The notes below the pieces were generated by a model. The model worked only from the letters and a program-made list of their open reading frames with translations. It made no database searches and was not told the DNA's origin. Both the position numbers and the translations under genes were made by a program. Of a DNA stretch of 42,955 nucleotides, positions 1 through 42,955 are shown one piece after another (within the stretch, counting starts at the first letter, position 1; each line of letters starts with the position of its first letter). This stretch comes from Octopus bimaculoides. Its lineage: Eukaryota. The stretch spans positions 94,384,780-94,427,734 of the forward strand of contig NC_068984.1 of assembly GCF_001194135.2 (NCBI RefSeq), in the 5' to 3' direction.

Positions 1-164
1 CTAATTGTTACACAAATTTTGGGTAAAACCTCCACTTTTACCCGCTCCCATTGATTGCACCTAGTATAGCACTAGTGTAGCAATAATTGGGTACCCTCCC
101 AGCAGTATACTGGATAGATACTATCCCTTAGTGGGTTGAACCCCCAACCCCTAACTCTCTCACG

Positions 165-165
<1 letters not shown>

Positions 166-222
<57 letters not shown>
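166..222. repeat. (AT)n followed by (AGAT)n microsatellite
   Basis: Directly visible tandem units. Confidence 0.95.
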
Positions 223-223
<1 letters not shown>

Positions 224-959
224 CTAATCGACCTTAACCACCACTACTATCTAACATTAACACCAACACAGCTACCATTAACATAAAAAACAGTGCAATT
301 ACTAATGTTACCAACCCACCCATAACAACAGCAACAAATGCATGAACAAGAAAAAGCAACTCCATCCAAAATACAAGACAATGATATGAAATAATGCAGT
401 ACTCTAGTGTATTTTAAAAGTTGAATGAAATATCTTTGACTTGAACCTAAACAACAATAATAGCACACAAGAACACTATGACCACCATCATCACCAACAA
501 CACCCCCACACTCATTAACACCAAAACCAATACAATTAAAACTCCCCAACATCACTACCAACTCACCAACTTTTGAATAATCAACTGGCAACAACAATAA
601 AAGTATCAGCACAATAGTAATGTCTGTAGCTACATATGTTGTTTGTCAATACAACAGAGTGTATATGTATGTGTGTGTGTGAGAAAGCATGGAGTTTTTA
701 TGGCTTAAGGCTTAAGTCTGAGATGCAAGAGGCGAAATACCCATGACCTGGTAACCCATCAGCTAACTGTAATCATACAGTACTTCCTTCCATCTCACCT
801 TTCACCCTTTCATCTTTCTGTCTCCAATTTTACGTAATAAGAAATAAGACAATTTTTTGCTCTCACAAAACAATTCTTTACTTGTGCTATTTTTTTTACA
901 AAATATTTATCGTTGATAACTGTTGAACACAACCACTGATGGATTTATCCAAAGTTAAG

Positions 960-1971
960 ATGTCTGAAAAGAAACAATCAAGTGGGACTGAAGGTAATTG
1001 TGCATAAAAGAATTGTAAAAGGATTATGCGGCATATTAAACTTGGTGTGGGAAAAAAATTATCCATACTGCTAAAACATAATATTAAGAACAATATGTGA
1101 TAACAGAGTGAAAATTAAATGCTCAAGAATCTACTCCATTAACTGCTCAAACATTATTTTATCACATAACTAATGTGGTGCTTAAATTGGAATGCCGTGT
1201 GTGTGGATCACGGATCACATTTGACATAATATGCAAAGTAATTAAAAACAAAGCCAAAAGTTTGCATGGCAATTTGCATAAAAGGGAAAGTGGAACTTCT
1301 AATGAAAACCCTTTCCTGACAAAATCTGGTTCAAAAGGTTCAAGAAAAGCTTAAATTTGTACAACATAAAAATGGCTGGTGAAGCTGCCATTGTTGATAT
1401 AGAGGCTGCTACTAATTATCCTGAGCATTGCTGAAGGAGGCAACATTAGGGAAACAATATAACGTACTTTTCTTGAAGTACATGAATGCTAGAACTGTTA
1501 TTTCTCATGAACAAAAATCAAAACCAAGGATTTACAACTTTAAAAATTGTAAAAGGATTTACAGCTTTAAAAACTGCCTGATGCTCTTGTATCACTCCAA
1601 AATTTCAAGGCCTTTCAAGAACTTTGCAAAGTTTAATCTACCTCTGAGTTGGCATTCAAATAAGGCATGAATAACTAAGAACCTTTTCAAAGAGTGATTT
1701 AGAAACATCTTTTGTTCAGCTGTAGTCAGGTAAGTGCCAGATATGATATTTTCAACAAAACATTGCTCCTTTTAGACAATACACCAATTCACCCAATGAG
1801 CTTTTTGATAATGTGAGAACAGAATATATCCTCAGGAATACAACTTCCTTGCTCCAGCCAATGGACCAAAGTGTGAAAGCTCACTTCCAGGCATACTATT
1901 TGAGAAGAACCTCCAAACAATTTATAAAGCAATCAACAGAGAAAATAAATGATGTAACTGAACTGCTAGTG
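960..1971 (+). mobile_element. Tigger/pogo-like (TIGD1-type) transposase relic, 5' part
   Basis: Manual translation gives WFKRFKKSLNLYNIKMAGEAAIVDIEAATNYPE (~1327-1425), WHSNKA*ITKNLFKE*F, LLLLDNTPIHP, NTTSLLQPMDQSVKAHFQAYYLRRT and DVTELL, all typical Tigger/pogo DDD motifs. The frame has many stops and frameshifts; the left boundary is approximate. Confidence 0.85.
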
Positions 1972-1996
1972 CACATTGTGCCCAGATTGGCTAATT
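1972..1996 (+). repeat. Left TIR of the RAG1-like element (CACATTGTGCCCAGATTGGCTAATT)
   Basis: Matches the reverse complement of 5481-5502 with a 2-nt indel and a few substitutions. The first 7 nt differ from CACAGTG at one position. Confidence 0.8.
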
Positions 1997-2561
1997 CAAG
2001 AAAAAAATCATATCCCATGTGGTTAAAAATGATTATCTGGTAGGGGCTTTGAAGGGTTCCTCATTTACTCCATTCCCCCCCCCCCTTCTTTTGAGGATTT
2101 GATTTGACTTGCACTTACATCACCCAGCAATGATTTTGTACTCTCTGAAAATTAATTTCCAAAACCAAAATTGAAATTCAGCACTTTGTTGTGTCCATTT
2201 GTCCAACTGCCCAACTTCCTGTTTCAGTTTCACTTTCTTTGTACAGTCTGTCATGTTGCTGATACAGCACTTTTTCCTCACTTGTTTGGTACTTCACTTT
2301 CATATTGGTCATTCTCTTAAAGCTGTTATCAATTGCTGTTGTGTGCCTGCATTCTGTTTGCTTGTTTTTGAAGTATGTGTGCCTCAACAGTGATACTGAA
2401 TCATTACAAGATATTTGGGCCAATTGCCATGGGTTGTTGCAGTTTCATCTGTTTGGGTTGTTCTTTTGACTGGTTTGCATTTGTTTTCTCTAATTTGAGC
2501 TCAGGGTGACAAAGCCAATTTTATGCTGGTGTATTTTCTTTAGGTAGAAAATCAATTCAAA

Positions 2562-4586
2562 ATGAAGTGGAATAACAAAGAAGCATTAGAACTATTTCTT
2601 GTTTATACCAAGCACTTGCCTAAAAACAAAAAAGAAGGGCAAGAAATGTGATGAAGCGGCAAACATGTTCATAGAGAATCTTCCAAAGCTACCCCCAGAC
2701 CATAGGTGCATCAGCATGAAATTCTTGAGAATGTTGGATTCAAAACCTGGTAACAGGAGTTCTCAAAATGATGTGTCTAAATGGAAGATTTTGGTTTTCT
2801 TTGAGCATGTTCAAGCATCAGATTAAACAAAGAAACCAAGAACCAGACCAAGTGTAACCCTTGGTGATGCACCTTGTTTGAAAAAAACAAGGTCGATTTT
2901 GAAAGATGTGATTTGTTGGGTAGAACAATTTACTGAGGAACAGAATGTAACAAAAAAAGTTGCTCTGCAAACAGTAGTCGATGAATGCAATTGGACTTGG
3001 CATTCCTCTGTTAAGTCAACAAAATGCTCAATTCCTGTTGACAATGCAGTAGCATTAATATATAATGTTAATCTTTCAATGCATCAATATCAAATGATTA
3101 GGACATTGTGTCTCCTGCATGGTGTGGTATTCCTGACCAGAAACGAAGTAGATTGCAAAAAAAAGAAGTTTCATACTACTATGTTATCATACTACTACAG
3201 TTATCAATTGAAATCATTGGCGACATAACTAAGTTAATCGATGAAACAGCTGCATCATTGATTAAATTGAGTGAAACTAAACCAAATCATGAAGAAGGCA
3301 GTTACCACTTAATAAGAAAGTTTGGTGTGGATAGATCAGGATCTCACCAGGAGTTGATCAACACTTCTTTTGCAACAGAAGAAACTGCATATCTTGATCC
3401 AACAAAGAGTAATTCTTTTGTGTTGTCCTGTAACTGTCTCCTTCAGTTGTGCTACAACGACACTGTTCTTTAGACAAACCCAGTGTCAAACAGCACCAGT
3501 TTTGCATGCCCTGTGTCACTTACCAGATGTGTTGAAGAATGAGATGTTCTTGCTGTTGAACTTGAACCATCTTTTGAAGTTATAAAGGATGTCTATCAGT
3601 CAAATATTCTTCTTGGTGACAAAACTATCACTGTACATTGCAAAACAGAGTGCTCAATAGTTGATGGTAAAATGGTCTCCCTACTTCAAGTGGGGCATTC
3701 TGTCATCTGTGTCATACATTGTGAGCTACTGCGAACAACATTGGAGTGAAATCTGAAGGTTATGGTATTACCAAGGACTATGCTTTTTGCAATACAGCAT
3801 GGGAGAAGCTGTCAGCTGGGGACATTTTCTATTTGAGTAGATAGACACAAGGACAATGTCATGAGAACATCATCAAAGCTGATCTTTTTTGTTTTTCTGT
3901 TCTTCACTTTAAGTTGCGATCATTGGATTTTGCACAGCAAATTCTCTACCACCTTGTTAGCAGTCAGAAGATCTGGAGTGAGACAGCAAACCTTAATGTG
4001 ATGTAATTTGTAGGTCGAGCCAAAAAATAATGCATTGATGATATCCATTCCAGTACTGGAATCTTAGTGGATTCACCATGTCATTCAGGGGCGGGGCACC
4101 AATACTGGTCCCCTGGCTGATTGGTTCTTAATGCAACAAAGAAGGTGTAAGTTGATGTGTTGAAGTCACTGGGCATAGAGCTGATGATGCACATGAAGAA
4201 CGCATTCCTTAACAAGAAGGGGCAACCTTGGGTGATGTTCATTCCATCTTTCCACTAAATGTGTGTGCATAGCTGGCAGCTCTTTGAGTTAATTGAGTTA
4301 ATCAATTGCTAAATGGAGTGAGAGTCCAGTGGAAAGTTGGAATAAACATGTAAGGTCATTTCCAAGTGGTCCTTCTGCAAGATGTTGCCAGCTTTCAATC
4401 AAGGATAACATCCATGATATCTTCAGAAGAATGTCCATCATGTCACATCCAGCAATTGCTTCAAAACATCCCAGCCCAAGTTGTTCTGTTTGTGGTGAAG
4501 TTGGTCACACAGTTCGTTCTTCAAAACATAAGAAGGTGTCTGCTTTGTCAGAAGAACAATCAAGAATCGAATCACTATATTGCTAA
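2562..4586 (+). pseudogene. RAG1-core-like DDE transposase pseudogene
   Basis: Segments in order: RPSVTLGDAPCLKKTRSILKDVICWVEQF (NBD-like); AVALIYNVNLSMHQYQMIR (cf. RAG1 LAIRVNTFLSCSQY); KFGVD (D1, 3330-3332); L*TNPVSNSTSFACPV (cf. Transib WxNPxPSSTxYCRP); SIVDGKM (D2, 3663-3665); AFCHLC (3701-3712); SVLH (3905); TNTGPLAD; PSFH*MCVH (4253, 4268); WSESPVESWNK (E, 4332-4334); CSVCGEVGH (4482-4508). There are several stops and frameshifts, and the start at ATG 2562 is tentative. Confidence 0.88.
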
Positions 4587-5480
4587 CTGGCCCATGTTAT
4601 GCATATTTATTGTTTGGCATTGCTGTTTCAATATTTGTTGTGAATAATAAGTGATCAGTTTTCACAATTTAGAGCAAATGATTCTGATTTTCTTTGTGAA
4701 TCATGGGGGGGGGGGGNNNNNNNNNNNNNNNNNNNNNNNNNNNNNNNNNNNNNNNNNNNNNNNNNNNNNNNNNNNNNNNNNNNNNNNNNNNNNNNNNNNN
4801 NNNNNNNNNNNNNNNNNNNNNNNNNNNNNNNNNNNNNNNNNNNNNNNNNNNNNNNNNNNNNNNNNNNNNNNNNNNNNNNNNNNNNNNNNNNNNNNNNNNN
4901 NNNNNNNNNNNNNNNNNNNNNNNNNNNNNNNNNNNNNNNNNNNNNNNNNNNNNNNNNNNNNNNNNNNNNNNNNNNNNNNNNNNNNNNNNNNNNNNNNNNN
5001 NNNNNNNNNNNNNNNNNNNNNNNNNNNNNNNNNNNNNNNNNNNNNNNNNNNNNNNNNNNNNNNNNNTTAATATGTCAAAATTTGTCATTTAAAAAAAAAA
5101 TTATCAAGTTTGAGGGGGTTTTACCAAAAATTTGGATATTTCTATCAAAAACTTAAATTTTTCATGCATCTCCAATTTTCTCAAATTTATGTTGGCCTAT
5201 GCACTCTAGGCTGTAGCTTGACTGAAAAACAATAAAAAATGCTCCTAAATAAGTTCAAACAGAGGTTTAAAATCTTTTTTGTAAAAGAAAATATGTTCAA
5301 TCTTATTGATACTAAAAAAAAAAAACCGTAAATTTTGTTAAATTGGCCCAACTTTAAAGAGCTATAAAAATTGAACCATACATTATTTTAAACTTAGGTT
5401 TTTTGTTTTATAATTTCCTGAGTTTAGAGAACCAGAAAATTTGCAGTTTAAACATCTGGGGGAAACTTCAAAAGATGATA

Positions 5481-5502
5481 AATTCCTACTCTGGGCAGTG
5501 TG
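5481..5502 (-). repeat. Right TIR of the RAG1-like element (reverse complement CACACTGCCCAGAGTAGGAATT)
   Basis: Inverted match to 1972-1996, followed directly by TAGAG at 5503-5507. Confidence 0.8.
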
Positions 5503-6160
5503 TAGAGTCTCACTGAGAATGTTTATCTAACAAAGAGTTGATGCTGTTAGAACAAGAACTAAGAATACAAATAAGAATATAGAAACTCCACCAACTTCAC
5601 TTAAATTGACAAAAAGAATATTGTTAAAGGGTTGGCATTTATAGACAAAGGTCTGCAAGTTTTTGATGATAACACCCCTTAATCATGAACATAACAAAAA
5701 TTACAATGAGCTCAGTTGCTACACTGAGCTGTACAAAGGGATGATACACTATAAACATCAAACAACTTTGGATAAGTTCTTCATACCTGAAGTAGACACT
5801 GATGATGATGATGATGAGACAGAAGACAGTGTCTCTCATCATCCCAGTAATGCTCATTCCACCACTACCCCTCTCGCAGTAGTCAATATATTTTGTGGTA
5901 AGAACACACCCTGTTACAATATTACAATTCTTATTTATTCCTTTATGTATTAGTTTTCAAATGTTCCTATGCATACATGTACTGTGTATGTTTAGAAATT
6001 ATTAATTTCATTCATAAAAGTGGTCATCTAGCCCCCCCCCCCCAAAAAAAAATTGTTAGAACACATCTCACTTAATACATGAAAATCAATGGGAAAAGTA
6101 ATTTCAGATTATAGTAAGATATTTAGGAACAAGTTACTTCCATAAAATGAGGAATAGCTG
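5503..6160 (+). mobile_element. Tigger/pogo-like relic, 3' part
   Basis: Reads (L)ESH*ECLSNKELMLLEQE, continuing DVTELL from before 1972, and later HQTTLDKFF, typical of the Tigger C-terminus. The right end is approximate. Confidence 0.8.
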
Positions 6161-6210
6161 TAGTTTCAGAGTTCATAATCATGAACATAAGGGAGTCTTT
6201 GGTAACACAT

Positions 6211-6436
6211 CTAAGTTACGGGGACGTAAACACAGACACACAAGCACACACACACACATATATATACATATATACGAAGGGCTTCTTCCAGTTTCCGTCT
6301 ACCAAATCCACTCACAAGGCGTTGGTTGGCCCGAGGCTATAGTAGAAGACACATGCCCAAAGTGCCACACACAGTGGGACTGAACCTGGAACCATGTGGT
6401 TGGTAAGCAAGCTACTTACGACACAGCCACTCCTGC
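6211..6436 (-). mobile_element. tRNA-derived SINE (octopus-type), head and core, partial tail
   Basis: The minus strand begins GCAGGAGTGGCTGTGTCG (A box) with a GGTTCAGTCCC B box. It is homologous to 32817-33244. Confidence 0.85.
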
Positions 6437-7220
6437 ACCTATTGTAATGAAAATCTTCATTTAATTTGGTAACAAATATATTCAAGGAAATGAACAATTT
6501 TCATACAAAAACTAAATAAATTAAAAACTAATTTCGTTACACTGCCTTAATGTAAGGTTAAATCTCTTTCTCATTGAGTACACTCTTCTTTTAATGATAT
6601 ATATCAAGAAAAAAAAAACAAATAAACAAAACTTAAAAACCACAAGTTTACAACACTTGTTACCACATTGTGCTTTTTTTGTTATGGATAATGATTCAAC
6701 TTCATGGACAAAAGAACCATATCAGGAGGAAAGCTGAAGAAGATATTTTGCTTTTGGCATGAGCTTGTAGATATTGTAAGAACATATGCTTTATCAGTGG
6801 ATGTTGTGTCAGCTGTGAAAAATATTCCATATAAAGTGTTGCAATACATTTTTGCACAGAAGAATACGCTATAACAATTCACACTGAAGAACCTTCTACA
6901 TCTGCTGTTTCTTTCTCAGTAAGAGATGTAGATGATTCTCTTGCAGTAGAAATAGCTCTCAAAAAAAAAAAAAAAGAAAAAACTTAGAAGAGATTACTGT
7001 TCTTCTTTCCCCCATTAGCCTGTTGTCCTTCAATGTTGAATAAACAGCCTGCCAAACACAAACAAAAAAAAATTGTGATTTTTCAACTGTTGATTTATAA
7101 TTTTTCCTCTAAATCTTTCATTTGCTTATTTGGATACACAAATATCAGGTTGATTATTTCAATTGTTCACATATCATATAGACTGAAATTTACCATGAGT
7201 TTTAATTAGATTCTTTTTCT

Positions 7221-7385
7221 TTTATTCTTTTACTTGTTTCAGTAATTTGACTGCGACCATGCTAGACCACCACCTTGAAGAGTTTTAATTGAATAAATCA
7301 AACCCAGGACTTATTTCTTAAACCTAGTACTTATTCTATCAGTCTCTTTTGCCAAACTGCTAAGTTACAGGGTCAAACACAAACA
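7221..7385 (-). mobile_element. SINE 3' tail fragment
   Basis: Homologous to the tail of the full copy (32817-32970), next to a CA/TA microsatellite and an N gap. Confidence 0.75.
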
Positions 7386-7629
7386 CACTCACACACAGAC
7401 ATATATATACATATATATATATNNNNNNNNNNNNNNNNNNNNNNNNNNNNNNNNNNNNNNNNNNNNNNNNNNNNNNNNNNNNNNNNNNNNNNNNNNNNNN
7501 NNNNNNNNNNNNNNNNNNNNNNNNNNNNNNNNNNNNNNNNNNNNNNNNNNNNNNNNNNNNNNNNNNNATATGTATGAAGTAAAAGCAGCTCTAGTGTAAT
7601 AAATATTATTAAATACATATACTTATGTA

Positions 7630-8285
7630 CAGGGTGCAGTGAATAAACTGTCATCTAAATTATACAAAAGTGAAAATAACACTGACATCTCATTTTAATA
7701 GATGTACTTACCAAAATTACATAAAAATATCTTGAAATACTAAAGAGTAAATTTATTCAATAAAATCACCATAGGATTCAATCATGGCCTCAAGATGACT
7801 TCAGAATCTCCTGCAACTCTTCTGGACAGTCTCCTTGTTTAAGCTGGTGAATGCTGCCATAATCCTTGCCTTCAGTTCAGTTTTGGTGTTACAAGGAGTT
7901 TTGTTGGTCTCTCATTCAACTGCGCTCCACACATAATAATCAAAGAGGTTGCAGTCTGAGGAATTAGGTGGTCAGATGTTTGGGGTAAGATGGTCGCAGA
8001 AATTTGTCTGAAAGCCATTACTGGGTTCTCCTACTTGTGTGGTATGGTACAGAGTTCTGTTGCTAGACATAGGGTCTTCCAGCAGCCACCCTCTTGACCC
8101 ACAACAGCACTACTTGATGTCGGCCTCTGTGTTGAGTTTGAGGCCATGTGGGAAGATGAATGAAGGCATAAAGTCACCATCACTAGTGATCACTCCAAAC
8201 ACCATGATGTTGACTGGATGTTTGATTCTTATCACTCTCAGTACATGTTTTGGGGACACAGCAAGCCAATGGTTGTTCCGTGTGT
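7630..8285 (-). mobile_element. Tc1/mariner transposon relic, probably DD37D (maT-like), 3' half plus terminus
   Basis: Minus-strand translation gives NNHWLAVSPKHVLRVIRIKHPVNIMVFGVITSDGDFMPSFIFPHGLKLNTEA, a decayed QQD-equivalent region, then TPNI*PPNSSDCNLFDYYVWSAVE. It ends at TA|CAGGGTG on the + strand. The DD37D spacing is estimated from a decayed copy. Confidence 0.8.
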
Positions 8286-9946
8286 TCACATTGGGAGTTT
8301 GTAGCTTTTTGAAAGTGGTGTGGTGATGGGTAAAATTCTTAAAGATTCAAACTCTCTGATTTTTCTCCATGGATTGCCAAGAAAAAGAATTTGAAAAAAG
8401 TAAAAAATGAATTTGGTGTGGAGAGGGAGAAGATCAAAATATTGAGAATGTATTGTGTGGGTAAAATCTTAATCTTCTATATTACAAACATAGGAATTGG
8501 AAGAAATTTAGGAAAAAAATAAGGGTGGGGCACAAATGTCACCTCGGACATGCTGGAAAGAAGAGGTAAAGGACAGGATTTCTGGGAAAACTTCCTTTCA
8601 AGTTTATATCAAAAATCAGGTTTTTGAATACACTCATCACAAACACAAATTACACAATAGGAAAAAGGTCATTTCAAATGAATTTGACCTATAAATTTGT
8701 GCATGCACACAGCAAGAAATAGCAATTCGTACAGAAGTTTTACCGTGTGTGTGTGTGTGTGNNNNNNNNNNNNNNNNNNNNNNNNNNNNNNNNNNNNNNN
8801 NNNNNNNNNNNNNNNNNNNNNNNNNNNNNNNNNNNNNNNNNNNNNNNNNNNNNNNNNNNNNNNNNNNNNNNNNNNNNNNNNNNNNNNNNNNNNNNNNNNN
8901 NNNNNNNNNNNNNNNNNNNNNNNNNNNNNNNNNNNNNNNNNNNNNNNNNNNNNNNNNNNNNNNNNNNNNNNNNNNNNNNNNNNNNNNNNNNNNNNNNNNN
9001 NNNNNNNNNNNNNNNNNNNNNNNNNNNNNNNNNNNNNNNNNNNNNNNNNNNNNNTCGTTTGAAGATGCAAAGTTGTCAGCTCGGTCATATGGGATCATAT
9101 GATTGTTCGTTAATTTCCGTAAAATTTTTTTTACTTCTTTATGCTTTGAAGAGAGCAGAAATTGAAAGAGAGAAGAGTGTAAAAGCTGTATGTATGTGTA
9201 TATGAAATGGGTGTATGTGTGTGAGGGTAAGAGAGTGAGTGTGTGAGTGGAGGTGTGTGTTGTGATGTATGAATTTTTTTGCATGTACATTTAAGTGGCA
9301 CTCACTCTCTCACACATTATGTTTCATATACACATACATAAATGCATATACATACATTTTTTTTTGTGCATGTGCATCAGAGAGAGGGAGAGAGAGTGAG
9401 TGACTGTATTTCCTTATAACATTCAGAGAAATGGAGGTCTTAATGCAATTTTTTTGGTTGTGGCTTATTTTAATACAATATTTATGCGTACATTTTCATA
9501 AATGTTTGTCTGAGTAGAATTCTACGCATGTGTGAAACATAGGATGAAAGTGAAACATTAGAAGCAAACTGAAATATTGCCCAAAAATTACCTTAAAACT
9601 GTGCGACCTTACCTTGTTTCTGAGGTTATTTTAGTAGTGAAAAGAGTTGTTGTGCCAAAAACATAATTTATTTGGTAGATAGATGATAAGCAGCTTTCTT
9701 TAGTATAGTACAGATGTGACTAATTCGGAGAAACATTACTTTCATTACTTTCATCGTCACTCTCGTAATCCAATACTTTGTAATTTTGGTTCAAACTGAA
9801 AGTGTGAAACTATTTTCACTTTCTAATGAAACCTGGTTGTTGTAGAGCAGTGTATTTCAAATACCTATAGCTGGTTGTTGAGATAATGTAGAAAATATGT
9901 AAATGAAAATAAAGTTTATTTGACATGAGTAACTGATTTGATTGCT

Positions 9947-10200
9947 CTGGTAAGAATAGAAGTCACTAGACAACACCTTTTTGTTTGTAATTGGCTCTCC
10001 TGTTGCAGGTTCAATCTGTGGAATATTGAAATAATACCCATCTTGTCCATTCCACAGAATAAGAGGATACTGGAGACCATCATAAGAGGGATGAGTCTGT
10101 GAGACACATTTAAGGTTGTTATCTCGAACACGAATGAGAATATCATGATTTTCATGAGGATCACCTACCATAAGGATGGCTACATCATTAGACGTGGGCT
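9947..10200 (-). mobile_element. Helitron Rep-helicase fragment
   Basis: PTSNDVAILMVGDPHENHDILIRVRDNNLKCVSQTHPSYDGLQYPLILWNGQDGY contains the Helitron HxSYDxLQYPL motif and is paralogous to 22752-22967. Confidence 0.8.
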
Positions 10201-11599
10201 CATTTAAGCAGCATAAAATGTTCTTTACTATAGTTTACTATAGACATAAGTAATGCAGAAACACACACACTCACAGACACATACACACTCATAGAATTGA
10301 TATTGAAAACAGCAAAACGTACACACACAAAGTTCAAACAAAACAAAATGTAGTCAATATAGGTAAAAAAATATACTTTCTGTAGCATAGTTACGCTATA
10401 AAAAATTTGGGGGGTGGGGGAACATTTCCAAAAGAAATATCCTAACTTTGGAAAGTCACCAATTTAGCAAAAGATATTATGCATCACCAATGTAACTAAG
10501 TACATAAAGTCTACATTTATTTGGAACATGTACTAAATGTTATAAAATCCATAACTGAATGAATGTGACAGTGAAGAAAGTGAAACTCCAAGAAAATTCA
10601 GAAGGCATAGTTCAATTTTGCTTACAAAAATAATTTATTATTTTACAATTTTGAAACAAACTCTGAACAAAGTGTATTCAAAGGAATATGTTGTTATGAA
10701 TGTTAATTAATTTAAAACATTTTCTGAAGGATGCATGTTGCAAGACAAAAATTAATTTGACATAAATTAATTTGTGTGCGGTTATAGGCTGTAGAATAAA
10801 TACTGACAGTGATGAAACAGCTAGTAGGAATACAATAAGGATGCTAGGACTGTTAAAAAAGCATTATCTTCAAATTGGTTATAAGGAGTGGAATAACATT
10901 TCTGTAATTATATTGAAAGAGTTGCTAAGGCTTTCTACTTTGCCAAGTTTCCAAATTTGTCATAATAACCAGAATAACATTTTTTTTTTCAGATATATTT
11001 GCAAATATTGTGAGTACTTTCAAATCAGTCAAATTTTCATGTTGGGGTACCTCAAAGTGAATGCTGTTGTTCATTCAGCATCCAGACCACAACTAAACTC
11101 TTCCAAATCCACGTATTTCACTGTTGGGCAGTACAGTCACATACATATACTAAGACAGACATATATAGACACATATTCAGGTACACCTCAGGCCTATCTC
11201 TGTCCCTGTGTGTGTCTGTCTCTGTCTTTAGATGTGTGTATGTGTGTTTGTGAGTCAGTCATCATAAAAATGTATGTATACTGACAGACACATATATTGT
11301 CACACAGATATACTTCTCAGTCATCGTCCTAACATATGTAACAAATGTGCGAACACACTCATATAGAAAATGTGATGTTGTCATCATTATGGTGGTGGTA
11401 TAAAATGTCATTTACGATAGGTGACTAAAAGAAAAATAATAATGTCAAATTTTTATAATGCAAATATGCAAATGAAAATAAAGCTTAGTTAGCAGCCGAA
11501 AGATTACTGAATCTTTTGATAGCCAATACATCAAAATCAGTAACTCAGTTTTGGAATGCATAAGGAATATACGCATGCATGCACACACACATATACATA

Positions 11600-14100
11600 A
11601 AAAACTCTCTTTCCAAGCATCCCTGTCATCTCAACATCTCCCCAGCCAAATTCTCGGCCCTTTAATCTCTCCGATGCTGCACTGACATCATTATAAAACC
11701 AGCCGACAAGGGTGGAGCCGTGGTGGTATGGTGTGCGGACCTCTACAAGGTCGAAGCTCTCCGCCAACTTCAAGACACCTCCTTCTACTGCCCTCTGCCC
11801 TATGACCCAATGCCCACCTACCAACAGACTGTGTCCTCCACTATCCATGACCTCATCTCCTCCCCCGTCTGCCCCCACCGCCTCCAACCTCATTGTCTGC
11901 ACCCCCACCATTTACTTCCTCCCCAAAATCCACAAACCTAACAACTCTGGCCGCCTCACTGAGCTTATCTCCAAATATCTTGACTGTATCCTTGCCCCCC
12001 CTAGTGGCTTCTCTCTCTTCTCAGATCCATGACATCAACCACGTGCTTCGTTTGTTCAACTCTTTCTCCTTCCCTCCTGGCCCCTCTAAACTTCTCTTCA
12101 CTATCGACATCCAGAGCCTTTACACAGTGATCCCTCACCACGAGGGGCTGTGTGCACTCAAACATTTCCTTGGCCTCCGACCCAACCTCCAGCCTGACAC
12201 CTCTACACTCGTTCATCTGGCCGAACTTGTCCTCTCACTTAATTGCTTCTTGTTCGCGGGCAATTTCTACCAGCAGCTCTCAAGAGTGGCCATGGGAATG
12301 AGAATGGGCCCCAACTATGCGAACCTATTCATTTGGCTATGTTGAGGCCCAAATATTCTCAAGTTTCACTGGTTCCACTCCCAAATTATATGGCCGTTAT
12401 ATTGATGACTGTATCGGTGCAACCTCACTCTCCCGCGAACATCTAGACTCCTTTCTCTCTTTTGTCAAATCGTTCCATCCTGCCCTCCACTTCTCCTGCA
12501 CTATCTCTGACACCTCTGTCTCCTTTCTTGACATTTCGGTCAGCATTAATCACTCCACTCTTACCACCTCCATCCACTACAAACACACAGACTCACACTC
12601 ATACCTCAACTTCTCCTCCTCCCACCCTAAACACACCAAGCTTTCCATCCCCTATTCCCAATTCCTCCATCTACGCAGGCTCTGTAGTGACGACCATGAC
12701 TTTGAGACTCAGTCTCAACTCATGGCTCACCATTTCATCCTAGTTGGATATCCCCCTCACCACTATCCACACTGCCCTTGCCAGAGCATGTCCCCGAACC
12801 CGCCCTGCCATCTCCCACCTCCCTTTTCCCCTCACCTACCACCCCACCATCCTACCTCTCCAATGCACCATTCTCTGAGCTTTCCAGCGTCTCCAGTCCA
12901 ACCCCTCCATTTCACACATCTTCCCTAACCGACCCCTCCCCTCCTTCAAACAAGCCCACAACCTATGAGACCTCTTAGTCCACAGCTTCTTCCCCAATCC
13001 AACCCAACCTCCCAACCTGCCTCGTTTCCCTGCTCTCACCCACAATGCCGCACTTGCCCATACCTTTCCAACACCACCCTCCTCACAGGCATCCATCATT
13101 GACCCTATCACATCACTGACTCCTTGACCTGCACTTCTACCAATATCATCTATTGCATCTCCTGTTCTCTCTGCCATTCTCTGTACATCAGACAAACGGG
13201 ACACCGCTTGGCTAACCAGTTCGTGGAACACCTTAGAGACATCCGCCTCGGCAATGACACCCCAGTCACCGGTCACTCTTTGCAACACCTGTCCGTGTTC
13301 GGATTGTCCTTGCACAAGGGCCATCTGGACTCCCGTTTGCACCATGAACAGGGATTAATCTTCTGTCTTCGCTCCTTTGCACCACATGGGCTCAACTCTC
13401 CTCCTTTTGCCTCTCTCCCCCTCCCTCCTACTTCCTCCCACCTATCTCTCCTCTCTTGCTCCAACTCCTACTTCTCTTCACACCTACCCCTACTCTCTTT
13501 CGCTCTTCTCTCATACTCACCTTCCCCTTCCTCGTCAGCCCTCCCTCATGAGCCCACTCCACCCCTACACATTCCTACCCCACCTTCCTCATCCCATCCC
13601 TTACACCCTCTCCTACATACCCTACCTCTAACCCCACCCACTGCCTACCCACATACCCCCACCCCCACCCGTGCATTCCCCACCTCCCAACATCACGCAC
13701 ACACCAGCACTGACCAATCCCCATCCCCACATCTTCACACCTACATATACACACACGCACACGTCAAGATCACCATCCCTCTTTCACACGCACATACATA
13801 CTCGCTCACACACGCGTGCACCTTCGTTTTGGGATCACTATTACTTTGTTATCTTCCCTTCTTCTTAGCTCTCCTGTATGACCCTTCTGTTCGGCATTCG
13901 CCATGATAGATCGCTAACCACTACACACATTTCTTTTCTCTGCTTGTTTCTCTCTTTGTTTCTTTCTGTGTTCCTTTCTGTTGAACAGCATAGGCTCGAA
14001 ACGTTAAAGACTTTTCCAATTCCCAAACGTTATACTAATATATCTGTGTGTTTTCTACACCACCTGTCTTTGTCCTTTGTTTTTCTTGTGAATTCTCCCT
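11600..14100 (+). mobile_element. Penelope-like retroelement (Neptune-type), 5'-truncated, RT plus GIY-YIG
   Basis: Motifs IIKPADKGGAVVVW, YFLPKIHKP, LFTIDIQSLYT, GMRMGPNYANLF, YGRYIDD, FLDI and SSSHPKH; a Cys linker PCSHPQCRTC; endonuclease NIIYCISCSLCHSLYIRQT. It is frameshifted and has a pyrimidine-rich 3' region. Confidence 0.88.
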
Positions 14101-15383
14101 ATATATATATATATATACATATATGAGTTCTTTCTTGTTTGCAAAAACAGTCCTTATTCTATATCCTCGTACTTCGTCTTCTTTGTTGTTTATGCTTTGT
14201 GATGTCCTGTGCCCACATATGCATAAGTACATACGTATACACATGTAAGTATTTATGTATACATATGTATATATGCAAATATATATATATATATANNNNN
14301 NNNNNNNNNNNNNNNNNNNNNNNNNNNNNNNNNNNNNNNNNNNNNNNNNNNNNNNNNNNNNNNNNNNNNNNNNNNNNNNNNNNNNNNNNNNNNNNTATAT
14401 ATATATACATATATATAAATAGATATATATATATATATACATATATATAAATATATAGTTTTAGGGAAAAAAAAAACAAGGTTCATGAACTCATTGATGA
14501 AAATCCACTGTCACATATAGAAAAATTAAAAATTTTAAGCACAATAAATAAGTATAATATAATACAAAGTAAATATCATAAGATAAAGATAATAAAATGA
14601 CTACACGTGTTTCATAACCAATTTTCAAATAGAAAGAAAATTTAAATCGATTAAAATATCGAAAATTAATTCTATTAAAAAATATAGCTAATCTTCAGGT
14701 CAAAATACAACAATAATAATAATAAATGAACGTATATATCAACCAACAATAAATAACAAATGAATGCATATATAAAGATAGAAAAATATTATTAAAAATA
14801 TCAAAATAATAAACATTCCATAATCAACCCTACGTCCATTATAATATAAGCTAACAGGTATATTATATACAAAAACGAACTTAACAAATTTTTTCGTTTA
14901 AAATACAATTTGAACAAAGTTTAAAATAATAAAGATAGTATTAGCACATATTTAAACAGTGCAATAGTTTAAGTTAGACTATTTATGACTAAAACGTTTA
15001 TTTAAAACAAGTCTAGTGAAAATATTCCATAAAGAATAGGAATAGAAATAAAAATATGAATGGAAACATTATTATGAATGAAAGATTAAACTTTATATAA
15101 CTTAAATCATAATATAAAAAAACATTAACGATATTGTATAAACAAAGAAATTAAAATAAAAAGACTAGGTATTTATCGCATAAAACAGTATTAATCGAAA
15201 ATATTTCAACCGTAATCAAATCGAAGTCTTATTTTAGGATAAAATGGTACTCTTACTTCTAAATAATTTAGTGTTAAATAAGGTATCGATTAAAATTATC
15301 ATTAAAAGTCAATTGAATAATATAAAAATACAAGAATACTTATTTTTTTCAAACAATGATATAAAGTCATTTAACAAAGTAAA

Positions 15384-15704
15384 AGCTATACTCATCCAAA
15401 TGTTGTCATAGTTCAAACTGAAACTTAGACGTTAAACTCAGAACTAGAGCGTTTATTAGAAAGAGGTCGCGCAAAAATACTACGTTAAGATAGAGAATAG
15501 AATATGAAAACATGAATGAAAGAATAATTCTTAAAATAATGAATGAAAGGTTTAAACTTTATATAACTTACAACATAAAAAACCCCAGCTATCTTATAAA
15601 ACATATTAATGAATTTTAAATTCTAATGAATAATAAATTTTAAATAATAATAAGACTAAGAAACATAAATTAAATAATATGTATGAATTTGGATGAGTAT
15701 AGCT
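15384..15704. repeat. MITE-like segment bounded by a perfect 18-bp inverted repeat
   Basis: AGCTATACTCATCCAAAT (15384-15401) and ATTTGGATGAGTATAGCT (15687-15704). No clear TSD. Confidence 0.45.
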
Positions 15705-16313
15705 GTGTGAAGCCTTTTTAAATGTTTATAGAAATCCACATTTTCCACTTTTTCGTAAAAAATTTTACATCAATGGAATTTTCTCGATGTCAACTTTCCA
15801 GTGCAGTAATTAGATTTTTAAAATTCCGTTTACTTTGTGTGATTTAAGGGAGAATTAGCTGTTGTTTCTAGCAACTTTTATATTTCTTCCCTTCTACCTG
15901 TAACGGCGTTCATATACACATATATCACGCATTCTCTATTCCTTTCTCCCCCTTTTCCTCTCTCAAGCACATACATGTGCAAGTACACACAATCATTCAC
16001 TAAGATATAACTCATGTTTGTCAATGTGGCATAACTACAGAGTTGCACCCCGCGACTTTGGAAGGTCATAACTTTCAGAAAAATGCATATCTTTTAATGA
16101 AATTTTCTATGCATATATTAATTATGCAGATTCGGAATATACAAAAATTTTCAGTGAAAGTATTTTGGGAGGGGTGGTGTTTCGGAGCAAGTCGTCTATA
16201 TTTGTTTCATTTTTCTCTATTATGTGCGTATGTGCATCCATACATTTCTACTTTACACTGTCTGACTGAAACATCACAATTTTCACTTTCATTTTATTCT
16301 CTAGCCGAGATCG

Positions 16314-16427
16314 CACTAAAATTTATTTTGTTACCACTTTGGAAATTATAACACTAAAATTTATTCTGTTGCCACTTCGGAAATTATCACACTAAAATTA
16401 AATTTATTCTGTTGCCACTTTGGGAGG
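16314..16427 (+). repeat. About three copies of a ~37-bp tandem unit inside Merlin
   Basis: ACTAAAATTTATTCTGTTGCCACTTCGGAAATTATCAC-like units. Confidence 0.75.
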
Positions 16428-16443
16428 TTTCAAGATGAATATC

Positions 16444-17319
16444 ATGCAATGTCCTCCGTTTCGCTTATTGGATTTGCTTGAAATCAGCCGTGACCAGGAC
16501 CATCTAATTGAATGGCTGAAAACATATGGACTTTTAGCAGAAGCTCATGTCTGTGACTGTGGCCACAATTGTTCGTTTGTGAAATTTTCGTGACTTCAAG
16601 ATGGGTATAGTTGGAAGTGCACTGCTTGACAGTGGCGAAAACGCTTTTCCATTAGAAAAGGATCGTTTTTCCAAAATAGTAATTTATCTTTAAGAACAAT
16701 ACTGCTCTTTCTGTATTGGTGGTCCATTGATGAACCCTTGCAGAAAATTATGCATGAGCTAAAAATTGCGAATTGGTCCACTGTAGTGGATTGGGCCAAT
16801 TTCTGCCGAGATATTCTGGCACAACACCTAATTGATAATCCATTAATGATTGGCGGCCCTGATGTCGTGGTTGCCATTGATGAGTCTAAATTTATGCACC
16901 GAAAGTATCGGCGGGGTGCGCACTATGACGGCACTTGGGTGTTGGGTGGGATTCAATTGGACAATCCCACCAATTGCTTCTTATCTATATGCTCGGATAA
17001 TAGCCGGTCCATGGATTCCTTGGAATCCATTATCCGGCAACATGTCCGTCCAGGGAGCATCATTTTCACAGATGAATGGGCACGTTATCGTAATTTGCAG
17101 CAGCAAGGGTTCCTGCATTTAACGGTAAACCACTCAGTTTCATTTGTTGATGAAGCCACAGGTGTACACACAAATCATGTAGATGGAATGTGGGCGCATG
17201 CTAAGTGCAAATATCGGCAACTTTATGATACTTCAACCGAGTTGTTTTCCACGTATTTAATAGAATTCATGTGGCGGAAGAGGTACTCCACTAGACAATT
17301 TGAGCAATACACATTTTAA
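16444..17319 (+). pseudogene. Merlin DDE transposase, full length, two in-frame TGA stops
   Basis: MQCPPFRLLDL...CDCGH...[26 protein letters not shown]...[10 protein letters not shown]...WVLGGI...[11 protein letters not shown]...HLTVNHS...[12 protein letters not shown] 16444 is in frame with the 16738 ORF. Confidence 0.92.
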
Positions 17320-18869
17320 ATACATATATACATAACATATTTTCTTTTAAACAAAACATTCTTAACTAATACAAGATTTCACATAAGATCAATGAAGAAC
17401 ACAAACACGTACTGAAACAGTGATTAAACTTATGTTATTCTGTTGAGATTAATCCACCTTTAAAGTGAAAAAAACAAAACCGACGTATACGACAGGTATG
17501 TAAAATATATTTGTGTACTTTTTTCTCTGTTTATTCTTAATCTTCGTATTTTTGCAAGATTGAAAATAAAGTTTCGGAAAGCTAACATTTCAAAATTCTT
17601 GCGGAAGGGACAGAGTGCCTGCACCGAGTCAGCCCTTTATAGTCTCTATGTTTAACCATGCGTGTATATTCCTATTTTTGCTTCTGTTCACTTCTACTTC
17701 TCTACTAGAAATGTTTACTTTGGAATTTACTTCTATTGAGAAAAAAAAATCGTGTGCATGGTATTTTTAACGTAAGTTTTCTTATGACGGCTTCTGTTCA
17801 CTGCCTATTACTTCATTAGAAATCTACGGATGCACATAATAGAGAAAAATGAAACAAATATGGACAACTTGCTCCGAAACACCACCGAGTGGGGAACACT
17901 TCTCAAAAATAACCTGCAGTTGTTTACTTCAAAATTGGAATTTCCGAAAATTGTCCCCCACCCCCTCCCAAAACACTTTCACCGAAAATTTTTGTATATT
18001 TGGAATCTACATAATAAATAATATATGCATAGAAAATTTCATTAAANNNNNNNNNNNNNNNNNNNNNNNNNNNNNNNNNNNNNNNNNNNNNNNNNNNNNN
18101 NNNNNNNNNNNNNNNNNNNNNNNNNNNNNNNNNNNNNNNNNNNNNNNNNNNNNNNNNNNNNNNNNNNNNNNNNNNNNNNNNNNNNNNNNNNNNNNNNNNN
18201 NNNNNNNNNNNNNNNNNNNNNNNNNNNNNNNNNNNNNNNNNNNNNNNNNNNNNNNNNNNNNNNNNNNNNNNNNNNNNNNNNNNNNNNNNNNNNNNNNNNN
18301 NNNNNNNNNNNNNNNNNNNNNNNNNNNNNNNNNNNNNNNNNNNNNNNNNNNNNNNNNNNNNNNNNNNNNNNNNNNNNNNNNNNNNNNNNNNNNNNNNNNN
18401 NNNNNNNNNNNNNNNNNNNNNNNNNNNNNNNNNNNNNNNNNNNNNNNNNNNNNNNNNNNNNNNNNNNNNNNNNNNNNNNNNNNNNNNNNNNNNNNNNNNN
18501 NNNNNNNNNNNNNNNNNNNNNNNNNNNNNNNNNNNNNNNNNNNNNNNNNNNNNNNNNNNNNNNNNNNNNNNNNNNNNNNNNNNNNNNNNNNNNNNNNNNN
18601 NNNNNNNNNNNNNNNNNNNNNNNNNNNNNNNNNNNNNNNNNNNNNNNNNNNNNNNNNNNNNNNNNNNNNNNNNNNNNNNNNNNNNNNNNNNNNNNNNNNN
18701 NNNNNNNNNNNNNNNNNNNNNNNNNNNNNNNNNNNNNNNNNNNNNNNNNNNNNNNNNNNNNNNNNNNNNNNNNNNNNNNNNNNNNNNNNNNNNNNNNNNN
18801 NNNNNNNNNNNNNNNNNNNNNNNNNNNNNNNNNNNNNNNNNNNNNNNNNNNNNNNNNNNNNNTTTCTAT

Positions 18870-19091
18870 AGACAATTAGACGGATGAAATTTACATACGC
18901 TTAATAATGTTGTGCAAAATAGCCTTTAGACTTTCCCTATTAATTTCATCGTCTTTTGAATTATGAACATATTTACATCATAAGGGTTTTTTCGTTGTAA
19001 GGCTTTCTTTTTTAGTTGATTTGCACCTAGCAAGACTTATCGTAGATGGCGTAATAAGTCACACCTGGACAACGTCGGGTTATACTGCTAG
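18870..19091 (+). mobile_element. Helitron 3' end
   Basis: Hairpin ACCTGGACAACGTCGGGT followed by TATACTGCTAG|T. It is the same family as 41951-42174. Confidence 0.75.
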
Positions 19092-19271
19092 TATAAATAT
19101 ATAAAGAAGGAACAGTATAAACAAATACACACCCTCACACACAAATATACATATATATACTCACATGTATATACATATATACACACAACATACACACACA
19201 AATATATACAGAAACACACATATATATATACATATATAAATGTATAAGTAAACATATATACATACACACAA

Positions 19272-21990
19272 ATAGGGGGAATATTGTGAGTTTGATAGGT
19301 TTAGAGTATACTCAATGCACGCAAAACTCTTATATCCTTCGAAAACAAACTCTGGTGCCGAGCTAACCAACATAGTAATAACTCTAACAACTTATTTGAT
19401 ACAACCATGGGATCTTATGATTCCGCTCAGGCCACTGATTTAGTTGGATTATATATACTTCACCAACTGAGCTCACATTTCCCTAATATCCGCGGAGGTC
19501 TATATAGGGACGATGCCTTATTACTTACCAAGGCTATTAATAAATCTTATCTGGAAAGGACTAAAAAGGATCTACACAAATTCTTCTCTAATCTGAATCT
19601 ATCCATCACATTTGAAAACGCATATAAAATGGCTAACTTTCTAGACGTTACTCTAAACCTATCAAACTCACAATATTCCCCCTATCATAAACCTAACCAA
19701 TACCTAAAATACCTCAATGTTCACTCTAATCACCACAGATTTACTTTCGATAACATAGTCATGGGTATTTCAACCCGCATATCTGATCTATCCTCTTCCG
19801 AAGAAATCTTTAACAATCACGCTCCATACTACAATCAAGCTCTCGCCGCTAGTTGTTTCTCCCAACAAATAAAATACATCCATAACACCAGACTTAAACA
19901 ATTTATATCCCAAAGACATACCATTAATCACAACCGCAACCAACCACCCACATTTTCCAACAGACCCCACAAACACACTTATAACACTAGGGCTAAATCT
20001 AAGATATATAAAGCAATTAGCAACACCAAAAGTGTGGACAGCTGTTCTCCACCTAAATACTTAGATTACAACGTACACAGAACCCCCCAAGAAAGCGGTG
20101 GCCGCGCTATACTTTGGTACACCCCCACCCATTTTCACTTAACACTAGGAACTTAGCTAAATCTTTCTTCAAAATACTTGACTCTAACTTCCCCTGACAA
20201 CATAAATACCATTCTATATTCAACAGATCCACTTTGAAATTGTTGTATTCAACCACTCCTAACTTCGAATCTATTATAGCAACTTCTAATAAACATAAAC
20301 TTTCACTCTATTACCAAAACTCACACAACCATAACTATGCTAATACTAGCACTCAGCGCATGCATATACCCAACATAGACATTCATATACGTGCATCTAA
20401 CACTGACACTCGTACACTTGAACACGACCACAGTAGATCCCAGCCCACTAATATACTCGATAATAATAATACCATATCCTATAATAATAACAATGGAGGG
20501 ATTAATAACTATAACAATAATTCCATTGATCTAGATTCTTCTACATCCTCACTTAACATATCCTCCAACAATAATGCCTCATCCACCACAGAGACCAACC
20601 CTCAAGTCTCATCTACTTGTAACTGTCACTCCGGGACAATCTGCCCGCTACAAACACATTGCATAAGATATAACGTAATATATAAATGCACTGTAACGAA
20701 TCTGCTACATAACTCTACAGCTGCATACATAGGTTCAACTAAAAACTTCAAGCAACACTACGTAGCCCATTTGCACTCTTTTTGATATGACAAACACAGT
20801 AAATCTACAACACTAGCCAACCACATTCACCACCTCAAAAACATAAATAACCAGTATAATTTTAAATGGTCCATCCTGGATTCTGGAATTCCATACCAGG
20901 GCCAGTGCTCTAATTGCAAGCTTTGCTTAAAGGAGGCGTTCCATATTTTAAAATACAATTCTCCCACTCAATCGATATAACGAAGCACTTAGCACCTGCA
21001 ATCACCGTTTTTTCCATACATTTAAATTCTATCACAGACACAAATGCACAAATGACCACACAACTCCCTATAGGCAACCTATTCGACCTAGCAAACTGAT
21101 CCCCCTTCTACCATCTTTAGAATAGATTTACTTCATTTTAGATCCTATCACTACTAAATAATTTTTCCTAATTTACTTCCTTGCCACTAGCACCACCACC
21201 ACTTGCAAGCTCCCTATTGATAACCACAATCAACTCTAGGTAGCATCTGATCCCCCTTCTACCATCTTGAAATTAGGTTTAGCTCTATTTTTAGAACATA
21301 GAGCTACTAATTCTATTCTCTTCTATTTTCCTTTAATACTGTTTTTAGAATGTCACCTACACCCTCACCACTTATAGCCTGACAATATACACATATAAAT
21401 ACCTCTCCACATTACCTCCTCACATTCCTTCTTCCTTACTAAACTTATGCCTCCACCCCCTCATTCTTTCTTTACTTCCTATACTTATTGTCTCCGTCTT
21501 GTCGTCTTGTCGGAATAACTGACCATACAACTGCTCACTACTATTCCTCACTTGAATTACTTCTTTCTCCCCTTTCCTTCCTGTCTTAAGGCTTGATCTC
21601 TTTACCCTACACACATCTCTCACTTGATTTGGGCTATCCTTTGAGTAAACAACGCACAGTATACTCCAGACACGATATGACATATATCCACCTTTGCTAC
21701 TACAATTATCTCCGGAAAATACCCACAAGGATTATTTACATGGATGTTTACTACTGCATTGAAGCTACACTGTTTCTTCTTTCTTTTTTCAGCGCATCAC
21801 TCACTTCCTACTACAACTCTCCTCTTATAGATGTAATAATCCATTCCTCTACTATTACTGTCTCCAATGAAGGGATACATTGGATTTTCCCTGAAACAGC
21901 TGTAAGACTTTATCCATAAAATATATTTCTAACTTTGCCATTGTTCTCCTTATCCTTTTCTCTCTTTATACATACACACGCTAATACATG
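19272..21990 (+). mobile_element. Penelope-like retroelement (Naiad-like), 5'-truncated, RT plus GIY-YIG
   Basis: LNARKTLISF...FDTTMGSYDSAQATDLVGLYIL...GGLYRDDAL...NFLDVTL...YHKPN...HSNH, then CNCHSGTICPLQTHC..NVIYKC...YIGSTKNFKQHYVAHLHSF*YDKHSKSTTLANHI...KWSIL...CKLCLKE. The clade call is from remembered motifs. Confidence 0.85.
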
Positions 21991-22109
21991 ACCTATGTTA
22001 TAATCCCCACTCTTGTTTATACAATGAAAGGGGCAAAACTAGCCGGTATACAGCACTTACTCGGTATTACCTGTATCTTTGGGTTTGGTTGAATTCAATA
22101 CCCTTCTTA

Positions 22110-22142
<33 letters not shown>

Positions 22143-22144
<2 letters not shown>

Positions 22145-22298
22145 GATGGGCTTCTTTCAGTTTCCGTGTACCAAATCCACTCACAAGACTTTAGTTGGCC
22201 CGAGGCTATAGTAGAAGACATTTGTGCAAGGTGCCACGCAGTGGGACAAAACCCGGAACCATGTGGTTCATAACCAAGCTACTTACCACACAGCCACT
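22143..22298 (-). mobile_element. SINE head and core copy
   Basis: Homologous to 33083-33244. Confidence 0.85.
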
Positions 22299-22751
22299 AT
22301 TCATATGCACCTTTAGACACCAATAGTTTACAAAACTGTTAAGAAGAAATATACTTTCCTTGAAACGCTATGGCGTAAAGACACTAATTAGAAATTTCAT
22401 CAACCAATGGGCATTAGTTGACCAATATGGATCGATATTAATTTCTTTTTAGGGACAATGGGAAAGAAGAGTGCATATACAAATATGTGTGTGTGTATAT
22501 GCATACGTGTGTGTGCATATGTATTTATGCATGTATGTGTATGTATATAGGTGTATGCATGGATATGTATGTACCTGCGAATGTAAGTATATGTATGGGC
22601 ATTTGCACCTATCTCTGTATATATGAGGGCGTACGTATATACACATATATATATATGTATATGTATATATATATATGTATGCATATATATGTGTGTGTGT
22701 GTGTGTGTGAAAAAGATCTTGGTAATAGTGAAGATGATTAAATGAATTACT

Positions 22752-24400
22752 TCAAATCATTAATTGATGATCCATACAGGATACAGTTCTTTTGGAAGTG
22801 ATTCCTCCATCTTGTGGTATACCAAAGTGATATCCATTTTCTCCATTAGCAAAAAGCAAGGGATATTGTAAAGCATCATATGAACGATGAGTTTCATTTA
22901 TGAACATGATGCTATTATCACCAGACTTCAAAACAATATCTCCTTTACCATGTTGTACTCCAACCATAATAATAGCTACTTTATTACACCCAGGAACATT
23001 GAATCAATGGACATGTTCTCTGGCTGGTCTTTTGTCGGCTTTGATGACAACTTGAAAGTCTGCAGCTGAAGTATATTCTAAAGCATACTGAAAGCTTCTC
23101 ACATAAGAATTCTTTTTGTAAAGCATTTCTTGCAGTTTAAAAATAAGTTCTAATCTTGTACCCAGACATTTCTTGTTGTGACACTGTGCTTCATTTTGAA
23201 TGTCACCTATAAAATATATTTGTAAAAACTGTGGATCCTTATTCTGTAAAGGCTTGAGAGAGCCAATTTTGTGATAAATCTATCCTTACACTTTAAAAGT
23301 CAGCATAAACCCACTTTCCCTAATAACTTTTGCCCCAAATGATGTCATTTGAAAAGCATAATTGTATGCTCAAATATTTTTAAGAAAGTGTTTTGATTCT
23401 GAAGTGGTACCCAAAAGAAGATGTTTTCTAAGTTCTGGAGGTCCAATTATTGGTACATGGACTTTACCTTTAGAACAACACAAACCTAATGATTCCTTGT
23501 CCCACTTCCTAGCACTACACTTTTCACACGTTTTGCACATAGAGCCCAGAGAGACAACTTTTTCAGATGCATAATTACGGTAAGGATCATAATTAAATGC
23601 TACACCTTGCCATTGGAATCGTCTATACTTTTCCTGCTGATTTTCTTTGGAAAGCTTTCTCCTTATTAGTCATATTTTTGGTTGCTTTCACTCTCTTGTT
23701 TTCGATTTATTCTACCTTTTTCTCTCCTTTCTTACAATCATATTTGTCTTTTTTATTTCTATAATTTTCCTTCTTTCTCTGCAATCTTATTTCCCTATCT
23801 TTATCACCTTCTAGTTCTCTTGTCCTCCTATTATATTCCCTCATTTTTTTGCAACCTAACTTTCTGATGGTTTTTAGTTTCTTCAGCAGTGTTTGAATTC
23901 TCATTCTTTTGTCTTTTTTACTGTCTTGTGATATTTCATTCCCTTCTACATTTCTTTCATGGCCATGATTGTTTAGGGGAAAGAGAGCATTGTAGTGGCT
24001 ATTGTCAATTTCGCCATTATATAACACTGACATCTTCCTTTCTGTAAATGTTTGAGTGCAAATAGTGAACAGAAGAATAATTTCATTGTCATTTTTGTGA
24101 TTCACCTGAATTGCAATATACTACAATTCACTAATGGTAGCTAATTCAACATTACCATCATATGTTCCATCCCTACTCATGTAAGCTAGATATTCCTGCA
24201 TTGTACTATTAGGAATAAAAGAATGAAAATGCTTCCAATTACTGCATATGTATCAAATGGACTCTTCCCGAAGAGTTCGGTAATTTCTGTTGTTTTTGAG
24301 CAAGAGTGACACAGCTCTGAATGTACAGTTGCCATCACCCATGACTTTATTAACAGGGTGACTTAATAAATTAAAGTAATTGTTGAATATTTTTCAATAA
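22752..24400 (-). mobile_element. Helitron 5' coding relic with N-terminal OTU protease domain
   Basis: VMGDGNCTFRAVS...EYLAYMSRDGTYDGNVEL...HYNAL (OTU), then GVAFNYDP...CKTCEKCSARKWDKESLGLCCSKGKV...FLKNI*AYNYAFQMTSFGA...IYHKIGSL, then HRSYDALQYPLLFANGENGY. Confidence 0.88.
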
Positions 24401-24585
24401 ATTCAGTAAAGGACACTTTCAGTTTAAGCTTCATCTGGTTTTGAGAACAGAACGTGACGGAAAATTACGACACCAAAAGGGATGAGATACTAAGTGATAG
24501 CAATTTTCCCTTCAGCAGTTTGTCTTTCTAACTTTGCTATAGATGCATGAGTGATTATAATTTTGTAAGTAAGAAAAACGAAATT

Positions 24586-24867
24586 AAAACAATTGCAGCA
24601 TGGAAGATGTTTACAAGCCATTTAAAAACACACAAAAACCATTAAATTCACTTCAACATTTAAATTCAATTTGTCCGGATATTTTTGTCACTTTGAGACT
24701 GCAACCTGTTCACTGACTAAATTCCGTGCTGCATCTCAGAATTTTGTCAGTGAACAGGTCGTGACGAAAAATATTGTAACAAATTAAATTTAAATGTTGA
24801 AGTGAATCTAACGGTTTTTGTGTGTTTTTAAATGGCTTATAAACACCTTCCATGCTGCAATTGTTTT
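24586..24867. repeat. Near-perfect fold-back palindrome (MITE-like), arms of about 130 bp
   Basis: AAAACAATTGCAGCATGGAAG... at 24586 is mirrored by ...CTTCCATGCTGCAATTGTTTT ending at 24867. The inner arms ACCTGTTCACTGAC / GTCAGTGAACAGGT enclose a short loop. Confidence 0.9.
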
Positions 24868-25075
24868 TGCTTCAGCACACGATCTCAGATCAAGTCATTT
24901 GCTATGCAAGTACATCTCCATAAAAGCAAAATTAATAAGGTGAAAAGAAAAATGCTTTTACTCTAAGTATTTAGCAGACAATAACTTCTTATTTGTCTTT
25001 TTTTTCCCCCTGTAGTTTCAGCTCAGAGCTGTGGCCATGCTGATGCACTGCTGTTAAGGTACAGACAGACAAAAT

Positions 25076-25135
25076 ATGTTGGTTGGAGCTATTCCTAATG
25101 GTCAATTATTGGAAAATCTTTCCCTTATGACAAAG
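25076..25135 (+). CDS. Candidate host exon (MLVGAIPNGQLLENLSLMTK), unidentified
   Basis: Open frame ending at the donor AAG|GTAAGA in phase 0. An in-frame TAA lies upstream at 25055. Confidence 0.25.
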
Positions 25136-25712
25136 GTAAGAGATATTGCTCGCTGTGTAATCTAGAATTATTTTTTATATTATTTTCTAAAGGTAAGTTA
25201 ATAAACTCACATACAATGCTTTCAGATGTAGTCATTTTTTTAGGCATATGTTTCTCTGGTTTAAATAAATTATAAATTTCAATATGATCGGGTATTATAA
25301 TATAATATTAGGTTTAAAAGACAGGATATATTAACTGTATGATTTATCACTAATAATCTAATTGTATATTTGTATTTATTTACTAAAGTTTCTAGAGATA
25401 ATATAATATAGATTTCCATTAGTTTAGAATTTATTACCAGGAATCAATAATTTGTATTACTTGATTGTTTATGATTAATAATATTATTAGGGTTTTCTCC
25501 CTTAAACGGACTTTTATTTGAGGAGGAATTTTGAATATGGATAAGCCTTAGAGATTATAAATTTTTTTGGTGTTTACTTTTTACCCTGAGGATGTGTAAG
25601 GTAATTTACTTATTTAACTTGAACTAAGAGTTGACTTTGACCTTACACAGAAATGTTTACATAGGTAATAAACTTTAATATATATGGATATTAGCATCAA
25701 AACTCTTATTTA

Positions 25713-25769
<57 letters not shown>

Positions 25770-26320
25770 TATACAGAGAGAGAGAAGTGGTAAGAGAGAT
25801 TGATTACTAAAGAAATCTTTCTTTTTTTTAAATAGCTACAAGTCTGACTGCAATGTATTTGGCATAGATATTACCTTGAGTATGTAGCTTTAGCCCTAGA
25901 ATTTAGTTAAGAAAGTCTTCATATCATCCATAATTTGGTATTTTGATATTTGTTCTAAGTAAAGAATTGTACAATTATTTTAATGCATTGTATGAATGTA
26001 ATATTTATCTGAATTTGTCTTTGCACATTTGTTTTAAAAAATAAGCCTGACTTAACAGACTTACACATTGATTAAAATGACAGCTATTTTAAATTTAAAT
26101 TACTATAATAATTTTTTTTTTTAGAATTGGTGGCGTATACCTTATTGTAGTAGAGTCAAAGTTCTCTGATTATTTCTGTTTTTCAGTGTTTTCCACAATT
26201 TTTTTCAAATTTATGTTTTAGATGCTCTATCATTATAAATTGTTGAAAAAAAAGACATTTAATTTACGACTTTTAGAATAGCTGTCTTACATAAATTAGA
26301 ATTTCTCCTTCTTTTTTCAG

Positions 26321-26436
26321 GATCTTTCTACATGTTATAGTAACCCGCATTTCAAACCACTTGCAGGTGGACTTTCTGTAAAACTTATCCATACTTTTTT
26401 AGACATCTACCCATCCCCTTATCATTTCTTAAACAG
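26321..26436 (+). CDS. Candidate host exon (DLSTCYSNPHFKPLAGGLSVKLIHTFLDIYPSPYHFLN), unidentified
   Basis: Strong acceptor TTTCTCCTTCTTTTTTCAG and donor CAG|GTAGT. Only phase 0 is open, which is compatible with the 25076-25135 exon. Confidence 0.35.
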
Positions 26437-26960
26437 GTAGTATTCCACATTTTTAGACACTTATAACCTGCATTCTTACAGAAAAAATTTGGAAAAGCTA
26501 TCATGTGGTTGCTAACGGAGTGTCAGTCCCAAATAGTTTGGGAACCAGATATACATTGACAAGTTTCAACAATCCAACTAGAAATTCTAAAACTTGCCAC
26601 AGACAGAATGTCTTGGATCACAATTCGTTTTATGGCAAGATGAAAGTGGTTAGGAACCAAGATTGAAATCAACAAAATCACAAACCAGATAGTGCAAACT
26701 GGCACTGCCTACTAGCACTAAATCCAGTGGATTTACATTCATTAAATCATTTTATTTTTCATTTTGATATTTCTAGACAAAGTAAAAATAAGAAACTCTT
26801 GTCTTTTTGAGGTCAGCTGTAGCTAAAACAAATGGAAGTAATTTGAAATGAAAAATTCAACATGAGGGCATATTATTTAAAGCTATAACCACCAAAATAA
26901 TCAAGAAAATTCACAAGTGCTTCTATTAAATATCTTACCAACTGTCGAAATTATTCATAA

Positions 26961-26990
26961 CACTTACCTGAAAAGAAGAAAAAAATACAA
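26961..26990 (-). other. Juxtaposed 3' and 5' splice sites (recursive-splice-like motif)
   Basis: The minus strand reads TTGTATTTTTTTCTTCTTTTCAG|GTAAGTG, with the junction between 26968 and 26967. Confidence 0.4.
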
Positions 26991-27605
26991 TTAAAAACAA
27001 TTTCAAAGACACAGCTGAAAGAAGATTAATTATAATTGAGTTCAGAAATATGAGTGACTGAGGCAGTCTAGCTCCATATCAACTATATAATGAAACAAAA
27101 TAAATAATATTGAAGAAAGTACCTGCAAAATGTTGCTAGAACAGAATTAGTTTTGTTTTTATTTCATTTTTTTTTTTGTAGTAAACTTTAAAAGATCATT
27201 TAAGAAATATCTATATATACATATATATTTGTGCCTTAAGGCTACCATTGGTTTCATGTTTACATAATATTTTAACAATTATTCAAGTCAATCACATGGA
27301 AGAATAGTGTTTAGTTTCCTTTTGAATTAAAACACAAAAATTCATGTAAATTCACAAGAAACTTTCGTAATAAAAAACAAATCAAGGGGCACTACTCATG
27401 TATGACACTTTTTGAGTGATTATCTCCCTTGGGTTTGACTTTTGGAAAAAAAATTGTGCTGAATGAAGAGTGTTTATATTATATTTTGGGTTTCTGTAAT
27501 GTTCATATGCTTGTGTGTTGATAGAGTTCATCATGGTGGCATGTGTCTTCTATGTGCGAACTATGTATGATGTATGTATTCAATGTTCCCTGAATGTGAA
27601 CATAA

Positions 27606-28102
27606 GTTGAAAAACTGATGATTTATTCTTCTCATTATAATAACAGAAGATTGCCAAAGGGAATGATGTTAATACTACAGTCTGGAACAAACATTCAAAT
27701 GACTTCAATTATGCTGGGTCATTGTCTGTTGCTGCAGCAATGAAGAAAGCTGTGAGATTGGCTGTTGTCTGGTCATCAGTAGCTGGTCCAAAGACCACAG
27801 CTGGTCCAAAGACCACAGCTAGTCCAAATACCACAGCCTATACAAAGACAAAGAGCGGGAGAAAGTTGTGTTTATATAACCATGGCAAAAATGGTTTTTC
27901 CCATGTTGGGAACAACTTCTGTTGCAAACACAATTGGACAGTTAAAACCGACCAATACCACCAGCTAAATTGGCCAACAACTGGGTCATGTAACTTGATG
28001 CTAAGAAAAGCTCTGGTAAGCTGATTCTCCAGGTTAAAACAGCCAAATTGACAAGATGTCTAATATTACCATAAAATGAATGTGTTAAACAGTTCCGCTA
28101 CA
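27606..28102 (+). repeat. Diverged direct duplication, copy 1 (contains 3 x 18-bp tandem at 27781-27837)
   Basis: Collinear with 30028-30329, which lacks the ~230-bp central part. Confidence 0.85.
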
Positions 28103-29671
28103 CAACCTCTATGCAAGAACATCTTTTGCAGAAAAATGTATGACAAAGATAAAAAGGATGTAGGCAGAAGTAAAATATAGCAGAATGTACAAAGAAAATG
28201 CAAAAATATAAGCAGAAATGTAATATTTTGTTTTTATATTTTCTTTATATTCAAGTGATATAAAAGGTGTACATACAAATAGGTGCAGACAATTGAAACA
28301 AGAAATGTCAGACCGATTTTGAAGGTTGCAAAAAAAAAAATGAACAAATGGCAATAAGATAAGTGTACATGTAGAAATATAAGTCAAAACTGATGAAAAA
28401 AGGTTCGACTCAAACTGTTGACTGCAATCTGTAGTGGTGGAAAGTTGAATTCCAAAATGCAAAATTCAACCACCTACAAGTGCCTTCACGACTGGAAGTG
28501 AAAAAATATCTTTGAGAGGAATGGCTTCAGGACAATGAGAAAACCAGTCGATACAAGCCAAGAGATATGAATTGGTACGATAAACTGATCATGAGTAGCT
28601 GAACTTGCTATGAACAAATATGTTGAAAGGTAGCAAAAACTGGGACATGAGGTTCCCAAGGTAAGCAGCTTGAATAAAATTGTGGCAGGTATCATGATGA
28701 TGAGGTGCTGAAATCCAAGATGGTGATGAAAAGAAACTGGACAAGCATTCATCAAATTCAAATTGGCGTGAACGGATTCAATACTGTGTGGAGATCCTAA
28801 AAGTGGCAATGGCAGCTACAACAGGGCATTGAGTTGAACATAGATGTGGAGCTAAGGTACAGCAGAGAGATGTTACTTCAAGACACTGTTATGAGATTTA
28901 ACTGGCCTGAAATTTAACCTCCTTATAATCTCTAAAGTCAGAGCTGAAAAAGAGTGACTGAAAATGCAGGTTGAAAACTGCCACACAATTGAAACAAGTT
29001 CCCCAATTCTCCACACAATTTAAACAAAGTTCTCCAATTCTCGAGCCATGGAAAACAGGAAAATGACTTTGTATGCAGAGGAAAAAATTTTCATAACAGC
29101 AGTTCGAACAAAAATAGCCAAATTGAAGTATGATGGAGCAAAAAGCAGACAAAAAACTGAAATACAATACAGGAGCAGATCATGCCGAGGATTCTGTACT
29201 GCAGGTGACAAAAGCATCAAAAAACAGTTGAGTACTTAACTGAAAATATTAATGAGCAGATTGCTGCTACTTCTAGCAAGTAGATGACGCTGTGCAGGCA
29301 TGAAAGGGTTGCATGAAAAAGTAGTGTTTGAATGTGAAATGACATCTCGTACATATGGACTTACAAATAGAAAACCATCAAAACAAATTTAACCATGAGG
29401 TTTTCCATGTGAAAAACTTCATAGTCATCTGCCCTGTGAAAGTCCTTAGTAAATGGTTCAATGAGTCATTGGAAAATATGGAAAATTTTACTGAAAATTT
29501 TTTTTAATTTTCCACATCCAATGAAGTACTCTAGTGTAGTGGCAATGCTGGATCACAATATAGTAAGATCCCCATTTATAATGAGGAAGAAGTCAATAGA
29601 TCACTATTTATAATGACATGGTGTGGAAAGAACAATAAGACAGTTCTATATTTAAGAGATGAGGAATTATT

Positions 29672-30006
29672 TACATTATTTACATTTCACGGATATTTGT
29701 CTTCATCTTGTTTATTGTTAGCACCACGTTTCGGCTGATATACCCTCTTAACCACTACGCCATATGCCCATGGGCATATGGCGTAGTGATTAAGAGCGCA
29801 GGCTACTACACCCAAGATTTCGAGTTCGATTCTAGGCAGTGACCCGAATAATAATAATAATAATAACATTGAAAAATACCTTAGGAACAAGAACCCAGGT
29901 TCGAAATTTCTCCAAGATACCTGATGAAGGCTAGAGGGTACATCAGCCAAAACATGTTAACAACAAACAAGATGAGGACAAATATCCGTCAAATGTAAAT
30001 AATGTA
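29672..30006. mobile_element. Head-to-head pair of a second tRNA-derived SINE family
   Basis: The + copy (29772-30006) has an A box TGGCGTAGTGATT and a B box GAGTTCGATTC. The minus copy (29769-29672) joins the same head directly to the same tail. The heads form a 46-bp palindrome at 29748-29793. Confidence 0.85.
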
Positions 30007-30027
30007 AGAACAATAAGATTTGAATGA

Positions 30028-30329
30028 GTTGAAAAAGTGAAGATTCACTCCTCTTGTTATAATAATAGATTGCCAAAAGGAATGATGTGAATACTACAGT
30101 TTGGAACAAACATTCAAATGACTTCAGTTCTGCTGGGTCTTAATAATGTCTGTTGTTGCAACAATGAAGATGGGTGATGACTGGTTGAAGAAAGCTGTGA
30201 GACTGGCTGCAACTAAATACTAAGAAAAGCTCTCGTGAGCTGATTCTCCAGTAATTAAGATTAAAACAGCCAAATTGACAAGAGGCCTAACATTACAATA
30301 AAATGAATGTGCTAAACAGTTCTGCTACA
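30028..30329 (+). repeat. Diverged direct duplication, copy 2
   Basis: Homologous to 27606-28102. Confidence 0.85.
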
Positions 30330-31059
30330 AGTTTAATTACTATTTTATGACTCAAGTGTGGATGTGATATATCTCAACTTTGTAAAAGCCTTTGATAAAG
30401 TTGACCATGGTATGATATGTCACAAATTGCATGATCTCGGCATAGTTGGAAAACTTGGAGAGTGGCTACATGACTTTCTAAGAGATAGATGTGGCAGTGA
30501 TGGCCAATGGAGCCACCTCAAAGGAAACACCAATAGCAAGTGGTGTTCCACATGGCATTGTCTTAGGGCCACTGCTATTCATATTGGCCCTTTCAGATAT
30601 GCCCTCAGCCCCTCAGATAGCCACCCTCATTAGCTATACAGATGACACAAAAGTTTATCAGACAATTCAAAACCCAGGAAACATTGCAAATCTGCAACAG
30701 GAGTTGGATGCATTATACAGTTGGGCTGAGGACAACAATATGCTGTTTAATGTAAGAAAATTCCAAGTCCTGTGCTACCAGTACACAAAGCTGAATGACA
30801 TGCATACAGGATACACTGGCCCAAGAGGAATTGCAATCACTGAATCAAAATCAGTGCGTGACCTGGGCATTGACATGAGTAATGACATGAGGTTAGATGA
30901 TGGGGGTGGTGTTTCCAAAGGGCTGGCATGGGCAACCTCATCACCTCTGCCGATCAAACTCCCAACCCATGCTCTCCCATCGCGACACTGATACTGCAGA
31001 ACTGGGTTGGGTGTGAAAACCAACTTTAAAGTATAAATATAGATGTTTTTGAATCAGCA

Positions 31060-31539
31060 ATGTTGTGTTCGGTTAAGTCCTATTTGGGGTGAAAAATCAA
31101 TAAACTGATTCCTTATGGGGTTTTCCATTTAATCAGGATAAAAATTTTTAAAAAAATCGATAAACCGATTCCTTATAGGATTTCCCAATGAAATTGGCTA
31201 CACCCCATTTTCAACCATAACTTTTACCAATTTTGATGTATTTTGTTCAAACTTGATGCCAACATTACTTAGGACTCATGGGATCCTTGAATGCTTTAAG
31301 TACTCCAAAAACGAAAACAAAAAAAAAAAATTGATGAGTGGAAAAAAATCAATAAACCAATTCCTTATAGGATTTCCCAATCAAGTTGTCTACAACTCAT
31401 TTTCAGCTGAAAGTTTACCAACTTCAATGGATTTTCCTCAAATTTGACGTCAATGTTACTTAGTTTGGATTAAAATAAAGAACTTGATTAGCTTAATAAT
31501 CCTAACTTAATCCTGGGCAAAGCCAGGCTATACTGCTAG
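31060..31539 (+). mobile_element. Helitron-like 3' segment
   Basis: Internal repeats of AATCRATAAACCRATTCCTTATAGGATTTCCCAAT and a terminal hairpin CCTGG-GCAAAG-CCAGG (31512-31527), then CTAG|T. Confidence 0.65.
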
Positions 31540-31783
31540 TTCAGCAATAAAATGCATACAGTTAGCAGGATGGATCCGCCAAACTTCAAGAACAAGAGAA
31601 AAGGAAACTATGATGGTCCTTTGGAGGATTTATGTCCTCATCTACTTTGACTTCTGCTCCCAACTATAGTCACCATACAGTATAAAATTAATGGTGGAAC
31701 TTGAAGCAATGCAATGAAGCTACACAAAGAAAATCATCTCACTGCAACATATCAGCTACTAGGAAAGACTCTCCTCCCTAGAA

Positions 31784-33019
31784 CAGTGTCTGCTAAACTG
31801 TGTGCCGCGAGAGATTCCTGGAGTGCCATAAAAAATATTTGGGGGATTTTCAGGAAACAGCAATCCAAGATGTGGCAGTGATGGCCCATGGAGCCACCTC
31901 AAAGGAAACACCAATAGCAAGTGGTGTTCTACAGGGCACTGTTCGAGCATAATTATAAATTAATTATATAAATTGTAAAATACAGTAAATATAAATTAAT
32001 TACGTTACATGACGAATAGCAGTTTTGCTACAATATATTACATTACTACACTTAAACCGGGATTGTCTCTAGTAAATTGCTTAGTAGTCCTAGTAGTTTT
32101 TAATTTTTGATTTATTTATAATTTACATTAATTATTTTGTTAATCATTTTATATTCATGTTGATCAATTTTTAGTTTTAGATTTAAACATGGACAAATTT
32201 TTATTGAAACCTCAGGAAAATGAGAAAGAGAGTCATCACAAACAAGATGAACACCAGAATATAATGTCCACCGTGTCAAAACAAAAATATAAAGAAAATT
32301 ACATCCAATATGGTTTTATATTATCGGAAAATGACTACACTCTCAAATGAAGCAATGGTTCCCAGTAAACTTCAATGTAATTTAATAACAAATCATCTGC
32401 AACATAAGGACAAACCAAAAGAATACTTTGAGATGCTAAAAATTAATTCAAAAATTCAATCAAAAACGCTGAAGAAATTTCACCCAATTCCTGAGAAAGC
32501 TCAAATCACTAGTTACAAAACTGCCCAACTTTTGGCAAAGAAGAAAAAACCACATTCTGATGCCAAAAACATTATTTTACCAGCTTTTGGCACAATGGTT
32601 AGTGATGAAGCCATCAAACAAACTAAGACCATTTCTTTGTCTGTCCACACAATTTCTTGTAAAATTCAATACATTTCACAAGACATTGAAGATCAGCTCC
32701 ACAAATATCTCACTGAAGCAAAAAATGAACTTGAAAACTTGTGGGTCTTAAAAATCAATGAAAGTACAGACTAAAAACATTATTATTGTGTTATATTACC
32801 TATATATATATATACACTCTTTTACTCTTTTACTTGATTCAGTCATTTGACTGCGGCCATGCTGGAGCACCGCCTTTAGTGGAGAAAATTGACCCCAGGA
32901 TTTATTCTTTGTAAGCTTAGTACTTATTCTATCGGTCCCTTTTTGCCGAACCGCAAATGTTACGGGGACGTAAACACACCAGCATCGGTTGTCAAGCGAT
33001 GGTGGGGGGACAAACACAA

Positions 33020-33082
<63 letters not shown>

Positions 33083-33438
33083 TACGACGGGCTTCTTTCA
33101 GTTTCCGTCTACCAAATCCACTCACAAGGTTTTGGTCGGCCCGAGGCTATAGTAGAAGACACTTGCCCAAGGTGCCACGCAGTGGGACTGAACCCGGAAC
33201 CATGTGGTTGGTAAGCAAGCTACTTACCACACAACCACTCCTGCGTCTATATATATATATTATATATATTATATGTTCATAAAACAATGTTATTTTATTG
33301 TTACTATAAGAATTTACTTATTTTTATTCATACTAATAAAGTACATTCAATTTTGTTGGGATTTTTATTTGGTATGCTGCAAAATAAATTCTCCTTGCCC
33401 AGTGTGTTATAAGATAAAAAAAAGTTTGGCAGACACTG
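31784..33438 (+). mobile_element. hAT (Buster/Charlie) element, internally deleted
   Basis: TIRs CAGTGTCTGCTAAACT / AGTTTGGCAGACACTG with a perfect 8-bp TSD CCCTAGAA (31776-31783 and 33439-33446). The transposase remnant at 32189-32774 reads LSNEAMVPSKL...SYKTAQLLAKKKKPHS...LKINESTD. Confidence 0.92.
32817..33244 (-). mobile_element. Full-length tRNA-derived SINE with internal (TA)n/(TG)n tract
   Basis: Head GCAGGAGTGGTTGTGTGG, B box GGTTCAGTCCC, and tail ending ...CAAGTAAAAGAGTAAAAGAG. Confidence 0.9.
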
Positions 33439-34205
33439 CCCTAGAACAAAGATGGAAAAAATATACAGTTATACATATCTGGAAAATCCTGGGAGGCCTT
33501 GTACCAAACTTTGGCATTGAAAATTACACAAAGAGCAGAACAGGGCACCATTGCATAGGGCCAAAGATACCTTCAAAACACAGGACCAGATACTGCAACA
33601 GCTTGGGTTTCAAGGGCCCACAGCTATTCAATATCCTTCCAAAATGCCTGACAGACTTGCATGGTGTGGATGTAGGTGTCTTCAAAGCAAAGCTGGATCT
33701 CCCCTGTCAAAGGTTCCAGAAAAACCTACCTCACAGCAGGAAACAAAGATGAGGGCAGCAGTATCAAACTCCCTCATTTACCAAATGCCACACATCAGAG
33801 GAGGTTTCAAATAATGAACGTGTAGCACATCCAACGGTGGTGCCCCAGCATGACTGCAACTTTAAAGCTGAAACAAGTTAAAAAGTTAAAGATATATATA
33901 TGTGTGTGTGTATAAATCAAACACATATACACAAGGTATGTGTTTTGCAAATTCATGGGCAGGCTGCAATTTATAGGCATAAGAGAATATCTTCTCATCT
34001 TTACACCTGGTGTTTCAGGCACCTGGAAGTCATACACAAGCAAGATAACTCGCATCAGGTCTCATTTCAGGGGCACCTCCTTGAGGAATGTTGTCAAACT
34101 AATCAACCCCAGTACTTTTTCTATCAATCACTTTTGCTGAACGACTAAGTTACAAGAACACACCAACATCGGTTGTCAAGGGGTGGTGGAACACACACAC
34201 ACACG

Positions 34206-34252
<47 letters not shown>

Positions 34253-34504
34253 GTGTGTGTTCATATATATTTATATATATATATATATATGTATTTTTAT
34301 CTATATTTATATATGTGTGTGTTTATATATATTTATATATATATATATATGTGTGTTTTTATCTATATATATATATNNNNNNNNNNNNNNNNNNNNNNNN
34401 NNNNNNNNNNNNNNNNNNNNNNNNNNNNNNNNNNNNNNNNNNNNNNNNNNNNNNNNNNNNNNNNNNNNNNNNNNNATTATATCAAACATCTGCGAAGAGT
34501 AACC

Positions 34505-34862
34505 ATGCCATGCACAAAAAATTCAGTACAACTGTCAGATTTTCAAAGAGGTCGTATTGTTGGACAATCTGAGGCTGGTCTTGTTAGTGAAAAATTGCTG
34601 AAAATCTCCAAATTCCTCTTGCTACTGTTAATAGAATTATAGTGCAATTCAAAAGCCAAGGAAAAGAATCAACAGATTCTCGTCCCGGCCGACCTGGGCC
34701 CTCGAAAAGGAAGCTTCGCTGTTTGAAGAGAATTGTAAGAAAACGAACCCCGTTCAAAGGCTTCTGACATTGCAAAACAGCTAGAAGTTAGTCCAAGAAT
34801 GTGTGTTACATATCTGCGTAAGCTTGGGTATTATGGACGAACAGCTAGAAGAAAACCTCTCT
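34505..34862 (+). mobile_element. Tc1 transposase N-terminal relic
   Basis: MPCTKNSVQLSDFQRGRIVG...[16 protein letters not shown]...SRPGRP...LRKLGYYGRTARRKPL. Confidence 0.8.
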
Positions 34863-34941
34863 TTCAACCAATTAATATCAAATAAAAGATTTTGAAAATT
34901 AAAGGTGTCTATTTACTTCCTGCATATCTGTGTGTATATAG

Positions 34942-35114
34942 ATCATCATCATCATCGTTTAACGTCTGCTTTCCATGCTGGCATAGGTTAGACAGTTTGA
35001 CTGGGGACTGGTGAGCCACATGGCTGCACCAGGCTTTAATCTGATCTTGCAGAGTTTCTACAGTTGGATGCCCTTCCTAACGCCAACCACTCCGAGAGTG
35101 TAGTGGGTGCTTTT
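34942..35114 (-). repeat. Short interspersed repeat with (GAT)n tail, family not assigned
   Basis: (ATC)n followed by CGTTTAACGTCTGCTTTCCATGCTGGCAT...GGATGCCCTTCCTAACGCCAACC. Related sequence may occur near 30920-30975. Confidence 0.55.
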
Positions 35115-35869
35115 ATACATATATATCCTAATATCTATAAAATTGAAGTTTGCTCTGTGTGCGTGTGTGTGTGTATACAAAAATTTAATGTACTTCAATA
35201 ACTTCTGCATCTTTCATCTGATTTCTTTAAAATGTTATACTCAGCTGCTTCATATCCCAGGCCTGAACATAAGCAACTTAGACTTTTTTAGAAAGTCGAT
35301 ATTGGGGCCCCTAGAGTGATGGGAAACCAACAATAGATGATTCCTATTCACTGGCATTAATCAGATGTTTAATAATCTATAGGGCCTTCGTACATTTTTA
35401 ATATTTTTATGAAAGTGAAAGGATTTTGTCTATTTATTTATTTATTTTCACTGTCCACCAGCGATAGTGGTTAAATTGACTAGGGACACTAAACGCATAG
35501 ATTTCCACAATTTTCAACCAATTTTCACCAACTTTACACACACATTACTTATGTCTCAAGGATGGTCGTGCACTAAACATTTTTCGTAGAGATCCTGTAT
35601 AAATGGACTAAATGGACATAGTTTTTTTGTATGTAGGGTCTTCCATACTTTTTAATCCTTTTATGAAAATAAAAGGATTTTGTGTATTTATTCATTTTGA
35701 CTGTCACCTGCCACAGTGATTAAATTGACTAGGAACATTGTAGGCGATTAATATCCAATACCAAACAATCTTAATCTCCATATTTAAACTGCATTAAACT
35801 TTGGCAAGCTTACCTTTACCTATTCTGAGTTACTTGAAAGGTGACGTTCCCTTTCCTCTTTTCTATTTG

Positions 35870-37550
35870 TTGTTACCTTTGTTTACCTACCAATGCAAGT
35901 GTTCGATCCAGTGACCTGTGATTACTATTGATTTAGTAAACAGAGTGGAAGACTCCTTTGAAAGCAAAGGAGTTGATGTGGAGCTCTTAGGTCCATAAGC
36001 TCGCTTCATAAGATGGTAAAACATTTTGCTGTCATTTGCATCAGCAGCAGCCTGAACATCACAAGCAAGATCCTCTCACTAAGTGTTCTGCATCTTCCTG
36101 AGAGATCGCTGCAGTAGTGATTTTACACTGCTATAGTGGGCAAGTGCTAGACTTCGCTGCACAATAGACAGTTCTCTGTGTAGCAATACATTGTGGGCAT
36201 GGCACTTTACCATCCATAGTCGCTGAACTTCAGCATCATTTTCATCAAACCAGTCTCTGTGTCTGGCAGTAGCATATCCCAGTATTTCAGCTGCACATTG
36301 AAGAACCTGGTCTTGAAAAATCTTCCCATGCTGCAGTATTTTCAATGCTGGACAAGCGAGTCTGAAGCTCTTTCCTAACCACAACATCATATACCTTGTG
36401 GACATTTAGATGGCAAGGAATGCTGACTGGTCCTCTTCTCTCTTTCACTCTAATCATCATTTGGAACTTTGCTTGCACCAGACTATGGTCCGTCCAGCAT
36501 TCCGATCCATGAAAGGACTTGACATTACAAATGTCATAGATGTCGCACTTGCAGATGATAACATAATTCAGCAAGTGCCAAACTTCAGACTTTGGATGCA
36601 TCCACATTGTTGTGTGATTACCTTTGTGCATAAAATGAGTGCTTGCGATGTAAAGTTCATGTTCTTCGCAAAGCTCCAGTAGCATGAGACCGTTGCTATT
36701 CATTTTCCCTACTCAAAAACGTCCTACAGATTTCCATGTTTGCCAGTCTGTTCCAACCCTGGCATTAAAATTCCCCAGTAGAATGACTTTATCAGAATTG
36801 GGGATTTTTCTAAGTATGGCTCTCAGCTGGGTATAAAAGATTGTTTTATCTTCATAACAGCTAGTCAAAGTAGGTGCATAGGCACTTATTAGAGTAGCAA
36901 ACTGCCTACCTTTCAAGCGCAACCGTAGAGTCATTATACATTCATTTATAGGAACAGGGAGCTCTTCCAGCTTCTTAAGGATATCAGATTGAACTGTTAA
37001 ACCAACACCAGCTTTTCTGCACTCCTCCTTCTGCCTTCCCTTCCAAAAAAAGGTGTATCCACCTCCTACTTCCTCAGGATGACCATCACCTGCTATACGA
37101 GTCTCTGAGAGTGCAGCTATATCAATGTTATAACGGTTCAGCTCACGACCAACAAGTGCAGTGCATCTTTCAGGCCTACAATCACTCTTGTTGCCCAACA
37201 GAGTGCGCACATTCCAACAAGAAATGTTTAAGTTCAGTCCAGATTTTATAAATAAAAGACTGTTTTTTGAGCACAGCGTGGACATCCATCATTCGCGCTA
37301 AACTGACCAGATACAGAAAGACAGGCAATTTTTGGTTCACCTTTTCTAAAACCTCCCCGGCCTCCGGGTGAGCAGTGCCCTCTCCAAATGGAGCTGCTCA
37401 GACACCCATGCAGCATCCAAATCCTACCGCTGTCTTGGGCAACATGAGGATGACTATATATCTAGCATGGGCCGCCTACGTGCAGGTCGCTGACTACATG
37501 CGTCCAACCTGTCAGGTCTGCATGCTTCACCACCTTCCCATTGCCGCTTC
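35870..37550 (-). mobile_element. RTE-clade LINE 5' part (APE endonuclease)
   Basis: LNISCWNVRTLL...RPERCTALVGRELNRYNIDIAALSETR...GYTFFWKG...LISAYAPT...ILLGNFNARVG, then NSNGLMLLELC...WMHP...SECWTDH and RHRDWFDENDAEV. Confidence 0.9.
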
Positions 37551-38049
37551 CGAATAAAAAAAATACTAAAGACATATAAATATATACTAAAAATGAAGAA
37601 AATATATATCAAAATAAGATATATATGTACTAAAAATAAGATATATATATCGGGGTAAAAAAAAATGCACATATCAAGCAGAGGTCGGCAATGCCTGTGC
37701 AGAGTTTCAGGTCCAATGAGGATTGCACAACACCTCATAGATCCTATCCACTTTTTTGACATTATCCAGAGACAAGCCAGAGCAAGATGTCTGGTGCCAA
37801 TATGAGTCGCAGGTTCAGAGATGTAGAAGTGCCGTGATCTCTAGCACAAACCAAAGATCCCCAAAATGTTCAATGCCATTCCCTGCATATCTGGTTTTAT
37901 ATCAGAGTGACCTTCTTCAACAGAAGCTGAAGGGTGCCTCACTCCCAATGGTCTTTCAGCACGCCGGACACCATCCTGGAATTTCTGCGTACCCGTGCTA
38001 TTGCTAGATAGCCATTGAGCCTGCACTAGGTCCATCCGAGCTTTCAGAT

Positions 38050-38080
<31 letters not shown>

Positions 38081-38243
38081 AACACACACTCACATATATA
38101 TATATATGCATATATGTATATATATACATATATATATATATATNNNNNNNNNNNNNNNNNNNNNNNNNNNNNNNNNNNNNNNNNNNNNNNNNNNNNNNNN
38201 NNNNNNNNNNNNNNNNNNNNNNNNNNNNNNNNNNNNNNNNNNN

Positions 38244-41200
38244 AGCTTGTCCGGATCGGGGAGACATGTTATACCAGAAAACTGCTTCCAGCGGCGAAAT
38301 GTGCCCTCTTTCCGCTATGGCCTTGATTGTCCAATGGTGTCTCTCTATGATTCCGTTACCGCTCAGCCTATATGCTACTCTGAACAAGCGACGCACTTTC
38401 CACCGGTCTAGCATATCCCTCAACACTTCCAAACGAAACGCCGACCCGATGTCCATTAGCAGTTCTTCTATGGGACCCTTCTCTAAAAATATCCCGTTCA
38501 AAATGTGCGCAATCTCGTCAGCAATGCCCATCTTAACTCCTTCCAAATGGCTATCCGGCCTGCAGTTGACCATGGAGAGATACATTCCCTGATGGCAGTG
38601 CGTCACATCCATGGCTAGTCTCTCCCAGTTGTGCTCCACTGAAAGGTTTCCTTGCTCATGCCCACATGGAGTAGGGTCAATGGACTGGAACCTTTCACAG
38701 CTCCCGACCACTTTCAGGATGCTTCTCCTAGTGACGTCAGCATCAATCAACTTCGCGAGATACAGAGTCCTATCCACCCCCAAGTGATGCATAGCATGTA
38801 GTCTCTTNNNNNNNNNNNNNNNNNNNNNNNNNNNNNNNNNNNNNNNNNNNNNNNNNNNNNNNNNNNNNNNNNNNNNNNNNNNNNNNNNNNNNNNNNNNNN
38901 NNNNNNNNNNNNNNNNNNNNNNNNNNNNNNNNNNNNNNNNNNNNCCGCGGCACCTTTTGTCTGAACTCTCCTCTCACTGGTGATCACCGATCCTACCCAG
39001 GCGAGCACAGTGGCCAAATCCGTCTGGATTTCGATTGAGCGCAGCCCCCATTTCAGGGGTAGTTCACCCCATTCAGCACTGCGTCTAACTTGGCGACATT
39101 GATGTGGTTAAAGTCGTCTGCTTTCCGAAGCCAGGCCAAGTCCTCCACCTCAGCACCTTCGATCTCCAACACAACCCCTATCACTATACTGCTAGCATCA
39201 CACCAAACGGTCCCACATTCCGTCTTGGGCACATACCAGTTCCCCTGACCGGGTCTTCCGCTCTCGTCTTCTCTAGGATTTCCCGCATCATTGCCACCGT
39301 CCCCTCTCCCATCTTGTCAATCCAACTCTCCCCCTCTGCTTGTCTCTTGGCATGCTGTGCACAGCCATCCAGCGATCGGGTAGTGACCTACCAACTTCTC
39401 ACACACCGAGAACAGCTCTCTCCTGCTGACACTGGAACTCAGCTTTGGGATTTTATTTCCTCTCCAGAACACCAACTCAACTGATCTATCTCTTCATAGC
39501 TTCAGCCCCAGTGCAGCTTCCCCCGCCATCGACTCCAGTGGCTTCGCAATCAGCCCGAACTTCTCCAGATGTCTCACTACCTCAGTGGCTGGCACTACAG
39601 TCTCGTCCACCAAAATGTCGTCTATGTAAGAACTGGTGGCCTTTCTTATCTTGTCCTCTTTCCCTAGGATGGACTTGAGCACCATCACCATGATCTTCGG
39701 AGCAGAATTCAGTCTGAAACCCAGCCTGGTTAAACAGTACATCCGGGCCTTGTACCGCACCAGCTGATATCGCCACAGTTTGTCACTCACATGGAGCTGC
39801 AAATATGCCGACTTCAAGTCGACATTCATCACTGCCTTGGTCGACTGTCTCCACACACGTAACGTCTCGCCTCCCGTGTGGAACGATATATGGTCATTCA
39901 GTTCTCTAAAGTCCAGCACCGGTCTGACTTTTCCCTTCGTCGACTGCATCACCGTCATCAGAGGTAGTACTCCGCTCACCACCTCCTCCTTCCACGGGAT
40001 AAGGACTCCTTCCTTGATCCATCTCTCTACCTCGTCTTTGAACTTGACCCTGGCGTGACCTTTCAGGGTACACTGGTAGCACCTCACCCTGTTCTTCAGC
40101 ATTGGGAACTCGTCTTTCCCTTGCCACTCTATCATCCACCGCCGACCATTGAACACCACAAGAAAATCCTTGTCCTCAACGGTGCAAGCAGTGCAGTCCC
40201 TCATGGAGCCCTGCTCTCTCTGGCGAACCTGACTCATAGCACACAACGCTCCCATGCTTCTGAACGTGACCTCATCTCCTCCAATCCTAACACCACCGAG
40301 GCAGTTGATGGCATCCATTCCCATCACCACATCAATCCCGTCTATCACATGTTCGATCACAATTACCTGCAGCCTTAGCATCGCGCCTCACACCGCTATC
40401 TGTACATTGCTGCTGCCCTTGCATCGGATTTCACCACCGTTGACCGCCTGGACGCTACTTGCCCCATTCCATTTCTTCGTCACCCTTGGAGTCATGAGGG
40501 TGGTCGTGCAACCCGTATCCACAAGGGCCTTGAATGTCTTCCCCTCGGCCTCGACATTAATTATGGGCAGCATCTCCACAAGTGCCTCTACTTTGCGGGG
40601 AAAGTTCAAGAGGCAGCAACTTCCCCACGGTCGTTTCCCTGGTCGCAATCACGGGCGATGTGCCCTGTCTGCCTGCATCGATAGCAGACGGGCCCTGGTT
40701 GCATACACTTCCTTGCCATGTGCGACCCCTGACATTTAAAACACCGGCCTGAGAATGGCCGCTGTTGCTGCATGGTAAGCTTCTTTGTGTCTTTCTCCGG
40801 CCGTCATCCGTAATTATGCGCCTCCGTTACCGCCTTCCGTCCAGTGTTTCATGTCAACATGCGAGCTTGAGCTACAAGTTCGCTCAGCGCCATCTTTTTG
40901 CCCCCGGAAAATTGTTGCAGTCGAATCCTCACGTCGTCAGGGAACCCACTTACGAACTGCAGTCGCGTTGCTCTGTCCAGGCCTTCTCCCGTAAACCCAG
41001 TCAGCGTGGTCAGCCTATGCACCTTCGTCGCGTATTCATCCACTTGCTCTCCCATCCATCTAATCGTTCCCAGCTTAACAAAGGCTCTATACTCACACTC
41101 AGTGTAAGCCTCTCTCAGACGTCGCTCAATCTTCTCCTTGCTCAGTCGTTCTTCTTCGTCCATCTTGAGATACAGAGTTAACGTGCTCCCTTCCAAATAT

Positions 41201-41636
41201 AGTGCCATAAGGCTCTCCACGTCGCTAATGCCTTGCAATCTCACCACAAGCCTGATTTTACGCATCCAGGCCACTACATCACCATTAAAGGGCCTGATAA
41301 CGTTGCTGGCGATCCTAATTTTAGCTGCCATCGTGGTGATGTCTTATGTGGAGCGTCAAAATAGCTTGTAGTGAATGCGGGAGATTAGAAGTAAGACACC
41401 TACTTTCTCTTCGCTGGCGCAGAAATGTCGGGTGGTAACGCATCCTTCCAGAAACGCTAAAAATAGCAGCTGCTTTCCCTCACCTTGACGAAGCAGATAC
41501 GTCCTGCACTCACGGCTCCCCCGACCGAAAAGGGCGCAATCTTCCTCGACCAGTGTGCACGTCACTTGTGCGCCCTTCCTCTTCCGGTCAGCTCCCCAGT
41601 TCCAGTCAGTTCCCCAGCCACTGACGTCATCCCATA
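38244..41636 (-). mobile_element. Ty3/Gypsy LTR retrotransposon, decayed, 3' LTR missing
   Basis: Gag at 41331-40849; CCHC knuckle CYRCRQTGHIARDC; protease ALVDTGC; RT RPVLDFRELN, DLKSAYLQ and YIDD (39628-39617); integrase GNGIIERHH. Confidence 0.92.
41367..41636 (-). repeat. Probable 5' LTR of the Gypsy element
   Basis: GC-rich block upstream of gag, bounded on the + strand by TGTAG at 41367 and CCCATA at 41636 (a decayed TG...CA). No canonical PBS was recognised. Confidence 0.55.
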
Positions 41637-41950
41637 ATGTTGACCTTCCTAAACATGAAATTATATGATAGTTCCAGCCCTAAATAAATTTAATGAGAAA
41701 TACTGGAATTTCAGATAGAAGAAATTAAAATATAGTTATGAATAAAAGGTGTGTAGATTATTAATTTTGATTGAAGAGTACTTGAAACAAAAAGTTGCGG
41801 GAGGCCTCTAAAAGTCATGCAATGGCCCTGCTCATAACCATTCAATATTAAAAAAAAAAAAACTTATATGCTTGTAATTAAATATTATTAGGAACCAGCT
41901 GTCTCCATGCCATCAAAAATGATGGCTAATTGTAGTATTTTATATATAAA

Positions 41951-42174
41951 CTAGCAGTATAATCCGACCTTGTCCGGGTGTGACTTATTACACCATCTAC
42001 GATAAGTCTTGCCAGGGGAAAATCAACTAAAAAAGAAAGCCTTACAACGAAAAAACCCGTATGATGTAAATATGTTCATAATTCAAAAGACGATGAAATT
42101 AATAGGGAAAGTCTGAAGGCTGTTTTGCGTAAAATTATTAAGCGTACGTAAATTTCATCCGTGTAATTGGCTAT
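41951..42174 (-). mobile_element. Helitron 3' end
   Basis: Reverse-complement copy of 18870-19091, ending ACCCGGACAAGGTCGGATTATACTGCTAG|T. Confidence 0.75.
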
Positions 42175-42539
42175 ACAAATGCTTGTGCAAAACAACTTTT
42201 TGCGCTGCCTTGATTATACGTAGCAGAGCAATCCCTTTTCGCAGGAGCTAGGACAGCAATTTGTGATGAAGCAATTGCTGGCAATCTGTTTGTACACAGT
42301 TTTGCCAGAATTCTATCAGATTGGGAAGAAGATGTTGATGCACCATTTTGCATTATGTTCAAAGTAGCTTCTGGAATGTGGCGAATTGCTGCAGTCTGTT
42401 AGTGTCATTTTAAACCAGTTGCTGTCTTTCCCCAGCAAACTCTCTTCTTTGGAGGCATAAGAACAACAAAAGTTATAATAGATGGCAGGGTCGGTACTTT
42501 TCACATATCTGTAATTTTTCAGATTAACATCCACACGAT

Positions 42540-42670
42540 TACCCAACCCTAATCCTAAACCTAATCCTTACACTAACCCTAACACTAACCCTAAACCCTA
42601 ACCCTAAAACCATAACCGTAACACTAATCCTAACCATAACCCTAACCCCTAACCCTGACCCTAAAACCCT
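42540..42670 (+). repeat. Degenerate (TAACCC)n telomere-like array
   Basis: About 20 imperfect CCCTAA units. Confidence 0.85.
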
Positions 42671-42823
42671 AGTGAAAATCGTGTTATATTTACAAAACAT
42701 TGACGAACATGAGTTATATTTCACTGAATGATTGTGTACTTGCACGTGTATGCATTTGAGAGAGCGAGAGAGGAAGAGGTATAGAGAGAGGGGGAGAAGG
42801 GAATAGAGGTAGTTAAAAGTTTT

Positions 42824-42955
42824 CTTATGACAGCTTCTCTTCACTGCCTATTACTTCATTAGAAATCTATGGATGCACTTACGCACATAATAGAGAAAAA
42901 TGAAACAAATATGGACGACTTGCTCCGAAACACCACCAAATGGGGAACACTTCTC
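42824..42955 (+). mobile_element. Second copy of the Merlin right subterminal/TIR region, running off the window
   Basis: Near-identical to about 17782-17905. Confidence 0.85.

Follow-up and report, generated by a model that had tools for sequence, protein, structure and literature searches.

The segment 1972-5502 of the window (the whole stretch of 42,955 bases that was analysed) is very probably one old and inactive copy of an autonomous DNA transposon of the Transib superfamily, nested in an older and also dead Tigger/pogo transposon. Transib is a transposon family akin to RAG1, the enzyme of vertebrate immunity. The insertion is real and cleanly bounded, and its kind is already known. A search with the pattern of its ends revealed one copy only in the window.

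Insertion site in the Tigger gene

The element and its host were delimited as follows.

1306-1966, plus strand: left part of the fossil transposase gene of the host Tigger/pogo element, frameshifted, ending with ...NDVTELL and located by tblastn of Tigger-derived proteins
1967-1971, no strand: left target-site duplication TAGTG, with one mismatch to the right copy
1972-2011, plus strand: 5' terminal inverted repeat, with the heptamer CACATTG (1972-1978) and the conserved TGCCCAGA (1979-1986)
2000-2011, plus strand: likely second A/T-rich block of the 5' end, GAAAAAAATCAT, equated with AAAAAAATC after a 22-base spacer, an assignment that is weak in this copy
2562-4586, plus strand: broken Transib transposase gene, located by tblastn of residues 1-714 of the intact homolog P0001, with its stop codon at 4584-4586
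4717-5066, no strand: assembly gap of 350 N (length estimated only) after a run of G, within the non-coding 3' part of the element
5067-5461, plus strand: 3' non-coding region, with a conserved subterminal block at about 5350-5411 (...AAAATTGAACC.T..A.TATTTT.A....GTTTTTTG)
5462-5502, minus strand: 3' terminal inverted repeat, with the heptamer CACACTG (5502-5496), CCCAGAGTA (5495-5487) and the second block GGAATTTATCAT (5486-5475)
5503-5507, no strand: right target-site duplication TAGAG, matching the left copy at 4 of 5 bases
5508-5782, plus strand: right part of the host Tigger fossil, from SH*ECLSNKELMLLEQE... to ...QTTLDKFF, matched by tblastn of P0034 at 5549-5782

The flanks TAGTG and TAGAG were found as an earlier note on this DNA had described them, and removal of 1967-5502 does restore the Tigger frame that it had predicted, CTG CTA GAG TCT CAC, translated as ...NDVTELLESH*ECLSNKELMLLEQE. 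On the left side, tblastn of the Tigger-derived proteins P0034, P0036, P0039 and P0047 covers 1306-1959. The rejoined translation is aligned over the full length of P0034, a Homarus 'tigger transposable element-derived protein 1-like' (43% identity, E=2e-73), and the rejoined frame is aligned without gap to 'NDVAEFLESHREDLTNEDLMVLEQE' of Homarus and 'EDVTELLASHGEELSTKDLIQLKQQ' of Myotis (lobster and bat proteins, respectively). The homologs of the host element, which bear this same 'tigger' name, carry the Pfam domains DDE_1 (PF03184) and PF03221, and the host gene is that of a pogo-type DDE_1 transposase with a CENP-B-like N-terminus, as expected of Tigger/pogo. The contiguity of Tigger through the site, which the earlier note had wanted checked, is obtained only when exactly 5 bases are removed with the element; this is the only option giving the right frame and length, the removal of 2 or 8 bases leading to a wrong length. 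The 5-bp duplication is cleanly demonstrated by this nested insertion, as a natural 'empty site'. TAGAG was probably the original target, the left copy having mutated from A to T after insertion, because the junction in the lobster homolog is L-E-S-H, in agreement with the GAG of the right copy and not with GTG.

Since the flanking copies differ at one base out of five, the window copy alone cannot tell a 5-bp duplication from a 3-bp TAG duplication bordering an element that starts at 1970 (TGCAC...). The second reading would correspond to a CACTA/EnSpm-type (CMC) element, a type with CAC ends and a 3-bp duplication; it is in agreement with flanks that are identical over TAG and diverge from position 4, and it yields the same reconstructed empty site. 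It is nevertheless extremely unlikely, as the fifth base of the pentamer (G) also matches, the encoded protein is of the Transib/RAG1 type and not of the CMC type, and the homologous ends of five relatives start exactly at CAC next to perfect 5-bp duplications. The 5-bp duplication is thus settled by the boundaries in the relatives. Among eukaryotic DNA transposons, a duplication of this length is unique to Transib (PMC1131882).

These five related full-length elements (L002, L003, L005, L006 and L007) were taken from public assemblies. All five are bordered by perfect 5-bp duplications (respectively, CATCT, CATTT, CAAAG, ATACG and TAATG), and both of their ends start with CAC[A/T]GTG at positions homologous to the ends in the window. 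Several relatives look intact, as L002 and L005 with their 715-aa ORFs, perfect ends and perfect duplications. The proposal of a real transposition with the 5-bp duplication of Transib and RAG is supported by the homology of the transposase, by the five relatives and by the Tigger junction.

Terminal inverted repeats

The ends had been given in the earlier note as CACATTG and CACACTG, each one base from CACAGTG, and this is true of 1972-1978 and of 5496-5502, where the plus strand reads CAGTGTG and the other strand CACACTG CCCAGA. The pattern CACANTG-N(0-2)-CCCAGA has exactly 2 matches in the 42,955 bases, at both ends and in inverted orientation, for 0.03 matches expected; 2 or more matches were obtained in 0 of 100 shuffles. 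The CCCAGA shared by both ends after the heptamers and the TG present in one of them were also as described, and the alignment of the 3' region (A2) revealed that this difference is a real 2-base deletion (TG of TGCCCAG) from the 3' end in comparison with relatives: this end is aligned base for base with the 3' ends of L003 (to 9524), L004 (to 8161) and L009, which are 2 bases longer. TGCCCAG is common to the window and to 3 of the five full-length relatives. The 5' end shows one mismatch to CACAGTGTGCCCAG, the end of L003 and L007. As CACATTG is also found in L004, it is a natural heptamer variant of the clade and not necessarily a mutated CACAGTG. Neither this variant, nor the 2-base loss, nor the element's own broken transposase gene had been mentioned in the earlier note.

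In the relatives the second block is clear, with 11-45 identical bases, and it is displaced by 9-10 bp between the ends of L002, L005, L006 and L007 (net indel of the 5' versus the 3' end of +9, +10, -9 and +10, respectively). In the window this block (G[GA]AA...ATCAT) is identical between the ends at 8 of 12 positions and has an alternative placement, the 5' block being either GGCTAATT after 10 bases or GAAAAAAATCAT after 21; the net indel is +12, or about +10 before the 2-base loss.

Terminal inverted repeats that start with CAC and carry an RSS-like heptamer, together with a 5-bp target-site duplication, place the element in the Transib superfamily. The published end consensus of Transib is CACAATG, a spacer of about 23 bp and then the nonamer AAAAAAATC, with 12/23-like ends in some families (PMC1131882). 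Such heptamer-like ends, the 5-bp duplication and the like are textbook features of Transib (PMC1131882).

Transposase gene

The gene is broken by 8 in-frame stops, by no fewer than 6 frameshifts and by a deletion of about 39 codons. Its catalytic codons can still be read (D at 3330-3332, D at 3663-3665 and E at 4332-4334), as can an NBD-like (G)RP motif at 2836-2877 and a C-terminal zinc knuckle, CSVCGEVGHTVRSSKH, at 4482-4529. Over 700 columns, end to end, the stitched translation and the intact 715-aa P0001 share 54% identity, and the homolog search gave 33 homologs, the best with 54% identity across 99% of the query. In a single-sequence search, the translation of the pseudogene itself had no significant Pfam or PDB match, so the Transib assignment rests on the intact homologs. 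Their profile (A1) matched HzTransib (6pqn, E=4.2e-44, 154.2 bits), BbRAG1L (6b40, 7e-13, 51 bits) and RAG1 (about 1e-12) in PDB. Precomputed Pfam matches to PF26100 (RAG1_RNase_H) were present on several homologs, and the Pfam RAG1 scores of P0007 and P0012 were 23.5 and 24.8 bits for a cut-off of 25 bits. The AlphaFold model of P0001 (pLDDT 81.9) had HzTransib, RAG1 or RAG1L as all of its top 49 PDB fold matches, with a TM-score of 0.80 (normalised to the target) and 21% identity to 6pqx. The internal gene is a Transib/RAG1-type transposase with a D-D-E triad. The superfamily profile collected 4156 clusters (50%-identity representatives) at E<=1e-3, and 507 at E<=1e-30.

Heptamer ends and a 5-bp duplication are also common to RAG1L, and the family has a Cx2Cx3GHx4C-type knuckle and a zinc-domain segment missing from HzTransib, which are both RAG1L features (PMC7204232). 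These points would fit a RAG-like (ProtoRAG/RAGL) transposon with RAG1-like and RAG2-like genes instead of a Transib, a reading to which we give almost no probability. The profile scored 154 bits on HzTransib and 205 bits on MleTransib_3931, compared to 51 on BbRAG1L, and no RING or N-terminal RAG1 zinc-finger domains were found in the homologs. The non-coding DNA on the two sides of the single gene (590 bp and about 916 bp) contains no second ORF and leaves no room for a kelch-repeat protein, the size of which is estimated at about 350 aa. The transposase is the only substantial called gene inside L002 and L005; L003 also contains a 118-aa ORF on the minus strand and several short ORFs. Membership in RAGL/ProtoRAG through a convergent pair of RAG1-like and RAG2-like genes was rejected on the lack of a second ORF, and of room for it, in the window element. 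The Transib element of the window has one gene and no RAG2-like partner, provided that the 350-bp estimate of the gap is roughly right.

Assembly gap and 3' region

The N run starts 130 bp past the stop codon of the transposase, and P0001 is aligned to residue 714 of 715 before it; no reading frame crosses the gap, because the stop codon and the end of this alignment precede it. From the stop codon to the 3' end, 916 bp are counted with the 350 N, to be compared with 999-1116 bp in L002, L005, L006 and L007 and about 543-690 bp in L004 and L009. Past the gap lie 436 bp of non-coding sequence, collinear and homologous up to the last base with the 3' non-coding ends of L009/L010 (blastn E=4.6e-6 and 6.9e-4), L003 and L004; mean column identity in the four-way alignment A2 is 70%. 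This collinearity means that nothing depends on reading through the gap.

Assemblies often break at homopolymer runs, and an unread gap inside the element, with a run of G before it, could mean that the ends come from two Transib copies or loci wrongly joined, so that there would be no single bounded insertion. Such a misjoin is very unlikely. The flanks make up a single Tigger gene, the halves of which meet at exactly one codon with a pentamer duplicated at 4 of 5 bases, the gene before the gap and the 3' end after it share their closest relatives (L003, L004 and L009, with 52-54% protein identity and homologous 3' ends), and the length of the element, 3531 bp, was counted as within the range of the relatives, 3956-5007 bp. 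The annotation of the window as two nested dead transposons with exact boundaries is firm, and the gap has no effect on this conclusion.

Comparison with known systems

The element resembles the Transib superfamily (Kapitonov and Jurka 2003/2005; PMC1131882) in its single gene, which codes for a transposase of about 700 aa whose DDE domain is RAG1-core-like, in the 3-4 kb size of the autonomous element, in the 5-bp duplication, in ends that start with CAC and associate an RSS-like heptamer with what may be a second A-rich block, and in its insertion into another transposon, as many Transib insertions are. At the 5' end of the window, AAAAAAATC after a 22-base spacer equals the published consensus nonamer, with a weak placement. 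In contrast to the insect consensus CACAATG, the heptamers of the window and its relatives are CACAGTG, CACTGTG or CACATTG, and classical insect Transibs are without the extra protein segments carried by this family. Among solved structures, HzTransib (Helicoverpa zea; PDB 6pqn, 6pqr, 6pqx and others) matches both the family profile and the predicted fold best, and its D-D-E residues and C/H zinc ligands are aligned with those of the family. Unlike in HzTransib, about 34 extra residues directly follow the CHxC zinc motif of the family (profile 400-445 versus Hz 242-253), its N-terminal region is longer and includes a GRP motif, and a CCHC-type knuckle is present at the C-terminus.

On sequence comparison, the lineage appears similar to 'Subgroup I', which is the Transib subgroup closer to RAG1L (Tao et al. 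2022, PMC9435367) and has members such as MleTransib_3931 of Mnemiopsis. As in these elements, the ends are asymmetric with a second block offset by about one helical turn, although some Subgroup II members are also asymmetric and this character is not exclusive to Subgroup I (PMC9435367). A zinc-domain segment that HzTransib has lost is kept: profile 400-445, reduced to 12 residues in HzTransib, is aligned continuously with BbRAG1L and MleTransib_3931 and may be equivalent to RAG1 alpha11-alpha12. The family also seems to share the NBD-like GRP motif and a CTT1/CTT*-type C-terminal tail (Cx2Cx3GHx4C, then V..EE...I.S.Y/F). The alignment of MleTransib_3931 is continuous through the zinc-domain segment and the tail, and the family profile gave 204.8 bits on it versus 154.2 on HzTransib, the probable placement with Subgroup I rather than Subgroup II being judged by bit score. 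The CTT* motif, defined as Cx2Cx3GHx4C (PMC7204232), is exact in P0022-P0026. Unlike in Subgroup I, the clade of the window has Cx2Cx3GHx4[S/A/I/F]xxH, the last Cys of the knuckle being replaced by Ser, Ala, Ile or Phe and followed at the third residue by a His, and one sister clade (P0027-P0029) is entirely without the knuckle. By the nearest named relatives of neighbouring transposons, the host would be a crustacean-like animal, in contrast to the ctenophore, Hydra and bacterial hosts of Subgroup I.

With RAGL/ProtoRAG and vertebrate RAG1/RSS, the family has in common the fold, the catalytic triad and the 5-bp duplication. The heptamer in relatives can be identical to the RSS consensus CACAGTG, and the two-block signal has spacers that differ by about one helical turn as in the 12/23 arrangement; these are of about 8-12 and 17-22 bases and not strictly of 12 and 23. 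The family differs from these systems by the absence of a RAG2-like gene and of an N-terminal RING/ZDD region, and its identity to RAG1 in the alignment of the folds is of about 14-16% only.

Proposed history of the insertion

A RAG1-like DDE transposase would have bound both ends, through the CAC heptamer at the cut site and the second A/T-rich block further in. By analogy with the published biochemistry of HzTransib and RAG, excision may have proceeded by a nick at the heptamer border with hairpins on the donor flanks, and the same biochemistry suggests which protein domain would read which end block. The 3'-OH ends of the excised element would then have been joined by the transposase to the two strands of TAGAG, 5 bp apart, and these 5 bp duplicated by gap repair. 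Later decay accounts for the substitution in the left duplication, for the 2 bases lost from the 3' end and for the frameshifts, stops and codon deletion of the gene.

Significance

The principle itself dates from papers of 2005 and 2022, which cover RSS-like ends, the 5-bp duplication, the 12/23-like asymmetry of some Transibs and the RAG1L-like Subgroup I. Public assemblies commonly contain Transibs that combine a protein with RAG1L-like features and asymmetric, two-block ends of RSS-like type, and the intact relatives are useful for work on the origin of V(D)J recombination. We tentatively consider, as a possibility that we hold to be rather unlikely, that the window copy is the fossil remnant of an as yet undescribed lineage of RAG1L-like ('Subgroup I'-type) Transibs of animals, the intact relatives of which combine the exact RSS consensus heptamer CACAGTG, a two-block signal with a one-turn spacer difference, the NBD-like GRP motif and the zinc-domain segment. 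This segment is used by RAG1 to bind RAG2. If this were true, the intact relatives would serve well as living models of the pre-RAG2 ancestor, and the question of whether a 12/23-type pairing rule predates RAG2 could be tested on them.

Ends of the element and reconstruction of the empty site

The fossil Transib transposon of the window is inserted in an older, dead Tigger/pogo fossil (1306-1966 and 5508-5782), and its boundaries are as follows.

Ends and flanks of the window element
1967-1971, left flank pentamer TAGTG (direct reading and script re-derivation)
1972-1978, 5' heptamer CACATTG, then TGCCCAGA
5496-5502, 3' heptamer CAGTGTG (other strand: CACACTG CCCAGA)
5503-5507, right flank pentamer TAGAG (direct reading and script re-derivation)

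Inverted ends resembling RSS heptamers had been described at these positions in the earlier note, and they were found again on re-reading. In a gapped search, the pattern CACANTG-N(0-2)-CCCAGA had exactly two matches in the window of 42,955 bases, at the two element ends and in inverted orientation, against an expectation of 0.03, and two matches were obtained in 0 of 100 shuffled sequences; the end observation is thus real and not due to chance. An ungapped end scan misses the window ends because of a 2-base indel and the gapped pattern recovers both. The window yielded no additional copy of the element or its ends. The 5' end differs by one base from CACAGTGTGCCCAG. In a four-way alignment of 3' ends (A2), the window element is without two bases that are present in L003 and L004, two contigs from public assemblies carrying related elements; this reduction of TGTG to a single TG accounts for the optional "(TG)" that the earlier note placed between heptamer and CCCAGA. 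In L004, where the copy encodes a protein with 54% identity to that of the window, the 3' end is CACATTGTGCCCAGG, indicating that CACATTG occurs naturally as a heptamer variant within the clade.

Deletion of 1967-5502 yields CTG CTA GAG TCT CAC and the frame ...QSTEKINDVTELLESH*ECLSNKELMLLEQE. The rejoined translation matches "tigger transposable element-derived protein 1-like" proteins with the Pfam DDE_1 domain, and the junction is ungapped against both a Homarus protein (NDVAEFLESHREDLTNEDLMVLEQE; overall 43% identity, E=2e-73) and a Myotis protein (EDVTELLASHGEELSTKDLIQLKQQ). When 0, 3, 4 or 6 bases are removed together with the element the frame is broken, removal of 2 leaves one residue extra and removal of 8 leaves the protein one residue short, so that only 5 fits. 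The claim that the empty site can be reconstructed, with a restored and contiguous Tigger frame, is therefore upheld. As the lobster protein has L-E-S-H at the junction, TAGAG was probably the original target, the left copy having changed from A to T afterwards. A 3-bp TAG duplication with the element starting at 1970 would produce the same empty site from the window alone, but this reading is excluded by the homologous boundaries of the relatives, which leaves the 5-bp duplication and a start at 1972. The Tigger fossil also contains, at 1500-1600, a short internal duplication (…RIYNFKNCKRIYSFKNC…) and several frameshifts and stops.

Related elements and their target-site duplications

Contigs encoding homologous proteins were scanned for CAC...GTG inverted ends, and five complete elements were recovered.

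Complete related elements and flanking duplications
L002, 4031-8147, CATCT/CATCT
L003, 4518-9524, CATTT/CATTT
L005, 4502-9186, CAAAG/CAAAG
L006, 4849-9133, ATACG/ATACG
L007, 2018-5973, TAATG/TAATG

All five are flanked by perfect 5-bp duplications and have CACAGTG or CACTGTG heptamers, followed in three of the five by TGCCCAG as in the window. Among eukaryotic DNA transposons, 5-bp duplications are unique to Transib (PMC1131882, PMC8355894). The homologous ends and perfect duplications of these relatives agree with the earlier assignment of the window ends and 5-bp duplication to the Transib/RAG type. The closest relatives (proteins P0001, P0002 and P0003) lie on contigs of 3.0-3.3 kb without one or both ends, the L004 copy is 5'-truncated, and a scan of JGI metagenome contigs returned two short contigs only, both without ends.

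Several repeats accompany these elements. In L004, the 3' end of the truncated copy adjoins an array of 33-bp tandem repeats (CGATAGTGGG…) at 8162-8826. In L005 (4760-4940 / 8760-8938) and L006 (5032-5290 / 8683-8941), the ends are separated from the gene by long, near-perfect internal inverted repeats of at least about 180-260 bp; L005 additionally has an inverted pair immediately beyond the element boundaries (4445-4500 / 9663-9696). A non-coding block of the form …AAAATTGAACC.T..A.TATTTT.A….GTTTTTTG was observed some 100-150 bp inward from the 3' end.

Conserved 3' non-coding block
Window, 5350-5411
L003, ~9384-9445
L004, ~8018-8080
L009, ~3147-3210

Conservation of this block extends to elements with just 52-54% protein identity to the window, and the block is possibly a transposase-binding or transcript-processing signal.

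Architecture of the ends

The Transib end consensus consists of CACAATG, a spacer of ~23 bp and AAAAAAATC, and 12/23-like ends occur in several Transib families (PMC1131882, PMC8355894); the two-block architecture is thus already published. Gapped alignment of the 5' with the 3' end of each element revealed a second conserved A/T-rich block (GGAAACAATTAA in L002, GGAAAAAATACCAAAAAT… in L005, GTGAGAAAAAAT in L007), located 9-10 bp farther from the heptamer at one end (+9 in L002, +10 in L005, -9 in L006, +10 in L007, and +9 in L003 by eye). In L006 (4849-9133) the end with the long spacer lies 3' of the gene, and in L002, L003, L005 and L007 it lies 5' of it. Since L006 is opposite to the four others, the asymmetric ends have no fixed polarity with respect to the gene. 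For the window element a net offset of +12 was obtained, which becomes about +10 once the 2-base loss is allowed for: CACATTG is followed by 22 bases and AAAAAAATC at the 5' end, and CACACTG by 10 bases and GAATTTATC at the 3' end, a weak placement in which the blocks are identical at 8/12 positions. The 5' end could also be read as the short-spacer end, with GGCTAATT after 10 bases.

Continuity across the assembly gap

The element is interrupted by a run of N at 4717-5066 (350 N, an estimated length), which starts 130 bp past the stop codon (4584-4586) ending its gene. The alignment of the intact 715-aa relative P0001 places its residue 1 at 2562 and its residue 714 at 4580, and the stitched translation is matched end to end; the gene ends before the gap and no reading frame need cross it. 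The 436 bp past the gap are non-coding and match, in the same order, the non-coding 3' ends of the closest relatives, namely L009/L010, L003 and L004 (for L009/L010, three collinear blocks, the best two with E=4.6e-6 and 6.9e-4), and the A2 alignment reaches the last base of the element. Together with the two halves of one Tigger gene that flank the element before 1967 and after 5507, these collinear 3' ends indicate that both sides of the gap belong to one insertion. A G run at 4706-4716, directly before the gap, is a likely cause of the assembly break; a C run is present at 2075-2085 in the 5' non-coding part, and the window contains eight assembly gaps in total.

The transposase gene

Degraded transposase gene
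2562-4586, + strand, spread over three frames

The gene is disrupted by at least 6 frameshifts and by 8 in-frame stops, and has lost ~39 codons in one deletion. The stitched translation alone gave no real match in Pfam or the PDB, only noise (NELF-A, E=0.04-0.75), and the assignment needed an alignment of intact homologs. The translation finds 33 homologs of ~700-715 aa, the best being 54% identical at 99% query coverage, and a profile (A1) was built from 19 of them. Against the PDB, A1 matched the Helicoverpa zea Transib transposase over nearly the whole core (E=4.2e-44), amphioxus RAG1-like protein (7e-13) and vertebrate RAG1 (about 1e-12). Several homologs carry precomputed Pfam PF26100 (RAG1_RNase_H), and two score 23.5 and 24.8 bits on Pfam RAG1, under the cut-off of 25. 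With the AlphaFold model of P0001 (pLDDT 81.9, pTM 0.70), the top 49 fold matches in the PDB were all HzTransib, RAG1 or RAG1L (best target-normalised TM-score 0.80). The family is invariant at the catalytic D, D and E, whose codons can still be read in the window (3330-3332, 3663-3665 and 4332-4334). Searched with the profile, the superfamily proved large, with 4156 cluster representatives passing E<=1e-3 and 507 passing E<=1e-30. The window copy itself is a fossil: its transposase can no longer be made and its 3' end is damaged.

Position within the Transib superfamily

Transibs are split into two subgroups, of which Subgroup II includes HzTransib and Subgroup I, nearer RAG1L, has asymmetric ends, a retained zinc-domain segment equivalent to RAG1 alpha11-alpha12 and a CTT1 tail (Tao et al. 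2022, PMC9435367). The window's family has a GRP motif in its NBD-like N-terminal region, and, following the CHxC zinc motif, ~34 residues that are missing from HzTransib but can be aligned with BbRAG1L. Its C-terminus carries a Cx2Cx3GHx4[C/S…] knuckle followed by V..EE...I.S.Y, the CTT* motif being Cx2Cx3GHx4C (PMC7204232). Among P0001-P0029 in A1, the knuckle is Cx2Cx3GHx4C in P0022-P0026 and deleted in P0027-P0029; in P0001-P0013 and the window Ser, Ala, Ile or Phe stands in place of the last Cys, and a His follows three residues on. A mutation of the dead window copy was rejected as the origin of its Ser, which the alignment shows to be typical of the whole clade. MleTransib_3931, a Subgroup I representative from the Tao et al. 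supplement, scored 204.8 bits with the family profile in an alignment unbroken across the zinc-domain segment and tail; HzTransib scored 154.2 bits. These features and bit scores point tentatively to Subgroup I for the window's family. A search of the same supplement for the family's motifs returned no near-identical sequence.

Other transposons in the window

The window is a transposon graveyard.

Other transposon remains
16738-17319, +, 193-aa ORF, ISXO2-like transposase of an IS1595-type DNA transposon (PF12762, E=1.4e-19)
30491-30991, +, separate RT fragment (PF00078)
36713-37285, -, LINE-type endonuclease ORF (PF03372)
38004-41331, -, LTR-type retroelement (integrase-like, RT and gag-like ORFs)

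Malacostracan crustaceans provide the nearest named relatives of both the Tigger (Homarus and Portunus, 43-47% identity) and the LTR-element RT (Palaemon and Oratosquilla, about 50%), and near-identical proteins to either are not on record. A GC-rich (~51%), strongly C-skewed block at 11900-13900 (+) contains overlapping ORFs of 150-260 aa without Pfam match; one ORF has a motif that may resemble the GIY-YIG domain of Penelope-like retroelements.

Discussion

The window combines two inverted CAC-heptamer ends, a 5-bp duplication, a precise empty site and a DDE gene of the Transib/RAG1 fold, a layout repeated in five relatives. On the whole, the observation of the earlier note is confirmed and its interpretation supported. 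By analogy with HzTransib and RAG (structures 6pqn, 6pqx and others), the transposase would nick at the heptamer border, the flank 3'-OH would then form a hairpin on the donor DNA and free blunt element ends, these ends would attack target strands 5 bp apart, and repair would generate the 5-bp duplication. Within this RAG1L-like Transib lineage there are intact relatives, in which a 12/23-type pairing preference could be tested.

Follow-up and report, generated by a model that had tools for sequence, protein, structure and literature searches.

The Subgroup I Transibs were defined by Tao et al. 2022 (PMC9435367) on the strength of asymmetric ends, a GRP motif, a Cx2Cx3GH knuckle and the alpha11-alpha12 segment of the zinc-binding domain, and were termed intermediates. 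Elements of this kind, for example MleTransib_2823 from Mnemiopsis, have a single gene, a duplication of 5 bp at the target site (TSD) and CAC ends that differ in length, and their transposases possess a GRP-containing NBD-like region, alpha11-alpha12 and a C-terminal Cx2Cx3GH knuckle; in all these aspects they are reminiscent of the family described here. Asymmetric TIRs, a CCGHC tail and a GRP NBD were already known in Transibs (Martin et al. 2023, PMC10462144). HzTransib from Helicoverpa zea (PDB 6pqn, 6pqx and others) shares with the family the fold, the DDE and Cys2-His2 sites, the 5-bp TSD and the CAC heptamer, but it lacks about 47 residues (alpha11-alpha12) between ZnC2 and the LH motif and has no CCHC-type tail; nothing in its crystallised chain (497 aa) aligns to the first ~160 positions of the family profile. 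For insect Transibs, a 38-bp TIR consensus has been given, consisting of CACAATG, 23 nt and AAAAAAATC (Kapitonov & Jurka 2005). BbRAG1L, encoded by ProtoRAG in amphioxus, and the RAGL transposons of protostomes (PMC7204232) have in common with the family an RNase-H-fold DDE core, alpha11-alpha12, a 5-bp TSD, a heptamer-like TIR and, in some family members, a CTT* of the form Cx2Cx3GHx4C, and vertebrate RAG1 has the same core motif order, GRP at the NBD position and a 12/23-like asymmetry of its DNA signals. In literature searches for Transib in cephalopods or Octopus, such elements were not found to be described. The supplements of Tao et al. (PMC9435367) do not contain the words Octopus, Cephalopod, Mollusca, Euprymna or Sepia, and a survey across molluscs reported no more than one Transib whose ORF is uninterrupted and longer than 300 aa (PMC10294476).

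The window, a stretch of 42,955 nt of Octopus bimaculoides DNA, contains at positions 1972-5502 what we consider, with a probability of roughly 0.88, to be one full-length, inactivated, autonomous one-gene Transib copy in the genome of an octopod, where it inserted into a Tigger/pogo element that was already there. The original prediction had described a complete-ended single-gene transposon of the RAG1/Transib kind, 3.5 kb in length, with CAC-initiated TIRs, a 5-bp TSD and a decayed ORF, and this is confirmed by both ends, the flanking TAGTG and TAGAG and the single ORF relic. The element spans 3531 bp, a length that is itself an estimate because it includes an assembly gap of estimated length, versus 3956-5007 bp for intact relatives. 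Its features are the following.

1967-1971, no strand: left TSD copy TAGTG, differing from the right copy by one substitution
1972-2009, plus strand: 5' TIR, RSS23-like, aligning with the 5' ends of relatives L007, L002, L005 and L008
2010-2561, plus strand: 5' non-coding region, lacking an ORF and, past the TIR, any DNA homology to relatives
2562-4586, plus strand: decayed transposase ORF, with homologues at E 1.9e-247
2839-2847, plus strand: NBD-like RTRP (GRP in intact relatives)
3070-3102, plus strand: NLSMHQYQ
3330-3332, plus strand: D1 codon
3663-3665, plus strand: D2 codon
3701-3712, plus strand: CHLC (CxxC)
between CHLC and H*MCVH, plus strand: VLHFKLR (LH motif)
4253-4270, plus strand: H*MCVH (HxxxxH)
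E codon at 4332-4334, plus strand: WSESPVESWNK
4482-4529, plus strand: C-terminal knuckle
4584-4586, plus strand: stop codon TAA, aligning with the C-terminus of intact homologues
4587-4716, plus strand: 3' non-coding region up to the gap, with a G10 run at its end
4717-5066, no strand: assembly gap (N, length estimated), within the 3' non-coding region and outside the ORF
5067-5475, plus strand: 3' non-coding and subterminal region following the gap
5476-5502, minus strand: 3' TIR, RSS12-like, from direct reading and alignment with the relatives' ends
5503-5507, no strand: right TSD copy TAGAG, probably the original target

The element contains no second ORF, self-BLAST detected no second copy of it in the window, and an Rfam scan of positions 1-8000 gave no matches. 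The 5' non-coding stretch, located at 2010-2561 here, measures 0.8-1.1 kb in intact relatives.

The left end at 1972, CACATTGTGCCCAG, has one mismatch to the family consensus CACAGTGTGCCCAG, which forms the perfect 14-nt termini of intact relatives. In a gapless search of the window with this 14-nt motif, the left end is the only site within one mismatch, while sites with three mismatches are about as frequent as chance would give (4 observed versus 2.4 expected). The 5' TIR is built up of the heptamer CACATTG (1972-1978), a 22-nt spacer (1979-2000) and the nonamer AAAAAAATC (2001-2009), in agreement with the Kapitonov & Jurka 2005 consensus. At 5502, the right end, when reverse-complemented, reads CACAC--TGCCCAG, with a 2-nt deletion; on the minus strand it consists of the heptamer CACACTG (5502-5496), an 11-nt spacer (5495-5485), as compared with 13 nt in intact relatives, and the nonamer-like AATTTATCA (5484-5476). 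These true TIRs were not ranked by a generic inverted-repeat search, owing to their shortness and an indel in them; the ends of the relatives were located by scanning for CAC...GTG plus a TSD. Four relatives have perfect 5-bp TSDs: L002 (CATCT), L005 (CATTT), L007 (CGATG) and L008 (TAATG). In the family as a whole, the spacer between heptamer and nonamer is 22 nt at the 5' end and 13 nt at the 3' end, and the ends are asymmetric: the distance from the terminal block to the GGAAWWWAT block is 9 nt longer in five out of five 5' ends than in six out of six 3' ends.

The 5-mers flanking the element agree at four of five positions. When the element is taken out together with one TSD copy, the flanks form a gap-free reading frame of Tigger type, in which TAGAG gives back the conserved motif ELLESH; this indicates that the left copy is the mutated one. 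The joined flanks align gap-free across the junction to a Tigger protein. To the right of the assembly gap, two segments (about 5350-5405 and 5462-5493) resemble 3' subterminal DNA in L003/L004, L005 and L006, where it lies equally far from the end. Both sides of the gap thus belong to one insertion, on the basis of the 5'- and 3'-type ends of the family, the 3' subterminal homology and the rejoined Tigger motif. It could be imagined instead that the assembly is chimeric, the left part with TIR and ORF and the 3' end stemming from two copies joined across the run of N; the length of the gap is only an estimate, and a homopolymer G run adjoins it. Such an artefact is nevertheless highly improbable: the outer flanks are neighbouring parts of one Tigger relic and are in frame once exactly one 5-bp copy is removed, the left end is of the 5' type and the right end of the 3' type in the orientation that the ORF requires, and the 3' non-coding length of ~0.9 kb (gap estimated) agrees with the 1.0-1.1 kb of the relatives. 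The gap starts 130 nt past the stop codon and, as this TAA aligns with the C-terminus of homologues, does not fall in the ORF.

The ORF relic is heavily decayed, with nine in-frame stops, at least six frame changes, a deletion of ~38 aa and, at about 3172-3204, a tandem duplication of 17 nt. Stitched together, it yields a protein of 666 aa, interrupted by the nine stops. Residues 1-714 of the intact homologue P0001 (715 aa) align to 2562-4580 in frame-switching pieces with 50-77% identity. The order of motifs of the RAG1 core, as predicted earlier, is fully recovered, every motif being found in the relic at its expected place in the series. The D, D and E codons of the DDE triad are still present (3330, 3663 and 4332), and the GRP motif is mutated to TRP. 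The window element is a fossil: no transposase can be made from this copy, and damage has also affected its 3' heptamer.

The stitched 666-aa protein alone has no match in Pfam or PDB; every assignment to a family comes from a profile of its intact relatives. The homologues (n = 44) are intact, intronless and 700-730 aa long, the best one being found at E 1.9e-247 with 55% identity and 100% coverage; 22 of the 44 were used for the profile. Residues D253, D367, E631, C382, C385, H604 and H609 (P0001 numbering) are invariant in 22/22 sequences. The AlphaFold2 model has a pLDDT of 80, and all 49 significant Foldseek matches in the PDB are HzTransib, RAG1 or BbRAG1L, with HzTransib 6pqx on top (E 1e-20, TM 0.79, 21% identity). 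CMC/Chapaev and MULE elements, the latter on account of the ESxN motif, were also considered, and were rejected in view of the 5-bp TSD, the RAG1/Transib-like D-D-E spacing with CxxC and HxxxxH, and the structural matches, all of them to RAG1 or Transib.

Judged from its sequence, the element is a Transib and not a RAG-like transposon; this follows from profile scores, core identity, the lack of a RAG2-like gene and the lack of a RAG1 N-terminal region. Among four named reference proteins, the family profile scores highest against MleTransib_2823 (ctenophore; supplement of Tao et al.), with 198.7 bits in one stretch (profile positions 87-614), even though this gene model is incomplete. HzTransib reaches 157.7 bits (E 3.6e-45), BbRAG1L 54 bits (6e-14) and RAG1 about 54 bits (about 1e-13). 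In a neighbour-joining (NJ) tree rooted on RAG1 and BbRAG1L, the sequences closest to the window element are all Transibs. In favour of an element of the RAGL type, or of a lineage nearer RAG1 than Transib, one may cite the motif order, which is that of the RAG1 core, and the alpha11-alpha12 segment and CCGH-type tail shared with BbRAG1L; moreover, the Pfam family RAG1 (PF12940, cut-off 25 bits) narrowly misses P0012 (24.8 bits) and P0007 (23.5 bits), with no match for the window protein, and Foldseek alignments are longer to RAG1 (590-670 columns) than to HzTransib (535). This alternative is very unlikely and already largely refuted, not only by the gap between about 54 bits and 158-199 bits, but also by a core identity of 19-22% to RAG1/RAG1L (individually, 20-22% to BbRAG1L and RAGL and 18-19% to vertebrate RAG1) versus 26-31% to Transibs, values under 22% being typical between Transib and RAG1/RAG1L (Martin 2020, PMC7204232). 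Furthermore, the intact relatives L002 (4117 bp) and L008 (3956 bp) have no second gene, their other ORFs being at most 113 aa, and thus no RAG2L partner, which would be a convergent kelch gene with or without PHD. In six homologues, Pfam found no RING or zf-RAG1 match and the RAG1 N-terminal region (RING/ZDD, C1-C3 zinc fingers) was not found; only about 95 residues lie upstream of GRP. Compared with vertebrate RAG1, the Transib family is a mobile element and not a domesticated gene, has a knuckle tail and not an acidic tail, and has no RAG2.

The expectation that the element would be more RAG1-like than a typical Transib holds for alpha11-alpha12, the Cx2Cx3GH knuckle and the 12/23-like ends, none of which occurs in HzTransib, and fails for overall similarity (158-199 versus ~54 bits). 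The suggestion of an undescribed single-gene intermediate lineage does not hold as regards the kind, which had already been defined as the Subgroup I Transibs (Tao et al. 2022, PMC9435367). The element is an additional Transib of an already described type, now in an octopod host, and the caveat of the original prediction that it is perhaps catalogued under a generic Transib name is the better reading.

Four traits are kept in the family and are lost or changed in the HzTransib-type (Subgroup II) elements: the N-terminal GRP NBD-like region, alpha11-alpha12, the Cx2Cx3GH knuckle and the asymmetric ends. The family shares the alpha11-alpha12 segment, between CxxC and LH, with MleTransib, BbRAG1L and RAG1, while HzTransib and the P0170 type do not have it. 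The C-terminal knuckle Cx2Cx3GHx4C (CTT1/CTT*) is perfect in P0024 and P0045, and some members have no match to it. In the window copy and in P0001, P0002, P0005, P0012 and P0047 it takes the form Cx2Cx3GHx4S. This branch thus has a variant of the predicted zinc knuckle, in which the fourth ligand, unlike that of MleTransib_2823, is Ser, and a conserved His follows 2-3 residues further on. The surroundings of the ZnC2 cysteines differ as well, being GDSGAFCHxC in the window family and GLGGAYCxxC in Subgroup I Transibs, and core identity to MleTransib_2823 is only about 28%. By features only, the family can be placed with Subgroup I as Tao et al. 2022 define it.

The NJ tree (MAFFT --auto alignment, 322 columns, 200 bootstraps) includes one reference sequence of Tao et al. 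and places the window sequence within a 100%-supported family clade, together with P0001 and P0002 at 90%. The Mle-type clade does not group with this clade and branches earlier, the family being sister to an HzTransib-like clade at 54% support. Instead of being a Subgroup I Transib, the family could therefore be an early-branching member or sister of Subgroup II that keeps ancestral features. Besides its position in the tree next to the HzTransib-like clade, itself 100% supported, this would be in accordance with HzTransib as best structural match and with a 5' TIR (heptamer, 22-nt spacer, AAAAAAATC) that agrees with the insect consensus. We regard it as unlikely, yet worth keeping in mind: the grouping has a bootstrap of only 54% in a crude distance method, the profile scores MleTransib_2823 above HzTransib (199 versus 158 bits), and the Subgroup I features are found in the family, with the knuckle as a variant in the window's branch. 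It is also possible, though we would rather doubt it, that the family represents a previously undescribed deep Transib lineage between Subgroups I and II, sister to the HzTransib-type clade and characterized by an NBD with GRP, alpha11-alpha12, a CCH(S..H) variant of CTT1 and 13/22 RSS-like ends.

By analogy with the biochemistry of HzTransib and RAG, a living element would encode a transposase of ~710 aa binding two unequal ends, one with a 22-nt spacer (5') and one with a 13-nt spacer (3'), each end being made up of a CACAGTG heptamer, the spacer and an A/T-rich nonamer-like block. Cutting would proceed by nicking and hairpin formation in a DDE RNase-H-fold active site, presumably stabilised by the Cys2-His2 zinc site, and the element would then be pasted elsewhere with a 5-bp target duplication, a duplication that is itself seen at the window locus.

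The octopus locus in itself has little significance, being a further case of an inactive transposon lying inside another. For the origin of RAG, there is some value in the existence, in lophotrochozoan (cephalopod) genomes, of Transibs that unite 12/23-like ends and a CTT*-type knuckle with a GRP NBD and the segment that contacts RAG2. An explicit call has been made for biochemistry on further Transib transposases (Martin et al. 2023, PMC10462144), and the intact relatives with perfect ends are candidates for such work. If the family were indeed a lineage between Subgroups I and II, it would offer a tractable single-protein model of a RAG2-independent enzyme reading 12/23-type signals, as well as a model for the order in which features were lost in Subgroup II. 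Apparently intact copies with perfect TIRs and TSDs (L002, L005, L007 and L008) occur in several marine eukaryote genomes, and multiple near-identical full-length copies exist; these copies have apparently been active recently.

An ISXO2-like ORF near the element has its best named matches in Octopus bimaculoides proteins, at 86-91% identity, and the predicted cephalopod host is thereby borne out.

The element is a fossil Transib, lying within an older, decayed transposon. A transposon with two defined ends had been claimed in the original prediction, and both ends could be confirmed to the base in the sequence of 1700-5800. The features of the insertion are as follows.

~1250-1971 and 5503-~5830: decayed Tigger/pogo-type transposon holding the insertion, with DDE_1 on the left and the Tigger C-terminal region on the right
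1972: left end, starting CACATTGTGCCCAG
2562 (ATG) to 4584-4586 (TAA), + strand: broken transposase frame, from three-frame translation
4717-5066: assembly gap, beginning 130 nt past the stop codon
5502: right end, finishing in CTGGGCAGTGTG

The 5-mers next to the element are TAGTG on the left and TAGAG on the right. The conceptual protein of 666 aa had to be joined from seven pieces and contains 9 internal stops. When P0001, the closest intact homologue, was used as a tblastn query against the window, its residues 1-714 were matched by five frame-changing pieces with 50-77% identity, and a deletion of about 38 aa became apparent, with the GGNTNTG motif on one side of it and the second zinc half-site on the other. 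At about 3172-3204, a frameshift falls together with a tandem duplication of 17 nt (CATACTACTATGTTAT / CATACTACTACAGTTAT, 16/17 nt); taking out 17 nt restores the transposase frame (KKKKF-ILLQLSIE...). There is no second copy of the element within the window.

The assembly gap lies outside the coding region, because the relic finishes in ...RIESLYC*, which is aligned with the C-terminal ...RIESLYF* of the intact proteins. Both sides of the gap belong to one insertion, and three independent results tie them. The left terminus is of the family's 5'-type and the right of its 3'-type, in the orientation that the ORF requires. Furthermore, two segments beyond the gap, at about 5350-5405 and 5462-5493, are matched by 3' subterminal DNA of the related loci L003/L004, L005 and L006, at an equal distance from the end. 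The 3' non-coding part measures about 0.9 kb, as compared to 1.0-1.1 kb in the intact elements L002 and L008; the true length of the element is uncertain, because the gap length is an estimate. Homopolymer runs are present in the 5' non-coding part (C11, 2076-2087) and touching the gap (G10, 4706-4716), and the latter may be the reason why the assembly broke there.

As the third result, the outer flanks form a single Tigger/pogo relic, of which the left part matches DDE_1 (PF03184, 24.9 bits) and the right part bears the Tigger C-terminal region (...QTTLDKFF...). With 1972-5507 left out, the flanks read ...DVTELLV|SH*ECLSNKELMLLEQE... and align gap-free across the junction with 'tigger transposable element-derived protein 1-like' proteins (ADVEELLESHCEDLSTEDL; EDVEELLESHAEELTNEEL). 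The consensus L-E of ELLESH would be encoded by TAGAG, the right copy of the target site duplication (TSD). Therefore, TAGAG was the target, and the left copy mutated later to TAGTG. By eye, about 90 aa are apparently missing from the Tigger relic between the end of DDE_1 and ELLESH.

In four relatives both ends are present, with perfect 14-nt termini, CAC(A/T)GTGTGCCCA(G/A), and perfect 5-bp TSDs (positions are those within each locus).

3031-7147: L002 element, TSD CATCT
3518-8524: L005 element, TSD CATTT
3127-7451: L007 element, TSD CGATG
2018-5973: L008 element, TSD TAATG

Five 5' ends and six 3' ends, those of the window among them, were aligned with MAFFT. All six 3' ends have a 9-nt gap between the terminal block and a conserved GGAAWWWAT block, and the spacer between heptamer and nonamer is 22 nt in intact 5' ends and 13 nt in intact 3' ends. 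The window's 5' end, CACATTG + 22 nt + AAAAAAATC, is essentially identical to the 38-bp consensus of insect Transibs, CACAATG + 23 nt + AAAAAAATC (Kapitonov & Jurka 2005). At its 3' end, 2 nt are missing, either in the heptamer or beside it.

The stitched protein alone has no match in Pfam or PDB. In a large protein collection it matches 44 proteins (best E 1.9e-247, 55% identity over 100% of the query), many of them intact with 700-730 aa and encoded by single uninterrupted ORFs on genomic contigs of up to 1.2 Mb. In an alignment of 22 full-length members (A1, numbered after P0001), the DDE triad (D253, D367, E631) and the zinc ligands (C382, C385, H604, H609) are invariant. When the profile was searched exhaustively, 4191 representative proteins matched at E<=1e-3, of which 513 reached E<=1e-30; the window family is therefore one branch of a large superfamily. 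The P0013 and P0037 protein clusters each comprise six or more full-length copies with at least 90% identity, those of P0037 being spread over different Mb-scale contigs, which indicates recent activity in some eukaryotes. L002 carries an intact 715-aa ORF, and the families of L002, L005, L007, L008 and of both clusters look recently active.

The element had been proposed to be more RAG1-like than a typical Transib, which is supported only in part. The A1 profile scores 198.7 bits in one stretch with MleTransib_2823 (an incomplete gene model from the Tao supplement) and 157.7 bits (E 3.6e-45) with HzTransib, against 54.4 bits (E 6e-14) with the amphioxus BbRAG1L and at most 54 bits (about 1e-13) with vertebrate RAG1. 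Likewise, over 322 core columns P0001 is 26-31% identical to Transibs but only 20.6% to BbRAG1L and 19.0% to mouse RAG1, so that a position closer to RAG1 than to Transib does not hold. Transibs are marked by less than 22% identity to RAG1/RAG1L and by absence of the RAG1 N-terminal region (Martin et al. 2020, PMC7204232). The Pfam RAG1 scores of P0012 (24.8 bits) and P0007 (23.5 bits) are below the PF12940 cut-off of 25, and several homologues carry a weak precomputed match to PF26100, 'RAG1_RNase_H'. A RAGL transposon was also considered and rejected: the intact elements L002 and L008 contain no second gene and no RING/ZDD domain was detected by Pfam in six homologues, and the element is therefore a Transib.

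In a neighbour-joining tree (200 bootstraps, rooted on RAG1 and BbRAG1L), the window family and the HzTransib-like sequences each form a 100%-supported clade, the window copy grouping with P0001 and P0002 at 90%. Both clades are sisters at only 54%, and the Mle-type clade splits off earlier. The AlphaFold2 model of P0001 (pLDDT 80.1, pTM 0.67) has 49 significant PDB matches, all of them HzTransib, RAG1 or BbRAG1L. HzTransib 6pqx is the best (E 1e-20, TM 0.79, 21% identity, 535 columns); RAG1 structures come close to it (E 4e-19, TM 0.66-0.74, 13-16% identity), and their alignments extend over a larger part of the model (590-670 columns).

The RAG1-like features that had been sensed in the sequence are nevertheless real, and the lineage of this Transib keeps RAG1L-like ancestral features. 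In the core alignment, the window family has a segment of about 45 residues lying between the CxxC and the LH motif, as do MleTransib, BbRAG1L and RAG1, whereas HzTransib and its relatives lack it. This segment is alpha11-alpha12, the RAG2-contacting region. The C-terminal motif is Cx2Cx3GHx4C, which P0024 and P0045 show in perfect form. In the window's branch (P0001, P0002, P0005, P0012, P0047 and the window copy, 4482-4529) the fourth Cys of the knuckle is replaced by Ser, with a conserved His 2-3 residues on (Cx2Cx3GHx4S-x(1-2)-H); the zinc knuckle of CTT1/CTT* type may thus be present here as a CCHH variant. A GRP motif, which lies some 95 residues into the protein and precedes helices, is aligned by the profile with GGRPR of the RAG1 NBD, albeit weakly (i-E 5). 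Upstream of GRP, a four-helix module is confidently predicted in P0001 (residues 1-90, pLDDT about 88-90); it is also kept in long HzTransib-like proteins (profile positions 26-100 align to P0170-P0187), and the crystallised HzTransib chain is without it.

All three DNA-recognition features, namely asymmetric terminal repeats, the CCGHC tail and the GRP NBD, have already been identified in Transibs (Martin et al. 2023, PMC10462144), and the kind is therefore known. Of the original interpretation, the single gene with ancestral RAG1L-like features stands, but not its novelty, since Transibs of this type were already described in 2022 (Tao et al., PMC9435367). No paper describing cephalopod Transibs was found in the literature searched, and a survey across molluscs listed just one Transib whose ORF runs for >300 aa without interruption (PMC10294476). 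What remains of value is mainly that the intact relatives could serve as experimental material, and that the clade may stand between the two subgroups of Tao et al.

The window is rich in repeats and contains eight N gaps. The neighbouring elements are as follows.

11893-13906 and 19407-20785, + strand: ORFs with RT-like and GIY-YIG-like motifs (e.g. NIIYCISCSLC..YIRQTG, NVIYKCTV..AAYIGSTK)
16738-17319, + strand: ISXO2-like (IS1595-type) transposase ORF, apparently open, 193 aa (PF12762, 71 bits)
30491-30991, + strand: retrotransposon fragment, RVT_1 (38.8 bits)
36713-37285, - strand: retrotransposon fragment, APE-type endonuclease (Exo_endo_phos, 34.5 bits)
38004-41331, - strand: ORFs resembling, by eye, pol, integrase and gag of a BEL/Pao- or Gypsy-type LTR retrotransposon, broken up by N gaps

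Pfam gave no match for the ORFs of 11893-13906 and 19407-20785, nor at E<=0.001 for two ORFs of 38004-41331. The motifs of the former suggest Penelope-like elements. The best named matches of the ISXO2-like ORF are Octopus bimaculoides proteins, with 86-91% identity, in support of a cephalopod, more precisely an octopod, as the host. The region of 12-14 kb is GC-rich (about 51%), with C strongly above G.

Follow-up and report, generated by a model that had tools for sequence, protein, structure and literature searches.

A probable Subgroup I Transib fossil in Octopus bimaculoides, whose intact relatives combine a knuckle-like tail with a GRP-led N-terminal segment

Introduction

Subgroup I Transibs have been described as DNA transposons with a CTT1 (the CCGHC tail), the alpha11-12 region, asymmetric terminal inverted repeats (TIRs) and a GRP-type nonamer-binding domain, or NBD (Tao et al. 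2022, PMC9435367). The presence of CTT1 and a GRP-NBD in Transibs is therefore a matter of prior literature (PMC9435367; PMC10629977). One member of the subgroup, MleTransib_3931 from Mnemiopsis, is like the family reported here a single-gene Transib with asymmetric TIRs, in which the stretch between the two halves of the zinc site, ZnC2 and ZnH2, is present and the CTT1 knuckle is followed by an ending of the form S-x-V..EE...S.F/Y. As printed, however, MleTransib_3931 has RRP where our family has GRP, and the N-terminal regions of the two scarcely align (2.4 bits). Compared with Subgroup I, the clade to which our locus belongs is without the last knuckle cysteine and has a conserved histidine 2-3 residues later. 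The nearest solved structure, by sequence and by fold, is HzTransib from Helicoverpa zea (PDB 6pqn, 6pqx), which has the same DDE core and zinc site. By contrast with the family, its chain starts at the DDBD region, leaving no counterpart to family residues 1-157, and is without about 34 residues after ZnC2. Its alignment to the family reaches residue 465 of the 497-residue chain, just short of the knuckle, and corresponds to what Tao et al. term 'CTT2'.

Similar features are found on the RAG side. BbeRAG1L of amphioxus ProtoRAG (PDB 6b40) has the RAG1-like core fold that we see in the family (Foldseek E 1.7e-16). Its Cx2Cx3GHx4C tail, CTT*, clamps TR2, a part of the TIR (PMC7204232, PMC10629977); CTT* is redundant with a GRPR/K NBD (PMC10629977, PMC7204232), and the NBD* of BbeRAG1L itself is without GRPR/K (PMC10629977). 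BbeRAG1L differs from the family in its far more distant sequence (3.3e-10), its need for RAG2L and its long N-terminal zinc-finger region. The hemichordate PflRAG1L-A (Martin et al. 2023, PMC10629977) unites a GRPR/K NBD, a CCGHC tail, asymmetric TIRs and an A-rich nonamer-like block, and the same combination, compared by description, occurs in our family. However, PflRAG1L-A is a RAG1L with a RAG2L-A partner and belongs to the RAG1/RAG1L lineage, whereas the family is a partnerless Transib. Finally, RAG1 of jawed vertebrates shares the DDE core fold, the GGRPR at the head of its NBD and the next helix align with the family GRP, and the consensus heptamer of its RSS is the CACAGTG found in L004, one of the relatives described below. 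RAG1 differs in having an acidic tail without a knuckle and in its dependence on RAG2, and the alignment to its NBD covers the first 36 columns alone, with 52% probability.

Here we describe a locus in a window of 42,955 nucleotides of Octopus bimaculoides DNA (contig NC_068984.1, positions 94,384,780 to 94,427,734). A preliminary description, made from the letters alone, had read a C-terminal tail and an NBD-like N-terminal segment in this DNA as two RAG1L hallmarks of a single protein. We find that the window very probably holds a single old, inactivated copy of an autonomous Transib DNA transposon that conforms to 'Subgroup I' as published, whose transposase was a RAG1-core-like DDE enzyme of ~700 amino acids without a RAG2-like partner.

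Results

A full-length but dead transposase gene

Searching the window by tblastn with the related protein P0001 revealed one copy of the transposase sequence, a full-length but dead Transib transposase pseudogene at 2562-4586, to which residues 1-714 align in three frames. (Coordinates are window positions, and all features described here lie on the forward strand.) The coding sequence has 8 in-frame stops (at 2824, 3471, 3540, 3722, 3842, 4004, 4028 and 4256), 6 frame changes (near 2643, 3202, 3696, 4091, 4155 and 4301) and an internal deletion of ~36 amino acids near 4130-4157. Because of these lesions we class it as a pseudogene, and the window copy is unable to make protein. Its top relatives score from E=2e-240 down. 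The stitched translation of the pseudogene gave no match at E<=1 to PDB sequences or Pfam, and the family profile alone succeeded in linking it to known proteins.

All three catalytic motifs, D, D and E, are still present in the window copy. The first aspartate motif, FGVDRSGSH at 3321-3347 (family consensus FGxDGSGSH), aligns with the GFDGA region of HzTransib, and the family alignment shows no variation at D253, G254, S255, G256 and H258. The second, SIVDGKM, is found together with the ZnC2 pair FCHLC at 3654-3712, with a frameshift between the two; both align to HzTransib and RAG1, and residues D367, K369, M370, C382 and C385 are invariant. The ZnH2 pair FH*MCVH, interrupted by the stop at 4256, and the catalytic glutamate motif ESWNKH lie at 4247-4349. 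This last motif aligns to HzTransib and to ESGNK of RAG1 (E962 region), and H604, H609, E631, W633 and N634 are invariant across the family.

The two strings that the preliminary description had singled out, TRPSVTLGDAPCLKKTRSILKDVICWVEQF at 2842-2931 and CSVCGEVGHTVRSS at 4482-4523, both fall within this one decayed coding sequence. Neither is a chance match, since both motifs are conserved among 16 intact relatives that are 29-55% identical.

The family groups with Transibs

About 4,000 relatives were found database-wide, while a scan of JGI metagenomes returned one locus only. Intact relatives encode proteins of about 700 amino acids (632-761). In a search with the family profile, HzTransib scored 148 bits (3e-42), compared with about 50 bits (2.7e-13) for RAG1 and 42 bits (3.3e-10) for amphioxus BbRAG1L. 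MleTransib_3931 scored 193.5 bits against the same profile, in an alignment that is unbroken over profile positions 238-559 and also continues via the tail to position 710. Structural comparison gave the same order: using an AlphaFold model of P0001 (pLDDT 79.7), Foldseek returned HzTransib as the best match (E 6.6e-22, TM 0.80), with RAG1 (E about 1e-20 to 1e-14) and BbRAG1L (E 1.7e-16) next. Judged by these scores, the family is a Transib, closer to known Transibs (148-193 bits) than to RAG1 and RAG1L (42-52 bits). A RAG1L identity was rejected because HzTransib and MleTransib_3931 score far above RAG1 and BbRAG1L, and with it went the reading of the tail and the NBD-like segment as RAG1L hallmarks: the protein that carries them is a Transib transposase (3e-42 for HzTransib versus ~1e-13 for RAG1 and 3e-10 for BbRAG1L), and its relatives are single-gene elements.

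The family also has a part of the core that HzTransib is missing. Profile positions 398-445 comprise 47 positions against 13 residues in HzTransib, and MleTransib_3931 aligns there unbroken; in the window copy the stretch between ZnC2 and ZnH2 is encoded at 3713-3900. The region equivalent to RAG1 alpha11-alpha12 (ZnC2 to ZnH2) thus appears to be retained, as judged from the HzTransib and MleTransib_3931 alignments. Residues 1-82 were modelled by AlphaFold as a four-helix domain, and in Pfam scans of eight relatives' proteins the N-terminal region matched neither a RING nor a zinc-finger family. Overall, the family fits the published Subgroup I Transibs.

Element ends and complete relatives

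Upstream of the pseudogene, the window copy has a 5' TIR at 1972-2009. It opens with the heptamer CACATTG (1972-1978), next to which stands the conserved block TGCCCAGA (1979-1986); a nonamer-like, A-rich block, GAAAAAAAT (2000-2008), begins 21 nt after the heptamer. The end at 1972 is the sole exact match within the window to the terminus pattern CACWNTGTGCCCAG, and it closely resembles CACATTGCGCCCAGAATGGC, the 5' end adjoining the closest intact relative, L006. Searching the window for the 3' terminus gave no match, even with 2 mismatches allowed; that end may lie inside the N gap at 4717-5066. A generic scan for CAC/GTG inverted repeats around the window copy yielded chance-level pairs only.

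Three relatives, L001, L009 and L004, are complete. They have perfect target site duplications (TSDs) of 5 bp (CATCT, GCCCC and TAATG, respectively) and one transposase gene each. Their termini carry CACTGTG or CACAGTG, the latter in L004, plus the block TGCCCAG, which is common to these elements and the 5' end in the window. The spacing between the heptamer and a second shared block is greater at the 5' end, exceeding that at the 3' end by 9 bp in L001 and L009 and by 10 bp in L004. The window shows the long-type 5' end, with the same architecture as the ends of its relatives. L001 and L009 inserted separately in a single genome: their ends are identical, their target duplications differ, and they apparently represent active copies that persist. 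For L002, L003, L005 and L007, both termini were not obtained. The family therefore has the CAC-led TIRs, 5-bp TSD and single gene of a Transib, the window copy itself contributing a 5' terminus alone, and its TIRs, as seen in L001, L009 and L004, are asymmetric as in Subgroup I.

The complete relatives also bear on the possibility that the locus is the remnant of a RAGL transposon, that is, a true RAG1L whose RAG2L partner was lost, has decayed or is hidden in the downstream gap. A CCGHC-type tail and a GRP motif have been discussed for RAG1L-A (PMC10629977), and the 350-N gap starts 130 bp past the stop codon, with the 3' terminus missing. However, just about 1.0-1.1 kb separate the stop codon from the 3' terminus in the three complete relatives. 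No RAG2-like gene was found in L001, L009 or L004: no second gene was called within L004 or L009, and in L001, read frame by frame, there is no open frame >115 amino acids between the stop and the 3' terminus, all its non-transposase open frames being <=115 amino acids. The gap itself is unreadable, and downstream of it (5067-7422) all six frames are stop-dense and hold no coding sequence. The proteins of about 700 amino acids, with no N-terminal RING or zinc-finger Pfam family in the eight scanned, and the profile scores (148 bits for HzTransib and 193 for MleTransib_3931 versus about 50 for RAG1 and 42 for BbRAG1L) likewise argue against a RAGL remnant, which we consider very unlikely. A Transib without a partner gene remains our preferred reading.

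A C-terminal knuckle with a displaced histidine

The string CSVCGEVGHTVRSS is encoded at 4482-4523 in a frame that continues to the stop codon at 4584-4586. It belongs to a C-terminal zinc-knuckle-like motif, CSVCGEVGHTVRSSKH (4482-4529), with the pattern C-x2-C-x3-GH-x4-S-x2-H, a clade variant of the CTT1/CCGHC tail. The conserved extreme C-terminus, SALSEEQSRIESLYC, follows at 4539-4586 with the stop codon included, and corresponds to the family motif SVxxxEExxxIxSxY. E107 of the tail alignment is invariant here, the P0001 model shows a helix (pLDDT 72-91), and the C-terminus of MleTransib_3931, STVIQEEDALVSSEF, has a matching layout. Within the knuckle, the two cysteines and the GH are invariant in the 16 intact relatives (29-55% identity) and throughout the tail alignment. 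The claim that the tail is related to that of RAG1L was borne out, as the CTT1 of MleTransib_3931 can be aligned with the family tail along the full length, knuckle included, and sister clades carry the full Cx2Cx3GHx4C. These alignments support the assignment of the tail to the same motif family as CTT* of RAG1L (CTT1). Amphioxus RAG1L (6b40) was not among the hits of a tail-plus-CTD profile, whose knuckle matched only generic CCHC knuckles, and these weakly; matches of Pfam zf-CCHC to family tails were sub-threshold (10-16 bits against a cut-off of 20.8).

The tail proved not to be specific to RAG1L. The preliminary description had named its widespread occurrence in ordinary Transibs as one observation that would speak against its reading, and this is what we found: among the Transib relatives, 65 tails were read and 35 of them have the canonical Cx2Cx3GHx4C (CCGHC) form. 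Because it is common in these relatives, this tail class is not diagnostic of RAG1L.

In the window copy a serine takes the place of the final cysteine, and the preliminary description had raised the question of whether other copies have a cysteine there. Members of the sister clade do, and none in the window clade does: in 19/19 near-full-length intact members of the latter the position is S, A, I, F, K, V or N, and all tails without the final cysteine fall in one clade. A histidine is present 2-3 residues past the cysteine position in 26/26 tails without a cysteine at spacing x3-x4, versus 0/35 canonical tails, a contrast that stems from essentially one clade and represents one evolutionary event rather than 26 independent ones. 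These data bear on the idea that the serine of the tail and the TRP of the N-terminal segment are both mere pseudogene decay, the live ancestor having had a canonical Cx2Cx3GHx4C. The copy is heavily mutated and its TRP for GRP is truly private, as expected under this idea, but the loss of the cysteine in all 19 near-full-length intact clade members, with the histidine 2-3 residues later kept, and the presence of the cysteine in the sister clade make it hardly credible. Decay was rejected for the tail serine in particular, since a cysteine absent clade-wide is not a lesion of the window copy. Because the whole clade is without a cysteine at that position, the serine state predates the insertion in the window.

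Most likely, the knuckle of the window clade was re-wired to CCHH, with loss of the cysteine that serves as fourth ligand and conservation of the downstream histidine instead. The resulting spacing, C-x2-C-x4-H-x4-[S/A/I/F/K/V/N]-x1-2-H, departs from the C-x2-C-x4-H-x4-C of Pfam zf-CCHC, to which the sister clades conform. We infer the CCHH coordination from conservation, because the knuckle was modelled with low confidence (pLDDT <50 at 689-702). It is also conceivable, if rather unlikely, that the tail in this clade is a degenerate knuckle that binds no zinc and acts, if functional at all, as a basic DNA-binding peptide in which the histidine is conserved for some other reason. The broken ligand spacing (C-x2-C-x4-H-x6/7-H) and the low-confidence model would be compatible with such a tail, as would the replacement in the clade of a second cysteine near the C-terminus (..SC[YF], in 7/10 aligned canonical tails). 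However, the two cysteines, the glycine and the first histidine are invariant at 40-55% protein identity, which is hard to account for without metal binding. In addition, the Transib relatives P0087, P0103, P0137 and P0162 have a direct cysteine-to-histidine swap at the fourth position (CxxCxxxxHxxxxH), and because of these swaps a histidine appears to be tolerated as fourth ligand in the superfamily. We therefore retain a CCHH knuckle as the preferred reading of the conserved histidine.

A GRP-led segment at the position of the RAG1 NBD

The second string, TRPSVTLGDAPCLKKTRSILKDVICWVEQF (2842-2931), is encoded in a frame different from that of the tail. The segment equivalent to the NBD spans 2842-3000 and comprises TRP (2842-2850), then two predicted helices up to a conserved tryptophan. 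Its family consensus is GRPxxxLGDxPCxKxxRxILxxxVxxIExFAxEQ. Among the 16 intact relatives the arginine of GRP is invariant and the glycine is present in at least 90%; the threonine of TRP stands at the position of this glycine and is a private change by which the window copy has mutated its GRP. In some members the motif is followed by K or R (GGRPKK, PGRPKK and RGRPRK). The distance from GRP to YNxNLS is 73 residues in the family, compared with 83 in mouse RAG1.

An hhalign comparison with a RAG1 NBD alignment gave P=1.4e-4 and 52% probability over 36 columns, corresponding to the first half of the NBD only; the alignment used is shallow (10 vertebrate sequences, 81-88% identical to mouse), which limits the sensitivity of the HMM-HMM search. 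In a shuffle control, 0/300 shuffles reached this score. With the full profile, HMMER produced a weak collinear alignment to GGRPRQHL...FA of RAG1. When the N-terminal region was taken in isolation, its profile did not find RAG1 in the PDB and returned spurious sub-threshold matches only, and a fold search with its AlphaFold model (pLDDT 88) returned nothing significant and did not pick up the RAG1 NBD, the best match being to POU domains (E 1.2). What stood of the NBD similarity, noted by eye in the preliminary description, was thus a GRP-led segment at the right position with HMM-HMM similarity to RAG1; the isolated profile and fold did not extend it. The data support a unit headed by GRP just ahead of the DDBD, where RAG1 has its NBD. 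It resembles RAG1 NBDs modestly but beyond what chance would give, suggestive of a weak homology.

Discussion

We propose that the enzyme of intact relatives consists of three parts: a helical segment, headed by GRP, that stands where RAG1 has its nonamer-binding domain; a catalytic core, including the stretch between the zinc-site halves that is absent from HzTransib; and a C-terminal zinc-knuckle tail that is probably homologous to CTT*/CTT1 of invertebrate RAG1L. The core would carry out nicking and hairpin formation at the CAC heptamer. By analogy with amphioxus CTT* on TR2, the knuckle tail may clamp the conserved TGCCCAG block just inside the heptamer, and the GRP segment may touch the A-rich nonamer-like block, which lies 9-10 bp deeper at the 5' than at the 3' terminus. 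The 5-bp target duplications would be generated on integration.

The window clade could accordingly be seen as having a RAG2-independent transposase that combines a GRP-type NBD, a CTT1 knuckle re-wired to CCHH with a shifted ligand, and asymmetric, RSS-like ends (with a CACAGTG heptamer, the conserved TGCCCAG block and an A-rich block offset by 9-10 bp), a full combination that we put forward as tentative. Should both the tail and the GRP segment aid end recognition, the clade would offer a single-protein model of the ancestral RAGL dual DNA-binding mode, as well as a case study of the migration of a zinc-knuckle ligand without loss of function.

The octopus locus is neither a RAG1-like gene nor a missing link. 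It is a fossil Transib in a repeat-rich region, and its tail and GRP motif are real yet ordinary for a Transib branch that has already been described. The value of these observations is modest: they give independent, database-wide support to the published view that the CCGHC tail and the GRP-led NBD are ancestral to Transibs rather than innovations of RAG1L. They also define a clade in which a downstream histidine replaces the last knuckle cysteine, and point to relatives that are intact, have moved recently, carry asymmetric RSS-like ends and are open to biochemistry.

A single decayed Transib transposase gene in the window

The tail string CSVCGEVGHTVRSS is encoded at 4482-4523, where the preliminary description had placed it, in a frame that continues to a stop codon at 4584-4586. 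The string resembling a nonamer-binding domain (NBD), TRPSVTLGDAPCLKKTRSILKDVICWVEQF, was likewise confirmed at 2842-2931, in a frame that differs from that of the tail. Both are parts of one coding sequence (2562-4586, + strand) that is full length and dead. We identified eight in-frame stops (2824, 3471, 3540, 3722, 3842, 4004, 4028 and 4256), six frame changes (near 2643, 3202, 3696, 4091, 4155 and 4301) and an internal deletion of ~36 residues near 4130-4157. Its catalytic D, D and E motifs can still be recognised, as can the two zinc-site halves. A tblastn search with the closest intact relative as query found one copy only across the 43-kb window, a stretch of draft eukaryotic DNA that contains eight N gaps and has a G+C content of ~35%. 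The window copy is a fossil.

Searched directly, the stitched translation of this copy matched nothing in PDB sequences or Pfam. A large protein collection contained 30 relatives, intact ones among them being 632-761 aa long, with 29-55% identity. We built a profile from 16 full-length relatives and searched it against PDB sequences; it matched HzTransib at E=3e-42 (148 bits), RAG1 chains at 2.7e-13 to 1.9e-9 and amphioxus RAG1L (6b40) at 3.3e-10. For the closest intact relative, an AlphaFold model (pLDDT 79.7) also had HzTransib as its best fold match (E 6.6e-22, TM 0.80), with RAG1 and BbRAGL next. Among intact members, Pfam gave RAG1 and zf-CCHC matches that were both sub-threshold, and the precomputed family match on several members was PF26100 (RAG1_RNase_H). 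Searching 1.84 billion representatives exhaustively with the profile gave 4,004 relatives at E<=1e-3, of which 479 reached E<=1e-30; all 150 relatives listed from this search scored at least 179 bits, above HzTransib's 148.

Loss of the last tail cysteine is shared by a clade

We compared C-terminal tails in 176 relative sequences and the window copy, 65 of which have C-x2-C-x3-GH; in the family tail, both Cys as well as the Gly and His are invariant. The canonical Cx2Cx3GHx4C form (CCGHC) occurs in 35 of the 65, the last Cys lies one residue earlier in 4, and 26, the window copy included, have no Cys at the last position. A His lies 2 or 3 residues past the Cys position in 26/26 non-Cys tails versus 0/35 canonical ones. 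A neighbour-joining tree built from 53 near-full-length sequences groups the non-Cys tails, those of 19 proteins and the window copy, in a single clade, and the sister clade is canonical. The window copy has Ser here, and the Cys that the preliminary description had proposed to check for in other copies is absent across the window's clade and present in its sister clade. We rejected the possibility that Ser is a lesion of the pseudogene, as the non-Cys state is shared by the whole clade. Because the non-Cys tails with a downstream His form one clade, Ser is an inherited clade state; loss of the last Cys is one evolutionary event, kept through 40-55% sequence divergence. Relatives P0087, P0103, P0137 and P0162 carry His directly in place of Cys at the fourth position (CxxCxxxxHxxxxH). 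Judged from sequence, the tail of the window's clade is likeliest a CCHH knuckle in which the fourth ligand has shifted.

The knuckle was modelled by AlphaFold at pLDDT <50 in the closest intact relative. With a tail-plus-CTD profile, the HzTransib match ends at the residue preceding the knuckle, and past that residue the profile gave weak matches to generic CCHC knuckles; 6b40 was not retrieved by this profile. At the extreme C terminus, 7 of 10 aligned proteins with canonical CCGHC tails end in ..[SGAH]-C-[YF].., and those of the window's clade end in ..S-[LMV]-[YF].., this second Cys being gone along with that of the knuckle. The window copy ends in SLYC (4572-4583), its last-residue Cys private to this copy.

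A modest NBD similarity around the GRP motif

The family consensus of the NBD-like segment is GRPxxxLGDxPCxKxxRxILxxxVxxIExFAxEQ, with R in every member and G in at least 90% of them; the window copy reads TRP, a private G-to-T change. From GRP to the DDBD motif YNxNLS there are 73 residues in the family versus 83 in mouse RAG1. The full-length profile aligns the segment collinearly with RAG1, at per-stretch E-values of 3-28 that are individually non-significant. The HMM-HMM comparison proposed in the preliminary description, of the segment with ten aligned RAG1 NBDs, gave P=1.4e-4 and a probability of 52% over 36 columns in the same register; the observed score was 25.4, and 300 column shuffles of the RAG1 alignment scored 9.3 +/- 1.9 (maximum 16.9). 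The likeness, first drawn by eye, is modest and confined to the GRP motif and first helix. The isolated N-terminal profile found no RAG1 in the PDB. In a confident model of residues 1-155 (pLDDT 88), the GRP linker is disordered and leads into two long helices; the model had no significant fold match, RAG1 NBD included. Foldseek alignments of the full model were ~60-70 columns longer for RAG1 chains with the NBD than without it, a comparison of lengths only. An NBD equivalent in the family is plausible, consistent with Tao et al. (PMC9435367).

Upstream of GRP, a four-helix N-terminal domain is conserved (residues 1-82 of relatives P0001-P0014; 2562 to about 2810 in the window; pLDDT about 85-96). 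It had no significant PDB match, its best, non-significant ones being POU-type helix-turn-helix domains, and it barely aligns to MleTransib_3931.

Complete relatives have asymmetric ends

Complete elements are present at three loci carrying relatives: L001 (9031-13147 of that locus; termini CACTGTGTGCCCAG; identical 5-bp flanks CATCT), L009 (2032-6154; same termini; duplication GCCCC) and L004 (2018-5973; termini CACAGTGTGCCCAGA; duplication TAATG). L009 is a second insertion of the intact L001 element on a different Mb-scale contig of the same assembly (ERZ25066843); the two copies agree over the first 35-45 nt of their termini but not in their 5-bp duplications. Eight more cluster members sit on other large contigs. 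This family looks recently active in its eukaryotic genome. Each complete element has one transposase gene, with ~1 kb from stop codon to 3' end. Read frame by frame, L001 has no other open frame >115 aa, and gene calls inside L004 and L009 gave no second gene, indicating that there is no RAG2-like gene. Both ends of each element share a 14-15-nt terminal block and a 12-nt second block (GGAAACAATTAA in L001/L009, GTGAGAAAAAAT in L004), which lies deeper at the 5' end than at the 3' end by 9 bp (L001/L009) or 10 bp (L004). The A-rich core is reached after spacers of about 12 and 21-22 nt.

In the window, a 5' end of the long type starts at 1972 and reads CACATTG TGCCCAGA ... GAAAAAAAT, with a 21-nt spacer. 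We rejected decay as the origin of CACATTG because L006, the locus of the closest intact relative, has CACATTGCGCCCAGAATGGC at the matching place; CACATTG is a sub-branch trait. No 3' end of the element was found within the window. A 350-N gap (4717-5066) begins 130 bp past the stop codon and may hide the 3' part; past it (5067-7422), all six frames are thick with stops. A ten-G run (4707-4716) directly abuts the gap and is a likely cause of the assembly break. Flanking the Transib region, 5 kb apart, is a 21-nt inverted repeat (13-33 and 5114-5134; CAAATTTTGGGTAAAACCTCC / GGGGGTTTTACCAAAAATTTG; 90% complementary) without a CAC heptamer, which may mark the termini of an unrelated element or may have arisen by chance.

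Placement in Transib Subgroup I

Tao et al. 2022 (PMC9435367) divide Transibs into two subgroups. Subgroup I keeps the alpha11-alpha12 region and has a CTT1 tail (formerly CTT*) and asymmetric TIRs; Subgroup II, including HzTransib, has lost alpha11-12 and has a distinct CTT2. Both are reported to have an NBD equivalent in which GRP is conserved (PMC9435367). The window copy's family has all three Subgroup I features. After ZnC2 the family has a stretch of 47 profile positions, to which 13 correspond in HzTransib. MleTransib_3931, a published Subgroup I protein (sequence from the supplement of PMC9435367), aligned to the family profile with 193.5 bits, unbroken across the post-ZnC2 region and from one end of the tail to the other, knuckle and S-x-V..EE...S.F ending included. 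The 9-10 bp offset of the second block makes the TIRs of the complete relatives asymmetric.

The preliminary description had read the tail and NBD-like segment as two RAG1L hallmarks. A GRP-NBD plus CCGHC tail is notable in a RAG1L, PflRAG1L-A having been described as the first with both (PMC10629977). In Transibs the combination is already reported, and it is common here; relatives P0023, P0025 and P0026, for example, have both in one protein. We rejected a RAG1L identity: the family is without a RAG2L partner, is not nearer RAG1/RAG1L than Transibs, and shows no N-terminal zinc-finger region. Little appears new: the Cys-to-(x)His shift seen across the clade, and a set of intact relatives that have apparently moved recently and have RSS-like asymmetric ends.

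If HzTransib, RAG and ProtoRAG are a guide, the core would nick and form hairpins at the heptamer, and integration by the core would yield the 5-bp duplication, itself observed in relatives. Directly after the heptamer, the TGCCCAG block is conserved between elements with transposases only 43-55% identical. It has the same position as ProtoRAG TR2, which is clamped by amphioxus CTT* (PMC10629977, PMC7204232), and this correspondence suggests the knuckle tail as its likely reader. The GRP segment would likely target the A-rich block, whose position differs by roughly one helical turn from one end to the other.

Other elements in the window

A G+C-rich stretch at 12-14 kb (11893-13906, + strand) contains ORFs with a YIDDC reverse-transcriptase motif, followed by a GIY-YIG endonuclease-like ORF reading NIIYCISC...YIRQTGHRL, an arrangement that by eye resembles a Penelope-like retroelement; ORF 12317-12928, the sole one scanned, matched nothing in Pfam. 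Retroelement pieces lie at 30491-30991 (+), 36713-37285 (-) and 38004-41331 (-), and scans of single ORFs identified a reverse-transcriptase fragment (PF00078) and a LINE-type endonuclease (PF03372). A minus-strand ORF run among them is integrase-, RT- and gag-like by eye; its RT-like (39494-40381) and gag-like (40849-41331) ORFs had no Pfam match. One transposable-element ORF points to an octopus or a cephalopod related to it as the probable source of the window: this intact 193-aa ORF at 16738-17319 (+) encodes an IS1595/ISXO2-like DDE transposase domain (Pfam E=1.4e-19), and its best relatives are Octopus bimaculoides proteins with 86-91% identity.
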